A stretch of 64,000 nucleotides of DNA from Marsupella aquatica (GCA_973895155.1 OZ316899.1:643573-707572), one strand, 5' to 3'. Positions 1-64,000 are shown, numbered from the stretch's first letter. Notes: generated from the letters alone by a model not told the origin. Made by a program: numbers and translations.

Positions 1-89
1 AAAATGCCCTGCGAGACACTCTCCATCGCTCACTTTGCAATTGATCACTGTCGTGCGCATACACATCGCTACACAACATACATTGCTTG

Positions 90-448
90 TGTCATGCCGA
101 GGGATAATGCCTCTTGTGCACATCGGCATGTCCCTCGCATGCCCGCTAGGTATGTAGTTAGGGCTAGTGTACTACTTGAATTAGTGTCATGTTCTTGTAG
201 CGAGTCTGGGCCGTTCTTGAAGCAAAGGTGTTTGTTAGTGTGATGCCTGGACCCGGTCCTACTTAGGGCATGTTTTTCTTTGCCATTTTTCAGTTCTTCT
301 TGAATCGCTGTTGATAGAGCTCAGACAGTGCTCGTCGGTTCCGTACACGGGATTCACACAGTGATTCGTTAGATGCTCCCGGCCGATCTTGGCATCCTGC
401 CGGTTTTCAATTTGATTTCAGTACAATTGTTTCTCTTACGCCTTTTAT
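90..448 (+). repeat. Terminal repeat A1 (359 bp)
   Basis: Direct repeat of 9532-9877 from tgtcatgccgaggga to ttacgccttttat, with about a dozen substitutions and one 13-bp length difference. Confidence 0.95.
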
Positions 449-2155
449 TCAAGAAGAACTGCCGAGTTGGCGGTGAGGGGAAGAAGATAGAAGACATTCT
501 CATCTCAGTTGCTTATGTCGGTTCAAACAATTTCCGTCGAAGCTAGTGCAATTTCTTTGAGCAACAATGGAGGGACGAGTTGAAATTATGGGTTCAATAT
601 GGTGTTAAGTGTATACTTAACATAAATATACACATAACCATCCCGTTGGAGCCAGACTCTTTCTTCTCGGTTGTATCCGGGGACCCTTTGCTGCTTCCGA
701 CTATGGCTGCTGGCTGCTGACTGCCACAACCTTTTTCGGGCCAATTTTGCGATGTTTTTGCAAGAGGGGCTGTCTGCATAGGGCTGCGCGCCCCTTCTTG
801 GCTGCGCCTCCCTGCGCCCTGCTACCTTCCGGCCTACTACAAGCCATGGGTTGCAGGTTGATGCCTTTACTCTTGCTCGGAGCCCCGTAAAGGGTCGCAC
901 GCCAGGTTTATTGCCGCCTCGCGAGTGTGTTTGTATTGCGCCCTTCTCCCTCTGTGTATACACATCGGGGGCGACAACCTTTCCTTACCGTTTTCTTTTC
1001 CTTTTGCTCGCCGGTACGCGCATAGGGCATCGTGCCCTCCACTCAATTAGGACTTGTTTCTTTCTTTCCCCCTCACCGTTTTCTTTCCTTTCCCCCTGTT
1101 GCCAGCACTTAATAGGGGAGAGGGAGCGAGTACAAGCGGGAGCTGAGAGGGAGAGGGCACGAGGCCCTATGAAGAACTAAGGAGGAGAGGGAGTTCATGT
1201 CGACTCCCCTCGGGAGCCTTGCAAGCATGAGGCCCAACTTACAAGGCATTAGAGGAGGGGGAAGGGAAGCGAAAGGAGGCACGAGGCCCTAGGCAACTTT
1301 AAAGTAGAGGGGGAGGGGGAGTACATTGACTCCCTTCTTTGAGGAGTACTTTCACCAGGGCACGAGGCCCACAGAAGCATTTAAGGAGGGGATTGAGGGG
1401 GAGTTCGTAGCCTCCCTCTTTGGGAGCTCATAAGGAGAAGGGGGGGGGGCGCGAAGCCCTATGCTGCACAACCCGTGCCATTAAGAGGGCTCGTTTTATT
1501 TTTGCCTTGCCTCCTCTCTTTTTGCCTTGCCTTGGGTCCCGTTCTTGCCTCTTTTGGCCTTTCTTGCTTTTTTGTTGTGTGACGATCGACTTGTTGCAGT
1601 TTCTGGGTCCACAATGGGGCCCAGATGTGTATACACATAAGGGTTGGACCCGGTTCACGTTTTTCAGGGCCCATTCTTACCGGATTCCTTTGCTGCGCCG
1701 ACATCATCTGTATACTGGTGTATACACATCAATTTGGCATATACATAGGCAAACGTGAAGGGGGCTAAATTTGCAATTTTAAGGGTCCTTTTTCTCCGGT
1801 GACGGTTTCTCCATGTTTACACATTCTACATATTTCTGTCTCGCATCGTTTGTTTCCTTTGTGGGTTACACTTCCTAGCCTTGGGGTTGCCACACCTTTT
1901 TCTTCTCAACTTCTTTCCCATTGGCACCCCGGGTGAGCATGCAGCATGTCAGCAGAGGAGCCAAGTCGTAGCAGCACATCGCCACCGACACCCAGGTAAC
2001 ATTTACGGAGTGATCCATGACCATTGGTGCCAATTTCATTGGAGTCTCGACAATTTTGACGACGTCCGCAGATAGCAGCAGCACCCACACCACGCAATCC
2101 TTCTGCTACATTTGGCGGTCGCTTCACCACTACTCCAAAGCCTGCTATCACTTCA

Positions 2156-4150
2156 TTGCCATTTACCCCTTCTACATTAGTGGTTGTTCCTGCTTCACCG
2201 ACATACAACATGGATGCCAACCACTCATCTGGCCGCATTGAACGCTTCAGCGGGCGGCCAGGCATTGTTTCTTTGCGTGAGTTCAAATCTACTTTCTACA
2301 CTGTCATTTACAAATTGGAGTTGAAGTATGGCAGCAATTTCACAAATGCTTTTGCATTTAAGCAGCTAGCCAGGTATGTGCACCATGAGCCTTTGGATGT
2401 GTATGAGCAACATTCTCAATGGCTGCTGGCTGTCACACAGATGCCTAACCCTACCTTTGCCAGTGCAATTGTGGCAGCCTCACAATTGGCCTTACAGAAT
2501 GCCATTGCAGCCCATGCTACTGCTCCAGCCACTTCCCCTCCTACTCTAGTTCCTACCACTGCGCCAGTTACTCCCATTGTCTTGGCACAGGCTACATCAG
2601 GCATTTCTCCCACCATTGATTCTCTTGCCTTTGCTGATCCAGTGGCTGAGTTTTTCCAGGTTCTTGAATTGGAATTCCCAATCAAGAGTGCTGACAAAAT
2701 CATGCAGTTGGCCACCTTTGTGAGGCAGCGCGATGAAACCTTGAAGATGATGTATCGCCGGCTTCTCAAGCTGAAGGAGGACACCTAGAGCATCACTGAC
2801 CTGGAAGCTGCTCATCACTATCTTTGCGCATTGGAGGGCACACCAGCTCTCCATTCACAAGTTTTGCAGCAAGTATTCTCAGAGTTTGGAGATAGCTACA
2901 CCCTGCTCAATGTCTATGACATTGCTGAGAAACTTGAGTTGGCCCATGCACATTATGAGGCCAGTATTGCGCGTCCACCGCGATCCAGGTACCAGGTTGT
3001 TGCCCCTACACTGGCCACTCCTTCCCGTGTGCCACAGTATGGTTCCAAAACCAAGCCAGCACATGTTGCTTTCATGCTGCCATCATGCAACTACTGTGAT
3101 AACCCCAATCACAAGGCTAATGAATGTGATATTGTTGCTGAGGACCTATCTTGTGATTTTTGCAGGAAAGTGGGCCACTTGGAGGCAGTTTGTTTTGCCA
3201 AATTCCCAGAGAGGAAGCAGCAACAACAGCAGGCCCCTCATCCTGCTCCTATTTCCACTCCCCCACCAGCTAGGAGGGCTCCTACTGCATCAGTTGCTCC
3301 TCCTTCCAGTGGCAAAGCACCCGGTGCCAACAAATCGCCCAAGCAGCAACAGAAGCAACCAGCTCAGAAGGAGGCTCACAACGCACAGGCAACTCAACTC
3401 CACTCTTTGACTCATGAGGTTGAGTCCCTACGTGCCCAACTTGCCCACATCAAAGGCAAGTCACCTGCCTCTGCTGGTCCTTCTCAACCGGTTGGTCACG
3501 TGCAACCCATCCCTGGCCCAGGCACCACTGGCAATTCAGCATCTCTACCCCGCTCTTTCTATGGCTTGCCATTTGATGCTCATATGGGTGAGTGTGTGTT
3601 GTCCTTTGCTACACAGCCTGGCCTTACAGCAGAATTTTCCAATTCATTTTGCCCTTCCTATTTTGCTTACCAACAGGCCAGTGCTACCGCCCGTATTGCT
3701 CCCACACGCCGCATTGTACAGGCTGATGGTCTTGCTGCCAGTCCTATGACTAGAGCCAGGGGAGCTCGGCCTGTCATGCCCCAATCTTTTCAGCCACTCA
3801 CACTTGCTGAAGAGCGCACCTTGTTGGCGAGGGGGGAGGGAGCTGCAGCTACACCCATTCCACCACCAAGTGTTGCTGACATTTCACAGGGAGTTGTTTC
3901 TCCTGAGCTGCTTGAGCATTTCACCTCCGGTATGGCACAAAGGATTCTTACAACTCCACTTTTCAGTTGCCATGATTTACAGCTGGATGCTAGAGCTGTC
4001 ATGAGAGTGCTAGAGGGCTCATTGCATTCTTCATCAGCCCCTGTGCCACCGGTTCTGGAGGTCCAATCTCATGTACATGCTGGACCTTCTTCTTCTCCAT
4101 TACATGCTTCCACTTGGTTTGGCTATCCCAATACCAATTTCCAGTGGTAG
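2156..4150 (+). pseudogene. gag: gag with two CCHC zinc knuckles
   Basis: ORFs 2156-2788 and 2831-4150 are in the same frame with one TAG at 2786; CNYCDNPNHKANEC and CDFCRKVGHLEAVC are both C-x2-C-x4-H-x4-C. Confidence 0.85.
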
Positions 4151-4700
4151 AGATGACAATAAAGATTGTGTGACCAGAGCTACACTTGATTCTGGTCATG
4201 TTGCTCCATCTTTCCTGGCTGTGCTATTGAGTGGGAAGACCGTGGACACTAACTCCCTTCACAAGGTACCTCATCATTTGCCAAAAGTGGTGCCTAGTGA
4301 CAGGACTTTAGTTTCCACCACCATTGCCATTGTTGACAACAGGAATTCAGCGGTCAAGTTGGAGGGTCACACTCCTCAGGTGGTCATGCTAGACACAGGC
4401 ACTCAACCAGTGATATTGGGCATTTAGTTTGCCAAGAAGATGGGATTGCTGACTGATCATTTACAGCAATCCAGGTGGCACATTCGGACTGCTAGTGGCA
4501 CTGTGGAGGATGTGCTGGGTGAGAGTTCTATTTTACTCACTCTCACTTTTAATGGAGGTACAGATCAGGAATTGCATTTCCCAGTCAGATGTTTGGTTAC
4601 CAATGCCACTACGTATGATGTGCTCATTGGCCAGGAGGCTTTGTTCCCACCAGGTTTTACCATTGACAACTGGCATGAGCATGCATACTACAGAGTTGAT
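4071..4700 (+). pseudogene. pol: pol: aspartic protease domain
   Basis: VMLDTGTQPVILG (D-T-G catalytic motif) followed later by YDVLIGQ; in-frame TAG at 4425. Confidence 0.85.
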
Positions 4701-5060
4701 TGGCACACGGATGGCTCACACTTGGGCTACATTCCACTTGATTTGCATGGTGCCCATACACCTATGGCTCACCACTATGTGTTGAAAGCAGTGCACACAG
4801 CTACCTATGTCAACCACCCATTGCAGGATTGGATTGAGGAGGATGATGATGAGGTGGCTACTGCACATGCTGCTGCACGTATAGCAACACTTTCCAGCAA
4901 CGTGGATCATCAACCAGAGGTGGTACAATGGCTCCAAGCAGCCCATGGACCTTTGGTGGCTGCATTGCGCAAATTTGAGGACCTTGGGCAGCACAATGGC
5001 CAACCAATAGCCCCAATCTTGAGCGCACCAGTTACATGGACTCCTCCTTTAGATGGCCTT

Positions 5061-6010
5061 ACATTGCTTGAGCTTTTTGGTGGCATTTCTACAGGCCTGG
5101 AAGCTCTCCTACAGTCTGGCATGGTGGTGAAGCAGTACATCTATGTGGATATTGATCTAGGTGCAAGGCAAGTGACTGAATCCCATCTGCTGGAATTTTC
5201 AGAGCGATTTCCCCAGCAGTTTCCACATAGTGCATAGAAGTCTGCATTTTCTTTCTTTCCTCCAGATATCTAGCTTGTCCAGCACCGGCACTTAACCCTT
5301 CTTGGCTCCCTTGATTTGATCATAGCTGGTTGGGAATGCCAAGGGTTTTTAGCTGCTGGTCATGGTGCTGGACTGCATGATTCTTGTTCTGGCCTTTTCA
5401 CAACATTGGTTCAGATTCTCACCTGGGCTCAATCCCTTTATCCTGCTGTTGGTTATATCATTGAGAATACTCCATCTCAGTTTGACCAGCGTCCACAGGT
5501 CAAAGAGGATTTCAGTGTGGTCCAGCACTACTTGGGACCACCCCTTCTCATTGATGCAGTGCACTGTGGTTCTTATGCACATCATCTTTGTAACTTTTGG
5601 ACTAACCTTGCACCACCTTCCTTGTTGGAGTTAGCTTTTCACCACACATCCAGGGACACTAACCTCATAGTGGACCAGATTTTGGATCCTGATAGTTCTT
5701 GCCAACCAATTACACGGCAAGAGCCAACACCTTGGTATCCAGCCAATACCATTGGACAGCCCCGTGCTGCTTGGCCTACATTTGTATCCTTTCCAGGTGC
5801 ACATGCCTTTCAGGGTGATGGTCCTGGCCTGGTTTATTGACATTCTACCGGTACTTGGGATGAACCTAGTCCTGAGGAGAGAGAACGGGCTATGGGCTTC
5901 CAATCCGGTACTACAGGCCACACCCATATCACCAGGCTGGTCAGGAATGCTTTACTTGGTAGGGTAATGGATCTTAATGCTCTCACTTGGCTTCTGGTCA
6001 CTTGCATCCT
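5061..6010 (+). pseudogene. pol-embedded C5 cytosine DNA methyltransferase domain
   Basis: One reading frame holds motif I LELFGGISTG, II YVDID, IV IAGWECQG (catalytic Cys), VI YIIEN, VIII GSYAH..FWTN, IX EPSPEERERAMGF and X RNALLG; stops at 5235, 5271 and 5838. Confidence 0.88.
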
Positions 6011-6427
6011 TTTTCAGATGTACATTCATCCAGCATCTGGAGTTCCAGCTCTACCACTCCATGGTGCTACATGGCATCCAGACTAGGTGCACTTACCTCT
6101 ATTCAACACTCACCGCTTCAGTCCAAGTGTTGGGGGGGAGGAGGTCCCTTGTAACGTGGCTGACAATTTTTCTGAGTTTCATGGTGTAGACCAACTCAAA
6201 TCAGCAGGTACAACAGGCCTTGGAGAGGTCTCATCACCTTATCAGCAGCATGCTAGCAGCTTGGACAGTGGAGAGGCTGGCACTTCTGGCTTTTCAAGCA
6301 CGAGTACATCAGGTCCTATTACTAGTGTTGCCAACTACACATTCATCATGGGCAACCACCTGAGTAAAAGACAGAAGGACCAGCTGCTGAATTTGCTTCT
6401 CAAGCATGAGAACTGTTTGCTTTCTCT

Positions 6428-7750
6428 ATGAAGGACTTGGGTAAGTGCAAGACTATGCAGTTCTCCATTGAGTTGGCTGATGAAACACCTATCTTCAGAC
6501 GGAGACACCGTTTGAGTAAGCATGAGTGGCAGCTGGTGGATGAAAGGTGCCAAGAGCTCTATGAAACTGGTCTTATTCAGCCATCTACATCAGATTTTGC
6601 AGCAGCTACAGTGATGCCAGCAAAGAAGGATTCTAGTGGATTGTGGACAAAGAAGCGCATGTGTGGGGACTACAGGCCACTGAACCTGGTCACACCCCAG
6701 GACAGGTACCCCATGCCACGGCCAGAGGAGCTATTTGATAGCATTGGAGACTCAAACATCTTCACTCTTGTGGATCTAAGGCAAGGCTTTAACCAGATTT
6801 TGCTGCTTGCAAAGGACCGCAAGAAAACAGCTTTCCATGGTAGTAACCAACTATGGGAGTGGTTGGTGATGCCATTTGGCTTGAAGAATGCGCCCATATT
6901 CTTTCAAAGAGTCACGGACCAGGTTCTTCAAGGTGCTGAGTTTCTGAAATGCTACATTGATGATGTGTGGGTCCACAGCAAAGGATTTGACCAGCATCTA
7001 CTTGACCTTGAAGAGCTATTCATGAGGCTTAAGAAGGTGAACCTAAAGATACACCCCAAGAAGTGTGAATTTGCTGTCAGATCAATAGTATACCTTGGGC
7101 ACCGCATTCTTCCAAATGGAACCATGGCTCACTGGCCAAGGTGGTATCCATCTTGCAAATGCCCACTCCTACTGATGTTCACACTCTTAGGAGCTTTATT
7201 GGGTTGTGCAATTACTACCGGATCTACATAAAAGATTTCAATACCATTGCACATCCATTGTATGCTTTGTTGAAAAAGAATGTGACTTGGACATGGAGTA
7301 CAGATGCTGAGGCAGCATTTGCCACTTTGAAGGAGAAGCTCTCAGAATACCCGGTATTGAGAAGACCTGATTTCAGCAAGGTCTTTGTGCTACACACAGA
7401 TTGGAGTGCCCTTGGGATTGGTGCCATTCTGGGCCAGCATGATGAGGAAGGTAAAGAGTACGTCATTGCCTATGCATCCAGGAGCAACAATCAGGCAGAG
7501 AGTCATTATTCTTTGTATGAGGGTGAATGCCTTGCTGTTGTGTGGGCTGTCATACATTACAGGCCCTACCTCTATGGGACCAGGTTTGTCCTCTACACCG
7601 ACCACCAGCCCTTGAAGTGGTTGATGACCAACGACAAGCTTATTGGCAAGCTTGCTCGTTGGGCGCTCATACTCCAGGAGTATGATTTTGAGGTAATTCA
7701 TAGGCCTGATGTGACACATCAAAATGCTGACACTATGCCCCGCAGCCCTT
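6428..7750 (+). pseudogene. pol: pol: Ty3/gypsy reverse transcriptase and RNase H
   Basis: RMCGDYRPLN, DRYPMP, MPFGLKNAP, YIDDV, YLGH; RNase H LHTDWS..GIGAIL, YEGECLA, TDHQPL; frameshift near 7140. Confidence 0.95.
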
Positions 7751-8039
7751 TGATTGCCTCTGATGATTCCTCAGATGCACGACAGGATTTTGACCAGGTT
7801 TCCATCTTGCCTACATTTCATGCATCTACCTATCTTGCTTTGCTGCCATGCTATGTTGTTGACCAACCTATGGTGGACATATGGGAGGACAGCGACACTC
7901 TGAGATTTATGCAGGATGGGGAGTACCCCACCCATGTTACTGCTGCCCAGAGAGACCAAATTCAGCAAAGGTCCAAGCGCTACTCGTGGAAGGGAGATCA
8001 TCTTGTGCGCTGCTTGCCAGACAGGGAAGTGGTGGTTCC

Positions 8040-9140
8040 ACCCATTCATGAGAGGGTTGGCCTTATCCGTAAGGTACATTCTGAGCTTGGTCATTTTGGT
8101 GTTAAGAGGACTTATAGCCTCTTGGTCCCCCATTATCATTGGCGAGGCATGCATGGCCAGGTTCGAGATGTTATTGCCCGGTGTGAGTAGTGTGATAGGG
8201 TAAGGACTTCTTTCACATCTCGGCAACCCACACTTCATCCACTCCCTATTTAGGGCATGTTTTATCGTTGGTCATGTGATTTGGCTGGAGAATTACCCCT
8301 CACATCTTGGGGTAATCTCTACATCATGATCATGATAGAGCATTTCTCCAAGTGGATAGAACTTGTGGCATTGCCAGATAAGACCTCCCGTAGCACCAGC
8401 CAGGCATTCCTGCAACAAGTTCTCAGCCGCTTTGGAGCTTGTGCAAAATGTCTCACTGACCAGGGCTCAAAGTTTAGAGGAGAGTTCCAGGAGCTACTTG
8501 ATCAGGCCCTCATTGATCATCGCCGGACATCACGAGATCACCCACAGGCAGATGGTTTGGCAGAACGCATGGTTCAGACAGGTCTCCGGAAGATTTGCCT
8601 CACCAAAAACAAGGAGGATTGGGACCTGGCCTTACCCTACATTGCCATGGGGTATAGGATGTCTAGACATGCATCATTGTCTAACTTTTCTCCCTACTTC
8701 TTGTTGTTTGGTCGTCACCCAGTTCCACCTTCCGCTATTGCTGCTCACATGCTTCAGGTGGTGGACTTGGATTCAACTGTGACTTGGTCTGATGTGATCT
8801 ATGAGAGGGCTGCCCTATTCAGGAGGGTTATGCCCATGGCCATGGAGAATTTGGCCATTGCACAGCATAGAGACACACTGCGTTATGCACACACACAAGG
8901 GGGCACTTTTCAGCCCAAGGTCAGGAAGTTTGATGTGGGAGATTTTGTGTACTTGCAATGGCAAGCTAACAACACCCTGGACACCTCTACCAGTCGTACC
9001 ATTCTCAGGGTTAAGGCTATTCAACCGTCTGGAGTGCTAGAGTTACAAGGGGCAGATGGGCGCACAATTGCTGACAATGCCAAGAATTGTGCCCCTTGTC
9101 ATCTACCTAACCTGGATCCCACCATTGTGACTTCTACTTG
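8040..9140 (+). pseudogene. pol: pol: DDE integrase
   Basis: HHCC zinc finger (HSELGH..C..C), core WSCDLAG / TDQG / GLAERM, then FGRHP and a C-terminal VGDFVYL segment; TAG stops at 8188 and 8251. Confidence 0.92.
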
Positions 9141-9149
9141 GATTCCACC

Positions 9150-9314
9150 TGTGGACTACCCTTGCAAAGTGTGTTTGCGAATTGATGATGCTGACCAGAT
9201 GCTGCTTTGTGATAATTGCAATGGAGGATACCATCTTTTCTGCCTTTGGCCTGAACTTACCCAGGTGCCAGAAGGGTTATGGTTTGCCCTTCCTGTGCTC
9301 CACGTGCTACCTGA
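9150..9314 (+). pseudogene. PHD finger at the integrase C-terminus
   Basis: CKVC...LLCDNCNGGYHLFCL...PEGLWF; restoring one deleted T in tggtttgccc gives the closing CPSC and TGA at 9312, completing C4HC3. Confidence 0.88.
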
Positions 9315-9346
9315 CTTTTCTTCAGCCCTCCTTTTGGCTGTGGTTT

Positions 9347-9353
9347 GGGGGGG
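9347..9353 (+). promoter_or_regulatory. Putative polypurine tract (G7) directly before repeat B1
   Basis: ggggggg immediately precedes atacagagg, the start of B1. Confidence 0.5.
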
Positions 9354-9529
9354 ATACAGAGGTTTACACCTCCACTACGTACATACCACCTCAGTTGCTT
9401 TTTCTTGGCACTTGTGAATGTCATTGGACTTTTTCTAAGGATGTTGGTTGCTATCAGCTTGCACATATGCATTGCCGGTGACTTGTATGTTTTTCATACA
9501 CTATGGCTACGATACTATATGTCATGACA
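9354..9529 (+). repeat. Terminal repeat B1 (176 bp)
   Basis: Direct repeat of 9878-10053 with about 6-7 differences; ends tgtcatgaca. Confidence 0.95.
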
Positions 9530-9531
9530 GC

Positions 9532-9877
9532 TGTCATGCCGAGGGACAGTGCCTCTTGTGCACATCGGCATGTCCCTCGCATGCCCACTAGGTATGTAGT
9601 TAGGGCTAGTGTACTACTTGAGTTAGTGTCATGTTCTTGTAGCGAGTCTAGGCCGTTCTTGAAGCAAAGGTGTTTGTTAGTGTGATGCCTGGACTCGATC
9701 CTACTTAGAACCCATTTTTCTGTTCTTCTTGAATCGCTGTTGATAGAGCTCAAACAGTGCTCGTCGGTTCCGTACACGGGATTCACACAGTGATTCGTTA
9801 GATGCTCCCGACCAATCTTGGCATCCTGCCGGTTTTCAATTCGATTTCAGTACAATTGTTTCTCTTACGCCTTTTAT
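9532..9877 (+). repeat. Terminal repeat A2 (346 bp)
   Basis: Copy of 90-448; starts TG two bases (GC) after the CA end of B1. Confidence 0.95.
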
Positions 9878-10053
9878 ATACAGAGGTTTACACCTCCACT
9901 ACGTACATACCACCTCAGTTGCTTTTTCTTGGCACTTGTGAATGTGATTGGACTTTTTCTAAGGATGTTGGTTGCTAGCAGCTTGCACATATGCATTGCC
10001 GGTGACTTGTATGTTTTCGATACACTATGGCTACGATACTATATATCACGACA
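9878..10053 (+). repeat. Terminal repeat B2 (176 bp)
   Basis: Copy of 9354-9529; ends CA and is followed by the TSD CTTG. Confidence 0.95.
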
Positions 10054-10482
10054 CTTGTCACATACATCCAGACATAGTCACACTGCCACGTCACAAACAC
10101 AAGAGAATGGAATACAAGTGGACTCATGTCCACACATGTCCAAAACCCACAATAACCTTCACAACAATCGGAACAATGATTGACGCCAACAATAGGCACT
10201 CAATCCCGTCCGATCCAATCACACACATATGTCGAGCCAACACACCTTGCACTCAAGGAATCCACGCTATAGAGAGAGAGCTTTTAGCCACGATAGCCAC
10301 CACACAAGCTCTCCTCTCCAAGGCTCAACATTGAAAGATAACCTTTCAATGCCTCACAAGAGAGAACTACCCTCTCACACAAACCTAATGGAACCTTATC
10401 GGCTCATATAGCACATATACCAAACATACGGATCTAGATAGTACGATACACTCTAACACTACCTAGAATGGTGTGACATCAC

Positions 10483-10870
10483 ACATCTCAATGAGCGATA
10501 CTAATTTCATCGCAACTCCCATTTGCAATGCGTATCCCATCTCAATCACTTGCGATACTTCATTACTCACAAACTATTTGCGATGCCATTTCCGTTCGGC
10601 CGGTTTGCAAACATTGCGTCATCACCAATATCTTGCGATCTTACTAGTCCCAAACTATTGCAAGTAATTGTGCCTCGCTTGTTGCATTGTGATACATTCT
10701 TGATCGCAAGTTTGTGAACAGAAATAAATGGCACATTTGAAACAATAAACATTGCAATATCATCCTTAGGCAAAAAATTGTGCGACATAGCATTGCTTGC
10801 AAAGTTACAATGCGGGTTGATTTGCAAGATTGCAAGGGTATGGGCATGGAAAGTAGCAAATGTTATCAAA
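10483..10870. repeat. Cluster of TTGCAA/TTGCGA motifs in both orientations
   Basis: Many ttgcaa, ttgcga and tcgcaa hexamers; resembles a subterminal repeat field of an unidentified DNA transposon. Confidence 0.4.
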
Positions 10871-10939
10871 TCGGAAACATTCAGTAAAGGTATTGCAAAG
10901 GGAATTTATTCGCAAAATGGGTCACAAAAGATACTAAGG

Positions 10940-11940
10940 GACTTTGAAGGTAATTTAGGAGAAAAAAGGGGATGGGACAAGTGAGGGAGGATGGAGGGAC
11001 AAGGGTAGGAGGGAGAAAGAGCCAATTTTGGGAGTGCTGGTTTAAGGAAAGAGGGAGAAAGGGGTTGGGACAAGGAAAGGAGGGAGGAAGGAGGAGGGTG
11101 GGCCAATTTAGGGAAGGCCGGTATATAGGTAAGAGGGAGAAAGGGGGTGGGATGCAAGGAAACAAGTGAGGAAAGTGGGTATAGGCAAGGTAAGAGGGAT
11201 AAATTAAGGAGCCAGGGTGGGACAAGGAAGGGAGGGAGGGAAAAGGAAACGACAAAGGAAGGAAGAGGGTTGGCCAATTAATATAGGTAAGAGGGAGAAA
11301 GGGTTTGGGATAAGGAAAGGAGGGAGGGAAAAGGAAAGGAGGGAGGAAGGAGGAGGGTTGGCCAATTAATTTAGGTAAGAGAGAGAAAGGGTTTGGGACA
11401 AGGAAAGGAGGGAGGGAGGGAGGGAAAAGGAAAAGAGGGAGGAAGGAGGAGGGTTGACCAATTAATTTAGCTAAGAGGGAGAAAGGGTTTGGTACAAGGA
11501 AAGGAGGGAGGGAGGAGTTTGGGTATATCTAGGTAAGAGGAAGAAAGTAAGGGTCCAGGTTGGGACAAGGAAGCAAGGGAAGGGGAAGGAGGAGGGTGGG
11601 CCATGAATTTAGGGTACAAGGATGAGGGGGTGGGACAAGGAAAGGATGGGGCAGGTTGGAGGGACAAGTTAGGGAGGGCCAGTATAGGTACTTAAGAGGG
11701 ATTAAGGGGATGGGACAAGGAAAGGAGGGAGGGACGGGACAAGTTAGGGAGGGTCTGTTTAGGTAAGAGGGAGAAAGGGTTTTGGACAAGGAAAGGAGAC
11801 GGAGGGATGGAGGGAGAATGTATATAATTATATACATGAGGGAGAAACTAAGGAGCCAGGGTTTAGGTTAAGAGAGGGAAAAGGAAAGGGGGATTTAGGG
11901 AGAAAGGAGGTGTGTCAAGGAAAGGAGGAAGGATTAAAGT
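10940..11940. repeat. Strongly purine-skewed low-complexity region with imperfect repeats
   Basis: Recurrent ggacaaggaaaggagggagg and gttggccaattaat..ggtaagagggagaaaggg units; very few pyrimidines on the + strand. Confidence 0.8.
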
Positions 11941-12073
11941 ACAAGTAGCATGAGTTATCATAACACAAAATCTAGCAAAAGGTGTGGAGGCATGGAGTTT
12001 AGGGTTTAGAGTATAGCAATGACATTTCAAAATGACATGATCAATTCACAAATGCACATGAATATATCTCCAG

Positions 12074-12208
12074 TGTTATACCCTAACTAGGATTAGATAT
12101 CTTAACCCGAGTTAAGATCTAACCAAGATCTAACTCAACTACCTCATGTATATATATTGGACACATGAATAAGATTCATTACATTGTTGGAGTATATGGT
12201 TTGCAACA
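12074..12208 (+). repeat. 5' LTR of the copia element
   Basis: tgttatacc...ttgcaaca; identical to 17833-17967 by eye. Confidence 0.97.
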
Positions 12209-12222
12209 CGTTATCAGCACGA
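12209..12222 (+). promoter_or_regulatory. Primer binding site (half-tRNA-Ile type)
   Basis: cgttatcagcacga abuts the LTR; it is not a TGG-type PBS and matches the complement of the plant tRNA-Ile anticodon arm as I recall it. Confidence 0.7.
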
Positions 12223-13375
12223 ATGCAAATTTTTTTTCTCCACGAAGAGGTGCTAAACCATAAGGGGAGATCCGAAGAGTTTTTCCCAAAAGATGAGCAC
12301 TTTTGGCCACATTTGAGGGCCATTTCTCGATAGAAACCTCGAGTGGAATGATATGGGCCTCTGTTCGTCTATGGCTTGAGAACGATAGACCACCATCAAG
12401 AGATCTCGTGAGCCAGCCAGCAATAGGCAAACAGTAGGACCATAGAGACAGAACGAAAACAGAAACACGAAGGGCCAGCCGCAGTCTAATCCGAAGGAAT
12501 TGAAACGAAAGGAAATCGGCAGAAGAGTAGAACTTCTTGAAACCCACAGCAACTCAAGACAAATCCCGCAGACGACGCATAGCACACACGAAGGAACGAT
12601 AGCGCCAACTCAACACGAAGACCAAGCCCCGGACAAAGCCACGAGGCGCCGTTCCGCAGATAGCACCACACAATCCAGACACAACTCAGACACAATTCGA
12701 CGCTCGCCGCATGTAGCCACTGAATTCACAATTCGACGCTTCGCCGCCTGTAGCCACTAACTCCCGGACCCACACTTGAGACAGCGCAGCGTTGAAACAA
12801 GATGAAATGAAACAGAAGATCGATAAGGACTTCATCGGCACACCATCCCTCACCGAATTGAAACCACCCGTATAGGGACCCTGACTGAAGTCAAAGCGGA
12901 TCGATCCCACACAAGAAGAGCAAAATAAAGAAATACACAGAAATTGCAGAGAAGACTCCGAGAGACAAAACGCGAACACATAAGAGTCCCAGGCAAATTA
13001 ACACACTGAAGAGAGCCGAAGGAATTGGGTTCAAGAAAAAAAAAAAAGCAGCACCATCCACAGAGAACGAAAGAAGACCTGAGCAATAGAGCACCGCAGG
13101 ACTGAGAGAGAAAGACCAAGCACACCATAGCGAAGAGAGCAAACGCGAGCCCCAGACCAAAAACGTACAAGCAAGGGCAGCGACCCCCAATTCTCCTTTC
13201 CACCCACCTAAGAAGGAAGAATCCAATCATACCGGGACCAAACCTGAAGAATAGTGAATACCAAAAGAAAGGAGCAAGCGAAGCTGACCCACCACAAAAT
13301 AATAGCTAAGTGCAAAACTCCATTGAACCCTCCTTAATTGCATACATTTACAAGGTGAACCCCTATTAGCCCAAG

Positions 13376-16300
13376 ATGGCAATGGAGAAACTATTATTCC
13401 CAGCACTAAGAATTGACGGGAAGAACTATAATGATTGGACAATAGACGTGGAGGTTAACCTCACCGCAAAAAGAATCCCAGAAACAATACATACCGACAT
13501 TGGGGTGGACCAATACCAGAAGGCCCAAGCATTAGTCCTACTAAGACACCACTTAATAGAACCATTAAAACATCAATATAAGACGATATACAACCCAAGG
13601 CTCCTATGGGATGCATTGAAAGAGAGATTTGAACACATAACAACTATAAACTTACCAAATGCGCTACAAGCATGGGTAACCTTAAGAGTGCAAGATTTCA
13701 AAACGGTAGACTTATACAACAGCGAGATGTTCCGCATCTCGAACGAACTCCAAATGTGCGGTGAACCAGTGAATGATAAACAACAAATCGAAAAGACACT
13801 AGCAACATTTCACCCTACAAACTTAGTAATCTCAAACCAGTATAGAAACATGGCATTCACTAAATACTCAGCACTAATAGCACACATGCTCTTGGCAGAA
13901 CAAAACTCAATCCTACTCATGACAAATGCAAAGGATAGACCCCCGGGTACACTCCCAATACCTGCCACCACTGAGACGAACTTAATTATAAATGAGAAAC
14001 TGAGAGAAGCTAACTTGACCACACCTTATGATAGAAATACAAGTAAATTCAGGGGGAGAGGCTCATATAGGGGAAGAGGAATGAAGGGAGGACGATCGAA
14101 CTACTCCTATAGAGGAGGACCCAGAGGAGGATTCAGCAACCGCGGAAGGGGCCGTGGAAGAAACAATTTCCCCGGAAGGACCACATGGAAACGAGGCCGC
14201 AACGACTACCAAGAGAAGCCAAGAAACAACTCAAACAGCTCAATCACATGCTTCAGGTGCGGTACAAAAGGTCACACCAAAAAGGTATGCCATGCCCCAG
14301 CCCATCTTGTGAAACTCTACAAACAAAGTTTAGATGGATCAAAACTTGAAACCCATGGAGTTTACCTGGAATCACCTGAGATTATACCAGAAATTTATAT
14401 GGTAGACCCCCCACCTGAGCTAGAGGATATAGACGTATGCATTATAGACAGCGGTACATCACACACCATCCTCCGAAATAGAAAATATTTCCATGAAATT
14501 ATCCCTTCCCAAAGACAAATAATCACTATAACCGGAGAAAGCCAAATAGAAGAAGGTCACGGAAGAGCCACCTTAACTCTCCCTGGAGGCACAATAATTA
14601 GATGCCCATCAGCCATATATGCCCCCAAAGCAAGAAGGAACCTTCTGAGTTTCCAAGATATTAGAGCCAACAACTACCATATCCAAACAAACATCCAAAA
14701 CTTACAAGAAGTACTGCAAATAACATCACACTCACCAGGAGGGATAATCATTAGAGAAACCATCTCGACCCACCCTTCAGGGTTCTACATCACCCAAAAC
14801 CAATGTTATAACCTAGGGGTCGAATCCAAAGATATCACCGAGACATGGCACATGAGATTGGGACACCCAGGAACCAGCATGTTCCATAGGATAGTCAACA
14901 ACTCAACAGGAATACCAAAGACCTGTCACCCAAGGTCATTCCAAAAACCATGCATTGCCTGCTCCCAGGGCAAGATGGTTACCGCCCCCTCCATCCCAAA
15001 AACCGAAAACCATATCCCCGCATTCCTTGAGAGACTCCATGCGGACGTATGTGGACCAATCGACCCACCAAGTGGACCATTTCGATACTTCTTGGTAGTG
15101 ATAGACGCCAGTTCTAAGTGGTCCAGAGTATCCTTATTATCAACCCGCAACCTAGTCTTCCCCAGAATCCTTACACACATCTTAAGACTAAGGTCACAAT
15201 TCCGTGAAAATCCAATTAGAACCCTTAGAACTGATGGAGCTGGTGAATTCACTTCTAGAACCTTTGATGAATTCTGCACAATAAATGGAATTGACTCCCA
15301 ACATAATGTACCCCATGTCCACTTCCAGAATGGACTAGCGGAGTCACTTATTAAACGTATACAACAGATTGCTAGACCACTATTAATGCAATCATCACTC
15401 CCAACATCAGCATGGGGCCATGCAGTATTACATGCTGCAACCCTACTCCTTTATAGACCATCAGCCTTTAACAGCAACACACCTTATCACCTAGCTTTCG
15501 GGCAACCACCAAATATCTCACACCTAAGAATATTTGGATGCCAAGTCCTCATCCCCATACTAGGTCCTCATAGAACCAAAATGGGACCACAACGGAGGAA
15601 AGGCATCTATGTAGGATTTGACTCAACATCTATCATACGATACATGGAACCTACAACCACTGACATATTCAAAGCCCGTTTCAGCGATTGCCATTTCTAT
15701 GAAAACATTTTCCCAACCATTAACACGCAAGAGGGAAAACATAAGTCATACACCAAAACACTCACATGGCAAGCTTCCCCGGCACTTTGCCCAGATCCTC
15801 GAACTAACCAAACTGAACTAGAAGTCAATAGGATACTTCAATTAACCAAGATCATGGAGTCCTTACCCGACTCATTTGCTAAAGGCTACACACAAGTTTA
15901 TGGAACTGACTATGCCCTGACATACTCACCTGTCATGGACGTCACCACATACCGCTATTTGATAGCATTTGCTATACACAACAAACTGCTAATGCAACAA
16001 ATGGATGTTGTTACCGCTTACCTTTATGGTAAACTGGACAACGTGATTTATATGGAAGCCCCGCCTGAACTCATTGAGAGAGTAAACTTCCATGCAAATT
16101 CAAAACATAATCCACATATGCACAATGATAATAGTGCAAAATCATTTGACTATATGAACAAATTGGTACTCCACAATGCTTCCAAAGCAATTGCATTACA
16201 AGAACCTAGAAAGGATCATAAGGCAACCGGAGCAAAGACCCGGTATGCAGTTCAAGTCCTTAGTTCCCTTTACGGACTCAAACAGAGTGGATGTACATGG

Positions 16301-17464
16301 TACCACAGATTCAAAAATCAAATGATATCCATGGGATATAAGAATTCTGAAATAGCTCCTTGCTTATTTATAAAGCATGAAGGACCTGAATTCATAATCA
16401 TCGCTATATATGTTGATGACCTCAACCTCCTTGGTACGAAAAAGATGATGAATGAGTCAATGCAAACACTAAAAAGCGTATTTGAAATGAGAGACATGGG
16501 CAGAACTTCTTATTGCATTGGACTCCAATTTGAACATTTGGAAAAAGGCATTCTTTTACACCAAACTACTTACACAAAGAAAATATTACAACAATTCAGA
16601 ATGAATATGTTGAAGCCTGTTAAATCCCCCATGGACATCCGTACCCTTGATAAGGATAAGGATATGTTTAGAAAAAGAGAAGAATTCGAACCTATATTAG
16701 GTTCAGATATGCCATACCTTTCGGCTATCGGTGCTCTTATGTTTTTATCTAATCAAACAAGACCTGACATAGCATTTTCTGTCAACCTACTGGCGAGACA
16801 TAGTTCTCAACCCACTATAAGACATTGGAACGGGCTAAAACGGATTTTCAGATACCTTAATGGTACATCCGACCTCGGCCTATATTTTCCTAATGAGGAT
16901 AACCATAAGTTGAAAGGATATGTTGACGCCGGATACCTTTCTGATCCACATGACGGTAGATCTCAAACAGGATATATATTCTTAATGGGATCAACACCAA
17001 TATCTTGGAGAAGTACTAAGCAAACACTTGCAACCACTTCTTCAAACCATTCAGAAATTATTGCCCTTTATGAGGCTACTAGAGAATGTTTATGGCTAAG
17101 GCAAGTAATAGACCATATTCTTATTCAAACAGGTAAACAAAACTTAACCATGCCTACAACTATATTTGAAGACAATATGTCATGCATCACTCAAATCAAA
17201 TCAGGATTTATAAAAGGTGAACGCACAAAACATATTGCACCCAAGTTCTTTTTCTCACATGAACAACAAGGAAAAGACATCGACATACAATGGATTTCAG
17301 GAGACAAGAACCTGGCCGACATCCTAACAAAATCTCTACCCCCATCTACTCATAGAACACTAACTCACCTCTTGGGGATGCGAAGTCTTAAGAAACTGAT
17401 GCAGGATTCTAACATTGAGGGGGAGAATGGATTTTTCTACAACAACACTATTGAAGAAGAATGA
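13376..17464 (+). CDS. gag-pol: Copia Gag-Pol polyprotein (1362 aa, open, but RT N-terminus deleted in frame)
   Basis: CFRCGTKGHTKKVC knuckle, IIDSGTSHT protease, WHMRLGHP..CIAC zinc finger, HADVCGP/RTDGAGE/GLAES integrase, LYGLKQSG and YVDD RT, YVDAGY and NLADILTK RNase H. Confidence 0.95.
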   Translation: MAMEKLLFPALRIDGKNYNDWTIDVEVNLTAKRIPETIHTDIGVDQYQKAQALVLLRHHLIEPLKHQYKTIYNPRLLWDALKERFEHITTINLPNALQAWVTLRVQDFKTVDLYNSEMFRISNELQMCGEPVNDKQQIEKTLATFHPTNLVISNQYRNMAFTKYSALIAHMLLAEQNSILLMTNAKDRPPGTLPIPATTETNLIINEKLREANLTTPYDRNTSKFRGRGSYRGRGMKGGRSNYSYRGGPRGGFSNRGRGRGRNNFPGRTTWKRGRNDYQEKPRNNSNSSITCFRCGTKGHTKKVCHAPAHLVKLYKQSLDGSKLETHGVYLESPEIIPEIYMVDPPPELEDIDVCIIDSGTSHTILRNRKYFHEIIPSQRQIITITGESQIEEGHGRATLTLPGGTIIRCPSAIYAPKARRNLLSFQDIRANNYHIQTNIQNLQEVLQITSHSPGGIIIRETISTHPSGFYITQNQCYNLGVESKDITETWHMRLGHPGTSMFHRIVNNSTGIPKTCHPRSFQKPCIACSQGKMVTAPSIPKTENHIPAFLERLHADVCGPIDPPSGPFRYFLVVIDASSKWSRVSLLSTRNLVFPRILTHILRLRSQFRENPIRTLRTDGAGEFTSRTFDEFCTINGIDSQHNVPHVHFQNGLAESLIKRIQQIARPLLMQSSLPTSAWGHAVLHAATLLLYRPSAFNSNTPYHLAFGQPPNISHLRIFGCQVLIPILGPHRTKMGPQRRKGIYVGFDSTSIIRYMEPTTTDIFKARFSDCHFYENIFPTINTQEGKHKSYTKTLTWQASPALCPDPRTNQTELEVNRILQLTKIMESLPDSFAKGYTQVYGTDYALTYSPVMDVTTYRYLIAFAIHNKLLMQQMDVVTAYLYGKLDNVIYMEAPPELIERVNFHANSKHNPHMHNDNSAKSFDYMNKLVLHNASKAIALQEPRKDHKATGAKTRYAVQVLSSLYGLKQSGCTWYHRFKNQMISMGYKNSEIAPCLFIKHEGPEFIIIAIYVDDLNLLGTKKMMNESMQTLKSVFEMRDMGRTSYCIGLQFEHLEKGILLHQTTYTKKILQQFRMNMLKPVKSPMDIRTLDKDKDMFRKREEFEPILGSDMPYLSAIGALMFLSNQTRPDIAFSVNLLARHSSQPTIRHWNGLKRIFRYLNGTSDLGLYFPNEDNHKLKGYVDAGYLSDPHDGRSQTGYIFLMGSTPISWRSTKQTLATTSSNHSEIIALYEATRECLWLRQVIDHILIQTGKQNLTMPTTIFEDNMSCITQIKSGFIKGERTKHIAPKFFFSHEQQGKDIDIQWISGDKNLADILTKSLPPSTHRTLTHLLGMRSLKKLMQDSNIEGENGFFYNNTIEEE

Positions 17465-17823
17465 CTACTTACTATGAAGAAGCAAACCATCAATACTACC
17501 ACAAAGGAGATCAAGACATCCTCAAGAACACCAATAACTCAAATACAGTACAATGAAGACAATGGAGACAACAACCTCCATGGAGCCTAACAACATAGAA
17601 AACACAAATAAAACCAATATTGTACTCTAGACCTAACATACATACAAAATAGATCATACAAAAGAGATGGAAGGTGGCAATACTCTTTCCTTCCATGATG
17701 TTAGTAGGGAAGGTTTTAATGAGACTGCACCTCCATCATCTCACAATATAACATAGGTAGAAGATATCTAACTGATAGCAACTTAGATTGGTCGTTATAA
17801 TTTCATCAAAAACTATAACACCC

Positions 17824-17832
17824 AAGGGGGAG
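17824..17832 (+). promoter_or_regulatory. Polypurine tract of the copia element
   Basis: aagggggag directly before the 3' LTR. Confidence 0.9.
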
Positions 17833-17967
17833 TGTTATACCCTAACTAGGATTAGATATCTTAACCCGAGTTAAGATCTAACCAAGATCTAACTCAACTA
17901 CCTCATGTATATATATTGGACACATGAATAAGATTCATTACATTGTTGGAGTATATGGTTTGCAACA
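17833..17967 (+). repeat. 3' LTR of the copia element
   Basis: Identical to 12074-12208. Confidence 0.97.
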
Positions 17968-18095
17968 TCCAGCAAAGAAGACAAAGAAATCATCATAAAT
18001 ATGAAACCAATGATAGGAATTGGCATCACTATATATCCGCATAATATAATATCCCTCATTCTTGGTCCTCATCCTCATCGGGTATAGCGACGGAG

Positions 18096-18410
18096 ACAGG
18101 AAACAGGTAAACAATAATTTTTTTTCTTGTTTTTAATATGCTTTTACCAGGAAAAAATCATTGTTACCAGGAAAAATGACAATTTAAAAATGTCTCCAAA
18201 AACATGTTTTTTCCAAAAAAATTTAACAATGCAACATTTTTGGCTAGCTTAGGGCGCTACTATTAGCAGCGCCGGGCGCTAGCAAAAAAAACTGGTCGAT
18301 CGAAAAATAATAATTCAAAAAAAATAATAATAATAATAATTTCCACCCATTTTCCTGTTACCAGATTTTTTTCCTGTTACCAGTTTTTGTTATTAAATCC
18401 TGTTTCCTGT
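18096..18410. mobile_element. Possible MITE-like element
   Basis: 12-bp inverted repeat acaggaaacagg (18096-18107) / cctgtttcctgt (18399-18410) around an AT-rich interior; no TSD found. Confidence 0.3.
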
Positions 18411-18469
18411 TTGTTGTCTTTTGTAAACACCTCTCCTCATCAGAGAGGGACACAACCATAACATCAGGC

Positions 18470-18929
18470 TCCTGATAATAGAACGAGATTGTGGCACATA
18501 CGTGATGACGAGTGACCACTCCTTTGGGTTTGGGGGGTATGGAATATACAAACATTGCTCCACATGTCTTGGAAATGTAAATGGCTCTGATGTTTGCCAA
18601 TGCGATGGTTGGAAACTAGTGGCAGACGTCTTGAGTCATGTAAATCCACACTCATCTTGAACCACGGTGAGATTGTTATCTGCAAGGTTCACTTTGAACC
18701 ACTTGCACTTGAAGATATACTCTTAAAACTTTGACTGTGCATCATATGATACCACTAGGATCTCCTCTATTTTTCCATAATGTGACACAACATCTCAAAT
18801 AATATTTTTGTCGTGACGACTATTGTGAGAATCTTGAGAGAATTGTCATTCAACTCCACAATCAAATGTACCCTAAATTCTTCTCATCAAGGGAAGAAAT
18901 CCTAAATTCAATGAAACCATATGGACATG
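18470..18929 (-). pseudogene. C-terminal fragment (DUF4216-like) of an older CACTA transposase
   Basis: Translation across stops gives MSIW..FRISSLDEK..FDCGV..VVSHYGKIEEIL..FKCKWFKVNL..ECGFT..EPFTFPRHVEQC, homologous to the protein at 27275-28045. Confidence 0.85.
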
Positions 18930-18944
18930 CACTAGTACATTTTA

Positions 18945-19490
18945 GGGCCATTATCCGATAGCTATTCCGTCGGATCCCTTTGGAAACTTCATTTCGGAAA
19001 AATCATCTATCCGATGTAACCCGCTTTGCAATATCCCATCCAATCCTCATCGGAAATCAACCACCGGACTTACTTTGGACTTTCCGTTGATGATGCCGAC
19101 GGACTTTCCGATTCCAGCCCATTCGCAAACCTGCACATCTGATCCAATACGTATCGGACACCAACAAACAGACCTTCTCTCAAAATGACCATTGTCCGAT
19201 AGTAATGGTATGGGATAGTTCCATAGTTTTTGCTACGTACATTGCAATGCATGTAGTATCGGAGTTTACAATACGTTTAGTATCGGAGTTTGCCTTTGGA
19301 GAATTATCGGATGTTGCGTTAGATTTGGTATCGGATAGTGCAATGTAACGAGGTTTGGAAAATCCAATGACATTGCCATCAGACACATTGTTTTAATGTT
19401 TTGGTTTTGTTGGAGGGGTCCGATGCGGAAAGGATTGGATGCTGCGAAGGGGATTGAAACAGAAGGACCGATGAGGGTGCAAACGGACAT
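18945..19490. repeat. Left subterminal repeat field (ATCCGA/TCGGA motifs)
   Basis: Dense ccgat/tcgga motifs in both orientations. Confidence 0.75.
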
Positions 19491-19792
19491 CATAACGGAT
19501 GGCTTAATTTGTTACAATAGCTAGGGGTTCATGGGTGGTTATTTTGGGTTTGAGAACATCAACCAATATATTAGGGTCCAAAGGAGGCTCAAAACATGTG
19601 GTCAAAATCTCATATTAAAAAAGGGGATGACCCCGATATGTACAAAATGGAATGGGCCTACCTAGTAGACCCATCTCGGCGACTGTTTGCTCCATGGGAA
19701 CACCTAAATGGAGCACTGAGTAGAGACTACACTCCATGGCACCTGCTAAGATCTAATCAAAGCTACCAGACCTACCTACACGGCACTAACCT

Positions 19793-22487
19793 CTAAAAAG
19801 GTGTGTTCCGTCCCTTCTTCTTCTTGTGGCGAGAGCGAAGCTGGGGAACAGGTGCGGGATCCACAACCGGTGGAGCCACCTGTTGACCAGATGGTGGGTC
19901 TAATCCTGTCCTACCGCCTGACCCACTAGATGCACCGCTAGGCACGATAGAAGTCCCACCAACCCCTGACACAGCTGAGTGAAAGGAGGCCTCGCCCCCC
20001 GGCAGACCTACTAGAGTGATGAGAGGCTGCGGCTGCGGATGATGCATGTGGCCCATGCCGTGCTGTACTGCCACCTGACTCACGAGATGGCGCTAGACCC
20101 CTAGAGCCACCATCATCCAAGTCACCACTGCCTCAACAAGGGGGGCTAGGTGCAGCAGATACTCCTCGACGAGGGGGGCTAGGTGCACCAGATACTCCTC
20201 AACGAGGGGGTTAGGTGTAGAGCATACTCCTGAACGATGGTGTGGGTTTGCACCACCTCTACTACCCCCTGAAGGCCCCGGCCTCGCAGCCCGCGATGCT
20301 CCCCGTGACTGATGAGAGCTCACACCATCAACAACATGTGACCCACCTCCCCTCCCTCCCAATGTGAGGGTAACATGAGGTATCTGGGCAGTAGGGGCAA
20401 CTCTAGGAACAGTCTGGGCAACTATAGGAACAGCCCGGGAAACTCTAGGAATAGTCGCGGTAGCTCTAGGCTCCCTCTGCAATCCTGCCTCAAATGCTGA
20501 GTCCTCATCATCTGACTCCCCAGACCCCTCCTCCTCCTCCTGCACATTACAATTAATTATATAAAGTAAGGAACTTGGTCAAAAGTCTACAAATGTAGCA
20601 GTGCTCTAGCTAAGCAAAACATTGTCCCAACTTAGGTAGGGGGAGGGAACAATTACCTCTCCCAGCTCATCCTCAATCTATCGCTTTAGAGCACAGGGTC
20701 CATCCCTTGCTGCTAGTTCCCTCTCTTTTGGATCAATGGGACAACCATACTCCCTCTCCTAACATTTCAAAATTAAAAGACCACTTCAGCACAATAAATT
20801 TAGTTTCAACCATAAAATCCACTCCCTCTACCAAACTTCTCCCTCTCAAAACTCTATGCCTTCTATAACTTCTATAACTTACTTAACCCCTAGCAAATAC
20901 TCTAAACCCTAAAAAAATCACTAGTGAACTCAAGAAGGGGTCCATTCCAGAATTTCATGCAAGTCAAGCATCCCTATCCTATGCAATCAAAAAAACCCTA
21001 AACCCTACCCGTTTTAAACAAAATAAACCCAAATTCACTCGAAATATACTCGTTCCAATGCAGCATCCGATATGGATTCTATCGGACTGCTATCGGACCC
21101 CTCATCCGCTAAATTTGAATGTTACTATGTCCGATGCGGGTTCCGATGCGGGTTACAACGAACAAACATCGGACTTAACAGTCCCGAGAGCAAAACAAGG
21201 GGGATCAGAACGTGATAAAGCAAAACGGGACAACCAAAATGTTCACTCTTCGCAAGAGAAGTCAGGTGGTCAGGGAGAGGAGCAAGGGAGGAGGGAGCTA
21301 GGAGGGAGGAGGGAGGAGCCACTTACAAACTCGGCCTTCAATCGATTGGAGACGCCTTGCCCCATCCGGTGAGTCACAATGGCTCTCTTCTACTCGCTTC
21401 AATGCTGCTATGATGTTTGCAGGAGGTTTTTGAAGTCTTGCTGCTTGAGCTGCCCACTGTCAAAGGTTCAGTTGGAGGGGGGCCATGTCAATATCCTCCC
21501 CGGCAGCTCGCTTTTCTTCTGCAATCCTGATTTCATTGTCCCAATGTCGTCTCTTTAGCCAGGCTCAAACAGAGAGCTCCTCCTCAAGCCAAGCTGTCCA
21601 TGCATCCTGGGGAATCACATCTGGACACTGGTGCTCCCTGACCACCTCTGTATCTATTGGCAAATCAGTAAGGTAATCCCTCATCTTCTCCCGCACATGA
21701 TTCCTTGCATCTGAAATAGAGGCTGAAATTCGACTGTTTAGAAATCTGTCTTCAAGTTGGGCTCCGTTCTTGAATCTTTCTTTGATCTGCTCCCAAACCC
21801 TGGTCCTCTCCTCCTCTGTTTTCTTACCCCAGTAGTCTAGTGGCCCAAAATTTGCCCTCACAACCTGCAAGAATTGGCTGCGGAACAAATTGTAGCTCCT
21901 AGGCATTGGAGCCCCACCTGAATTGATAGCCAGCTCAGGTTGCAGAGCCCTCTCAGCCTCCCTTCGCCTTTGCTCCTCAACTCGCAGCCTCTCTGCCTCC
22001 CTAGCTTCTCTTCGAAGCTTTTTCTCCCTTTTCCGAGGAGAGAGAGCCTCCTCACCATTTGCCCTAGCCCTCTCCGCCTCCTTTCTCTTCTTCCTCGCCT
22101 CTTTCTCTGCTGCGAGGCCTGCTGCAACAGCCTTCTCTGCTGCGAGGCCTGCTGCAACAGCCTTCTCTGCCTCACCTTTTGAGGCATCAAAACCTGAAGC
22201 ACCGGGACTACTCTTGCTGCATCCTCCACGGAAAGCCCTACCTTGGCCACAAACAACTCCCTCATTATCTCCTCATATGGCCGGGATGGCCCAGCCCTGT
22301 CTCCCCCATCACCCGATCCTCCTTCCCCCACCATCTCTCCTCCTTCCTCCACCATCTCTCCTCCTTCCCGAGCTCCTACCCTCTCGGCCTTAGAAAATTT
22401 TCTAGAATGACTGATGTACGAAGGAAGCCCCGTAGTGTGCGCCTTCGCAAGCGCATCGGGATTTACGGATTTCAAATTTTGAATCAA
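19793..22487 (-). pseudogene. Antisense multi-exon gene of the CACTA, TnpA-like with an E/A/K-rich coiled-coil region
   Basis: AEKAVAAGLA repeats lead into the frame of ORF 21565-21906 (W..IKERF...IS..R...PDVIPQDAW), then low-complexity acidic and G/S-rich ORFs 20093-20545 and 19793-20083. The exon structure is not resolved. Confidence 0.45.
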
Positions 22488-23301
22488 GTCTGATTGTTTC
22501 TGCTTTGGAACGTCCGTAGCATATAGTATTGAATGTCAAATCGGACCTTCCGATGCGTGTTGCATCAGACCCCTCCTCCGGCTCGTTATTCCTTGCTTTT
22601 AAGTGTGATACGTTGGAAATGGTATTGGACCCCTCGTGTTATGTTATTGGATAGGGGGTTAAGTAGGGCTTATGTAGGGGTCATGTAGGTGTATGTGGGA
22701 AGGACCGGTTGTATTAACATTTAATCGTCATGTATGTTTGAATCATGTTTTATAGGGCCATACATGTAGACACATACCGCAGGGGGTTGGCAACGGTGTC
22801 GTGGATGTGATCTATCGACCTTCTTGCAATTTTGGGGTTTGTACCTGAATCCAGATTTTTTTGTGATATACTTTGGTTATCCATGTTCAATTTGCTAATA
22901 TTCGTCTTTGGGTTTGATGTGCAGTACCTTGGTTTTGAAGGGGTGGTTAGGTTTTTGTAGGGTGTTAGCTAGGTAGGTTATTTTGCAATGCACTATGCAT
23001 AGTGTGAGACCGCGCATCCAAAAGGTATGATGCCCCATCCATTTATTCCTTGATCCTTTAGGCTATTTCAGGTTTGGCATGCAAGTTTTTATCATATGTG
23101 CTTGAGCTTGTTTTCGGCAATTGTAGATCATGCATGCTCATTATGAAAATGTCCACCTTGCAGAGATTTTGGATATCCCCACACTTTGTGTGTAGAGAAT
23201 ACGGCCTAGTAGGCATGGCAGAGCGCGGGTATCATTGAGGTATAGCAAGTGTTGTATATATGTCTCTCATTCAATTGTTTTTCTAGACATAAATATTTGT
23301 C

Positions 23302-23592
23302 TTGCTGGTTGTTTTCTTTCATCCAAAATATTGTCATGGTTGTATGATATATATGCAAATGTCTGCTTCCGATAGTTCCACGTCGGATTCAGACTCAGAC
23401 TCGAGCTCGTCTGAGGAGGAGGTTCCTCCACCCCCTCCTCCAGACCAACCTTGTGCTCGGCCACTAGGGTCCATACCTTGTTGGTGTGTGAGATGTAAGG
23501 GACTTGTGGTTCGACATGCCTGGGAGACTTGTGAGCACATCGAGAACTATGGTCGCCACGAGGGTGATACACCAGGGTATTTGCCTAGCCAG
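23302..23592 (+). CDS. Exon encoding a CACTA transposase-associated Cys/His domain
   Basis: Ser/acidic leader then IPCWCVRCKG..RH..TCEHIENYG; phase-0 donor cag|gtaata at 23593. Confidence 0.65.
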
Positions 23593-23717
23593 GTAATAAA
23601 TACATCCCTCCTTCATTCCATGAAATTCCAATAATTAGTCCACAATTGCTAAATTACTTTATATCTAAACAACAATTCATGTATTGATTTGTGTCAAATC
23701 ATTGTTTGTTGAAATAG

Positions 23718-24662
23718 GTGCCTCGTAGACCCCCACCTCCTCTGGTTGATAATGCTATGTGGTTGGAAGGGTTTCTAGCAAGGGCTAGTGAGTTGCTTGC
23801 ATCTGCCCTTGCCCATCCACCGCTTAGTCCCCCTGCTCCTATCCCCACACATGCGCATGTAGACAAGGATGCACCGGTCTCTCGACCCGAGGAAATGGAT
23901 ACTAGGGTCCTACATACACGTTCACGGTCTTGCAGACCTAGACGACAATATGAACCGGTGGAGCAGGTAGAGAATCGGGAGGAGGCGTTACGTAGTGATC
24001 GACTACCCGGAAATGGAGATTATAATTGTGTTGAGGGCCGGTTTGGACTATCTTATCTCACTGGTAGGGCTGCTGATGTTTGGAAGGACTTTTCTCCTAG
24101 TCTCTTCAAATTTCCAGATTTCATTCATACTGATGAACCAGTTGACATATGGGGTCGGCCTTGGATAGTGAAGGCATCCTCTATTGGTGCTGATATAGGA
24201 TATGGTCTATATGCTTTGGAGGACATTGTGGTCCCTCCAAAGCCATGGAGACGTGGATATGATGGAGAGCACCTTTTCCCTTACATTGGGGCGGTATATA
24301 ATGCAAAGAGTTGGAAGACTTTATTGCGTCAGCACCCAAGCTGGGGGGTGTACGCCTTGAGGATGGACTCAGACCCAGATGAGGTTTTGACTAGGCCGTG
24401 GCATTGTAGGATGATTGATGGTGACCCTATTCGGAATGGTAATTTAGCAGGGTACATCAATAGTACAACGGGTAGAGGTAGAGATTTTGAGGCTAATGTA
24501 GAGTGGATCCAAATTTTTGGCCCTCCTAGAGATCCGTATTTCGTGAAACATATGAATGACCATATCATGACAATAGCCATTAGGACTATTAGAGCCGGTG
24601 AGGAGATATTGTGTGAGTATGAGTGGGACGCCCCAAAATTGTCCCTACATTGCCGTCCATGA
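23718..24662 (+). CDS. SET-domain (lysine methyltransferase-like) exon inside the CACTA
   Basis: Phase-0 acceptor aaatag|GTG; motifs IGYGLYALEDI, FPYIG, IDG..GNLAGYIN, ANV and AIRTIRAGEEILCEY. Confidence 0.85.
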   Translation: MPRRPPPPLVDNAMWLEGFLARASELLASALAHPPLSPPAPIPTHAHVDKDAPVSRPEEMDTRVLHTRSRSCRPRRQYEPVEQVENREEALRSDRLPGNGDYNCVEGRFGLSYLTGRAADVWKDFSPSLFKFPDFIHTDEPVDIWGRPWIVKASSIGADIGYGLYALEDIVVPPKPWRRGYDGEHLFPYIGAVYNAKSWKTLLRQHPSWGVYALRMDSDPDEVLTRPWHCRMIDGDPIRNGNLAGYINSTTGRGRDFEANVEWIQIFGPPRDPYFVKHMNDHIMTIAIRTIRAGEEILCEYEWDAPKLSLHCRP

Positions 24663-24779
24663 TAGTATGTTGGACTTACATGCATGTAAATCTTACATTG
24701 AATTAATGAGATTCATGATGATTTATATATATATATATATATTGATGATTGTAATGAGATTAATGTTAATGAGATTGCA

Positions 24780-27700
24780 TTGATGTTGTATGATAGAATA
24801 AATATGTACAATCTGATATTGGGGTCATATCACGAGCTATGCGACAACACATTGTTGAGGCCATGGTGGCCAACCATGCCTGGGCATGATGGAGGGATGC
24901 AGGAGGATGATGTACAACATGAGGGTGATAATCCTACTCAAGCACATTTGGATGAGGAGAGGGCCATGGATGAGCTCATGGACCAATTTTATGATGATGA
25001 TGTTGATATTGGTATGGAGGATATGGGTACAACTGATGACAACACCACTCATCCAGGACCTTCTAGGGGGGGACAGAACAAGGATTGGGAGGAGGCTCAA
25101 CGTCATGCACGTACTCGCATATTTGAGGGTAGCACCTTATCTCGGCTCTCCGCAATAATGTTGTTGCTGAATGTGCAGCAAAGACATGGGGCCAACAACC
25201 TACTTTTGGATGATGTTTTTTGTACCTTGCATGATCGTATTTTGCCACCAAGCAATACCATGCCAGCCTCTTGGAAGGAGGCAAAACAAGTGTTGAAGTC
25301 CATTGGCCTCAAGTATGTAGTGATACATGCATGTGTGAATGATTGCATTCTTTTTAGGGGGGAGCATGAGAATGCAACTGCATGTCCTAAGTGTGAGAAG
25401 CCGCACTACCGTGATGACATGTTGACAGGGAAGGTGCCTCAAAAGGTTATGCGATACTTTCCTCTCATCCCCCGATTGCGACATCAGTACCGTTGTGCAG
25501 AGTTAGCTGAGTACATGGTATGGCACTCAAAGAATCATTTTGATATGGCTACGAACTCTAGTGCCATGCGGATGATGGTTGACTCTCCTGCCAATCAATT
25601 TGTTGAGGGCAGATGGGGGAGTTCAGCACTGAACCACGACATGTTTGACTTGGCTTGGCAGCTGATGGTATCAGCCCTTTTGCATTGGCAGGTAAAGCAA
25701 AACCATATTCAGTATGGCCAGTAGTTTGGCTAACTACAATATCCCTCCATGGATGGCCATGAAGAAAGGTCATTTATTGCTCTCCATGATCATCCCGAGT
25801 CCTAAGCAAGTAAAAAAGATTGACATCTACTTGCAACCATTGATTGATGAGCTTTTGCAACTGTGGAGAGTCCGAGTGGATTGTTATGACGGATGTCGCA
25901 ATACAGGAGGTGTACCTCGTGCGTTTACCCTCAAGGCCATCCTTATGTGGACCATGCATGACCTACCAAGTATGACCTGATAAACCTTAGCTTATTTCCT
26001 TGATGTACTACTTTAAATTTAGTGTGCATTAACCTTATTTCATAATTGGCTGGTTGTATATGGGCTTGGTACAGGGTTTGGGTATATCTCTGGATTGCAA
26101 ACATCAGGCTATCGAGCTTGCCCTTCATGCGGACCAGATTTGGAGGGAGTGGCAAGACGCAAGTCAAGTACTTTGCGTAAGATAGTTTACATTGGTCATA
26201 CCAAATATCTTCCAGCAGACCATCCTTGGAGGAGTGATCATTTCTTGTATGACACTGATGAGGGCCAACCTGATACTCGTCCTCAACCTCAGCGAAAGGA
26301 TCCAACATATTGGAGAGAGGTATGGGAGAGAGTTCAAGACCCTGATGATCCATTACAGTTTCTCCGATGTGGCATGACCCGTTTATCTGCATTGTCATAG
26401 TTGCCATATTGGTCAGAGATGCCCATTAATCACTTGTTGGATGCGATGCACATTGAGGGAAATGTGGGGAGATCATTGATTCGTCATCTATATGGGGAGA
26501 AGAACCACAACTGGAGAGAAAGTTGTGAGGAGATGGGGATACATGGTCTTTTGGGTTTTTGGCCATCTTTGGACCCCCCTGGTGATCCCCCTAGCATCCA
26601 TCCTCCTTGGGTTTTGACCAGGGCAGAGCGCATAGAGTTTTGCAGACGGATTGGGTCAATGAGGTTTTCCACAGGTTATGGTGCCAATCTTTGTAAGGCA
26701 TTTGGGGGGGGATGATTCTCCAAAATGGCCATCGTACCTGAAAACACATGATTATCATCGATTACTAGAATATGTCATTCCAGTTGCGATTATTGGATTG
26801 GGTAGTGAGGAACTTCGTGATGCTCTTTGGTCATTGGGCAAGTTTTTGAGATGGGTATGTCAGAAGGAGGTACTAGAGGATGACATTGCTGCAATGGAAA
26901 TATTTGGAGTAGAGGTTGTTTGCAAGTTGGAGAAGGCACTTCCACCCTCATTCTTTGATGGTCAGGTTCATTTCCTCATACATTTAGTGCATGAGGTAGC
27001 AATTGCAGGCCCGATACATTGTCGATGGATGTATTGGGTAGAGCGTTACATGGGGGTGATGAAGTCATATGTCTCTAATCGGGCTAGGGTGGAAGGTAGT
27101 ATTGCAGAGCGTCATCTTGGAGCACAGAGTATGTTTTATTGTACAAACATAGTTGCCACACTAGATCCAAGGGCACCTAGGGGATGGATAGATGAGGCGG
27201 CATGAGAGGCAGACTATGAGGATGATAGACTCACTGGGGCATCAGGAGAGCGTGGCTTAGGCTCAGCAGAGCATTTGCAACTTACAACATTTATGTTGTA
27301 TAACTCACCAGAGGTTGTAGGGGAGTGGACAACATTTTATGAGGAGGAGAAGCAAAATAGTCGATGGCCACGGTTGTTTCCCAAGTTTCACCCATACATG
27401 AAATCAAAGTTGTTAGAAGTGGATGCCTTGGTGGGTACCGAAGACCGTATATTACATTACCCACAAGTGACTGATAAGCTTTGTACCTTGGTTCATGGTC
27501 CACTACTTAAAGTCACGACTCGGATGTCAATGTGGTCAAAGGGGAGACATTTCCGTGTGGAACGACTTGATAAGAAGAGAGCAGCTACACAAGATTGTGG
27601 GGTGATGGGTTGGTTCACCCAGGATTCCCAAAGTAGCACGTCGGACATGAACCCCATTCGCTCCACCGTGGCCCATTATGGGAAGATTGATGAGATCCTG

Positions 27701-28045
27701 ACAGTGAAGTACCATGCACATACTACTTTGGAGGAGGTGGTATTTAAGTGCAAATGGTTCAAGATGAATCTTGTAGGCAACAATCGAACATGTGAAGATG
27801 ATGCGTGCGGATTTACTCGTTTGAAGACATCTACAAATAGTGTCATTAGTTCCAATTGGAGGTCCTCAGATCCCTTTGCCTTCCCATATCACCTTGAGCA
27901 GTGCTTTTACCTACCCTATCCAGATGACCCACATTGGTCCATTGTCATGCCTTATATCCCTAGATCACGGTCTATAGTCCAAGAGAGACCCAATGTCGTT
28001 GTAGTGGAAGACAACGACATCCCCGACCCTCCACAAGCTAGTTAG
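24780..28045 (+). pseudogene. CACTA TnpD/Tnp2-type transposase (Transposase_21, DUF4218 and DUF4216 regions)
   Basis: IHACVNDCILFRG, CPKC, YFPLIPRL, AADG, YNIPPW, HDLP, CPSC, DAMHIEGN, LKTHDYH, WMYWVERY, NRARVEGSIAE and FKCKWF; several frameshifts and stops, with an intron near 25970-26073. Confidence 0.95.
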
Positions 28046-28239
28046 TATATTTTGTATGTAGCTAGGCCCCCCCAACCACGCCACCTTCATGTTTTTTTTA
28101 ATCGGCAATATAAAAGTTGGCATCATTACTTCTTTAATTGTCATGGTATGCACATGCCCAAAATCTCTTGGTTATATATAGAAGTGTCCTTACCTTATAT
28201 ACCCTTCCTAAGAACCCCCTGCCTTATGTCCCATTGACC

Positions 28240-28776
28240 GTCCCATGAAAAAGCCATCGGATTTCCATTGCACCTTCTAAAAACAGAAACCAGACCGATA
28301 CTCCCAACTACAGACTATTCCATATAAAACCCATCGGACACACATTTCCGATCCTCTCCACAACGGAAACCTTCTCCTCCTTTGTTGATGAGATATCCGA
28401 TCCAACATCCGACGGACAATGTCCGACATAATTTTTTATGCACAAACTATCCGACCCTAAACCCAACGGACACAAATATCCGATGCATTCCATGACGGTC
28501 CTAGTCCGATACAACTACCAACGCAAACATCTTGCAATGCATTAAGGTTTGGACAAATTATGCGGTCATGGCGACATAGTTTTCGATATGTTTAGTGTCG
28601 GATACTGTCCAATAGTAGTACAAGGGACAGTGTATGCGATGGGTTTTACATCAGAATATGTAGGTCCGATGGTATCAGGATCGGAAAATACGTTGCAGGG
28701 CATATCGGATATTGTCCGAAGTGTTCGGCATGGGATGGGTGACGTTTGGCTCAAAAGGAGTATCGGAAAACCGCCA
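28240..28776. repeat. Right subterminal repeat field of the CACTA
   Basis: Dense ccgat/tcgga motifs mirroring the left end. Confidence 0.75.
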
Positions 28777-29044
28777 AAAATGTACTAGTGATGTTACACA
28801 AAAATAGATGCAAACATATTTCAAATTAACATAATACACCACAAATATATTTTCATTGTACATAACTCATATCTAATGTTTGACAAAATTATTAAGAGAG
28901 GATGGTTAGTAAGGTATGTAGGATCAATCACCTGAAATGTCTCCCTTGTGTCCACCCTAAACGATTCAGTAACTACCAAAATGTATCAAAACTTTGAGGC
29001 TACAACGTTCCGCTATTTCCTACAAGTAAATGTGTACACGAAAT

Positions 29045-30105
29045 TCATGTGAACGCCCCCAATTCAGCTCTTGCCGAGAGGAGGTCATTCATTTTTACCC
29101 ATAGATTCTGGACGTTGTCACACATCTCAGATAGCCTAGCCTGCACATCTACATGAAGGCTCATAAGCTTCTGGAAGTCTGACTTGCTGTCCGCGATCTC
29201 TGCATCCAAACTCTTCAGCAACTCCTTAGCAAACACGAAGTCAACATCAGCATTTCGAACACTCGGCACTAGTCGAGTCCTTGTGGCTGGTTGTGTTGTC
29301 ACGACCGCGGAACTTAGCTGCACCATCTACGGGCATCTTCAACGTCTCGTTCATTCTGTTTGCATCACCAACAGCCTTGCGATTATCTGGAGATCTCAAC
29401 AGACAAGGAGATTCACCATCACCGTCTGGCAGTGTGGTAGCCATTGCAATAGGATGCTTCCTGGGGCGACCTCGTTTCCTCTTCTCTGCCAAGAGCCGAG
29501 GAGCTTCATTATCAGGTAACGCGATTGACATTTCGATGGGTCACTTCCTGGGACAACCTCGTTTCCTCTTCTCTGTCAAGAGCCGAGGAGCTTCATTATC
29601 AGGTAACGCGATCGACATTACGATGGGATGCTTCCTCGGCCGACCTCGTTTCCTCTTCTCTGTCAAGAGCCGAGGAACTTCATTATCAGGTAACGCTATC
29701 GACATTACAATGGGATGCTTCCTCGGCCGACCTCGTTTCCTCTTCTGCGGGACGACGTCCAAAACGGCGGAGACAGTGGGTGTGTGCCTGTCTTGGACAC
29801 CGATCACAGACTCCACTCTGGCCATGGTGCTCTGCCCTGATGAGAAAGAAGGTGAAAAATTGGAGGGCACACCGCGCTGCCACATTGCCTTCACCTCCAT
29901 CTATCTAGTCCGTGTTGTGGTGACCTGCAACGTACAAGACAATCATCATCATCGCCACTACAAATCCAGCAATTATTGGTATCCTATCCCTAGACGGTTG
30001 AAGGGACAACAACGTCCGCTCGTAATAACAGGTACATGTCTTTTCACACACACTCGAGGTTTGGCCAACAAATGAGTTAATGTTGATTTGACCTGCAATG
30101 GTCAA
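29045..30105 (-). pseudogene. Protein with four tandem AT-hook repeats and a C-terminal coiled coil
   Basis: KRKRGRPRKH occurs four times (one as RGCP) in 29-aa repeats; TGA at 29541; a frameshift leads into the helical ELLKSLDAEIADSKSDFQKL segment. Confidence 0.65.
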
Positions 30106-30439
30106 GACTGTTAGGATTAGTTTTTGGTACTGTACGAGCGTATGATTCCACAGTTACTACGTAATCCCATTTCGGCGAGGATCTCTGAGATCAGAGGCCA
30201 GCGACTTCTTTGTTAGTTTGACGACAAAGAGTTTAGGGTATAAGTAGATCTCAGAGAGGGTCTCCGAGATCTGGTGGTTCTCTCACTCGGCAACGGTCAA
30301 AATTATGATCCTAAGTTCCATTTCGGCGAGGGTCTCTGAGATCCGGTTTCTTACTTTTCCTTGGTAAGTGCGATTTCGGCGAGGATCACAGACATCCGGT
30401 TGGGAAGTTCCATTCCGACGAAGTTCCATTCCTGCAAAG

Positions 30440-30765
30440 TTCCATTCCGGCGAGGGTCACTACATCCGGTTTCAGTGCCATTTCGGCGAGGGTCGCTGAC
30501 ATCCGGTTTCAGTGCCATTTCGGCGAGGCTCGTTGACATCCGGTTTTAGTGCCATTCCGGCAAGGGTTGCTGACATCCGGTTTTAGTGCCATTTTGGCGA
30601 GGGTCGCTGACATCTGGTTTTAGTCCCATTCCGGCGAGGGTCACTAACATCCGGTTTCAGTGCCATTTCGGCGAGGGTCGCTGACATCCGGTTTCAGTGC
30701 CATTTTGGCGAGGGTCACTGACATCCGGTTTCAGTGCCATTTCGGCAAGGGTCGCTCAGATCCGA
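30440..30765. repeat. Tandem array of a 37-bp unit (about 8.5 copies)
   Basis: Unit ccggtttcagtgccatttcggcgagggtcgctgacat starts at 30466, 30503, 30540 and onwards at 37-bp spacing. Confidence 0.92.
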
Positions 30766-31168
30766 CAAATGGCGAATGTCTCCAAGGTGAGTAGCGTTCA
30801 CGAACACTACATCTCGGAGACCCTCGCCGAATTCCAACGGTGCCGTTTGGATGTCGGCGAAGCCGCCGGGAGGGAAAAAAGACCACACCAATAGTATGAT
30901 AACGTAAGCTTTTTTATTATTGAAAAATGTCGTACAAAATTAGTCCATGATGCTACCCCTGACCTCATTACTACGTGATGAGTTCAAGTCATGACATGAC
31001 CTAGTGGCCAATGGACCCTATCGACAATGCTATCCGCGATGACCTCCTGTGCCTTCACAGTCAAATATCACTAGAATAAAGCCCGTAGCCATTGTTCGGA
31101 TTGTTGCTCGGCAATTTTTCTACATTGTCACACCATAAGATTGGGGTTAACCTGTTCTCCACCCAGTC

Positions 31169-31771
31169 CTAGACTCTTCCTAGCACATCTCCATCGAAGA
31201 ACTTATCATACAGATCCCTCTCATATATCTCCGTCCTCCAGACGTAGTTTGCCACCCAAGACTTGAGTGATGTAACTGACATCATAGAGAGGGCATCAAT
31301 AGGTGGAATTTGTCGTAAGAGAACACGGAACGTACACGCGGTTGAGTGATGATTCCAATGTCGGTTGTCGTCCATGTTTTCAATGACGTCCTTCACCACT
31401 TTTAACGCTGCCCATCCCTTGGAGTGAGTCACGAGGAATCTCCATTTCCTACTAACTCTGGACAATATGCGCATGTTGTCGATTGTCTTGAAGGTAGCAT
31501 CTTCATCAGTGCCATGTGCATTTGCAAACTCAAATGCATTTCTAAGTAGAGGCCAAACATGTCCCTCTGTCAGCATATCCGGGAGGCCAGGGATGAGACT
31601 CTACCTTTTTGCTTCTTCTGCTTCCTCCGGAATAGGCTCCCCAACAGTCCCCCATACTGAGAGCCGATCAAAATCAGCTTTCAATTTCAGCTCAATAATT
31701 GTCGCCGTAAACTTATCAAGGCGTGTAGCGCACTTTTCATGATAACGCCTCTTCGTGTATGATCCTTCCAT
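31169..31771 (-). pseudogene. F-box-like protein A
   Basis: MEGSYTKRR...AKR*SLIPGLPDMLTEGHVWPLL...ILSRVSRKWRFLV; one in-frame TAG. Confidence 0.7.
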
Positions 31772-32105
31772 GTTGGCGAGCCGCTTGAAGCAAGTTTAGC
31801 CACTTGAAGCACGCGTGAGATGAAGATGACACCCAACAGATTGAACACAACAACCAACCAACCGAACAAGCGGATGAAGAATAGAGAAAGTGCCCTCCTC
31901 TTTATAACGATAGCGACATTGACATATTGGTTTCGACGGTCTCCACCTGCAAAGTCTGCGGGTTGATCTTGACCCTGTAGGGGCTGCGCGCCGGTCGCGC
32001 AACGGGCGTAGAACGTCTGCCTTTGTGGGGAGGCTCTCCCTAAGAAATGAACAGCGATGTCATTTTTGCCCAGTGCGATGAATGTCAAAGTGTAGAAATT
32101 CAACC

Positions 32106-32410
32106 AAGCGCAGGGATAAGTGAGAAGGACGTTGAAAACCCTAACAAAGAGTGAAGAGGAAGAGGAAGAGTAAGGAAGAAGGGAGCACGTACCGCACGTA
32201 CCGCACCGCACAAAACTACGTCATGGATACGGGACATCCCAACTATACTTGACAACGTACATCTTGTTAACGGACCAAACAAGAAAGTACGCAAGGGAAG
32301 TACGCAAGGGTCTAGGATTTACGGCCCAGTATAGGGGGTACATGTTTAGGGTTTAGGTTTTAGGGTAAACCCTAAACGGTCCAAATGTCGAAGACCCTCG
32401 CCGAGAATTG
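32106..32410 (-). promoter_or_regulatory. Shared upstream module, copy 1
   Basis: Reverse-complement homologue of 43955-44339; contains gtaccgcac repeats and aaaccctaa telo-box-like sites; lies upstream of F-box gene A. Confidence 0.65.
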
Positions 32411-32468
32411 ATAGTGAAAGACAGGAAGGATCTCATGTCGCCAAGTATTTATTACTCAAAAAAGTTGT

Positions 32469-32736
32469 ACAAAATTAGTCCATGATCTCTAAATCTAAAC
32501 CAGGTGTGGCGTACTCCTGCATATTCTATAAACTAAACCGATAATGACATGAAGTGCACCTAAAAGTTGTCATGATTCACACTTACACCTTGGTCAAGTC
32601 TTACAAAATTAGTCCATAATCTCTAAATCTAAACCAGGTGTGGCGTACTCCTGCGTATTCTATACACTAAATCGATAATGACATGAAGTGCACCTAAAAG
32701 TTGTCACGATTGACACTTACACCTTGATCAAGTCTT
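32469..32736. repeat. Tandem duplication of a 134-bp unit at the 3' end of F-box gene B
   Basis: 32469-32602 and 32603-32736 both run acaaaattagtccat...caagtctt. Confidence 0.92.
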
Positions 32737-33422
32737 TCCTGAACCTGCTCAGTGTACCAATTATCAAGACGAGTCCTTTTCCAAGCATCTACTCGTTCTT
32801 GCTGAACACCATATATCAACAGATAACAGTCCGCTTCCTTCGAATCACATAATAACCAGGAATTGATCCTCTCATTTAAGATATCATCAGCCAACCGAGC
32901 CCAAACATCAATCGGTGGGAACGCTCTCATTGACTCACGAAAGAAGTGAGGTGTCAATTCAGGCCATCTTGTGGCACAAAATATCACAGCAGTAGTCATT
33001 GCAGCCCATGCTATGGAGTTTGTTATCAAATATCTCCATTTCCTGTTGATATGCGCAACAGACCGCACCATCAGGCACATATTCCTCACTGGAGCATCCA
33101 CAAGCACAACATCTTCCAACATTGATCAGATCCGGGGCCATATGTGCAACTCCACAAGATCATCAGGCAATCCCGGAATCAAGTTACCGGCTGGAGGGCG
33201 ACATCGTAGGGGATAACGAGAGGAGGGGAGATTCCAGATGCGAGCACGGTCTTGTTCTTTACTAGCAAGAAGCGTCTGCAATTCCGATGTAAGCCTTTCT
33301 TGTGTCCTATCAATCACCATCTCACGTCCGCCTGCACTAGGATCCATAGTTTTGAACAAAGCAACAACCCTCATCCCAAGGACCCAAGCGGGTTTAGGGT
33401 CGAATCTGAGCCTCGCCAACAT
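32694..33422 (-). pseudogene. F-box-like protein B
   Basis: LIPGLPDDLVELHIWPRI*SMLED...VAHINRKWRYLI; the two ORFs are in the same frame with one stop. Confidence 0.72.
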
Positions 33423-36408
33423 AAATCCGTAACCTTATACTTATAACGGTCATATTATAAACCCTAACCCCCTAACCCTAGGCCCGCAACCCTGAAGTCC
33501 ATGTCAGCGAGGGTCGCCAAGATGATCTCCTGAAGAAGGAGACAATGTTAGCGAGGGTCGCCGACATACAATGTCAGACGATATTGGCATTTGCTACAAG
33601 GCCGCGGACCTCAGTTAGAGTCAAGATAGGTTGGTTTACACATTGATCCGTGTCAATGTCCCTTTTACAGATGTTTGCAAAGCACCAGTACAAGTGCTTG
33701 CACGGGAAGTAGGCTCTTCCCATCGACTCCCTATACATGAAATCCTTGCAGGAGCAACTTGGGAAGACACAGATCTGGACGCAATGTACTGAAGTTTGCC
33801 CCCTGCTAGTGTTGTTCACCATGAGCCTTATGCCGGTAGCATTCCCTGTTTCAATTCTCCTCATTGACGTGCACACAATGGCCTCGATCTTAGCATTTTG
33901 GATACGTGCTAATGCATCCTTGGGGGGGTCTGACCTCCTTCGCCTTGCCTGGCCATTGCAGCGAGTACCACGATCGTCAGGCCTTGTAGGATCTGGCCGC
34001 TCTGGGTATGTGTTCAAATCCATGATGATGTCGCCAGCACTCACTACCTCATTCATAACATCACCACCAGAAATGACATCCACTCCATTGTTGTGCAGGA
34101 AAATAACCTCTGCTTCTGTAAGATTAGTACCACGAGAGACCGGAAACTTTGAAGGCAATGGTGGTAGCACGCCGGTAATGAAAGGCAAAGAGGATTTTGT
34201 GCAACACTGGTTGTTCGGACAAAACCAATACGGATATGGAACACCTGGTTCATTAAATTTACTCCCCGCCAGCCAACAAATACCAACAACACCCAATCCG
34301 CTCACTTTCAATCCTGCCTCTCTAATAAATCGAGCACATACTCCCCGTTCCTTGCCTTTGAACGCACCTCTACAACCGGGACTCTTACCACATGTTGAGA
34401 TGCGGGCCAGAAATAACGTCCCTGGCACCAAATCAGTTTCCTGAACATGTCTTCTGACGGGCTCCGGACGTGGGGTTGACCTTGTCGTCCGTTGGAGAGG
34501 TTCCACAATGACAACTTCAGGCTCGCCCGAGCCACTACCGCCATCAGAAGACAGATCCACAACTTCAGGATCTGTGCTTTTTAAGGTTGCGTCCCTGTTT
34601 GCAACCCCCTTGAACTTCCTCTTCTTTGGTCTCGTTACCAGAACAATGTCAGGCCTATGTGAATCTTCTACTACCACATGAGCGCCAGATACGGCCTTCC
34701 CGCGCTTCATAGAAACCGTTTCTACATCTCTGCTAAGTGGGTCCGCCGACGAGAACTTACGCAATTCTGGTTGAGTTATAACTGTGTTCAATTTTGAAAA
34801 GAAAGATTCCACATTCCCAACAGCAGTAGCGTCTCGAAGTCGGAGTTCAAATAGGCTCGGTCCCCGCCCTTTCCTCCCACTGTGTTGGTAGTGCTCCAAA
34901 GATGCAACCTGGCTCAATGCTTGAGTTGCATCTAAGTTACAGGACTGTACTAACCCAACCTTTCTATTAGAGGACCATTTCCGCATGACCGCATGCACCG
35001 ACTCTGCCCCGCTGTGGTTAGGCATCAGCGCAGCCTTTTCTCTGTCCATCTCCTACAATTTCCAAGAAGAATGTCAATACAATTGGAAATATATCTCGGC
35101 GACCGCCGCCGATATTTGACAGAAAGCGTTACAGATAGAGGTCGTCCAATTGAACATCCCTTCAACTGACCCCATGTCAGTGAGCTTCGCCGAGATTTGA
35201 CGGATTTCATGCATATAGAGGAAAAGCGTTAGACACTTACAAGTCTTAAAAAATTTCCCCATTGAGAAAACCGAACAATCCACCAAGACATCCACGTTGT
35301 GAGCTCCTTCGCTTTTCCGGGTAGCGCGTTGCCCTCGCTCCACCACGTCTTAAGCTTCTCAAAAACTCGAAATGCAAGAACTATGTTGTCGGCGTGTCGA
35401 AGCGAATCTAGAATTTCCTTATGCTCAAATCTCTTCTGTGGGACAATGTGCTTCTGCACCCTCCACTGATTGGGCCCAGTGAAACGCATCAGACCTCTCT
35501 CTATGGGTATTTACCTTTCCATCCCAAAATTCATTGCGGATTGCATTCCACCCAGCAGTAGCATTATCAGCCATAAAGCCACAAAATTCAACATTGATAA
35601 GCCCATGTTCTCCACACACCCTCCTCATGACCTTCCATGCAGTTTGTAATGCCGCACTATCTTCTGAAACCAGCTCACAAACAAAGATTGTGCACAGGCC
35701 CCGATAGAAATGGTCATACACGTGTGCTGACATGGTGCACCATTTGTTGTCAAGTATATGATGCATCACATCAGACATCATCCATGAATGCTCGAGATCC
35801 CCGCCTGGCTGCATTCTTCGAACAAGGTCCACCCCGGAACCAGGACCTTCTGTACTCATTTTTAAAATGTGCGGTCGCTCATCTGTTCCCACGTTTTGGG
35901 ATGGGAACAAAACACTTTGGATAAACGGAAAGGCAGTCACCTTCCGCATCTCCAGTATCATGTTAAGATCAGACGACACATGACTGTACTTCTTGATGCT
36001 CCTGATCATAGAGCAAAAAACGGATTCATCACCGAGGATGGACAACATTTCATTAAGGTCTCTTGCCTCCTCAGATGTCACCATTTCAGCCACTGGGTCT
36101 TCAAGGATATCTTTAAGTTTCTGTATTGCCTCGCCCTTGATAACAGACAGCATAGCAGTCGGACTCATCTTCAGCTCCACCTCCACAAGATTGCGCACAA
36201 CTGATCGTTGATCCTTGTTATGCGTGAACATTGCAGGATGGGTGTGATTTCCTATATGCATCGCAACACGAGACTTGTGACAATAATTCACGTCATCCTT
36301 GGTTGGAGTGATATAGTACATCTCACTTGGGCATCGAGCTATACACCTGGGAGGCCTCTTGCAGTACGTACAAATTACACTCGATGGGGGAAGATCGCGT
36401 CCAACAGG

Positions 36409-39400
36409 TGTGGTGCGTCCCATGGCTCCCTAAACCCCAGAAACCCCCCTTCACAAGCCGATTCCCGCAGGTTTCGTGCTTGGCGAGGCTGTTTCCGCGG
36501 CTTAGTGGCATGGGATGCTGCTAACCTCCCTCTACTACTACTATTAACATTTTACACACATATACTGGACAGATCCTTCATCGGGTCATGAGATACGTAG
36601 CCGGCCTAATCTAGGCCTTCCCTTGTCTTCCCCTCCTTCTTGTTAGGTATATTTGGATTCCACCGCCGGAATGATCCCCAATAGGCTTGGTTAAGCCGCT
36701 AAGACCTCTCTCAGCTCGACACATCCAACTCTCACTCCCTTGCTTACTTTCCTTCATCTATTAGTTGATGTGGGCACTCTTCACACAAGTTAATGCGACA
36801 CACAAATAGCAAAATGACTCCTTCTGACTGAGTCATACCATGCACTTGCCATACAAATAGTACATCTCATACACAAGCTCTGCGAACTAAGCCGTGAGGC
36901 CAACTCTATTCAGCTCTTAGGCATGAGGAAACATGAATATACACAAGGGTCATTGTATGACTAACCGAGAGCTTCTCTTACTACTTGATCCCAGCCCGGC
37001 TGGTGCAACTAAAAACTTGCTAAAGAAGAGGCCCTGAGCTCCCCGCTGCCCAGGTACTTATCCTGGTAGTGGATCCGCCTAATTCTTTGCAGCGTAAGCC
37101 TAATCTACCTAACTGAATCTACCTATGTACAGCGAGGCAGGAGTACAAGTGTTGCTCTTACCAGTGGAACCGCAATCCCACTAAGCTAAGTGTCAGGGCC
37201 GCCTCCTGGTCCTGATCCTAATCCTAAACTTAGAGATTTGAGCCCGCCCTGCCCACTCATGCCTCCTCCCTCCACGTCCGCCCTCCTTGAAAGGAGCGGC
37301 CCTCCACCACCATCATGGCAGCGGTGTCTGTCCCTCAGTGGACGCCCCCAATGCTTCCTCCTCAGCCACTGCCGTAGGTTCGTTCTCTGACAGATTAGCT
37401 GTCCTTGACTGAGTCAACTCTCCATCGGCCTGACTAGGTCCACCCCCGGCATCGGCTACGGTATCGGCTTCAACATCAGCCTCGGCTACGGCCTCCCCTG
37501 CACACTTAAGTGGCAGATTGGGTACCTCGGCTTCATTACCGAGTATCCTGGCCTTGGCTTTGTCATCCCCTTCTAGGGTAGTTGGATCCTCTGCCGTAAT
37601 CCTGCCTGAGGTCGGTGCTGGGTTTACCTCCATGGTCACCACGGCCTGTGGAGCCGTATTACTCCTTGACCCTGAAGGTTTCCGTTTCTTCTTCTTTTCT
37701 GGTTTGGCAGCTGGCCCCTTCCCCTTCTCACTTACTTCCGGCACTGGTGCAAATGGCGCGGTTTGTCCTTCGGCCAGTACCACTCCTGGTAACTTAGTGG
37801 CCTCAATTTGAGTTGGCCCTGATGAAGCCAAGCACTTAAATACTGCGGCTTGTTTCTTCAGCCGCTCCGTTTGGTTGTCGGCTCGTCGTTGTAAGTTCTC
37901 TAGCTTCCGCGTGCTTTCCTCCAACTCCTCCTGCACTTCGTCCAGGTCCTTGCGCGCCTCCTCCAACTCCTTCTGGGCTTCCTTCAATTCCTTTTTAAAC
38001 GCAGCTCTCTCCTCCTGGGTCGCTCTTAACTCCTTGTCGAGCTCTGCAATGATGACAGACTCCATCTGGTTCATCTTGGCGTAAGTTTGATCGAGCATAT
38101 TGTCCTTCTCACGCAGGTCGGCTTTGAAGTTGGCCGTCAGGGACGCAAGCTCCTGCTGCAGCGCAATAATCCCTTGATAGGATTTCCCTAACTCGGCCTC
38201 CTTCTTCTCAAGGGCTCCGCGGATAACCTCGAGCTCCCCCTTCAATGCCCTTTCCCTTCTCTGGGTCTCCGCCATGGCCCGGTTGTTGGCCGTTATGTGG
38301 GCCTCCTCTGCATCCCTCAGCTCTCGCTTCCACTTCTCCCGCTCCTTGATTGCATCGGCCAACTCTCCTTGGGTTCGAGTTAGTTTATTCTCGATAATCC
38401 GATTATCAGACTGTGCGGTATCCAATTGGCCCTGCATGATATTTAGCTCATGCCGCTTAATCCGCAGCTCATCTTGGGCTTTCTTGGCTGCCCCCAGGTC
38501 TTTGATTTTGGCTTCTCTTACCCTAAGCCGACGGATGACCTCGTCCTTCTTGCTTCTTTCCAAAGCCACCGCTTCTTCTAATTGGCGCTTCTGCAACATC
38601 TCCCTCTGGAAAAAGGGTCCTTGCTCCAACTCCCCCCCAAAGATGCTGAGTGCTAGCTCTCCACACATTTCCCCGTACTCCATGGCTCTATCCTTAGCAT
38701 AGGTGGAGTAACTAGAAGTCATCGGCATCAACCACCGCGGCCTCTACTCCCAAGCCGTCTTGCGGATTTCTTCTATGGTGGCAAGAGGGTTGCTTTGTTT
38801 TTCTGCAAGCCGCCTGATGTCCTCTGGCCATTCTCCTCCTGGTAAATCCTTTTCCCTAGCCAGGGCTGCCTCTCTTCCTCCCTGATTCGCTCCTGAAATT
38901 CCTGCGCCGTCTGTTTTATGCCGTCAAAGCTCGGGGGAGCGACATCTGGTGGGGGAGACTCGGGGCTGCTCTGCTGGCTTGGGTCTCCTCGAACTACTCT
39001 TGGGAGCGTGGGGATGAACCGGCCACAGGTCCTTACTCCTGGAACATGATGATCCGACCCGTAGCCGGAGTCATCATTGCTGTAGTCCTCTACCGCCTCC
39101 TCTTCGGCTTGGACTACCGGCTTCTCCCGCTGTTCTCCTGGTTTTGTTGCAAACACGGCTTCACCTCTCACCGGTCTTGGTTCCTCTTCCGGCTTCCGTG
39201 TTGATCTCTTGTTCTCCTTGTCGTGGCCGGGAGCTACGGCCTGCTTTTCCTCGGCTTCGGGACTTGAGGCTCCTACATACATCCGGACTCCCGGCTCGTG
39301 TTCCGGCCTCCCTCTCTCCTTGACTCCAGTAAAGGGGTTTTCCCTTGTAAGCCGGCTTAGGTCGGCTTTTGGGGCAGCGTCCTGTATCGGTGCCGGTTCT

Positions 39401-41137
39401 ATTGTCGTTGCCGGAACCGTTCTCCTTTCCTTCTCCAGCAATTTCAGCAGATTCTGCATGCATGGTTGCTGCATCGGCAAGTCTTCTTTCCTTGGTCTAA
39501 ACACCTGCTCGATCGTCGGACTGTCAGGCTGGTTGGGCTTCTCTGGTGCCGGCCTCTGCTCTGGGACCTCCTCCGGTGCTCTTGTCGATAGGGGAAGTAC
39601 TGGGGCAAAGATTTGACTTCTGGCATACCGGCACAACAGCGGCATGTGATAGCCAAGTTGGGACACGCTTCCCACGCCGATCACCTGCTGTTCCTCCTTC
39701 AAGATCTTCTTCAGTTGGTTGAGGAGGTACCCGTTGTAATCCCGGCTTGGGTCTGGCCTTTCTGCCAGGTAGGCCTGAGCCTTGTCGATCTCTGCCCTCG
39801 GCAAGTTACAGTGCATGGTCACCCGCAAGAAATCAATCATCTCTCCGATGTGCGGGTTGGTGCAGGTGTTCCGGAAGAAGCCATTCTTTGTTGATGGTCC
39901 TGGGAACGACCGAAACTCCTTGTCAGGTAAGGTCTTCCTGGTATCAACCTTGGTCTTATTACCCATCGGCAAGCCAAACACTTCAGCAATCACCCATGGA
40001 GTGAGATAGAAATCCTTCCCATACACCCTCGTGGAATTGGTCTCGGGTTCCCATGATCCCACGAATTCTAACAAGTCTGAGTCCGGCACCTCCGGCTTCA
40101 GCCATGGTAATCTTACGAAGGCTTCCAAGCCGGATCCGGCCATGAAGCCTTGGTACTTCTTGGTCTGCATGGCTGTAAAGCATGCATCCTCCTCCCGTGC
40201 AAAGTGTAATTGCACTTCCTCCGGTAGGGTCGCCGCCCAGCCTTTCCAGGTGTCATCGTTTGTTGGAATGGCATTGATGGGGTCGACCTCCTCCTCCTCG
40301 GCTTCTCTTTGCCTCCTGCTCTGTTGTTCTGCTGGCTTCTTTGGTGCCGCCGACCGCGTTCTTTTTGCCGGGGTGGCCTCTTCATTGTTGTTCCCCTTCC
40401 TCTTCATCTCGGCTGTCGTGGATGTCTCTCCTAGCACGGTTGCCTTTGTCCACCCCTCCGTGCTACCCTTCAACTCCCAGTGTATGTCGTTGCAGCATTT
40501 GATGGCTTCTCGGATGCCGACGACTCTGTCTTCGCAAAACAGCAGGTCGTCTAGCTCGTTGCCAGTAGGCGTCCACAAGAATTCAGCCTTGATGAGTTCT
40601 CCTCCTAAGAAGGCAGCTTTCTACAGCTCCCACAATCGGGCAAGCTCCTGCCGTTCTCGAGCTGCTCTCTCTGATTCTGCGTCCTCGTAAGTCCCAATGT
40701 ACTCAGTTGCCCGTTCGAACAGGCATCCCCAAAAATGTGCCGCTTGATTGACGTTGCTCATACCCTTCTCGAGTTGATAGTCGGTATCTGTTCCCACCCT
40801 GAGCGCTTGCCTAAGCAGTTGACAGTAGTTGGCCGCCCGTAGTCGCCTGCTCAGTTCGTGCTTGCAAATGAGCTACTATTCCTCGCGAGCGGTCCTTACC
40901 CCTCTCCTCCTCTGGTTCTCCCTCCCGTTGGTTACCCCTAGCTGCCGGCACTTAGCGTGCCCTAACCCTAATCGTGTTCTCTCCCTTGGCGTCCTTACTT
41001 CCGGCCTCGGCTCGGGTTCCATAGTCACCCTTAATTGTTTATATTTTCCTTATTTATGTAACTATACTAAGGTGTTTCTAGGGTACACTTCCCTTTTCCC
41101 CTTAAACTAGCCCAATGATTCCTGGCTAGGCATCACA
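36409..41137 (-). mobile_element. 4729-bp solo-LTR-like insertion, copy 1, with an internal ORF
   Basis: In ORF orientation it starts TGTGATGC and ends GCACCACA; TSD ACAGG (36404-36408 and 41138-41142); homologous along its length to 51607-56284. Confidence 0.88.
37313..40900 (-). pseudogene. Insert-encoded protein (plant-mobile-domain-like N-terminal half plus long coiled coil), copy 1
   Basis: GLEAFVRLPW..LLEFVGSW..YGKDFYLTPWVIAEVFGLP, then an E/K/R heptad-rich region; broken by a frameshift near 38870 and TAG stops near 38746 and 40622. Confidence 0.7.
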
Positions 41138-42489
41138 ACAGGGAAAGGTAGCTCATTTGTGCCTGCTCGATCTCGGGTCCACTTTGCAGAATTGTGCTCT
41201 TGTCGCTGTTGAAAATTTTCACAATCCTCATGCAGACATCACAGAGAACCCAAACACTTGACGCTTTGGATCTTGTACGAGTGACTATTGTTGTTCAGCT
41301 TTGGGCCAATGTTTGCTCCCGTCTCAATTAACCGGCTCCACATGTAACAATCGTTCTTGTGCTCCATCCCAAAGAAGAAACAACCCTTAGAGTATGGACC
41401 AGTAAAGGGTGGCAACTCAAAAATATGGTCTCCATCATAGAATTCTGGCAATCGCAGAACTCTCTCGGGCAATTTCATGCTCAAAATCTTACGAGCAGCT
41501 TGTACACAACGAGAGGTCCCTTTTCCGTGCAACATGGCATGAACAACACTGACAAGGAACTCATCCTTCCATACCGAATCACCATCTTGGAGACCCTCGC
41601 GGAGGATGGATGCCTTTGAACGAGGTGTCTCCTTTGGTTGACGATAACAAGCTCCACGATCCTCCCAGAATTGGGATGTGTTTGACTAAGGTGTATTCAT
41701 TGGTGAAGGTTCACCATCTCGGAGACCCCCTCTGACATGAATCCCACTGGATCGAGGTGTCTCCTTTGGTGGAGTATCACCATCTCCGAGATCCTCCCAC
41801 ATTCGAAATGAATTCGACCGAGGGGTACTCGTCCGAGAAGGTTCTTCATGTCGGAGACCCTCTTTGACATGGTGTGCACTTGGTATGCACCCCGTCTTTC
41901 TGCAGAGAATATAAGACGCGCCATACTTCAGGTACCACTCTCGCTCATCTCCATCTCCTTTGGATTCAGCAGACGTGGACAACCCGTTCTCGCTCTCCTC
42001 ATAAATCATGAAATCCCCTACCTTCAAACCAAAATGGCTCGCTACTTCATGTTCCTTAGTCACTCGGACAATGTCAACGTTAGAATTACGAAAAACAACT
42101 ACATCCCCCGTTAAAGATGTGATAATCACAAGAGAGGCCATGTTTCCCAAATCCACATAGGGAATGATCTGACATCCCTTAAAACGACAAACTTTGAGGC
42201 TCAGTGTTAACGCACCTGTACGTACCAGTTACGGCCAAGAATACCATTCCGGACAACGTGCATAGAGAAATCGCATGACCCGGAACGATACTTATAACGA
42301 TACAACGTGCGTAGAACGAGCGTATGACCCGCAACGTACTTATAACGAGAATTGTACCGCAAAGAAGGTACCTAATTGCCAGCAGCCGCCAAGAAGGTAC
42401 ATTTCTGCAATGTGTGGATGTGGTACATTCTGCACGTCGTGGTCTTGAAAGTCCCATCGTGCGGGCCCGATCCCCTCTTTGCCCTACAT

Positions 42490-42995
42490 CAACTTTTTAT
42501 CCCTACTACTCGGCGAGGGTCTCTGAGATCTATTCGGGACTCCTGGGGCCCACACTCCTGTGCAAGCTCGAGTTTCACAGTAGGAAATTTGTTGACTTTT
42601 CAACATTGACTGTTCAACATCGACTCTCTGAGTCGGAGCATCATCGACTTTTTATCCCTACTCCTACTCGGCGAGGGTCTCTGAGATCTATTCGGGACAC
42701 CTGGGGCCCACACTCCTGTGCAAGCGAGAGTTTCTCAGTAGGAGATTTGTTGTTTTTGCAACATTGACTGCTCAACATCGACTCTCCGAGTCGGAGCATC
42801 ATCAACTTTTTATCCCTACTCCTACTCGGCGAGGGTCTCTGAGATCTATTTGGGACTCCTGGGGCCCACACTCCTGTGCAAGCGAGAGTTTCTCAGTAGG
42901 AGATTTGTTGTTTTTGCAACATTGACTGTTCAACATCGACTCTCCGAGTCGGAGCATCATCGACTTTTGATTCCGTCTCTTACTCGGCGAGGGTC
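42490..42995. repeat. Tandem array of a unit of about 157 bp (3 copies), each carrying the palindromic motif
   Basis: Repeated tttttatccctac..ctcggcgagggtctctgagatctatt..ggggcccacactcctgtgcaagc. Confidence 0.92.
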
Positions 42996-43954
42996 TCTAA
43001 GATGGATTTGGATGTAGGATTCCCAGATTGCCTCCTTGGCGCAGGTCTACTTCAGAGTTTGGTGTCGGTTGTTTGGAGTGCATATCATACTCGGCGAGCC
43101 TCTCTGAGATATATTCGAGCATTGTAAAAGAGAGAAAATGCCGGTCTGTACGGATATTTGCAAAAAAAATTGGATTCATGGTACGGAGAAGCGTTTCTAG
43201 TTCCATAATCCCATTTGGGCGAGGGTCTCCAAGATATATTCGAGCCTTGTAGAGGAAAAAACGCCCAATTTGGAGTTGCCGAGTCATTTTGTATGGATAA
43301 TTGTAAAAAGTTTATGGATTTATGGTACGGAGAAGTGTTTCTAGTTCCATAGTCCCATTTCGGCGAGGGTCTCCGACATCTTGGGTCCCACGGCGGGGGA
43401 CTAGTGCCTCTCAATTCCATCTCGGAGAGGGTCTCCGAGAGACACGATGCCTGATCTGCCTTACCTTTCCTCCCGTGATATGGTCCAAGAGTTTAGAGGC
43501 ATTGCCATTTCATGCACACTACTCCTTCTCGAAGAGGGTCTCCGAGAGTACAAGGTGTCTGAAGTTCTTCATCTCCTAGATAAAGTGAAGACATTTGGGG
43601 CACGCCTTTCTATGTTGGTGAGGGTCTCTGACATGGAGCAGGGGTCTTTTGGATTTAGATTGTCAACTTCCTTGTCCACAATCCTCTTTTGCGAGTGTCT
43701 CAAAATAGGATGACTGCCAGATGTGGCACACCACGCCATCTCGGAGAGGGTCTCCGAGATCTATCGGTGCTGTCTCATTGCAGCTTTGTATACCCCACCC
43801 AAGGGTATATAGGTTTAGGGTTTAGAGGTCTTTGTCAATCCCGCTATCCATTCTCGGCGAGGGTCTTTGAGATTTGGACTCGTATTGTGGGCCCCCATTC
43901 CCTCTTTGGGATGAGGCTCTGAGATGTTGACACGTCTCAGTATGGGCCGCAATT

Positions 43955-44339
43955 AATTGTCGACGAGGGTCTTTGAGATTTGGACCCTAAATCTCATACC
44001 CCCGTACTGGGCCGTAAACCCTAGAACCTTATGTACTTTCTTGTTTGGCCGCGTACTTTCTTGTTTGGCCCGTTAATTAACAAGATGTACGTTCTCTAGT
44101 ATAGTTCGGATCTCCCGTATCCATGTACTTGTGTGCGGTGCGGTACCGGGGATCTCTCGTATCCATGGAGTACTTCCGTGCGGTGCGGTACATGCGGTAC
44201 GAGGGTCCTTCCTTACTCTTCCTCGTCACCGGTGCGGTACGTGCGGTACGAGGGTCCTTCTTCCTTACTCTTCCTCGTCACTCTTGCTCTTCACGCTTCG
44301 TTAGGGCTTTCAACGTTGTTCTCACTTATCCCTGCGCTT
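43955..44339 (+). promoter_or_regulatory. Shared upstream module, copy 2
   Basis: Homologous to the reverse complement of 32106-32410; precedes the gene starting at 44891. Confidence 0.65.
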
Positions 44340-47300
44340 CCTCACTCTTCATCATTCACTCCCCGTCTCATTCACTCCCCGTTATTCCTCACGCATCCTC
44401 GCTCTTCCTAGGTCCCCTCCGCTCTTCGTCCCAGTCTTCCAATCACGTTGGCTTTCCTCTCTTCCACTTATTCTCGGCAAGTGTGGCCGTGTGCCCTGGT
44501 TTGCGAAGGTGTTTTGAAGGCTTCACCTTGGCGGCGGTCGAGTCTCATAGTTTCAAGCTCTGTGCTGGTTGGCAAAGGTGATTTGAAGGTCTCAGTTTGG
44601 TTTGAGCTTGGCAGCGGTCGACTCTTGAAGTTTCAAGCTTTGTGCTGCAAAGGGTGATTTGAAGGTCTCAGTCGGCGGTGGTCGAATCACTCTCAGCGGG
44701 TTGTAGTTTCAAGCGCGGCGCTTCACCCATCTCTGAGGTTGGATCTTTTGTTCACTGCATGACTGTCTACACGATTTGAATGTATGTTGCAAGCTCGACA
44801 TGTCAAAAAAATTTCTCGGTGGGGCTTGCCGAGATGTATGGTTATTGTGAAGTAATTCTTGAATGTTTTCTCATGTAATCTTAGATCACAATGGTGAAGA
44901 GGAAAGACTCGGCTGGTTCTGTTGATAGTGGAACTTCTCAGCGGAGTAAGAAACAACGGTCTTTGTCCCCTTCGCCAGTGACATCTCGACTAACACGCTC
45001 ACAAGGTGGTCCCCTTGTGGAGTCAATGGACTCAAGGAGGAAGTTTGAGCCAAAGCAAATATCGTTCGAGCCAATTGGAGCAGCGGAATTAGCAGATATT
45101 GCAGAGAAGGGAGCTTGGGAGTCGATCGTCTCCAAGTATGAGATGAAGTTTGAAAAGGATCCTCCCCGGATCCCCTTATGCCGGCTCATGCCAATGGAGG
45201 CCGTCAGGAATCTTCATGATGAGTCAGTGGTCAAACTAAAAAAAGGATTCAGAGAGAGCGGCTATGTTGTAAAGCTCAGCGAGTTCCACATCACTGAGTT
45301 CAATGAAGTAGGGGAGACGAGGACAGTGGCAGAGTTCAAGCCCTATTGGGACTTGCTATGGACTGCAATCAATGAGCAGTTTGAGCAAGAGTGCGATGCG
45401 TCAGAGGACTTCAAAATGCTCAAGGATAAGATGTTTTGGGTTTTTGACGGAAACCATAGGTACACAGCTTGGTCTGCAGTTGCGGAGGAGTTTCCAGATC
45501 AACCGCAGTACCATCCGTGTGTCAGATTCTCTCTTTTGAACGCTGGAAAGGACGGATTCAAGAAGGTTGAGCAAGCAATGCACGCTCTGAACTCGTAAGT
45601 AACTCACATTTTGCAACAACAGGTATACAATATCGTTTCCCTTGTGTGAATACCCTATTGGCAATCTGTCAAAGATTGCCCTATTTGAATGTTAGACCTA
45701 AGAACATTCTTTGCCATGTCCAGGATAAGCGTGACTGTCGTGAGGACGTCATGGTTCAATGACGCCGATCGGGTGGCGAAGCTGTTGAACACTCCATTGG
45801 AGGAGTACAGTTCGCTTATGTCCAAGGAGACGCTAGAGGGTTTCCTCAAGGCTCGAAATCGTGGCCACGGGAAGACTTGGTACTCCAAGAACATGACAAA
45901 AGAGGCAGTTGTGTACATCATGAGCTGGTCAAACATTGAAGCGGGGCGAATCAATATTTCGAAGGAAATGGCACAAGACACAGGTCGTGGGCACCCGTGG
46001 AATGCCAAGAGACTTGAGCATGAGACTGAGGCAATGATTACTGCTGCGTGCAAGAGCTGGGACACTAAGTTCCCCAAGCTCGCGGCCTGTGTGAATCCAG
46101 CCAATGGTTTGGAATTCATCCCGGCATGTCGACAGCTCTATCACAAGTTGGCAAAGGAGGCCAAGCAGGGTGTCATGAATGTGCAGGTTGGATTGGACAG
46201 GATCCGCTTGTTTTCTAGGGCTTGGTTAACTGCAGAGTGCAGATTAAGACTCTTGAAGGCTCATTTTGGAACGGAGGAAGATAGGAGTAGGTATCACCAT
46301 CCACGTAGCAATAGTGATTCAGCGGTTAGATCATGGCTAGCAGTGTGGTCAATGTGGTGTTACATTGACTACGTTGGTTGTATCTTGTTGACCAATTTTG
46401 CTGAGAAGGCCTACCAGCCTGGCAATTTTAGCGGAACGCGAGAGGAATTTGCTGAGCTTTATAGAAAGCTTTACCGATCTTATGTGCAAGAGAAATCCTT
46501 AAAAGTAGGCGGTGACATTTGGAATGAAGGGAATACCAAATTGGCGTTTTGGGAAGCGTGGATTAAGCGAACAAAGCGGTGCGTGACAAGATTTCTCATA
46601 CATCAGGAGAACATGAATGCAACGATGTTGAAACAACTACCATTGGCGATTAGATCTTGGATGGAGGCTACAGGTAGCCTTAGCATGTATCCATGTGATG
46701 GTCGCATGCCTCATGGCAGAGTATTCTCGGATTGGGAATGGAGGAACTGCCCATGGTACATGGAGTATGACAATTGGAACACTTTTCTCGAGGTTGCCGA
46801 GAAGGATAGTGCAGACCTGCTCAAAGAAGCACAGGAACCTAGTAATTACTATGATATAACAAAGTTGCGACAACTGTCAGATTCAGTAACGGAGGCAACA
46901 GAGGTGGAGACCCTTATCCCAACTGACCATGCCTATGACGAGAAGAAGGCCAGAAAAGAAGGTGAACGGAAGGTTGAGAAGGAACCATCAAGCGACATCA
47001 GTCAGTCTAACTCGCTAACCAGTCCAAGAAAAACATCAGGTATTACTCGATTCCTTTCGCACTGCATAGTGGTTTCATTTGGAACTACATCTTGGCTGGG
47101 TTTGCTAACATAGTACTAAACCAATTTTGGGGTCGTTGAGATAGACTGCATCTCATCTCGGCGAGGCTCGCTGAGAACAAACAAGTTCCAGTCGCATCTC
47201 GTCCGAACCCTTGGATCTCATCTCGGTGAGGCTCGCTGAGAAGAACAGCCAAATGTCGTCCGGACCTTTGCAGATGAAGTATAATGTCAAGTGTCTGGAT

Positions 47301-48369
47301 GTCATGTCGGCGAGGCTTGCGGAGAAGCTTAGGATCAATAACCCCATTGCTTTGCAATCTATCCAGGTATGATGGAGATACCGGAGGAACCAGGTTCTGT
47401 AAAAAGCAAGGCTGTAGAAGTGGCTTCAAAGCCAATTATAGAGAAGGCTCCACAACCAACAATAGAGTCGGCTACAGAACCAACTGCAGAACCAATGATA
47501 GAGCCGGCTACACTACAATAAGGCAACCAGCAAGTGGAGCAACAAAGCGTGCAGCCTTCAACAGAGCCAATGGTAGACCAGCCTCTGGACCAACAAAGCG
47601 AGCAGGAACAAGAGCATGACGCATCCCAGGGAGAGAACGCAACCCAAGGAGGGGATCATTCAGACGACATACGGGTAGATAATGAAGGAGAAGATGAACG
47701 GGTAGAGGACGAAGGAGAAGACGAACAAGAGGGGCGTGAGTCTGATACTCCGGCGCCGAAATGGATGCCATTATCCTCAAGGCCAAAGACAAAGGCTGCA
47801 AAAAAGACCAAAACAACGAGGCCCAAACCTCGCCGCGCAAAAGCACGTGACACTGAGCTTGAAGACATTCCGCCCAGCCCCATAGAGCAACCCCCGCCTA
47901 GCACCATACCACAACCCCCGCCCAGCCCAATAGAGGTTCCGCCCACGACAATCCAACATGAGGCCCCAACGGATGGCCCAAATTATGAAGAGGACGTTGA
48001 AGGCGAACCGGAGTCGGATGGCACAGAGGTGGTTGGAGTTCGGCGTTCAAGCGCCGATAACTTTTCTTCCCCGCTCAGGCGTTGTTATTTTAAATGGTCT
48101 CCGTATCTTTTCAAAACTTACTTTGACGCTGCCAATGACAGTAAAGAACCGGCTGTGGTACTCCGTTTTAGAGACTGGTGCAGAAAGCTTAGGCGGGGTG
48201 GTTTGGCTGCAGAAGGCTGGCTAAAGAACGGGAAGCCTGCAAGGTCTGGTGCAAATCTGATTCTGATTCAAATGGGATCAGACACCCGCATGCACGCGGA
48301 TGGGAACATCCCATTGTGGAATTTGTTCCGGCCAGACGACCTCAGTCGGGTTGAGGATTTTGTGCAAGT

Positions 48370-50829
48370 TGTGACGCCAATGACGTGGTCCTTATTTTGT
48401 AATCTGATTAAGTAGGTTGCTGTATGCAAGGAGTAGCTATTGATATTGCATAACAATTAGCAAGATGGCAAGAATAAGGGCAATCATGGCGTTAAGAGTA
48501 GGGAAATAAAAGCTATGTCGCGGGTGGTCGACGACCATATCTCTTTCAATATGTCACCAAATCCGGATCTGTAAAGAGCATTGGAAAGATCTGGTCAAGG
48601 CGAGTAAAATCGATATAAAACACTCGGGAAACGGAGGTGTATTAAGAGAGATACGGCCTGATTAGTGTGACGGGTTAACTTATGGCCGGAATTAGCGGAT
48701 TCGGCTTCAGTTTCGGGTTAACCCAAGCTCGACCACGGCTTAGCTTATGTGAGCACGGCTTCAGCTTAGCTCAGGTCAGCACGGCTTCAGCTTAGCTTAG
48801 GTAAGCACGGCTTCAGCTTAGCTCAGGTAAGAACGGCTTCAGCTTAGCTCAGGTCAACACGGCTTCAGCTTAGCTCAGGTCAACACGGCTTCAGCTTAGC
48901 TCAGGTCAGCGCGGCCTCAGGTTAGCATAGGTAAGCTCGGATTCGGGCTCAGCTTAGGCTAGGTTAGCGGATAGCGGATAGCGGATAGCAGCCTAACCCG
49001 AGACCACGGGTTAGCTCTACTCGGGTTAGATAGGATAGCTAGGTTAGCCAAATTCGGGTTAGCTATGTAACTCGGGTTAGCGCAGCAGTGAGTACCCCCT
49101 CTCGGTTGCGGGGGCATAACTCTCTGTGTATTTGACCAAATCGGCTATAATTGACCTCGTTGGAAAGAGGAGCTCAAGCCGCTTCCAACGCTGCTATCCA
49201 CGCAGAAAATGGTTAAATAGAGAAATCGGGAGAGGAGGCGCAAGCTCGCGAAAACTATGGAGGAGGGCCGAATCCGAAGTACATAGCCAATTCGAGATAG
49301 AAATAAAGTTGCGAGTTAGGGTTCAGTAGTTAGAGATAGTGGCGGCTCTGTTAGGGCTGGGATGGGGCTCCAGCAGCGTAGTATCCACCCATTTGGGCTC
49401 AGTATGAGAGTATATAGAGCAGCCCCCGGTAGAGGCAAGGGGGGGGGGGGACTTCAGTTGTGTGATCTCACTTAGACTGAGCAGCGGGGAGGAGCTCTGT
49501 GCAAGCAAGGCTGGACTTGGACGCTGCGTGTTGGGGAGAGCTTGGTTGTGCTATTACTCAGGGAGTAATCAGCCAAGCTTCACAGCAACGGGTTGCTAGG
49601 TTTGCGAGCTGGATTGTGGCTCTTTCTAGTGGGCAGCACAACTGGGTTCTTTTCCCCCGATACAGAGCCTTGGTGATAGGTGATGTATTGGTGATTGTAA
49701 ACTGTGGGGAGGATTTCAATTCGATTTGCGGTGGGCACATTAGGGAGGCTGAGGTACTGATTAAGGGGCAGCAGGAGGAGCATTTACAGTTCAGTCTGGC
49801 AAGGCTACGTGATCCATGGGGAGTCCCGGCCTTTGTCTGGTGGAGAGCACTAAGGGATCTATGGCCAGAGCTGAGCTTGCAGGGCAAGCATGAGGCCGGG
49901 CCTCATTGCAGTCTGGGGTAGATCGCCGTTAGGCCTAGTACCAGCTTTGAAGTCGAGTCAACTATGCATGCGTAACTTGACGTTCTGAATTGGAGGTGTG
50001 AGATCTGTATGTGCCCCCAAGAATGAAGTGCAGTGAAGGAGGTTGAGTTCAGGATTGAGTTTGCAAGGCAAGTACGGGATTGGTTCGAGTCCAATCTGCC
50101 GTCGCAATCTGGAGTGAGCCGGGCTCAGGTTCAGGATTGAGCTTGCATGGCAAGCACGGGGCTTGCAGGGCAAGCACGTCACAATCTGGAGGAGACAGCC
50201 TTCGGCCCTAGTATTCGGATCAAGTGTTCTCAGTGAACTATTGTGCACATCTTTGAATCTAATTGAGTTTTCCTCTCAGGCCTCATTTCTCTCATGGATG
50301 TGTGTGTGTGTGAGGCAATTTGAGTGTATGATGGAACTAGCAGCGCCACTGAGAGGTGTACCGGGTGCATTGAAGCGGGCTGGGTGAGGACTGTCATAGC
50401 TCTGATTGTTGAGAGTGGAATGGCAGAGTGGTGGGGCAATGGCTTAGAAGTCCCTAAGCCGGGAATCAGTCAGGAGTCACTGGTTTATGGGTACATTCCG
50501 GCGGCGGAATAGAAACATACCTATGACAGTAAGCATATGTATAGACCTATTGCGCACCGTAGTGCTAGGCCCTGTGTGTACGGGCCCGATATGAAGACCC
50601 CTTCTCACCAGAACTATCATGAGTGCAGATCTGATCCCCAACCTTGGTTCCTTGGGATTGAGCTTGGGTGATGTGTGATAGAGTCTTGCTATGATAGTCT
50701 GGTGTTAAGGGCATAAACTGGTGTTTATCGGCATTCACAACATCCCTTCGTGATCCTCAGGTACAAGGAGATGGTTTTGGCACCCATAGTGACGTTTTTG
50801 GTGTTAAGACCCATGTCAATCGCGTGACA
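48370..50829. mobile_element. 2460-bp solo-LTR-like insertion
   Basis: Termini TGTGACGC...GCGTGACA; TSD CAAGT (48365-48369 and 50830-50834); excising it restores the host ORF. Confidence 0.9.
48752..48930. repeat. Tandem array of a 26-bp unit (about 7 copies)
   Basis: agcacggcttcagcttagctcaggtc at 48752, 48778, 48804 and onwards. Confidence 0.92.
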
Positions 50830-51606
50830 CAAGTTTTCCTCGATGATGAGGGATTGTTTGGCATAGTGCACAGTGCTTCGGTTGCCCACTCCGTAGTACT
50901 TTGTGACAGTCTCAATTACGAAGAGACCAATTGGGTGCTGAAAGACACCTTTTTCATCTGGAACGCCACACCCACCTTCGACTTCACGACTCGAAAGCGG
51001 GTAAGTCTAATAGATTTAACTCCATTCTTGTCTTATGTTCTTTCGGTGACTTGTACTCAGAAAGACTCATCACTGACTTTGTTCTGTACGTCCAGAGTGA
51101 ATATCTCAAGCTGGACCTTTGGGGATTTAAATCGTCTGCCGAGGTATGCCCAAAGGATGACGTGAAGCCAATCAGTGTCGAGCTTGATATGAAGTTGAGG
51201 AACGGGCTAACTAACTATACAACGGGTCAGAATGAGACCATTGATGATTTTGGTGGCACCTTGTCTCCAGCTACACTCCAATGTATAATAGAATATACAA
51301 CTAAGCCAGGGGGAACTGTGGTCACGTTCAATGCACACTTCGGGGCTATCTTTAAGGCTGGTGAGAACTGTGGGCGGATGGTCTTTGGGACCGAATCCTA
51401 TCCGTACTTCAAATCTTATGCGGAAGACACGATGACAGAGTTCGTTGGAGTGCCTCTAACGGAGCAAGAGGAGGCAGTGGATCGTCGAAAATCCAATCCA
51501 GAAAAGCGCAAGAAGAAAAAGCCTTCATGTGAGTTTACTACCGTTTCCCTTCAATGATTTTAATATTGTCCCATAGTATTTCAGCGGACTCTCCGAGATG
51601 GCTCTC

Positions 51607-54600
51607 TGTGATGCCTAGCCAGGAATCACTCGGCCAGTTAAGTGGGTAAAGCAGGAGTGCACCCTAGAAACACCTTAGTATAGGGACTAAACAAGGAAAA
51701 TATAAACAATTAGGGGCGACTAGGAACCCGGGCCGAGGCCAGAGGTAAGGACGCTGGGGGTGAAAACTCGATTAGGGTTAGGGCACGTTAAGCGTCGGCG
51801 GCTAGGAAGGATTAACGGGAGGAAGGACCGGAAGAGGAGAGGGGTAAGGAGCGCTTGCAGGAGATGGTGGCTCATTTGCAAGCACAAACTAGGTAGACAA
51901 CTACGGGAGGCCAACTACTGTCAGCTGCTTAGGCAAGCACTCGGGGAGAGAGTAGATACCGACGATCGACCTAAGGAGGGTATGAGCAACGTCAATCAAG
52001 CGGCACATTTCTGGGGATGCCTGTTCGAACGGGCAACTGAGTACATCAAGACTTACGAGGACGAAGAATCAGAAAGGGCAGCTCGAGAATGGCAGGAGCT
52101 CGCTCGATTGTGGGAGCTGCAGAAGACGGCTTTCTTAGGAGGCAAACTCATCAAGGTCGAGTTCTTGTGGACTCCTACTTCCAATCAGCTCGACGATCTT
52201 CTGTTTTGCGAAGACAGAATCATCGGCATTCGAGAGGCCATCAAGAACTGCAACGACATACACTGGGAATTGAAGGGTAGCACGGAAAGGTGGACCCCGG
52301 CAACGATGCTAGGAGAAACCTCCAAGGCAGCCGAGATGAAGAGGAAGGGAGCCGTCAACGATGAAGCCACCCCGGCAAAAAGAACGAGGTCAGCGGCACC
52401 AAAGAAGCCAGCCGAGCAGCAGAGCAGGAGGCAAGGAGAAGCCGAAGAGGAGGAGGTCGATCCCATTAATGCCATTCCAACCAGGGATGGCACCTGGAAA
52501 GGCTGGGCGGCAACCCTACCAGCGGAGGTGCAACTACATTTTGCACGGGAGGAGGATGCATGCTTTACGGCCATGCAGACCAAGAAGTACCAAGGCTTCA
52601 TGGCCGGATCCGGCTTAGAGGCCTTTGTAAGATTACCATGGCTGAAGCCGGAGGTACCGGATTCAGACCTATTAGAATTCGTGGGGTCATGGGAACCCGA
52701 GACCAATTGCACAAGGATATATGGGAAGGATTTCTATCTTACTCCCAAGGTGATTGCCGAAGTGTTTGGCTTGCCGATAGGCAATAAGACCAAAGTTGAT
52801 ACCAGAAAGACCTTGCCTGACAAGGAGTTCCGATCGTTCCCCGGGCCATCAACGAAGAATGGCTTCTTCCGGAACACCTGCACCAACCCGCACATAGGAG
52901 AGATGATCGACTTCTTGCAGGTGACCATGCATTGTAACTTGCCGAGGGCAGAGATCGGCAAGGCACAGGTCTATCTGGCAGAGAGGCCAGACCCAAGCCG
53001 GGACTACAACGGGTACCTCCTCAACCAATTGAAGAAGATCTTAAAGGAGAAGCAGCAGGTAATCGGCATGGGGAGCGTGTCGCGGCTTGGCTATCACATG
53101 CCGCTATTGTGCCGGTATGCCAGAGGTCAGACCTTTGCCCCAGTACTTCCCCTGCAGGTAAGGGCACCCGAGGAAGCTCCAGCACCGAGGCCGGTAGCAG
53201 AGAAGCCTCAACCACCTGATAGCCCTACGATTGAGCAAGTGTTCAGGCCAAGGAAGGAAGACTTGCCGATGCAGCAACCAAGCATGCAGAATCTGCTGAA
53301 AATGCTGGAGAAGGAAAAGACGGCACTGGCACCAGCTTCGGCAGTGGCACCAATATAGGACACTGCCCCAGAGGTCAACCTAAGCAGACTTAGAAGGGAA
53401 AACCCCTTTACCGGAAATAAGGAGAGAATCAAGCCAGAATCCAAGCCGGGTGTTTGAATATACGTGGGAGTCTCAAGCTCTAAATCTGAGGCAGAATTGC
53501 CTGAAGCTCCTATCGGCGAAGACGAGAGGGAGAAGCCGGAAGTTCAAGGGTTGGAGGAGGCAGTGGAGGACTGCAGCCATGATAACTCGGGCTATGGGTC
53601 GGACCATCACGTTCCAGGAGTAAGGACCTGTGGCCGGTTTATCCCCACACTTCCAAGGGTAGTACGAGGGGACCCCAACCAGCAGAGTAGCCCTGAGTCT
53701 CCCCCACCTGATGTTGCTCCCCCGAGCTTTGACGGCATAAAACAGACGGCGCAGGAATTTCAGGAGCGAATCAGGCAGGAAGAGGAGGCAGCCCTGGCTA
53801 GGGAAAAGGATTTGCCAGGAGGAGATTGGCCGGAGGACATCAAGCGGCTAGCCGAAAAAGGAAGCAAACCTCTAGCCATGATTGAAGAGATCTGCAAGAC
53901 GGCTTGGGAGCAGAGGCCGCGATGGGCAATGCCGATCACTTCTACTTACTCCACCTACGCTAAGAATAGAGCCATGGAGTATGGTGAGATGTGTGGGGAA
54001 CTTGCGCTTGGCATCTTTGGGGAGGAGTTGGAGGTAGGACCCTTTTTCCATAGGGAGCAGTTGGAGAAGCACCAATTAGAAGAAGCGGTGGCTTTAGAGA
54101 GAACCAAGAAGGACGAGGTCATCCGGCGGCTTAGGAGGATGGAAGCCGAAATTGAAGATCTAAGGGCGGCCAAGAAAGCCCAAGATGAACTGCGGATTAA
54201 GCGGCATGAGCTGAACATCATGCAGGGGCAGTTGGACACAGCGCAAGCTGATAGTCAGATTATCAAGGATAAACTAACTCACACCCAGGGAGAATTGGCC
54301 GACGCAATCAAGGACAGGGAGAAATGGAAGAAGGAGGTGAGAGACGCAGAGGAGGCCCATATAGCAGTCAACAACCGGGTCACGGCGGAGACTCAGAGAA
54401 GGGAGAGGGCGCTGAAGGGAGAGCTCGAGGTCATCCGCAGAGCCCTTGAGCAGAAGGAGGCCGAGTTAGGGAAATCCTATCAAGGGATTATTGCGCTACA
54501 GCAGGAGCTTGCGTCCCTGACGGCCAGCTTCAAGGCCGACCTGCGGGAGAAGGACGCCCAGCTCAACCAGACTTATGCCAAGATGAATAACATGGAGTCT

Positions 54601-56284
54601 GAGGTCGTAGCGGAGCTCGACAAGGAGCTAAGAGCAACCCAGGAGGAGAGGGCTACCACCAAGAAGGAATTGAAGGAAGCCCACAGGGAATTGGAGGAAG
54701 CCAAAAACAAGCTGGAGGAGGCACGTAAGGACCTGGATGAGACCCAGGAGGAGTTGGAGGAAAACACGAGGAAGATGGAGAACCTACAGCGGCGGGCCGA
54801 CAACCAAACTGAGCGGCTGAAGAAACAAGCCGCAGTATTTAAATGCTTAGCTGCATCAGGTCCATCTCCCGTTGGGGCAAACCAGTTACCAGGGGTGGTA
54901 ATTGCCGAAGGACCAGCCGTGACACACGGCCCGGTGCCGGACGTTGGCGGCAAAGGGAAGGAACCGGCTGTGGAGATAGTGAAGAAGAAGAAGCGGAAAC
55001 CTTCGGGGTCCGGAGGTTATTCGACCCCTCAAGCCATACTCAAACCGACACCAACCTCCGACATGAACACGGCAATAGATTCTGCTATCACCAAAGTTGC
55101 GGATGACGTGGCCCAAGCCGAACTACTCAGTAATGAGGCCGGTATCTCAGATCCACCTCTTGAGCAGGCTGGGGAGACAGTGGCCGAAGCTGAGGCCGTA
55201 GCCAAGAATGATTCCCGAGCCAATGCCGAAGCCGAGGGTGGGCCCAGTCAGGCCGATGAAAAGTTGACTCGGTCAGAGGCAGGTAATCTGTCAGAGGACG
55301 GACCTACGGCAGTGGCTGAGGAGGAAGCGTTGGGGGCGTCCATTGAGGATCCACCACCGGTGTCGTGACGATGCAAGGGCACCGTTCCTTTTAGGAAGGG
55401 CGGACGTGGAGGTAGGAGGCGTGAGTGGGCAGGGCGGGCGCTGATCTCCAAGTTTAGGATTAGGATCAGGACCAGGAGGCGGCCCTGACACTTAGCTTAG
55501 TGGAATTGCGGTTCCACTGGCAGGAGCAACACTTGTGCTCCTTCCTTGCTGTACATAGGTAGATTCGGGCAGGTAGATTACTGTTAGGTAGGTTAGGCTT
55601 ACGCTGCAAAGAATTAGGCGGATCCACTACCAGGATAAGTACCTGGGCAGCGGGGAGCTCAGGGCCTCTTCTTTAGCAAGTTTTTAGTTTGCACCAGCCG
55701 GGCTGGGATCAAGTAGTAAGAGAAGCTCTCGGTTAGTCATACCGTGACCTTGTGTATATTCATGTTTCCTCATGCCTAAGAGCTGAATAGAGTTGGTCTC
55801 ACGGCTTAGTTCGCAAAACTTGTGTATGAGATGTACTGTTTGTATGGCAAGTGCATGGTATGACTCAATCAGAAGGAGTCATTTTGCTATTTGTGTGTCG
55901 CATTAACTTGTGTGAAGAGTGCCCACATCAACCAGAAGGAAGAAAGTAAGCAAGGGAGTGAGAGTTGGATGTGTCGAGCTGAGAGAGGTCTTAGCGGCTT
56001 AACCAAGCCTATTGGGGATCATTCCGGCGGCGGAATCCAAACATACCTAACCAGAAGGAGAGGAAGACAAGGGAAGGCCTAGATTAGGCCGGCTACGTAT
56101 CTCATGACCCGATGAAGGATCTGTCCAGTATATGTGTGTAAAAGGCTAATAGTAATAGTAGAAGGAGGTTAGCAGCGTCCCATGCCGCTAAGCCGCGGAA
56201 ACGGCCTCGCCAAGCGTGAAACCTGCGGGAATCGGCTTGAGCTGGGGGGTTTCTTGGGTTTAGGGAGCCATGGGATGCACCACA
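51607..56284 (+). mobile_element. 4678-bp solo-LTR-like insertion, copy 2, with an internal ORF
   Basis: Termini TGTGATGC...GCACCACA; TSD CTCTC (51602-51606 and 56285-56289). Confidence 0.88.
51760..55368 (+). pseudogene. Insert-encoded protein, copy 2 (one frame of about 1200 codons with two stops)
   Basis: ORFs 51760-53358 and 53464-55368 share a frame; TAG at 53356 and TGA at 53458 correspond to sense codons in copy 1. Confidence 0.75.
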
Positions 56285-56739
56285 CTCTCCATCTAGGCAA
56301 ATCCATCTCGGCTGACCTCTCCGAGATGCATGTCGGCCGGCCTAGCCGAGAGGATCGCATCTGGCCGGGGCACTTTGAGATTTGCTGGAAAGTCCCTCTC
56401 AGCTGGCCTCTCCGAGATGCATGTCGGCGGGCCTCGCCGAGAGGAATCGCATCTGGCCTGGGCATATTCAGATTTCCAGGCAAGTCCATCTCAGCGGGCC
56501 TCTCTGAGATGCATGTCGGCGGGCCTCGCCCAGATGAATCCCGGGTGGCCTGGCCACGTCAACTTCTACTGGCAAGTCCACGTAGGGCCTTAGATGCGTC
56601 TGGAGGGACAAAAATACATCTTGGCTAGCCTCTCTGAGATCTATCTCAAAAGGCGACTCAATGGATTATCTGGGGTGTCCACATCGGCTCACTTGCCTCA
56701 CCAATTCGTTCTTGTGATCCGTCTATTTCGGCGCAATAC

Positions 56740-57942
56740 ATGATTCGATGTAAGTATAACTTAGTAGCAGTTCCCGACAGGACCACCGAGTCGGCAACCG
56801 AGGAATGGGACACACAGGACAGACGACTTGTGAAGCTTGCTTGGGAGGAAGCTTCGGCATTATTCTCTCCGGAGAAGTCAAGCCTACCGTGCTGCGCTGA
56901 TACGTATCATGAAGAAAAAGTTGCTCATTTTGTGAAAGAGAGAACAAGGAAGACTCTCAAATTTGTCGATGATAAGGCAGAAGAGGCTGAATCGGATGAG
57001 AGTAGCTCGGTAGGAAGTGATAGTGATAGTCTCCAAACTCACCATGCAAGCATAAGTTTGTCAAGCTCCAATTCCGAAGAGTAATTTTTGGGTGAATTTA
57101 CCTTCATTGCAGCTCAGAAGCAAACTGAGCCACAACAACCAGTCGACGAGGTAGTGACGGCCCAGCAAGGAGTCCATTAGGGGGTGCCTGTGCACCAACG
57201 ACCGAATTAGGGGGTGCCTGTGCACCAACGACCGAATTAGGGGGTGCCTGCACAACGACATCAACCCGCCATACTTGCGACCATAGTCAAAGAAGCATTG
57301 GACTCCAACAGGGACCAAGATGAAGTCCTAGTCAGCCTCGGTGACTTAAAATTGAAGAGAAAAGATTTCAAATACTTGAGGGCAAAAAAATGGCTCACTT
57401 GTGACATCATCAATGCTTACATTCCTCTATTGGAGCGTAGAGCAGAGGTCATTGCAAAACCCAAATGCATGCTTTTGCCCACACATTTTTACAATGTCTT
57501 GACGCATCCTGCGTACAGCTTCAACGCAGCGTTGGCATTTGTGAAGGGCATTGACGTCTTTTCATTCTACCTCATTCTAATCCCCATCCACAGGCCAAAA
57601 CATTGGGTACTAGCTGTGGTCGATTTTACTTTGCAGCAACTACATTTGCTAGATCCCATTGGAGGCGAAGCATCGGAATGCGACGATTTGGTGAATGTCG
57701 GTCGGTTTCTCCATGACCTATCCTGCTTGCGCAGTTGTCCCCACTTATCGCCATTACAATGGCAACGCATCATCCGCGACGATATTCCAGCCCAACCCGA
57801 TAGTTACAATTGTGGAGTATATGTCATAATGTACATGGAGCGTCTTTCTAGAGGCTCTGTATTGGCGGTTGACCCTAAACATGTACTGCTTATACGACAA
57901 AAGATTATTGTAGACCTAATCTGCCAGACGATCAGTTTGTAG
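56740..57942 (+). pseudogene. Ulp1/C48-family SUMO protease-like gene
   Basis: WLTCDIINAY, LIPIH..KHWVLAVVD and QPDSYNCGVYV give an intact His-Asp-Cys triad plus Gln in ORF 57244-57942; upstream 30-bp repeats contain TAG stops. Confidence 0.85.
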
Positions 57943-58259
57943 ATAGAGGATCGATGGATTGCCTTTGTGAATTCAATTTGTGAATATTTCACAACAGAGC
58001 AACATGTTGTATACGAAGTAAAATAAAAATTTCCTCCAAAGGTTATGTTCTGGTCCTGTACTTTCTACGCTGGACCCCATGTTGTTTTTCAATGTCATGC
58101 CGAGCTCTCCTGGATAAGTCGGCGAGGGTCTTTGAGATGAGTCTTTGAAAGGGACGTGTTGTATGGACTCTGTTGTACGATGTGTTGTATGGATCCTTTT
58201 TGAGATTTAGTAGCAACACCCCATGATATATCGAAGACCCTGTGTGAGAAGTTTTTTTT

Positions 58260-58320
58260 TTCCTCGAATTTCAGTTGAATCTCGGCGGGGCTCGCTGAGA
58301 TTCAACTAAACTTCGAGGAA
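58260..58320. other. Imperfect hairpin near the right end of the Mutator-like element
   Basis: ttcctcgaa-tttc-agttgaatctc / gagattcaact-aaac-ttcgaggaa, with the recurring motif in the loop. Confidence 0.75.
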
Positions 58321-58576
58321 ATCTCAGAGAGGCCGCCAAGATTGAAACTTTATATTCTCCTTTAATGTCAGAGAGGCAGCCGACATAAGAAATGGTCGAA
58401 GTAAAGTACCCGATCCAACCTCAAAGAGGCGCCGACAATGGCGCGGACTGCGATTGGGTTGTGGATTGGGTTGTGCCCCAAAAGAATTCATCTCAGCTGA
58501 TTTGCTGAGTTCCGGTGTTGGACTGATATCAGTCACTGATGAAACTCACTGATAACTGATGAAGTACACGACCCCC

Positions 58577-59150
58577 CTCTTCATAGAAGTTCCTCCATTC
58601 TTCCATGATAGTGTTGTTACTCAACATGAATGTACTTAGTTGCTTTAACTCCATGGGTGTCAACATGCGGGTTTTGGTGGTCCCTGTCAAACAATCCACC
58701 TCATCCTTCCTCTCCTCCTTCCAAGTATGGGGAGAGGTGCATTCTATTGTGGCTAATATGTTGTTGCAATAAAACATACTTTTTGTTGCCAAATATCTTG
58801 TAGCCATGCTTCCCTCAACTCTTACATGGTTTTGTAATATCCCTTAAAAACTGCCATGTATCGTTCCAACCAATACATCCACCGACAATGCACAGGTACT
58901 GCAATGGCAACCTCGTGAACAAGGTGAATAAGTAAATGCACTTAATAATAAAAAATAAAGGAGAGAGAGCCTTCTCCAACTTGCACACCACCTCTGCAGC
59001 TAATACCTTCATCCCTAGGATCTCTTAACTGTAAATCTCAATAGTTTTTCCAATGACCAAAGGGCATCTTGCACTTCTTCACTTGCCAGACCTATTATTG
59101 CCACGGGCAATATATGTTGCAATAGTCGGTGGTAATCATGTGTCTTGAAG
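58577..59150 (-). pseudogene. Middle fragment (DUF4218-like) of the older CACTA transposase
   Basis: KTHDYHRLLQHILPVAIIGL, EVVCKLEKAL and SMFYCNNILAT..TFML..EEW..FYEE, homologous to 26740-27350. Confidence 0.88.
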
Positions 59151-59175
59151 GAGAGAAACAAGCCTCTTGAATAAA

Positions 59176-59910
59176 GGTGTGTGTGATGAGATCCGGGATT
59201 TGCAAGTCATAAGTTCATTATGACATCCTACGCGAGCCACGTATGGCACAATTATGATACTAAAACCCGTGACCTGGCACCACACCATCATTGTGGCCAC
59301 AACGGACCCAAGCCATAGGTTGACATGCGCGCCATTGCAGTGAAAGTGACATTCAGTACAAGTACACACCTTTCACTTTCCAAAGGTCATAATGATCCTA
59401 GAGCTGAGTAGTCCGGCCTACACGAGCCTCGTGCGGAAAGTGACTGGAACCAACCAACTCCAACCTCGCCTATATATTGTTCTCCCACAGTCCTCAACCC
59501 GACAATTAGTACATGTCGTGTGAATATGGGTGTCTGTGATGAGATCCGGGATTTGCAAGTCATAAGTTGATTATGGCATCCTACGCAAGCCTCGTGTAGC
59601 ACAATTATGATACAAAAGAACCTGTCAATTTAACCTCAATAATGGAGGAAATTGAGCTCATCCCACCCAAATCTCGTGATCCGGCACCAAACCTTCATTG
59701 TGGCCACAACAGACACGAGCCAAAGGTTGACATGCGCGCCATTGCAGTGAATATGACATTGAGTACAAGTACACACCTTTCACTTTCCGAAAAATGATCC
59801 TCGAGCTAAGTAATCCGGCCTACACGAGCCTCGTGCGGAAAGTGACTGGAACAAACCAGCTCCAACCTCGCCTATTGTTCTCCCACAATCCTGAACCCGA
59901 CAATTAGGAC
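59176..59910. repeat. Diverged tandem duplication (59176-59512 and 59529-59910)
   Basis: Both copies share gatgagatccgggatttgcaagtcataag, gttgacatgcgcgccattgcagtga and ccggcctacacgagcctcgtgcggaaagtgactggaa. Confidence 0.88.
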
Positions 59911-60113
59911 GTGCCATGCATCACCAAGTGTCTTCCACGCGAGTCTTGCGTCAAGAAAGGATTTTAGTTCTCCTCAATCGTTTCTGTAATGTAAACCTTC
60001 ACACTTTCCAAAGCTCTTGCTGGAACTTTTACCTTTGCTTTTGCTTTTGATGTCCATCCGGTGATGGTTGACGTTGCTAGGATCCAATTATTTGTGACTG
60101 GGGAATGAGGTAA

Positions 60114-63100
60114 TTGGGATCCCTTTCCCACATTTGCTTTGAATTAAAGCAGTCCCAATATCTTTCTGATTTGGTTGCCAAACTCTTGCGATTAAGAGGG
60201 TGCCACCATTCAACTTGGAACTCTCCAACATGTGCATCGTCGGGATCTCTTACAACACAATCGATTGCTTTTGCAAGCCAAAATTGTTGCGGAATTCTGG
60301 TTTCAAATTCATCGGTGGGTCAAATAATAACAAATGTATTCTTTTTAATATCTTCTAGAGGACTAAATCTTGACCTCTCATGCTCAGAAGGGTGTCCGAC
60401 AAAGATTGTTTGCCTCTCTTCTTCATCTTCTTGAAGCTCTCTTTCCAGATTATGCATCACCCCATTGTCTTCGCTTGGGTTGGTATCCACGTTCTGACCA
60501 TCCTGACAATACCCAGTTCCATGGTTTGTTCAAGGCCAGAATCCATCAAGTAATGGATAATCTACCCTTGCTAGCGAAGGAGAGCAAAGTGTGTCCTGAA
60601 ACACAGAAACAATGTTTTCCCAATATTGAATCTCTGGACTTCAGAGACGATATCCCTCCGATGTAACATCCTTCCATGCAATCTTCAGCCATGAGATATA
60701 ATGGATCAAGTATTCCAAAATGTCATTCGCCCGCTTGTGAGAAGACTCCATCCGCTTGGAATAAGGACTTCCAATTGGAAATTTGTATTGGTTTCTCTAA
60801 GTCAAACAACCAAATTGTTTGACCCTTTGTCGGTAGCCAAGGCGTATCAATTTTCTCTCGATATTGGTAGACTGGGACATTCTCCTTCATTGAGAACAAG
60901 AATTGAACAGGTGCTGATTGACCCTGGATCCTTTTGACAAATGGTCCTACATAAGCTTTGTAAGATGCAACTTCGCGGATGAACCTTGGAACCGGATGTT
61001 TCTTCTCGCACTCCCAAACCTCCGCCATCAAACCAAAAAATATGGTAAGCTCTCGATTGTAGATCCTTATCCCGACTCTAGAGAAGAAGGCATCCACATC
61101 CTCATGAGTGTGCCCCACCATCAAAAAGGAAAGAGTTACTGACTCAAACACTCCTCTTAGAACGAGCTCGCTACAGAAAGCCAGAACTGTCTGGTTCTTG
61201 TTATCCTTTCCCGAGTTATCAAGTTGAAGGTGGAGGTGTCGAGGAAGCGCCTTGAAGGGTAGCAATGTTGAAGGCTCTACGCGACTCTCGTGTGGCACAT
61301 TATCACCAAGCCCTGCAAAGTGAGCGAGAGAGATCTTTTTGGTTTTGAGGTATCCTACCTCAAAGGCACGCCAATCCAAGAGGGATACAAAGATTGGATC
61401 TGTGATGTCAGAGGTGTTGAGAGCTAGATCGCCGGTCTTATCTCCCACAAATGATTCGAGATCATGAAATAACTTTGCAAGCAAAGAGACTGTAAAATCA
61501 GGATCGCTTGCCCACAAACCAGAAAGGGCAAAATGTGCATAAATTCCAAGCTCCCGTCCATGCGTTAACATCCCCGTCAGCGTCATTGGTAGCAAGATTG
61601 ATTTTCCTCCTTGGCTCTTGAGTGTAGAAGTCATTTTAGGAATTCCGGTCTTGGCTTGATTCATTTTATCATGAATCACAGACAAATATTTGTCGGGCTC
61701 TTGGTCCGCTGCAAGTTTTGCTGCATAGTACATACTCCTACGTGATTGTTGTTCCAACATATGCCGTTCGCGCTTTGCCTTGATTTCTAAAATCTTATCC
61801 ACCCGTTTCTCCCCCCAAAGTGTTTCTTTAATGGTCGTGCAGAGATCGCATTTTGCAAAGTTGCTCCAATCTTGGAATTGGAAATTGGGGAAATATTTAT
61901 CCAAAAGTTTGTAGAAGGTTGGGAGAGAGGGCGAGTGAATACCCAGGTTTTTGTTAAGCTTGCAAGCCTCTTCAAAAACATCTTTTCTCCCGAAACTTAT
62001 TGGAACCCTGAAAACAACTTCCTGCTTGCCTGAAACACCAATTTTGTGAAGATGTGGCATTGGTTCCGCACATTTCTGCAAGATACTTCGAATTGATTAT
62101 GTGAACAACACAACGTAGTCTTTGGTCTTGATGGTCCCTTCATTCCCATGAACACCAACTTTTGCCCCCTCCATGTATCGTGAATACATTGTGTAAAATG
62201 TTCCTCGAGAAAATCCATGAATATTCCAGAAAGCTTCCTTGCAGATCCTGCTTCCCTTGAATACAATCATGCCTGAGGCGATGGTTTCATCGTCACGATA
62301 GTGAAGATGATTGAGCACGTAAGTATGTTGCTCAACATGAGATAGACCATAGTACTCTTCCCTAATGTCAGTGACGGTCTCACGGAGTTGTCGTCGACAA
62401 CAACTCTGTGTGCAACAATCAACCCGATAAAGAGTATCTATGGACACCCGAAACATCTTTTGATTGCGTCTTTTCTCGAGTCGGTTTCTCTCCTTCTGGT
62501 TTGAATCTTGAGGATTTCTTCATTGATTATTATAGCCCCTTTTTGGCTTGATATATGAGAGAATTCTAACTCCCTCATCGTTACCATCATTCCGATCTAA
62601 AAGATCACTCAAACATTTCATTCCAGACTCAATCCTAGTTTTGTTGATTGGCCATCAAACTGTGCATGGTGATCCGTCAACAAATTGAGGGAACAAAACT
62701 TTTCCCAAGCCAACTTCAATAGCTAGACTCAAAATATTCACACCAACATGATCTTCCCCAACTTGCTCGTTGTTAATGGACGCGAGAGGATGTGGGTTTA
62801 TGATGCAACCTCTTGCGAGCAAGGTTTCTCCGTCGTCCGCATAGAGAAGGGTCAACTTTTTGAACCATGTGGTACATCTTTCAGAACCTCCGCAAAAACC
62901 TCTGTCCCCTCCAGTCTGGTGGCTGATTCAGAATTACCTTGAATATTGTCAATTGGGTCAGCAATGACATAAGCTGACTCTGTTTGACCTCCAAGATTCA
63001 TGTCATTTGCATGGCGGACATCTTGCTGATCCCACAAAACAATGGAGTTCACCGACTCTCCTACTAGATCAGCTCCCGGATGTGGATACGGCAGTTGTGC

Positions 63101-63305
63101 GAGGTGAAAGAAAGCATTGTCCACCGCCACACTTATCCGTTCTGCTCCAAGCAACACAGTGGCAGGTGTCGGAAGGTAGAACACAAAAAACCTTCCCACC
63201 AGCAACTGGTTGTTCATTGATAAGCATGTGAACGACTTCTCCAGGTAGAAGCTGCGTTCTAGAAGCCATTTTGGATCTGAGGAAAAACATTTGCAACAAA
63301 AACAT
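60114..63305 (-). pseudogene. Sola1-like DDD transposase preceded by two TnpA-C-terminal-like domains
   Basis: FAKCDLC, IHDKMNQ, LHLQLDNSGKDNKNQ and FLMVGHTHEDVDAFFS; upstream frameshifted VAGGKV..CH..LGAERISV and LARG...VGEDHVGV segments. Confidence 0.65.
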
Positions 63306-63432
63306 CTTTTAAAACATCCTGCACGAGGCTCATGTGAAAATCTCTAACTCTAATCTAAGCAAATATCACAGAACTGAAAATTCAAATCCAGTTTAAACAA
63401 GCAATGAAGACAGTCATCTAAAAAGTTGAATG

Positions 63433-64000
63433 TGTTGTGGGATAAATGAGACAAAGAGTTCATTCCATCTTTACTCTTGGTAGAATATGTACATGTGGTT
63501 ACGGCCTAAGTAGTTAGGGTAGTTACATAGGTAGTTATCCCAAAGGTAGACTTAACTCAAGTATGAGTTACAACACTCCCCCTTTGTAACATTGGGGTTG
63601 AAATGTTACAATCAAGAGTCTACTTTGGGTATACTCAGTGGTATACAATAGGTTTTGTTTATGTCTAGCCTATTTTATAAATGGTGTAGCCATCTCAAGT
63701 CTACTATAAATGAAAAGCTTCTCCTAATAGATGTCTTATAATTCATGTTGCATGGTAAAGTGTAAGTGGGGGATGTAATCTCATTAAAACCTCCCCTACT
63801 TTCTTTGTGGGAGGAAAGAGTATTACCATCCCCATGGGTGAAACATAATTGGGTTTAAGCATATAGTGTATGTGTAATTTCTACAAAGTATCTTAAGGTG
63901 CTTGTCAGCACTATAGGCTTGTTGAAGATCTTCCTTGGTTGATTGTTTCTCGTGTCTCCTTCCAATCGGGAAATGGAGACTCCTTGATGGTCACCGATTA
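63433..64000 (-). mobile_element. 3' end of a second short-LTR copia-type element running out of the window
   Basis: 143-bp TGTTGT...ACAACA segment (63433-63575) preceded on the minus strand by the PPT aaagggggag, as in the element at 12074-17967. Confidence 0.7.

Follow-up and report, generated by a model that had tools for sequence, protein, structure and literature searches.

In the window, a stretch of 64,000 nucleotides of Marsupella aquatica DNA (GCA_973895155.1 OZ316899.1:643573-707572), one retroelement occupies positions 90 to 10,053. The following features were assigned to it and to its flanks.

86-89, + strand: left target-site duplication CTTG, read directly, identical to 10054-10057
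90-448, + strand: repeat A1, the sole repeat at the left end, 92.5% identical to A2
291-303, + strand: CAGTTCTTCTTGA, putative transcript 5' end and self-primer, perfect reverse complement of 449-461
449-461, + strand: predicted self-priming (Tf1-like) primer-binding site, TCAAGAAGAACTG, immediately 3' of A1, from complementarity
462-2155, + strand: long untranslated leader; short repeats of the GGCACGAGGCCC type at 1156-1391 (repeat families D9 and D10)
2156-4150, + strand: gag, frame 2, with one stop (2786-2788) and two CCHC knuckles (about 3083-3190), from ORFs and translation
4071-4427, + strand: aspartic protease, frame 3, active-site motif LDTGT near 4380-4424, from motif reading
5037-5840, + strand: Dnmt3-like C5 cytosine methyltransferase domain, frame 3, from identity to the relative L030
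6428-7231, + strand: reverse transcriptase, frame 2 (RVT_1, E 5e-28)
7294-7683, + strand: Ty3/gypsy-type RNase H, frame 1 (RT_RNaseH, E 2e-38; RT_RNaseH_2, E 1e-32)
8041-8544, + strand: integrase, HHCC zinc domain and DD35E core (Integrase_H2C2, rve; residues read)
9163-9285, + strand: PHD finger at the integrase C-terminus (PF00628, E 4e-9)
9347-9353, + strand: G7 run, polypurine tract, directly 5' of B1, read directly
9354-9529 (to 9531 with the GC spacer), + strand: repeat B1, ending ...CATGACA, 96.6% identical to B2
9523-9538, no strand: perfect 16-bp palindrome CATGACA-GC-TGTCATG at the B1/A2 junction, read directly
9532-9877, + strand: repeat A2, from comparison with A1
9877/9878, + strand: A2/B2 joint, putative end-joining (circle) junction, precise in the window copy
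9878-10053, + strand: repeat B2, the right terminus, ending ...CACGACA, from comparison with B1
10054-10057, + strand: right target-site duplication CTTG, read directly

Repeat alignment and direct reading confirmed exactly the coordinates of the layout described in an earlier note on this DNA, namely A...B-A-B with TG...CA ends and a CTTG target-site duplication (TSD). A1 (90-448) and A2 (9532-9877) were 92.5% identical including one 13-nt indel (E 6e-154), and B1 (9354-9529) and B2 (9878-10053) were 96.6% identical (E 2e-81). No further copies of A, B, or the interior were found within the 64-kb window. The ends were read directly: A1 begins with TGTCATGCC, and the termini are TG...CA with a 7-nt terminal inverted repeat. 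The left flank ends in ...CTTG before A1, and CTTG is found again right after B2, giving a 4-bp TSD. TG...CA termini with a TSD of 4-6 bp are characteristic of Ty3/gypsy elements, whereas the two collinear identical LTRs usual for that group are replaced by A...B-A-B in the window copy. The split direct repeats A1...B1-A2-B2 are those of DIRS/PAT/Ngaro elements, but the insertion is not TSD-free as in that group.

The ORFs of the leader (462-2155) showed no Pfam matches on either strand. In gag, the CCHC knuckles were read in translation as CNYCDNPNHKANEC and CDFCRKVGHLEAVC, the Pfam match to zf-CCHC was weak, and the region was collinear with that of the relative L066 in tblastx. The ORFs of relatives equivalent to the protease ORF matched Asp_protease_2 and gag-asp_proteas weakly. 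The methyltransferase domain lies within gag-pol, as in KnitGypsy-Dnmt3-like elements; it is broken by stops at 5235-5237 and 5838-5840 and contains the motifs ELFGGISTG, WECQGF, and IENTP. Because this domain is too decayed for a Pfam match of its own, it was assigned through L030: window positions 5316-5837 were 63% identical to the ORF L030:5355-6221, which matches PF00145 (E 7.9e-5, above the curated cutoff) and has DNMT3A/3B as its best PDB matches.

The Pfam matches in pol fell in ORFs spanning 6428-7228 (RVT_1), 7141-8187 (RT_RNaseH, RT_RNaseH_2, and Integrase_H2C2), and 8257-9414 (rve and PHD). The Ty3/gypsy order of protease, reverse transcriptase, RNase H, and integrase was found across 6428-8544 with the protease motif upstream, together with the DD35E integrase and HHCC zinc domain of that group. 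The HHCC domain is interrupted here by an in-frame stop within its CxxC (8188-8190), another stop lies at 8251-8253, and D..D-35-E is intact in the translation of the window copy; the DD35E integrase is conserved across the whole family. The integrase C-terminus bears a PHD finger, of which the last Cys pair is lost in the window copy, and no chromodomain. No ORF on either strand matched Phage_integrase in Pfam; tyrosine-recombinase coding, a mark of DIRS/PAT/Ngaro elements, was not found. An HHCC-DDE integrase in pol without a tyrosine recombinase, as noted earlier, was thus confirmed by Pfam and translation. All reading frames are broken, with several stops and frame changes, and the window copy is a dead, decayed element. 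The earlier note had mentioned neither the PHD finger nor the Dnmt3-like domain (about 5040-5840), nor that this copy is dead.

The A-genes-B-A-B layout is a family trait and not a one-off. Of 67 loci that could be classified, 40 had B-A-B downstream of the integrase, and the approximately 40 independent B-A-B loci, belonging to four diverged lineages, came from bryophyte-associated metagenomes, Calypogeia fissa, and Klebsormidium nitens. Seven full-length A-interior-B-A-B copies were found including the window copy, and five of them had their own perfect 4-bp TSD, in agreement with the expectation of the earlier note for independent insertions. Ordinary paired LTRs in other copies, which that note had named as grounds for rejecting the layout, were not found: no copy among the loci classified carried B+A or A+B at both ends, and the permuted layout recurred at approximately 40 loci. 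In the 14 copies with both ends read, B never adjoined the 5' A, and the opposite permutation, A-B-A-interior-B, was likewise absent (0/14). Perfect 4-bp TSDs flanked 9 of 14 copies, with three of four bases matching in two more; the chance probability of 8 perfect 4-bp TSDs among 13 is approximately 7e-17. A repeat-less A-interior-B form accounted for 27 of the 67 loci. Copies of this form have their own TSDs (TTTT, GTAT, CCAA, and GATT), and in the integrase tree they are scattered among those with B-A-B. One locus, L063, reads B-A-B-A-B, an array that attests to the occurrence of unequal recombination or of multi-LTR intermediates. The repeat identity was approximately 80-96% in most copies. 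Since most copies are old, some junction differences could be later mutations.

Judging from its sequence, the window element belongs to a streptophyte lineage of Ty3/gypsy elements of the same kind as KnitGypsy-Dnmt3, and this copy is dead. The integrase-PHD region of K. nitens copies was 49-53% identical to that of the window (E 1e-106 to 1e-153), and a K. nitens locus, in contigs that cover the integrase end only, reads purine run|B|GACA-GC-TGTCATGCC A|B and shares the attachment sequence of the window element. The hosts belong to different clades, the nearest relatives of the window element being liverwort and bryophyte-associated sequences, and B is 176 nt long in the window versus 73 nt in K. 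nitens. Gypsy domains combined with DIRS-like repeats were stated for KnitGypsy-Dnmt3 of K. nitens in a figure legend (de Mendoza 2018, Nat Commun 9:1341, PMC5890265, Fig. 4c), and the window element shows the same combination of A...B-A-B repeats and gypsy domains. The view that no family with such a combination had been described therefore does not hold: KnitGypsy-Dnmt3 was already reported (PMC5890265), and the K. nitens locus shares the junction. The layout has been noted once before, in Klebsormidium, and is known but barely studied; the main text and legends of PMC5890265 treat the repeats in one sentence, do not work out the mechanism, and contain nothing on priming sites, the palindrome, TSDs, or the repeat-less form.

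Primer-binding and polypurine sites were found as in Ty3/gypsy elements, where they follow the 5' LTR and precede the 3' LTR, respectively. A G run, rarely with one other base inside, stands directly 5' of B1 in 34 of 34 metagenome-clade B-A-B loci, counting those in which the start motif of B could be located. A polypurine run also precedes B1 in C. fissa, and in K. nitens it is AGGAGGGG. The self-priming complementarity is perfect over 10-13 nt, with the partner 120-160 nt inside A, and by our own estimate a 13-mer complement would occur at random within A1 with a probability of approximately 5e-6. Compensatory changes were observed between lineages (TCAAGAAGAACTG/CAGTTCTTCTTGA, TCTAGAAAAACT/AGTTTTTCTAGA, and TCTAGAAAAATT/AATTTTTCTAGA). 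In one copy, L065, the complement of the primer site was not recovered at the expected place, and no tRNA-type TGG site was found at the primer position in relatives. With the G run before B1 and the self-priming site after A1, reverse transcription should therefore give a B+A LTR, and it is this LTR, not the integrated termini, that the two sites appear to define. B1 would correspond to the 5' third of the reverse-transcribed LTR, the start of U3, and A1 to its 3' two-thirds, consisting of a U3 part (90-290) and R-U5 (291-448); the split at 291 was placed because of the self-primer match.

The two halves of the palindrome at B1|A2 are the two termini of the element. Its spacer was 2 nt in 33 of 33 non-redundant loci from four lineages and was ancestrally GC, and the same palindrome-junction sequence is present in K. 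nitens. The palindrome is presumably the intact attachment site. The A2|B2 joint was precise in only 12 of 29 copies; 8 lacked one AT of an AAT|AT microhomology, 3 had an additional T or TC, matching the start of the primer-binding site, and 6 were in other states. A1 ended in AAT before the primer site in all eight cases (8/8). The variability at A2|B2 gave Fisher p values of 2e-5 and 0.004, and the junction classes were unclustered on the integrase tree. Two A|B joints of C. fissa, 99% identical to each other, are distinguished by a 2-nt insert at the very position of the joint. Length variation was confined to A2|B2, and because the length differs between copies, this joint looks like a fresh end-joining scar.

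PAT/Ngaro/TOC-type elements of the DIRS order encode a tyrosine recombinase, have neither a DDE integrase nor a protease, and are not known to make target duplications. The window family has the same A1-interior-B1-A2-B2 split repeats, always in the same orientation, but differs from them in its DD35E integrase, protease, TG...CA ends, and 4-bp TSDs. TOC1 is placed among the non-autonomous DIRS elements (PMC9940879), and some DIRS elements also have a methyltransferase domain (PMC5890265). The Tf1/sushi/Tcn1 gypsy group resembles the window family in that a primer-binding site directly after the LTR complements the element's own transcript start, as predicted here from the 10-13 nt of perfect complementarity to a putative transcript start; a prediction of self-priming also exists for the Tcn1 clade of mosses and club mosses (PMC6317226). 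This likeness concerns priming only: that group has ordinary paired LTRs and a chromodomain, whereas the window family is permuted and has a PHD finger. The integrases of the retroviruses foamy virus and HIV-1 cleave 2-LTR circles at the palindrome where the LTRs meet (PMC1180852, PMC1905944), and cutting of the symmetric ...CA-spacer-TG... palindrome after each CA, which may also take place in the window family, gives an integration-competent linear molecule. The retroviral palindrome is created by the joining of LTR ends and is a side pathway at most, whereas that of the window family is permanent inside the LTR, has a 2-nt spacer, and is apparently the only attachment site used.

The explanation that we consider probable is that of an element with a B+A LTR, in which the integrase opens the internal palindrome and the A2/B2 joint is the scar of outer-end joining. 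The transcript would start inside A, and its own 5' end would self-prime the minus strand just after A, as in Tf1; plus-strand synthesis would start at the G run just 5' of B, and reverse transcription would yield a linear B-A-interior-B-A. The integrase would ignore the outer cDNA ends and use the palindrome CATGACA-GC-TGTCATG within the LTR, where cleavage after each CA would produce standard recessed CA-3'OH ends with 2-nt overhangs, and insertion would follow with a 4-bp stagger. The outer cDNA ends would be joined before or afterwards, as in a 2-LTR circle. Opening of the palindrome of the 5' LTR would then give A-interior-B-A-B, with A2|B2 as the joining scar. We infer the transcript ends, the cDNA form, the circle intermediate or end-joining step, and the integrase cleavage from what was established directly: the anatomy, the recurrence, the TSDs, where the priming sites lie and how they covary, the conserved palindrome, and the confinement of variation to A2|B2. 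The earlier proposal of a B+A LTR opened inside one LTR thus gained support from the polypurine tract 5' of B1, the covarying self-primer, the palindrome, and the variation at A2|B2 only. A randomly opened 2-LTR circle should also yield A-B-A-interior-B, and the count of 0/14 speaks against this explanation; one possibility for the asymmetry is a kinetic cause, the 5' LTR becoming double-stranded first.

For PAT and Ngaro, the internal B1-A2 junction has been proposed as a bridging template. If the reverse transcriptase of the window family made the whole A-interior-B-A-B in this way, the DDE integrase would insert the linear product by its TG...CA ends with neither a circle nor end joining. 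Such templated replication would naturally explain the single permutation (A-B-A-interior-B, 0/14), the TG...CA ends and 4-bp TSDs suit a linear integrase substrate, and the layout is identical to the split direct repeats of PAT/Ngaro, as the earlier note pointed out and a figure legend of PMC5890265 gives. We nevertheless regard it as unlikely: the sequence before A2 is not purine-rich, no primer site follows B, and clear priming signals bracket the B+A LTR instead. Moreover, a templated A2|B2 should be as uniform as B1|A2, yet its length varies, and on the tree the variants do not follow descent. It is less likely still that A-interior-B is the sole primary product, formed by cutting of both LTR palindromes, and that B-A-B arose later by tandem duplication or unequal crossing-over. 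The abundance of A-interior-B copies (27/67) with their own TSDs, the B-A-B-A-B array at L063, and the interspersion of the two forms on the tree are consistent with this, but an A-interior-B copy could provide its transcript with neither A's share of U3 nor a 3' R, and the lineage therefore could not propagate from such copies. In four diverged lineages, the A2|B2 joint always coincides exactly with the ends of A and B that the priming signals define, a coincidence that would not result from random duplication, and the B1/B2 and A1/A2 divergences within copies are of the same order, so that both pairs date to insertion.

Insertion by a tyrosine recombinase, supplied in trans or missed, as in PAT/Ngaro/DIRS elements, is very improbable. 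DIRS-type elements are not known to make target duplications, and the duplications in independent copies contradict this route; TSDs of 4 bp with TG...CA ends are signatures of an integrase, whose DD35E core is conserved family-wide. Outside the window family, split direct repeats are a feature of tyrosine-recombinase elements (PMC5890265), but no ORF on either strand matched Phage_integrase and no coding space is unassigned. The reading of this copy as an ordinary paired-LTR gypsy element altered by a one-off rearrangement, a nested insertion, or an assembly artefact, which the single and degenerate copy in the window might suggest, has next to no probability and was refuted by the recurrence of the structure at independent loci: approximately 40 loci in unrelated assemblies from three named or sampled hosts have their own flanks and TSDs, and none of the copies carries B+A or A+B at both ends.

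Under the mechanism with a B+A LTR opened at its palindrome, the A-interior-B copies may have several origins: the palindromes of the left and right LTRs would be cut together, a 1-LTR circle would be opened, or B1 and B2 would recombine later. These copies could reflect later recombination instead of integration.

Self-comparison of the window located the repeat blocks A1, A2, B1, and B2 of the Ty3/gypsy copy where the earlier note had placed them, and no further copy of A, B, or the interior was found across the 64-kb window.

Features of the window element (positions in the window)
90–448: repeat A1; 92.5% identical to A2 at 9532–9877, including a 13-nt indel (self-comparison, E = 6e-154)
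2156–4150: gag with two CCHC knuckles, upstream of the reverse transcriptase (RT)
near 4400: protease motif LDTGT, upstream of RT
within 6428–7228: RVT_1 (Pfam)
within 7141–8187: RT_RNaseH, RT_RNaseH_2, and Integrase_H2C2 (Pfam)
within 8257–9414: rve and PHD finger (Pfam)
9354–9529: repeat B1; 96.6% identical to B2 at 9878–10053 (self-comparison, E = 2e-81)
9523–9538: perfect 16-bp palindrome CATGACA-GC-TGTCATG, spanning the B1/A2 junction with GC between

By direct reading, A1 begins with TGTCATGCC directly after the CTTG of the left flank, and B2 ends in CACGACA followed by CTTG. The element at 90–10053 thus has TG...CA termini, a 7-nt terminal inverted repeat, and a clean 4-bp target duplication, and the ends and duplication described previously were both confirmed at the window flanks. 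The translated integrase shows HHCC and an intact D..D-35-E and is interrupted by in-frame stops at 8188–8190 and 8251–8253. No ORF of the element on either strand matched a tyrosine recombinase, and all coding space was assigned, in agreement with the earlier claim of an HHCC-DDE integrase without such a recombinase. The domain between the protease and RT contains the C5-methyltransferase motifs ELFGGISTG, WECQGF, and IENTP, and positions 5316–5837 showed 63% identity to the ORF of a relative; the relative's methyltransferase ORF cleared the Pfam DNA_methylase threshold, and its best solved-structure matches were DNMT3A/3B. The window's own methyltransferase, protease, and gag pieces had no Pfam match at E up to 5 and were assigned by motif and via relatives. 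In the window and its bryophyte relatives, the methyltransferase sits between the protease and RT, whereas in distant integrase-PHD relatives (the 1707-aa protein P0012 and similar ones) DNA_methylase lies between RNase H and the integrase, suggesting that this accessory domain moved or was gained more than once. The window copy is dead, with frame shifts (2-3-2-1) and at least six internal stops. Its 1.7-kb untranslated leader contains three to four short repeats beginning with GGCACGAGGCCC (1156–1391).

Relatives of the integrase-PHD ORF comprised 496 representatives below 1e-30, and 80 metagenome, two Calypogeia fissa, two Klebsormidium nitens, and two ENA metagenome loci were fetched. The best integrase match was from the liverwort C. 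fissa, at 87% identity in amino acids and only about 75% in DNA. The integrase-PHD proteins of many bryophyte-associated metagenome contigs were 70–84% identical, Sphagnum proteins were among the closest, and those of K. nitens and Haematococcus showed 49–53% and approximately 50% identity, respectively. In the integrase tree, the window copy and L004 of C. fissa clustered together, outside a single large, star-like clade of metagenome copies. Two Haematococcus lacustris loci (L001 and L002), reached via 50%-identity representatives, had no DNA similarity and no B-A-B after the integrase and were set aside, as was the C. fissa locus L003, whose tangled nested repeats were not interpretable.

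B-A-B was found directly after the integrase in 40 of the 67 classifiable loci (B, 160–185 nt; A, 280–390 nt), as well as in C. fissa L004 and in K. nitens L085, where B is 73 nt long and the pair is 100% identical. Seven copies, including that in the window, were read end to end as A-interior-B-A-B, and none of the seven had B near the 5′ A. In a second form (27/67 loci), one B is followed by flank, and full-length copies of this form run A-interior-B and lack repeats altogether; four of these had a perfect target duplication.

Target duplications of individual copies
Window, A-interior-B-A-B: CTTG
L037, A-interior-B-A-B: ATGT
L065, A-interior-B-A-B: ATAA
L080, A-interior-B-A-B: TGTG
L084, A-interior-B-A-B: ACAT
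L029, A-interior-B-A-B: three of four bases matching
L018, A-interior-B-A-B: none
L047, A-interior-B: TTTT
L061, A-interior-B: GTAT
L030, A-interior-B: CCAA
L087, A-interior-B: GATT
L058, A-interior-B: three of four bases matching
L036, A-interior-B: none
L054, A-interior-B: truncated at both ends

The chance probability of perfect 4-bp matches in 8 of 13 copies is approximately 7e-17, and L087 brings the count to 9 of 14. The B-A-B and single-B forms were interspersed on the integrase tree (18 changes vs about 21 for shuffled labels), so the single-B form does not propagate as a lineage of its own. The earlier note had allowed that other copies might carry ordinary paired LTRs, which would make the window copy a one-off rearrangement or an assembly artefact. 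No copy with B+A or A+B at both ends was present among the loci examined, and this absence, the recurrence of the layout, and the copies' own duplications rule out both explanations.

Some loci showed other arrangements. L063 (11114–12861) reads B-A-B-A-B, with an extra insert in the first A; the [B-A] unit can thus occur three times, which shows that repeat number can also rise; unequal recombination or a multi-LTR intermediate could be the cause. L004 (1662–2230) has an inverted A, 99% identical to its own A2, and an inverted B near the expected A1, and L066 (1780–2076) has an inverted A, 91% identical to its own A2, near the same position. A DIRS1-like inverted-repeat variant was considered for both and not adopted: in L004, gag and the leader are both missing, resemblance to the window at the coding level begins only at the protease-methyltransferase region, and no target duplication flanks the inverted unit; the inverted unit of L066 is about 600–900 bp off the expected position. 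We tentatively treat these units as neighbouring or rearranged copies, with a real variant being possible.

A G-run directly 5′ of B1 and a fixed B start base were found at every locus examined, and this is the position at which a polypurine tract would set the left LTR end. Directly 3′ of A1, 10–13 nt form a perfect reverse complement of a site 120–160 nt inside A, and both sides of this pairing change between lineages.

B starts and paired sites
B start, metagenome clade (34 loci): ATACATGAG; G-run rarely with one other base
B start, window: ATACAGAGG
B start, C. fissa: ATAATGGGG
B start, K. nitens: ATAGTGCGG, preceded by AGGAGGGG
Window: TCAAGAAGAACTG after A1, CAGTTCTTCTTGA inside A
Most metagenome copies: TCTAGAAAAACT after A1, AGTTTTTCTAGA inside A
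L080: TCTAGAAAAATT after A1, AATTTTTCTAGA inside A
L084: TAGAAAAATT after A1, AATTTTTCTA inside A

A covarying complement in this position marks Tf1-type self-priming, a mode that the moss Tcn1 clade is also predicted to use (PMC6317226). The window also has a candidate tRNA-type site, TGGCGGTGAGGGG (467–479); it was not conserved in the relatives, and the self-priming site was preferred. With self-priming there, transcription would begin within A, and the LTR would have its right end where A ends. TAAAAGG is located about 30 nt upstream of the predicted transcript start in the metagenome clade. From the polypurine run and the self-priming site, we infer that the LTR of reverse transcription is B+A and that the expected cDNA is B-A-interior-B-A.

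The integrated termini correspond to the two palindrome halves at the B/A boundary, not to the ends of B+A. The B1/A2 junction reads CA(C/T)GACA-NN-TGTCATGC, and the spacer was always 2 nt in 33 non-redundant loci from four lineages. Although the spacer first appeared hypervariable, a census pointed to an ancestral GC with mostly transition variants: GC was found in 16 loci and AC, GT, AT, AA, or TA in the others, of which AC, GT, and AT can each be derived from GC by transitions. The K. nitens junction, GACA-GC-TGTCATGCC, has the same sequence as that of the window. The integrase would cut the palindrome after each CA, leaving CA-3′OH ends with 2-nt 5′ overhangs; these would be a normal strand-transfer substrate and fit the 4-bp duplications. 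Retroviral integrases cut palindromic LTR-LTR junctions likewise (PMC1180852, PMC1905944). The last approximately 40 nt of B hold two to three GTCACGACA-like motifs (L058, 11245–11294; window, 9500–9529), and the first approximately 35 nt of A contain repeated CATG; these are possibly multiple integrase-binding sites. After B2, CTTGTCAC (window, 10054–10061) resembles the spacer and A start, GCTGTCAT (9530–9538), and the L004 flank, GCTGTGAG, does likewise, a hint that the element may prefer to insert at targets similar to its own attachment site; no such resemblance was seen at duplications other than those of the window and L004.

The A2/B2 joint was variable. The A beside the primer site ends in AAT in all eight cases (8/8), and A2/B2 was precise in only 12 of 29 non-redundant copies. 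One AT of the AAT/AT microhomology was missing in eight of the 29, an extra T was present in two and an extra TC in one, both being the first primer-site bases, and six showed other states, including a copy in which A is shorter by 3 nt and B by 5 nt. Length variation affected at least 12 of 29 copies at A2/B2 vs 0 of 33 at B1/A2 (Fisher p = 2e-5), and the A2 end also differed from the A1 end in variation (p = 0.004). The precise and minus-2 classes required 6 changes on the tree vs 6.6 when shuffled, which indicates that the state of the joint is not inherited. Two C. fissa A/B joints lie in sequence that is 99% identical, and one of them has a 2-nt insert right at the point of joining. A2/B2 looks like an end-joining scar made anew each cycle, for which the evidence is good and not decisive; given the age of most copies, some of the variation could have come from subsequent mutation.

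The best-supported reading is that of the earlier note, in which a 2-LTR circle is opened within one LTR, and the priming signals, the internal palindrome, and the variable A2/B2 joint fit it. A 2-LTR circle, or cDNA with ends joined around integration, would be opened at the 5′ LTR palindrome to yield A-interior-B-A-B, with B2 supplied by the 5′ LTR and fused to the end of A in the 3′ LTR. A-interior-B could arise when the left-LTR and right-LTR palindromes are used together, when a 1-LTR circle is opened, or by later B1 × B2 recombination. A-interior-B-A-B would be the only form whose transcript holds all that a further cycle requires, namely R-U5, the primer site, the polypurine tract, B, and A's U3 part with R; B2 and the 5′ part of A1 would be by-products. 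If the palindrome of the 3′ LTR were opened instead, A-B-A-interior-B would be expected; 0 of 14 copies had this order. This absence is the main argument for the rival explanation, a DIRS/PAT-like templated mechanism that makes A-interior-B-A-B, which we consider unlikely; under circle opening, it might reflect a kinetic bias if the 5′ LTR becomes double-stranded first, which is pure speculation. To the full proposal we give about an even chance: the attachment site would have shifted from the LTR ends to the internal palindrome, cDNA end joining would be required for a replication-competent copy, the split repeats would be a consequence of the internal site and not of tyrosine recombinases, and the lineage would be either a living model of a gypsy-to-DIRS transition or a striking convergence.

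Split direct repeats have been regarded as diagnostic of tyrosine-recombinase retroelements, and retroviral DNA circles as a dead end. The window element shows every gypsy characteristic except paired LTRs, and it differs from DIRS/PAT/Ngaro in having target duplications and no tyrosine recombinase. The earlier note knew of no described family with this combination; KnitGypsy-Dnmt3 of K. nitens had, however, already been reported (de Mendoza et al. 2018; PMC5890265). It shares with the window element a homologous integrase-PHD, a Dnmt3-like domain, the repeat layout, and the attachment sequence, by which the two appear to be the same lineage. The main text and legends of that report are silent on priming sites, the palindrome, target duplications, and the repeat-less form, and our literature search found no other gypsy elements with split direct repeats. 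As far as this search extended, the mechanistic picture is new and only the layout was previously in print. In Chlamydomonas, Gypsy-7a_cRei carries a PHD finger and, according to a figure legend, left and right LTRs. The window element is a bryophyte-type member of a known, almost uncharacterised kind of plant/algal retrotransposon.

The lineage is old, extending from Klebsormidium to liverworts, and abundant, and it combines permuted insertion with a classical integrase, priming signals, and target duplications. Its sequences bear marks consistent with an internal palindromic attachment site and end-joined cDNA; it would allow circle-junction-like palindromes to be tested as a normal in vivo integrase substrate in a non-pathogenic system and offers a concrete model for the origin of the DIRS/PAT/Ngaro architecture. 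Annotation tools based on LTR pairs will miss or mis-call it, pairing A1 with A2 and finding no target duplication, and will miss A-interior-B copies because these have no LTR pair. This may explain why a plant LTR-element survey (PMC6317226) makes no mention of a methyltransferase or PHD domain.

Other features were observed elsewhere in the window. Several long ORFs (332–634 aa) without any Pfam match, at 33574–40578 (minus strand) and 45689–55368 (plus strand), are possibly further repeats. Two adjacent plus-strand ORFs of equal length (314 aa; 23718–24662 and 24780–25724), the first with a weak SET-domain match, may represent a tandem duplication or belong to another repeat, and a 452-aa minus-strand ORF (60723–62081) with a strong DUF7869 match (E = 3e-39) probably belongs to a different mobile element. 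Degenerate purine-rich repeats spanning approximately 1.1 kb (10900–12000) start about 0.9 kb downstream of the gypsy element, with units of about 30–105 nt rich in GGGAGG/AAGG and strong GC and AT skew. An uninterrupted 1362-aa Ty1/copia polyprotein ORF (13376–17464, plus strand) encodes gag, a protease-like beta-barrel, integrase, and RVT_2; its nearest database proteins are only 51–61% identical, and the element is possibly young or active.

Follow-up and report, generated by a model that had tools for sequence, protein, structure and literature searches.

An inactivated copy of a repeated, transposon-associated gene of liverworts, with a predicted ParB/Srx-fold domain and a degenerate beta-class DNA methyltransferase-like domain

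In VANDAL elements, short motifs are arrayed in introns and upstream regions, and VANC proteins bind them (PMC5735166). VANC removes silencing, and a Ulp1 domain is present in some VANC genes (PMC5735166, PMC10398659, PMC13317346). Gene capture by plant transposons usually results in pseudogenes (PMC13317346). Liverworts use a bacterial-type 4mC methylase (bioRxiv 10.1101/2021.02.12.428880). Here we analysed 64,000 nt of DNA from Marsupella aquatica (GCA_973895155.1 OZ316899.1:643573-707572), hereafter the window, with positions counted from its start. The window carries a dead copy of a liverwort gene that is multicopy and associated with transposons (Table 1). An earlier reading made from the sequence alone had described its two modules, and all sequence features named in that sequence-only reading were found in place.

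We assembled a conceptual six-exon coding sequence of 3,933 nt in which all four junctions read GT..CAG, the phases are compatible and a single stop is present. The open reading frame of exon 1 extends over 44891-45598. The ORFs of the homologues all stop at a common ...ALNS, with the stop codon inside the GTAAGT donor of intron 1. Introns 1 and 2 had been absent from the sequence-only reading. The intron that it placed at 51001 is real: its position is common to the intron of the Riccia gene model P0050 and to an in-frame 69-nt read-through intron in P0036. Exon 4 contains a conserved GTGAGT donor at 51529, and the proposed gene end at 51557 is not likely; the gene probably continues further 3'. 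Candidate exon 5 encodes WD..AWE and acidic Ser-rich segments that are conserved and equivalently placed in Calypogeia. The intact protein would have ~1,300 residues or more, and its order would be ParB/Srx domain, ~400-residue helical domain, disordered linker, dead beta-class methylase domain and, very probably, Ulp1.

Table 1. Coordinates of the gene and neighbouring features in the window
Feature	Position	Strand	Description
Transposase-like ORF pair	35425-36407 and 33574-35049 (region 33574-36407)	-	Divergent; SWIM-like CxC...CxH near C-terminus, by eye
Upstream palindrome array	41717-44834		13 sites, <=2 mismatches; last site 57-77 bp before ATG
Exon 1	44891-45594	+	Disordered basic N-terminus, then predicted ParB/Srx-fold domain
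Intron 1	45595-45723	+	GTAAGT...CAG, phase 2
Exon 2	45724-47039	+	Conserved all-alpha middle domain, ~400 residues
Intron 2	47040-47366	+	GTATTA...CAG, phase 1
Exon 3, first part	47367-48369	+	Pro/Glu/Gln-rich linker, then start of methylase-like domain
Nested LTR-type insertion	48370-50829		2,460 bp; TG..CA; duplication CAAGT at 48365-48369 and 50830-50834
Exon 3, second part	50835-51000	+	FLDDEGLFGIVHS...FFIWN; middle strands of methylase-like fold
Intron 3	51001-51095	+	GTAAGT...CAG, phase 0
Exon 4	51096-51557	+	C-terminal half of methylase-like domain; stop at 51555
Second nested insertion	51607-56284	+	4,678 bp; TG..CA; duplication CTCTC at 51602-51606 and 56285-56289
Downstream palindrome array	56306-56639		7 sites; period ~91 bp
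Candidate exon 5	56771-57081	+	Phase fits 51529 donor
Ulp1 (C48) SUMO-protease domain	57244-57942	+	Pfam PF02902 Peptidase_C48

The window copy is inactivated by a premature in-frame TAA in exon 3 (47519-47521) and by the LTR-type insertion that begins at 48370. This insertion had been proposed earlier, and its ends, its 5-bp duplication and an uninterrupted site in the Calypogeia fissa homologue L001, where its flanks are contiguous and in frame, bear the proposal out. After excision the sequence reads ...EDFVQVFLDDEG... across the site. We detected no RT or IN in the insertion, and no full-length element matching it was found in the window. Because it has neither an internal repeat pair nor a long ORF, it is probably a solo LTR, or else a non-autonomous unit of another kind. 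The second insertion has two long ORFs (532 aa, and 634 aa with a coiled coil) and a twin on the opposite strand (36408-41137, 85% identical). It lies inside the downstream palindrome array (half site at 51590-51599), in what appears to be a downstream intron or spacer of the gene. Both the TAA and the second insertion had been overlooked.

We modelled exon 1 with AF2, where one of five models was confident (pLDDT 73 overall, core ~90; m263beb153c20). Among PDB structures, the top ~43 Foldseek matches of this model were Srx, ParB, Noc, KorB, SerK, SbnI, PadC or ParB-like, and the majority of BFVD matches were likewise ParB/Srx, at weak E-values (0.016 for PDB, 9e-4 for BFVD); DndB-like proteins and phage ParB-methylases were also among the top matches in the two databases. 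D-G-N-H-R is invariant in 18 homologues (45446-45460 in the window copy, within FDGNHR) and is modelled as a loop between a strand (182-186) and a helix (188-200). Its invariance suggests that the domain probably still binds nucleotide or phosphate. On the model, the N-terminal domain has a ParB/Srx fold. The ParB-type N-terminus of the sequence-only reading therefore stands as to fold and DGNHR loop, and not as a canonical ParB: Pfam ParBc gave no match at E<=10 in any of 18 family members, and the canonical CTP-binding GERRxR motif was not detected, the family having DGNHR(L/Y)TAW instead. No Pfam model was significant for this domain, which matched DUF1015 weakly in two members and DndB in one. 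No recognisable helix-turn-helix was detected after it, and the domain that follows is without a fold match.

That next domain, of ~400 residues, is novel and has no known relative. It has 60 invariant columns in six sequences, and it matched no PDB sequence. Its AF2 model (pLDDT 69) is all-helical, and no fold match was found for it. This domain had been overlooked in the sequence-only reading. It forms part of the ~650 residues that lie between the ParB-like and methylase-like domains. Given this distance, the lack of a ParBc match and a tblastn search with the ParB-like domain that found no phage or plasmid protein, the proposed descent from a bacterial ParB-methylase fusion is not supported. 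The searches likewise gave no close bacterial sequence for the ParB-like part. One Foldseek match of the ParB-domain model was a 479-residue Mycobacterium phage 'DNA methylase', which suggests a ParB-methylase fusion far more compact than the liverwort gene. A bacterial origin of the gene is presumptive.

We observed all of the C-terminal motifs that had been listed (ANLILIQMG, FLDDEGLFGI, FFIWN and LQCIIEYTTKPGGTVVTFNAHFG...GRMVFGTE). In a MAFFT alignment that included a Klebsiella plasmid methylase and a Gordonia phage methylase, they lined up column for column with DPPY, with the strand after it and with motif I in genuine beta-class methylases. The alignment also confirmed the permuted order, with motif IV N-terminal and the SAM motif I C-terminal. 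A profile of exon 4 matched 38 proteins at E<=1e-3 among 1.84 billion representatives; among the 20 scanned, most had a Pfam N6_N4_Mtase match of weak to moderate strength, and two exceeded the gathering score. A whole-domain profile searched against the PDB matched CcrM (E 4.8e-6), DpnA (1e-4) and, in all, eight beta-class methylases and nothing else. These profile matches place the resemblance beyond chance. For the same homology, hhalign gave a probability of 94.6%. The window pieces of the domain alone had no Pfam match, and two of four close homologues matched Pfam N6_N4_Mtase (PF01555; E 0.025). Judged from these comparisons, the C-terminal region is a degenerate homologue of the beta-class N4/N6 DNA methyltransferases. 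Its amino-methyltransferase pattern had been recognised correctly.

The catalytic positions are degenerate as had been claimed, with IQMG (48266-48277) at the DPPY position and TFNAHFGA (51324-51347) at the DPFxGSGT position of motif I. Motif IV, (D/S/N)PP(Y/F/W), was intact in none of nine relatives with a readable N-terminal half (IQMG, QLGT, SVGT, FLPN twice, CLPN, DLPS twice and DPPT). The HPTQKP stretch ahead of motif I was also lost. Motif I is (T/S)(F/L)NA(Q/H)FG in the subfamily of the window copy (~20 sequences; TFNAQFGAIY typical), where the SAM loop has lost the D and the first G; the methylase-like domain as such keeps its fold-defining positions. A sister subfamily (~20 sequences) keeps D(W/F/C)xxGxG. 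Among the relatives sampled, FxGxG is kept in part, by the sister subfamily, and DPPY in none.

These results bear on the suggestion that in intact relatives the protein is an active writer of 4mC or 6mA and marks the palindromes of the element. The sister subfamily's motif I would suit a writer, as would the use of a bacterial-type 4mC methylase in liverworts and Riccia P0050, which UniRef names 'DNA methylase N-4/N-6 domain-containing protein' and whose DPPT comes nearest to a catalytic motif IV. The loss of motif IV in every sampled relative and of HPTQKP argues against it, and we regard such a writer as most improbable. The other suggestion, a reader or shield without catalytic activity, agrees with the data: DPPY was replaced in all nine, while many other positions are strongly conserved.

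The same degeneracy could mark a decaying passenger: a methylase and a ParB-like gene, either captured from the host or acquired a single time from a bacterial, phage or giant-virus source, and carried without function. The catalytic motifs are gone, the window copy is broken three times and captured genes usually end in this way. However, the architecture and dozens of invariant positions are kept from Jungermanniopsida (Calypogeia) to Marchantiopsida (Riccia) at 25-45% identity, and the degenerate motif I is itself conserved. These data indicate selection for a non-catalytic role, and we consider a passenger very unlikely.

Downstream of exon 4, the Ulp1 match was well above its Pfam cut-off (E 2.2e-21, 77 bits against 20.7). 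By eye, H, D, Q and C follow in the usual order (...KHWVL...LLDP...QPDSYNCG...). In P0033 a methylase-like C-half and Ulp1 share a single ORF that is 33% identical to the Ulp1 ORF of the window, and Calypogeia L001 has the equivalent downstream order, the methylase-like part and then Ulp1. The Ulp1 domain is probably the C-terminus of the ParB/methylase-like gene, or at least part of its element; the splice from exon 4 towards it was traced by phase compatibility only, as far as 57081. This continuation had been overlooked in the sequence-only reading.

The region could also be read as two adjacent genes of the element, one encoding the ParB-like and middle domains and the other the methylase-like domain and Ulp1. 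In Riccia and Calypogeia the NCBI annotation divides the region among gene models, of which P0050 comprises the methylase part only and begins there, and a long low-complexity linker and a repeat-filled intron separate the parts. Yet P0003, P0053 and P0061 are gene models that span the junction of the middle and methylase-like domains, the phase of intron 2 is compatible and the linker has no stop other than one TAA. Moreover, domain order and strand are identical in three species (the window, Calypogeia L001 and Riccia L004). We find two genes doubtful, and favour a single one.

The gene occurs at no fewer than five loci in Riccia and at least four in Calypogeia. The idea that a plant DNA transposon carries it holds as far as a repeated, transposon-associated gene; the class of carrier is presumptive, with no transposon ends found for the host element. 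The sole complete CACTA element in the window (18930-28790) excludes the gene. The neighbouring transposase-like ORF pair is interrupted at 36408 by the twin of the 4.7-kb insertion. A sequence that lies 3 kb upstream of the copy in Riccia shares 48% identity with the C-terminal 64 aa of the pair. These ORFs had no Pfam match, and we call them transposase-like tentatively for that reason.

We counted 32 sites of the 21-bp palindrome TCTCGG-N9-CCGAGA in the window compared to 1.8 expected (0 of 100 shuffles reached 32). They cluster in the non-coding parts of the ParB/methylase-like gene and of the neighbouring transposase-like gene, including three in intron 2 (47156, 47221 and 47305) and two between the transposase-like ORFs (35094 and 35175). 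Calypogeia L001 contains the identical palindrome 19 times compared to 0.1 expected, with proteins only ~45% identical to those of the window. The palindrome was absent from Riccia L004 and from loci L002 and L003. Its conservation between the window and Calypogeia, around and inside the gene, had been overlooked.

The position of the gene among conserved palindromes makes it look like the transposon's own DNA-recognition or anti-silencing factor. Tentatively, and with slightly less than even confidence, we propose that the intact gene encodes a palindrome-reading, Ulp1-delivering accessory factor of the element and not a DNA-methylating enzyme. The element's own palindromes would be read by the dead methylase domain, perhaps together with the helical and ParB-like domains. 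Ulp1, once brought there, would keep the element's chromatin unsilenced or mark the element for its transposase. Such a factor would be comparable to the VANC/Kaonashi proteins, which bind arrays of motifs in non-coding stretches of the VANDAL element that encodes them. Beta-class methylase domains are sequence-specific DNA binders and often recognise palindromes, and the ParB/methylase-like protein may bind these.

The classical binder of subterminal repeats is the transposase. The palindromes could be transposase binding sites of this kind, as are the subterminal repeats in En/Spm and Mutator, and the ParB/pseudo-methylase/Ulp1 protein would then serve the element otherwise: it might clamp or bridge the excised DNA in a ParB-like, nucleotide-dependent way, or it might be a deSUMOylase that finds its targets through protein contacts. 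Palindrome clusters lie on either outer side of the region (30170-30832 and 56306-58300) and also beside the transposase-like ORFs, which is the arrangement of subterminal repeats; in the copies of Riccia, L002 and L003 the protein is kept without the palindrome; and nucleotide or phosphate binding, probably retained with DGNHR, would suit a clamp. In contrast, the sequence-specific DNA binding of beta-class methylase domains and the lack of a detected GERRxR motif or helix-turn-helix favour the palindrome-reading factor, and arrays are present, too, within intron 2 and immediately ahead of the ATG, positions like those of VANC targets (PMC5735166). We judge the transposase-site reading unlikely.

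A bolder form of the palindrome-reading proposal is a eukaryotic 'parS/ParB-like' self-recognition system that a family of liverwort DNA transposons would have assembled out of prokaryote-type modules, in which the ParB/Srx and dead methylase domains read the palindromes and deliver a SUMO protease so that the element escapes silencing, with an origin perhaps shared with DN4MT1. It is quite unlikely. If its origin were shared with this liverwort 4mC methylase, the transposon would have carried a horizontal transfer or copied a host enzyme as a decoy.

Compared to known systems, the N-terminal domain resembles the ParB/Srx superfamily with a DGxHR loop (DndB/DGQHR, DUF1015, SerK/SbnI, sulfiredoxin and ParB/Noc/KorB) in fold and in the position of the loop between strand and helix. 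Unlike these members, it is below Pfam significance and is without a GERRxR CTP motif or a recognisable helix-turn-helix. The bacterial, plasmid and phage beta-class methylases (PF01555; CcrM, DpnA, M.RsrI and M.MboIIA) have the identical permuted order, IV before I, and the Mycobacterium phage protein probably also has a ParB-type domain N-terminal to its methylase. The liverwort protein differs from these methylases in lacking catalytic DPPY and HPTQKP and in its degenerate SAM loop, and its gene differs from the ParB-methylases in its introns, wide spacing and probable appended Ulp1. Marchantia MpDN4MT1a/b, also from a liverwort, and bdelloid rotifer N4CMT likewise have beta-class N6_N4 methylase domains in eukaryotes, but these are active, with TSPPY kept, and are host genes, neither multicopy nor transposon-associated. 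MpDN4MT1 lacks additional domains; N4CMT carries a chromodomain (PMC8885841).

The closest functional analogy is with the VANC/Kaonashi (KIU) anti-silencing genes of the Arabidopsis VANDAL transposons, which are non-TIR Mutator-like elements. The sequences are unrelated: VANC is DUF1985/DUF287, for which we found no Pfam match in any exon or in P0001 and P0003, whereas the liverwort protein combines predicted ParB/Srx, novel helical and dead beta-class methylase domains. The VANDAL motif is a 9-mer, and the liverwort motif is a 21-bp palindrome known here from cis arrays alone. Both elements have arrays of a short motif in the introns and upstream of their own genes, and both have a transposon-associated protein that is not a transposase, with Ulp1 in some VANC genes.

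The ParB-type N-terminus with DGNHR described in the sequence-only reading was present in the open reading frame (ORF) at 44891-45598 (...KMFWVFDGNHRYTAWS...), and all sequence motifs cited in that reading were found in the window. With the candidate exon included, the conceptual coding sequence comprised 3,933 nt, with GT..CAG at 4/4 junctions (see table). The intron proposed to start at 51001 had a GTAAGT donor and a CAG acceptor ending at 51095 (phase 0). Its position was common to the homologue P0036, where a 69-nt in-frame intron is read through, and to the NCBI gene model of Riccia P0050. We observed that the proposed LTR insertion at 48370-50829 started with TG, ended with CA and was flanked by a 5-bp duplication (CAAGT), and that its flanks were contiguous and in frame in the homologous Calypogeia locus, L001. 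This is therefore a true LTR-type insertion, probably a solo LTR, since no repeat pair lies within it. The only stop inside the conceptual coding sequence was a TAA at 47519-47521, in a Pro/Glu/Gln-rich linker. Because of this nonsense codon and the LTR-type insertion in an exon, the window copy is broken. It also held a second nested insertion at 51607-56284 (4,678 bp, plus strand, TG..CA ends, target duplication CTCTC).

Coordinates of gene parts and palindromes, and residues at the motif IV position (DPPY/DPPF in true enzymes)
Feature	Position	Detail
Exon 1 end	45595	GTAAGT donor; all homologous ORFs stop at the same place
Exon 2	45724-47039	starts in phase 2
Intron 2	47040-47366	phase 1; holds three palindrome copies
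Exon 3	47367-51000	spans LTR-type insertion
Exon 4	starts 51096	
Candidate exon	56771-57081	phase-compatible
Calypogeia L001, homologous parts	8681-11722, then 17465-17797	
Riccia L004, parts	6251-6952, 7190-8756, 9824-11148	
Palindrome cluster	30170-30832	
Palindrome cluster	35094-35195	between two minus-strand ORFs
Palindrome cluster	41717-44834	up to 57 bp upstream of ATG
Palindrome cluster	47156-47325	in intron 2
Palindrome cluster	56306-56639	
Palindrome site	58280	
Motif IV, window		IQMG
Motif IV, P0036		QLGT
Motif IV, Calypogeia P0003		SVGT
Motif IV, P0040 and P0049		FLPN
Motif IV, P0045		CLPN
Motif IV, Riccia P0053 and P0057		DLPS
Motif IV, Riccia P0050		DPPT

The nearest named relatives were the liverworts Calypogeia fissa and Riccia sorocarpa; closer relatives, up to 86% identical, came from sequencing-run and metagenome assemblies. 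The order and strand of the ParB-like, middle and methylase-like parts were identical in the window, L001 and the Riccia locus L004, and the span from the middle to the methylase-like part was bridged by three gene models (P0003, P0053 and P0061). At least four loci were present in Calypogeia and at least five, spread over different chromosomes, in Riccia. Overall, we regard this anatomy of the gene as highly probable.

Pfam and NCBIfam did not recognise the N-terminal domain, and neither did PDB sequence searches with exon 1 and its profile; the window's own exons had no significant match in Pfam and NCBIfam. D-G-N-H-R and nine further positions were invariant in an alignment of 18 homologues. 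An AlphaFold model on this alignment had a mean pLDDT of 73 (core ~90, first 59 residues disordered); one of five models was confident, and individual Foldseek scores were weak. A Foldseek comparison with the PDB, as had been proposed with the sequence-only reading, matched ParB/Srx folds (best E 0.016, probability 0.99), the top ~43 being sulfiredoxins, ParB, Noc, KorB, the serine kinase SerK, SbnI, PadC and the Pfu-392566 protein. Viral predicted structures matched were ParB-like nucleases, Spo0J-like proteins, DndB-like 'sulfur modification' proteins and giant-virus proteins (best E 9e-4), as well as a 479-residue 'DNA methylase' of Mycobacterium phage Vincenzo. Best BFVD matches of the model, m263beb153c20, include uncharacterised Faunusvirus, Cafeteria roenbergensis virus, Gaeavirus and Marseillevirus proteins. 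The match lists were uniform in family. DGNHR was placed at a strand-to-helix junction of the model, which is where the ParB/Srx family has its phosphate-binding loop. From the model, we accept a ParB/Srx fold for this domain. Canonical ParB membership was not accepted, as there was no ParBc match, GERRxR motif or recognisable HTH.

Exon 2 encoded a domain of ~400 residues with 60 invariant columns among six sequences. This middle domain had no match in Pfam or in a PDB sequence search with the exon-2 profile. Its AlphaFold model was all-helical (pLDDT 69, pTM 0.60), and comparison of the model with the PDB gave noise alone (probability <0.1, TM <0.2), with no fold relative.

We searched a profile built from exon 4 together with three homologues against 1.84 billion representatives, which returned 38 proteins, the near matches forming one subfamily. 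Named matches were from Calypogeia and Riccia, and UniRef labels two of them 'DNA methylase N-4/N-6 domain-containing protein'. Pfam N6_N4_Mtase was matched by most of 20 scanned proteins, largely distant ones (E 1e-11 to 1e-3), at model positions ~163-221; P0050 covered 2-212, and two matches were above the gathering threshold. A tblastn search with P0050 against phages and plasmids gave weak matches (E 0.02-0.5), and nearly all matches listed were genes annotated as DNA methylase or methyltransferase. When the liverwort family was aligned with a Klebsiella IncFII plasmid methylase and a Gordonia phage methylase, hhalign gave a probability of 94.6% over motif I (E 6e-8). A profile of seven full-length liverwort domains matched the CcrM structure (E 4.8e-6 over 170 residues) and also DpnA, type III Mod, M.MboIIA and M.RsrI, and no other solved structures. 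Because of these profile, hhalign and structure matches, we conclude that the domain is a homologue of the beta-class amino-methyltransferases and has the permuted order, with motif IV ahead of motif I, in agreement with the N4/N6 pattern noted earlier for the C-terminal region.

The catalytic positions were degenerate, as had also been noted, with IQMG for DPPY in the window. About 20 sequences, including the window, had (T/S)(F/L)NA(Q/H)FGA at motif I, where true enzymes have DPFxGSGT. Among the sampled relatives (D/S)PPY was not retained; the motif I form D(W/F/C)xxGxG was, in ~20 other sequences. The HPTQKP stretch preceding motif I was lost in the liverwort family. Many positions elsewhere in the domain were invariant (for example PG, NCGR, FG.E, WN and HS.S). 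These alignments indicate that conservation of the methylase-like domain does not extend to its enzymatic function. The suggestion of a 4mC/6mA writer in intact relatives was not borne out: with motif IV lost, none of the sampled relatives resembles an active writer.

Downstream, the ORF at 57244-57942 matched Ulp1/C48 protease (E 2e-21), and residues resembling the catalytic ones were readable in it. The homologue P0033 joined the C-terminal half of the methylase-like domain and Ulp1 in one ORF, its Ulp1 being 33% identical to that of the window. P0033 is a Logan contig of 1,357 bp with a single 341-aa ORF in which the two parts are directly joined, and could represent a spliced transcript or a copy that lacks introns. 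L001 had the same succession after exon 4: first a WD..AWE segment, next an acidic stretch rich in Ser, and then the Ulp1 start. The 'CEF' peptide near the end of exon 4, kept in three homologues, coincided with a GTGAGT donor at 51529. The P0033 fusion, the L001 order and this conserved donor suggest that the gene, as traced to the end of the candidate exon (57081), probably continues into Ulp1.

We observed 32 sites of the palindrome TCTCGG-N9-CCGAGA in the window (≤2 mismatches; 1.8 expected), a number reached by no shuffle. L001 contained it 19 times (0.1 expected), mostly as a perfect TCTCGGAGAG-C-CTCTCCGAGA, upstream of the ParB exon, after the homologue of 50835-51000 and right before the exon-4 homologue. 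Because the window and L001 proteins are just ~45% identical, the palindrome is a cis element under constraint. It was not found in L004 or in two further homologous loci (L002 and L003), which may use another motif. A tandem repeat at 42487-43011 (period ~158 bp, 92% identical) had one degenerate palindrome per unit (42508, 42666 and 42824). The conserved 21-bp palindrome, of the form TCTCGGAGAGCCTCTCCGAGA, is a candidate binding site open to direct test.

The array was common to the gene and a neighbouring divergent ORF pair (33574-36407), in which a SWIM-like CxC...CxH could be seen; 3 kb upstream of the Riccia copy lay a counterpart of the pair with 48% identity. In the main rival reading, it is the transposase that binds the palindromes, and the ParB/pseudo-methylase/Ulp1 protein has another role. 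The ORF pair had no Pfam match, and a Mutator-type assignment of the minus-strand ORFs, based on motifs seen by eye, was set aside for want of Pfam support. In the interval that separates the left palindrome cluster from the transposase-like gene, two paralogous small ORFs, 31169-31576 (-) and 32694-33122 (-), had a common ...RKWR(F/Y)L(V/I)T.S..WAA... segment; one had a weak F-box match (E 0.007).

The window was repeat-rich eukaryotic DNA: one Gypsy, one Copia and one complete CACTA element were present, along with several nested insertions. The gene is multicopy in liverworts and carries Ulp1, which Mutator-like elements of Arabidopsis, melon, rice and grapevine have captured (PMC13317346). 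The copy number, the Ulp1, the shared palindromes and the SWIM-like ORF pair suggest that the carrier is likely a DNA transposon, perhaps of the non-TIR Mutator-like kind. For the host element, the window yielded neither terminal repeats nor a target duplication. An inverted repeat (32106-32414 / 44339-43844) was rejected as its ends because it lies inside the palindrome-bearing region and leaves the gene outside. This repeat (~300-500 bp, 80-85% identical) encloses the transposase-like ORFs and a twin of the second nested insertion, and may represent a shorter derivative's ends or a duplicated promoter region. The similarity 26741-27165 / 59146-58743 reflected coding sequence shared by two transposase fragments of CACTA type. 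Only one pair of CACTA termini, at 18930 and 28790, had a target duplication (ATG); it bounds a separate element, and the ORFs at 51760-55368 lie inside the nested 4.7-kb TG..CA insertion with its own duplication.

The twin of that insertion, at 36408-41137 on the other strand, was 85% identical, had an ACAGG duplication and interrupted a minus-strand ORF. Each unit had two long ORFs (532 aa and a 634-aa coiled coil), with no internal LTR pair and no RT/IN found; the units may be ORF-bearing giant solo LTRs or a non-autonomous element not yet described. The homologous Calypogeia gene contained, at L001 13737-14291, a distant homologue (24% identity) of the 532-aa ORF. The CACTA element (18930-28790) had 14-bp termini CACTAGTACATTTT, a 3-bp target duplication, DUF4216 (27275-28045), a KTHDYH-type transposase segment (26663-27202) and a weak SET-domain match (23718-24662). 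A second CACTA-type transposase remnant (58743-59146 and 60723-62456, minus strand) included an ORF matching Pfam DUF7869 (E 3e-39) and, after it, a segment whose DNA was 73-84% identical to the transposase of the complete element; its ends were not found within the window and may lie outside it. A Gypsy-type retrotransposon occupied 90-10060, with LTRs at 90-448 and 9532-9877 (93% identical), RT, RNase H, integrase and a PHD finger behind the integrase core (8257-9417). An unbroken 1,362-aa Copia polyprotein ORF (13376-17464) encoded gag, a protease-like barrel, integrase and RT.

Methylases of the beta-class N6_N4 type belong essentially to prokaryotes and viruses, and modules of ParB/Srx plus methyltransferase type are otherwise typical of plasmids and phages. 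In tblastn searches of phages and plasmids, no bacterial or viral sequence was close enough to name a donor, and the ParB-like domain gave nothing meaningful. A domesticated bacterial ParB-methylase fusion is a plausible origin, and the predicted structures make a giant-virus route possible for the ParB-like module. The beta-class methylases known from eukaryotes, rotifer N4CMT and Marchantia DN4MT1, have been ascribed to horizontal transfer (PMC8885841; bioRxiv 10.1101/2021.02.12.428880).

We propose that the protein may be the element's accessory factor, with a non-transposase role. The dead methylase domain, possibly with other domains, would read the element's palindromes, and the protein would bring Ulp1 to them and so counter silencing. 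Built on an analogy with VANC, this proposal is tentative and leans to the doubtful side. To our knowledge, Arabidopsis VANC is the main case in which a transposon factor that defeats silencing has been well characterised. If the proposal is true, the liverwort gene would be a second solution, unrelated to VANC, in an early-diverging land-plant lineage, with an anti-silencing factor made from a ParB/Srx domain and a pseudo-methyltransferase. It would also be a natural case of a DNA methylase fold that became a probable non-catalytic DNA reader.

In full-text literature searches, we found no plant transposon gene described as combining ParB/Srx, a pseudo-methylase and Ulp1. Retrotransposons of other eukaryotes are reported to carry adenine methylases of Dam type (a 2026 preprint); the liverwort family differs from these in methylase class and in carrier. 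Transposon-encoded accessory or anti-silencing factors and captured prokaryote-type methylases are known kinds, of which the liverwort gene would be a variant. VANC binds a short motif arrayed in VANDAL introns and upstream regions and causes methylation to be lost (PMC5735166, PMC10398659). The likeness lies in the motif arrays, in introns and upstream in both, with the palindromes here known from sequence and their binding putative.
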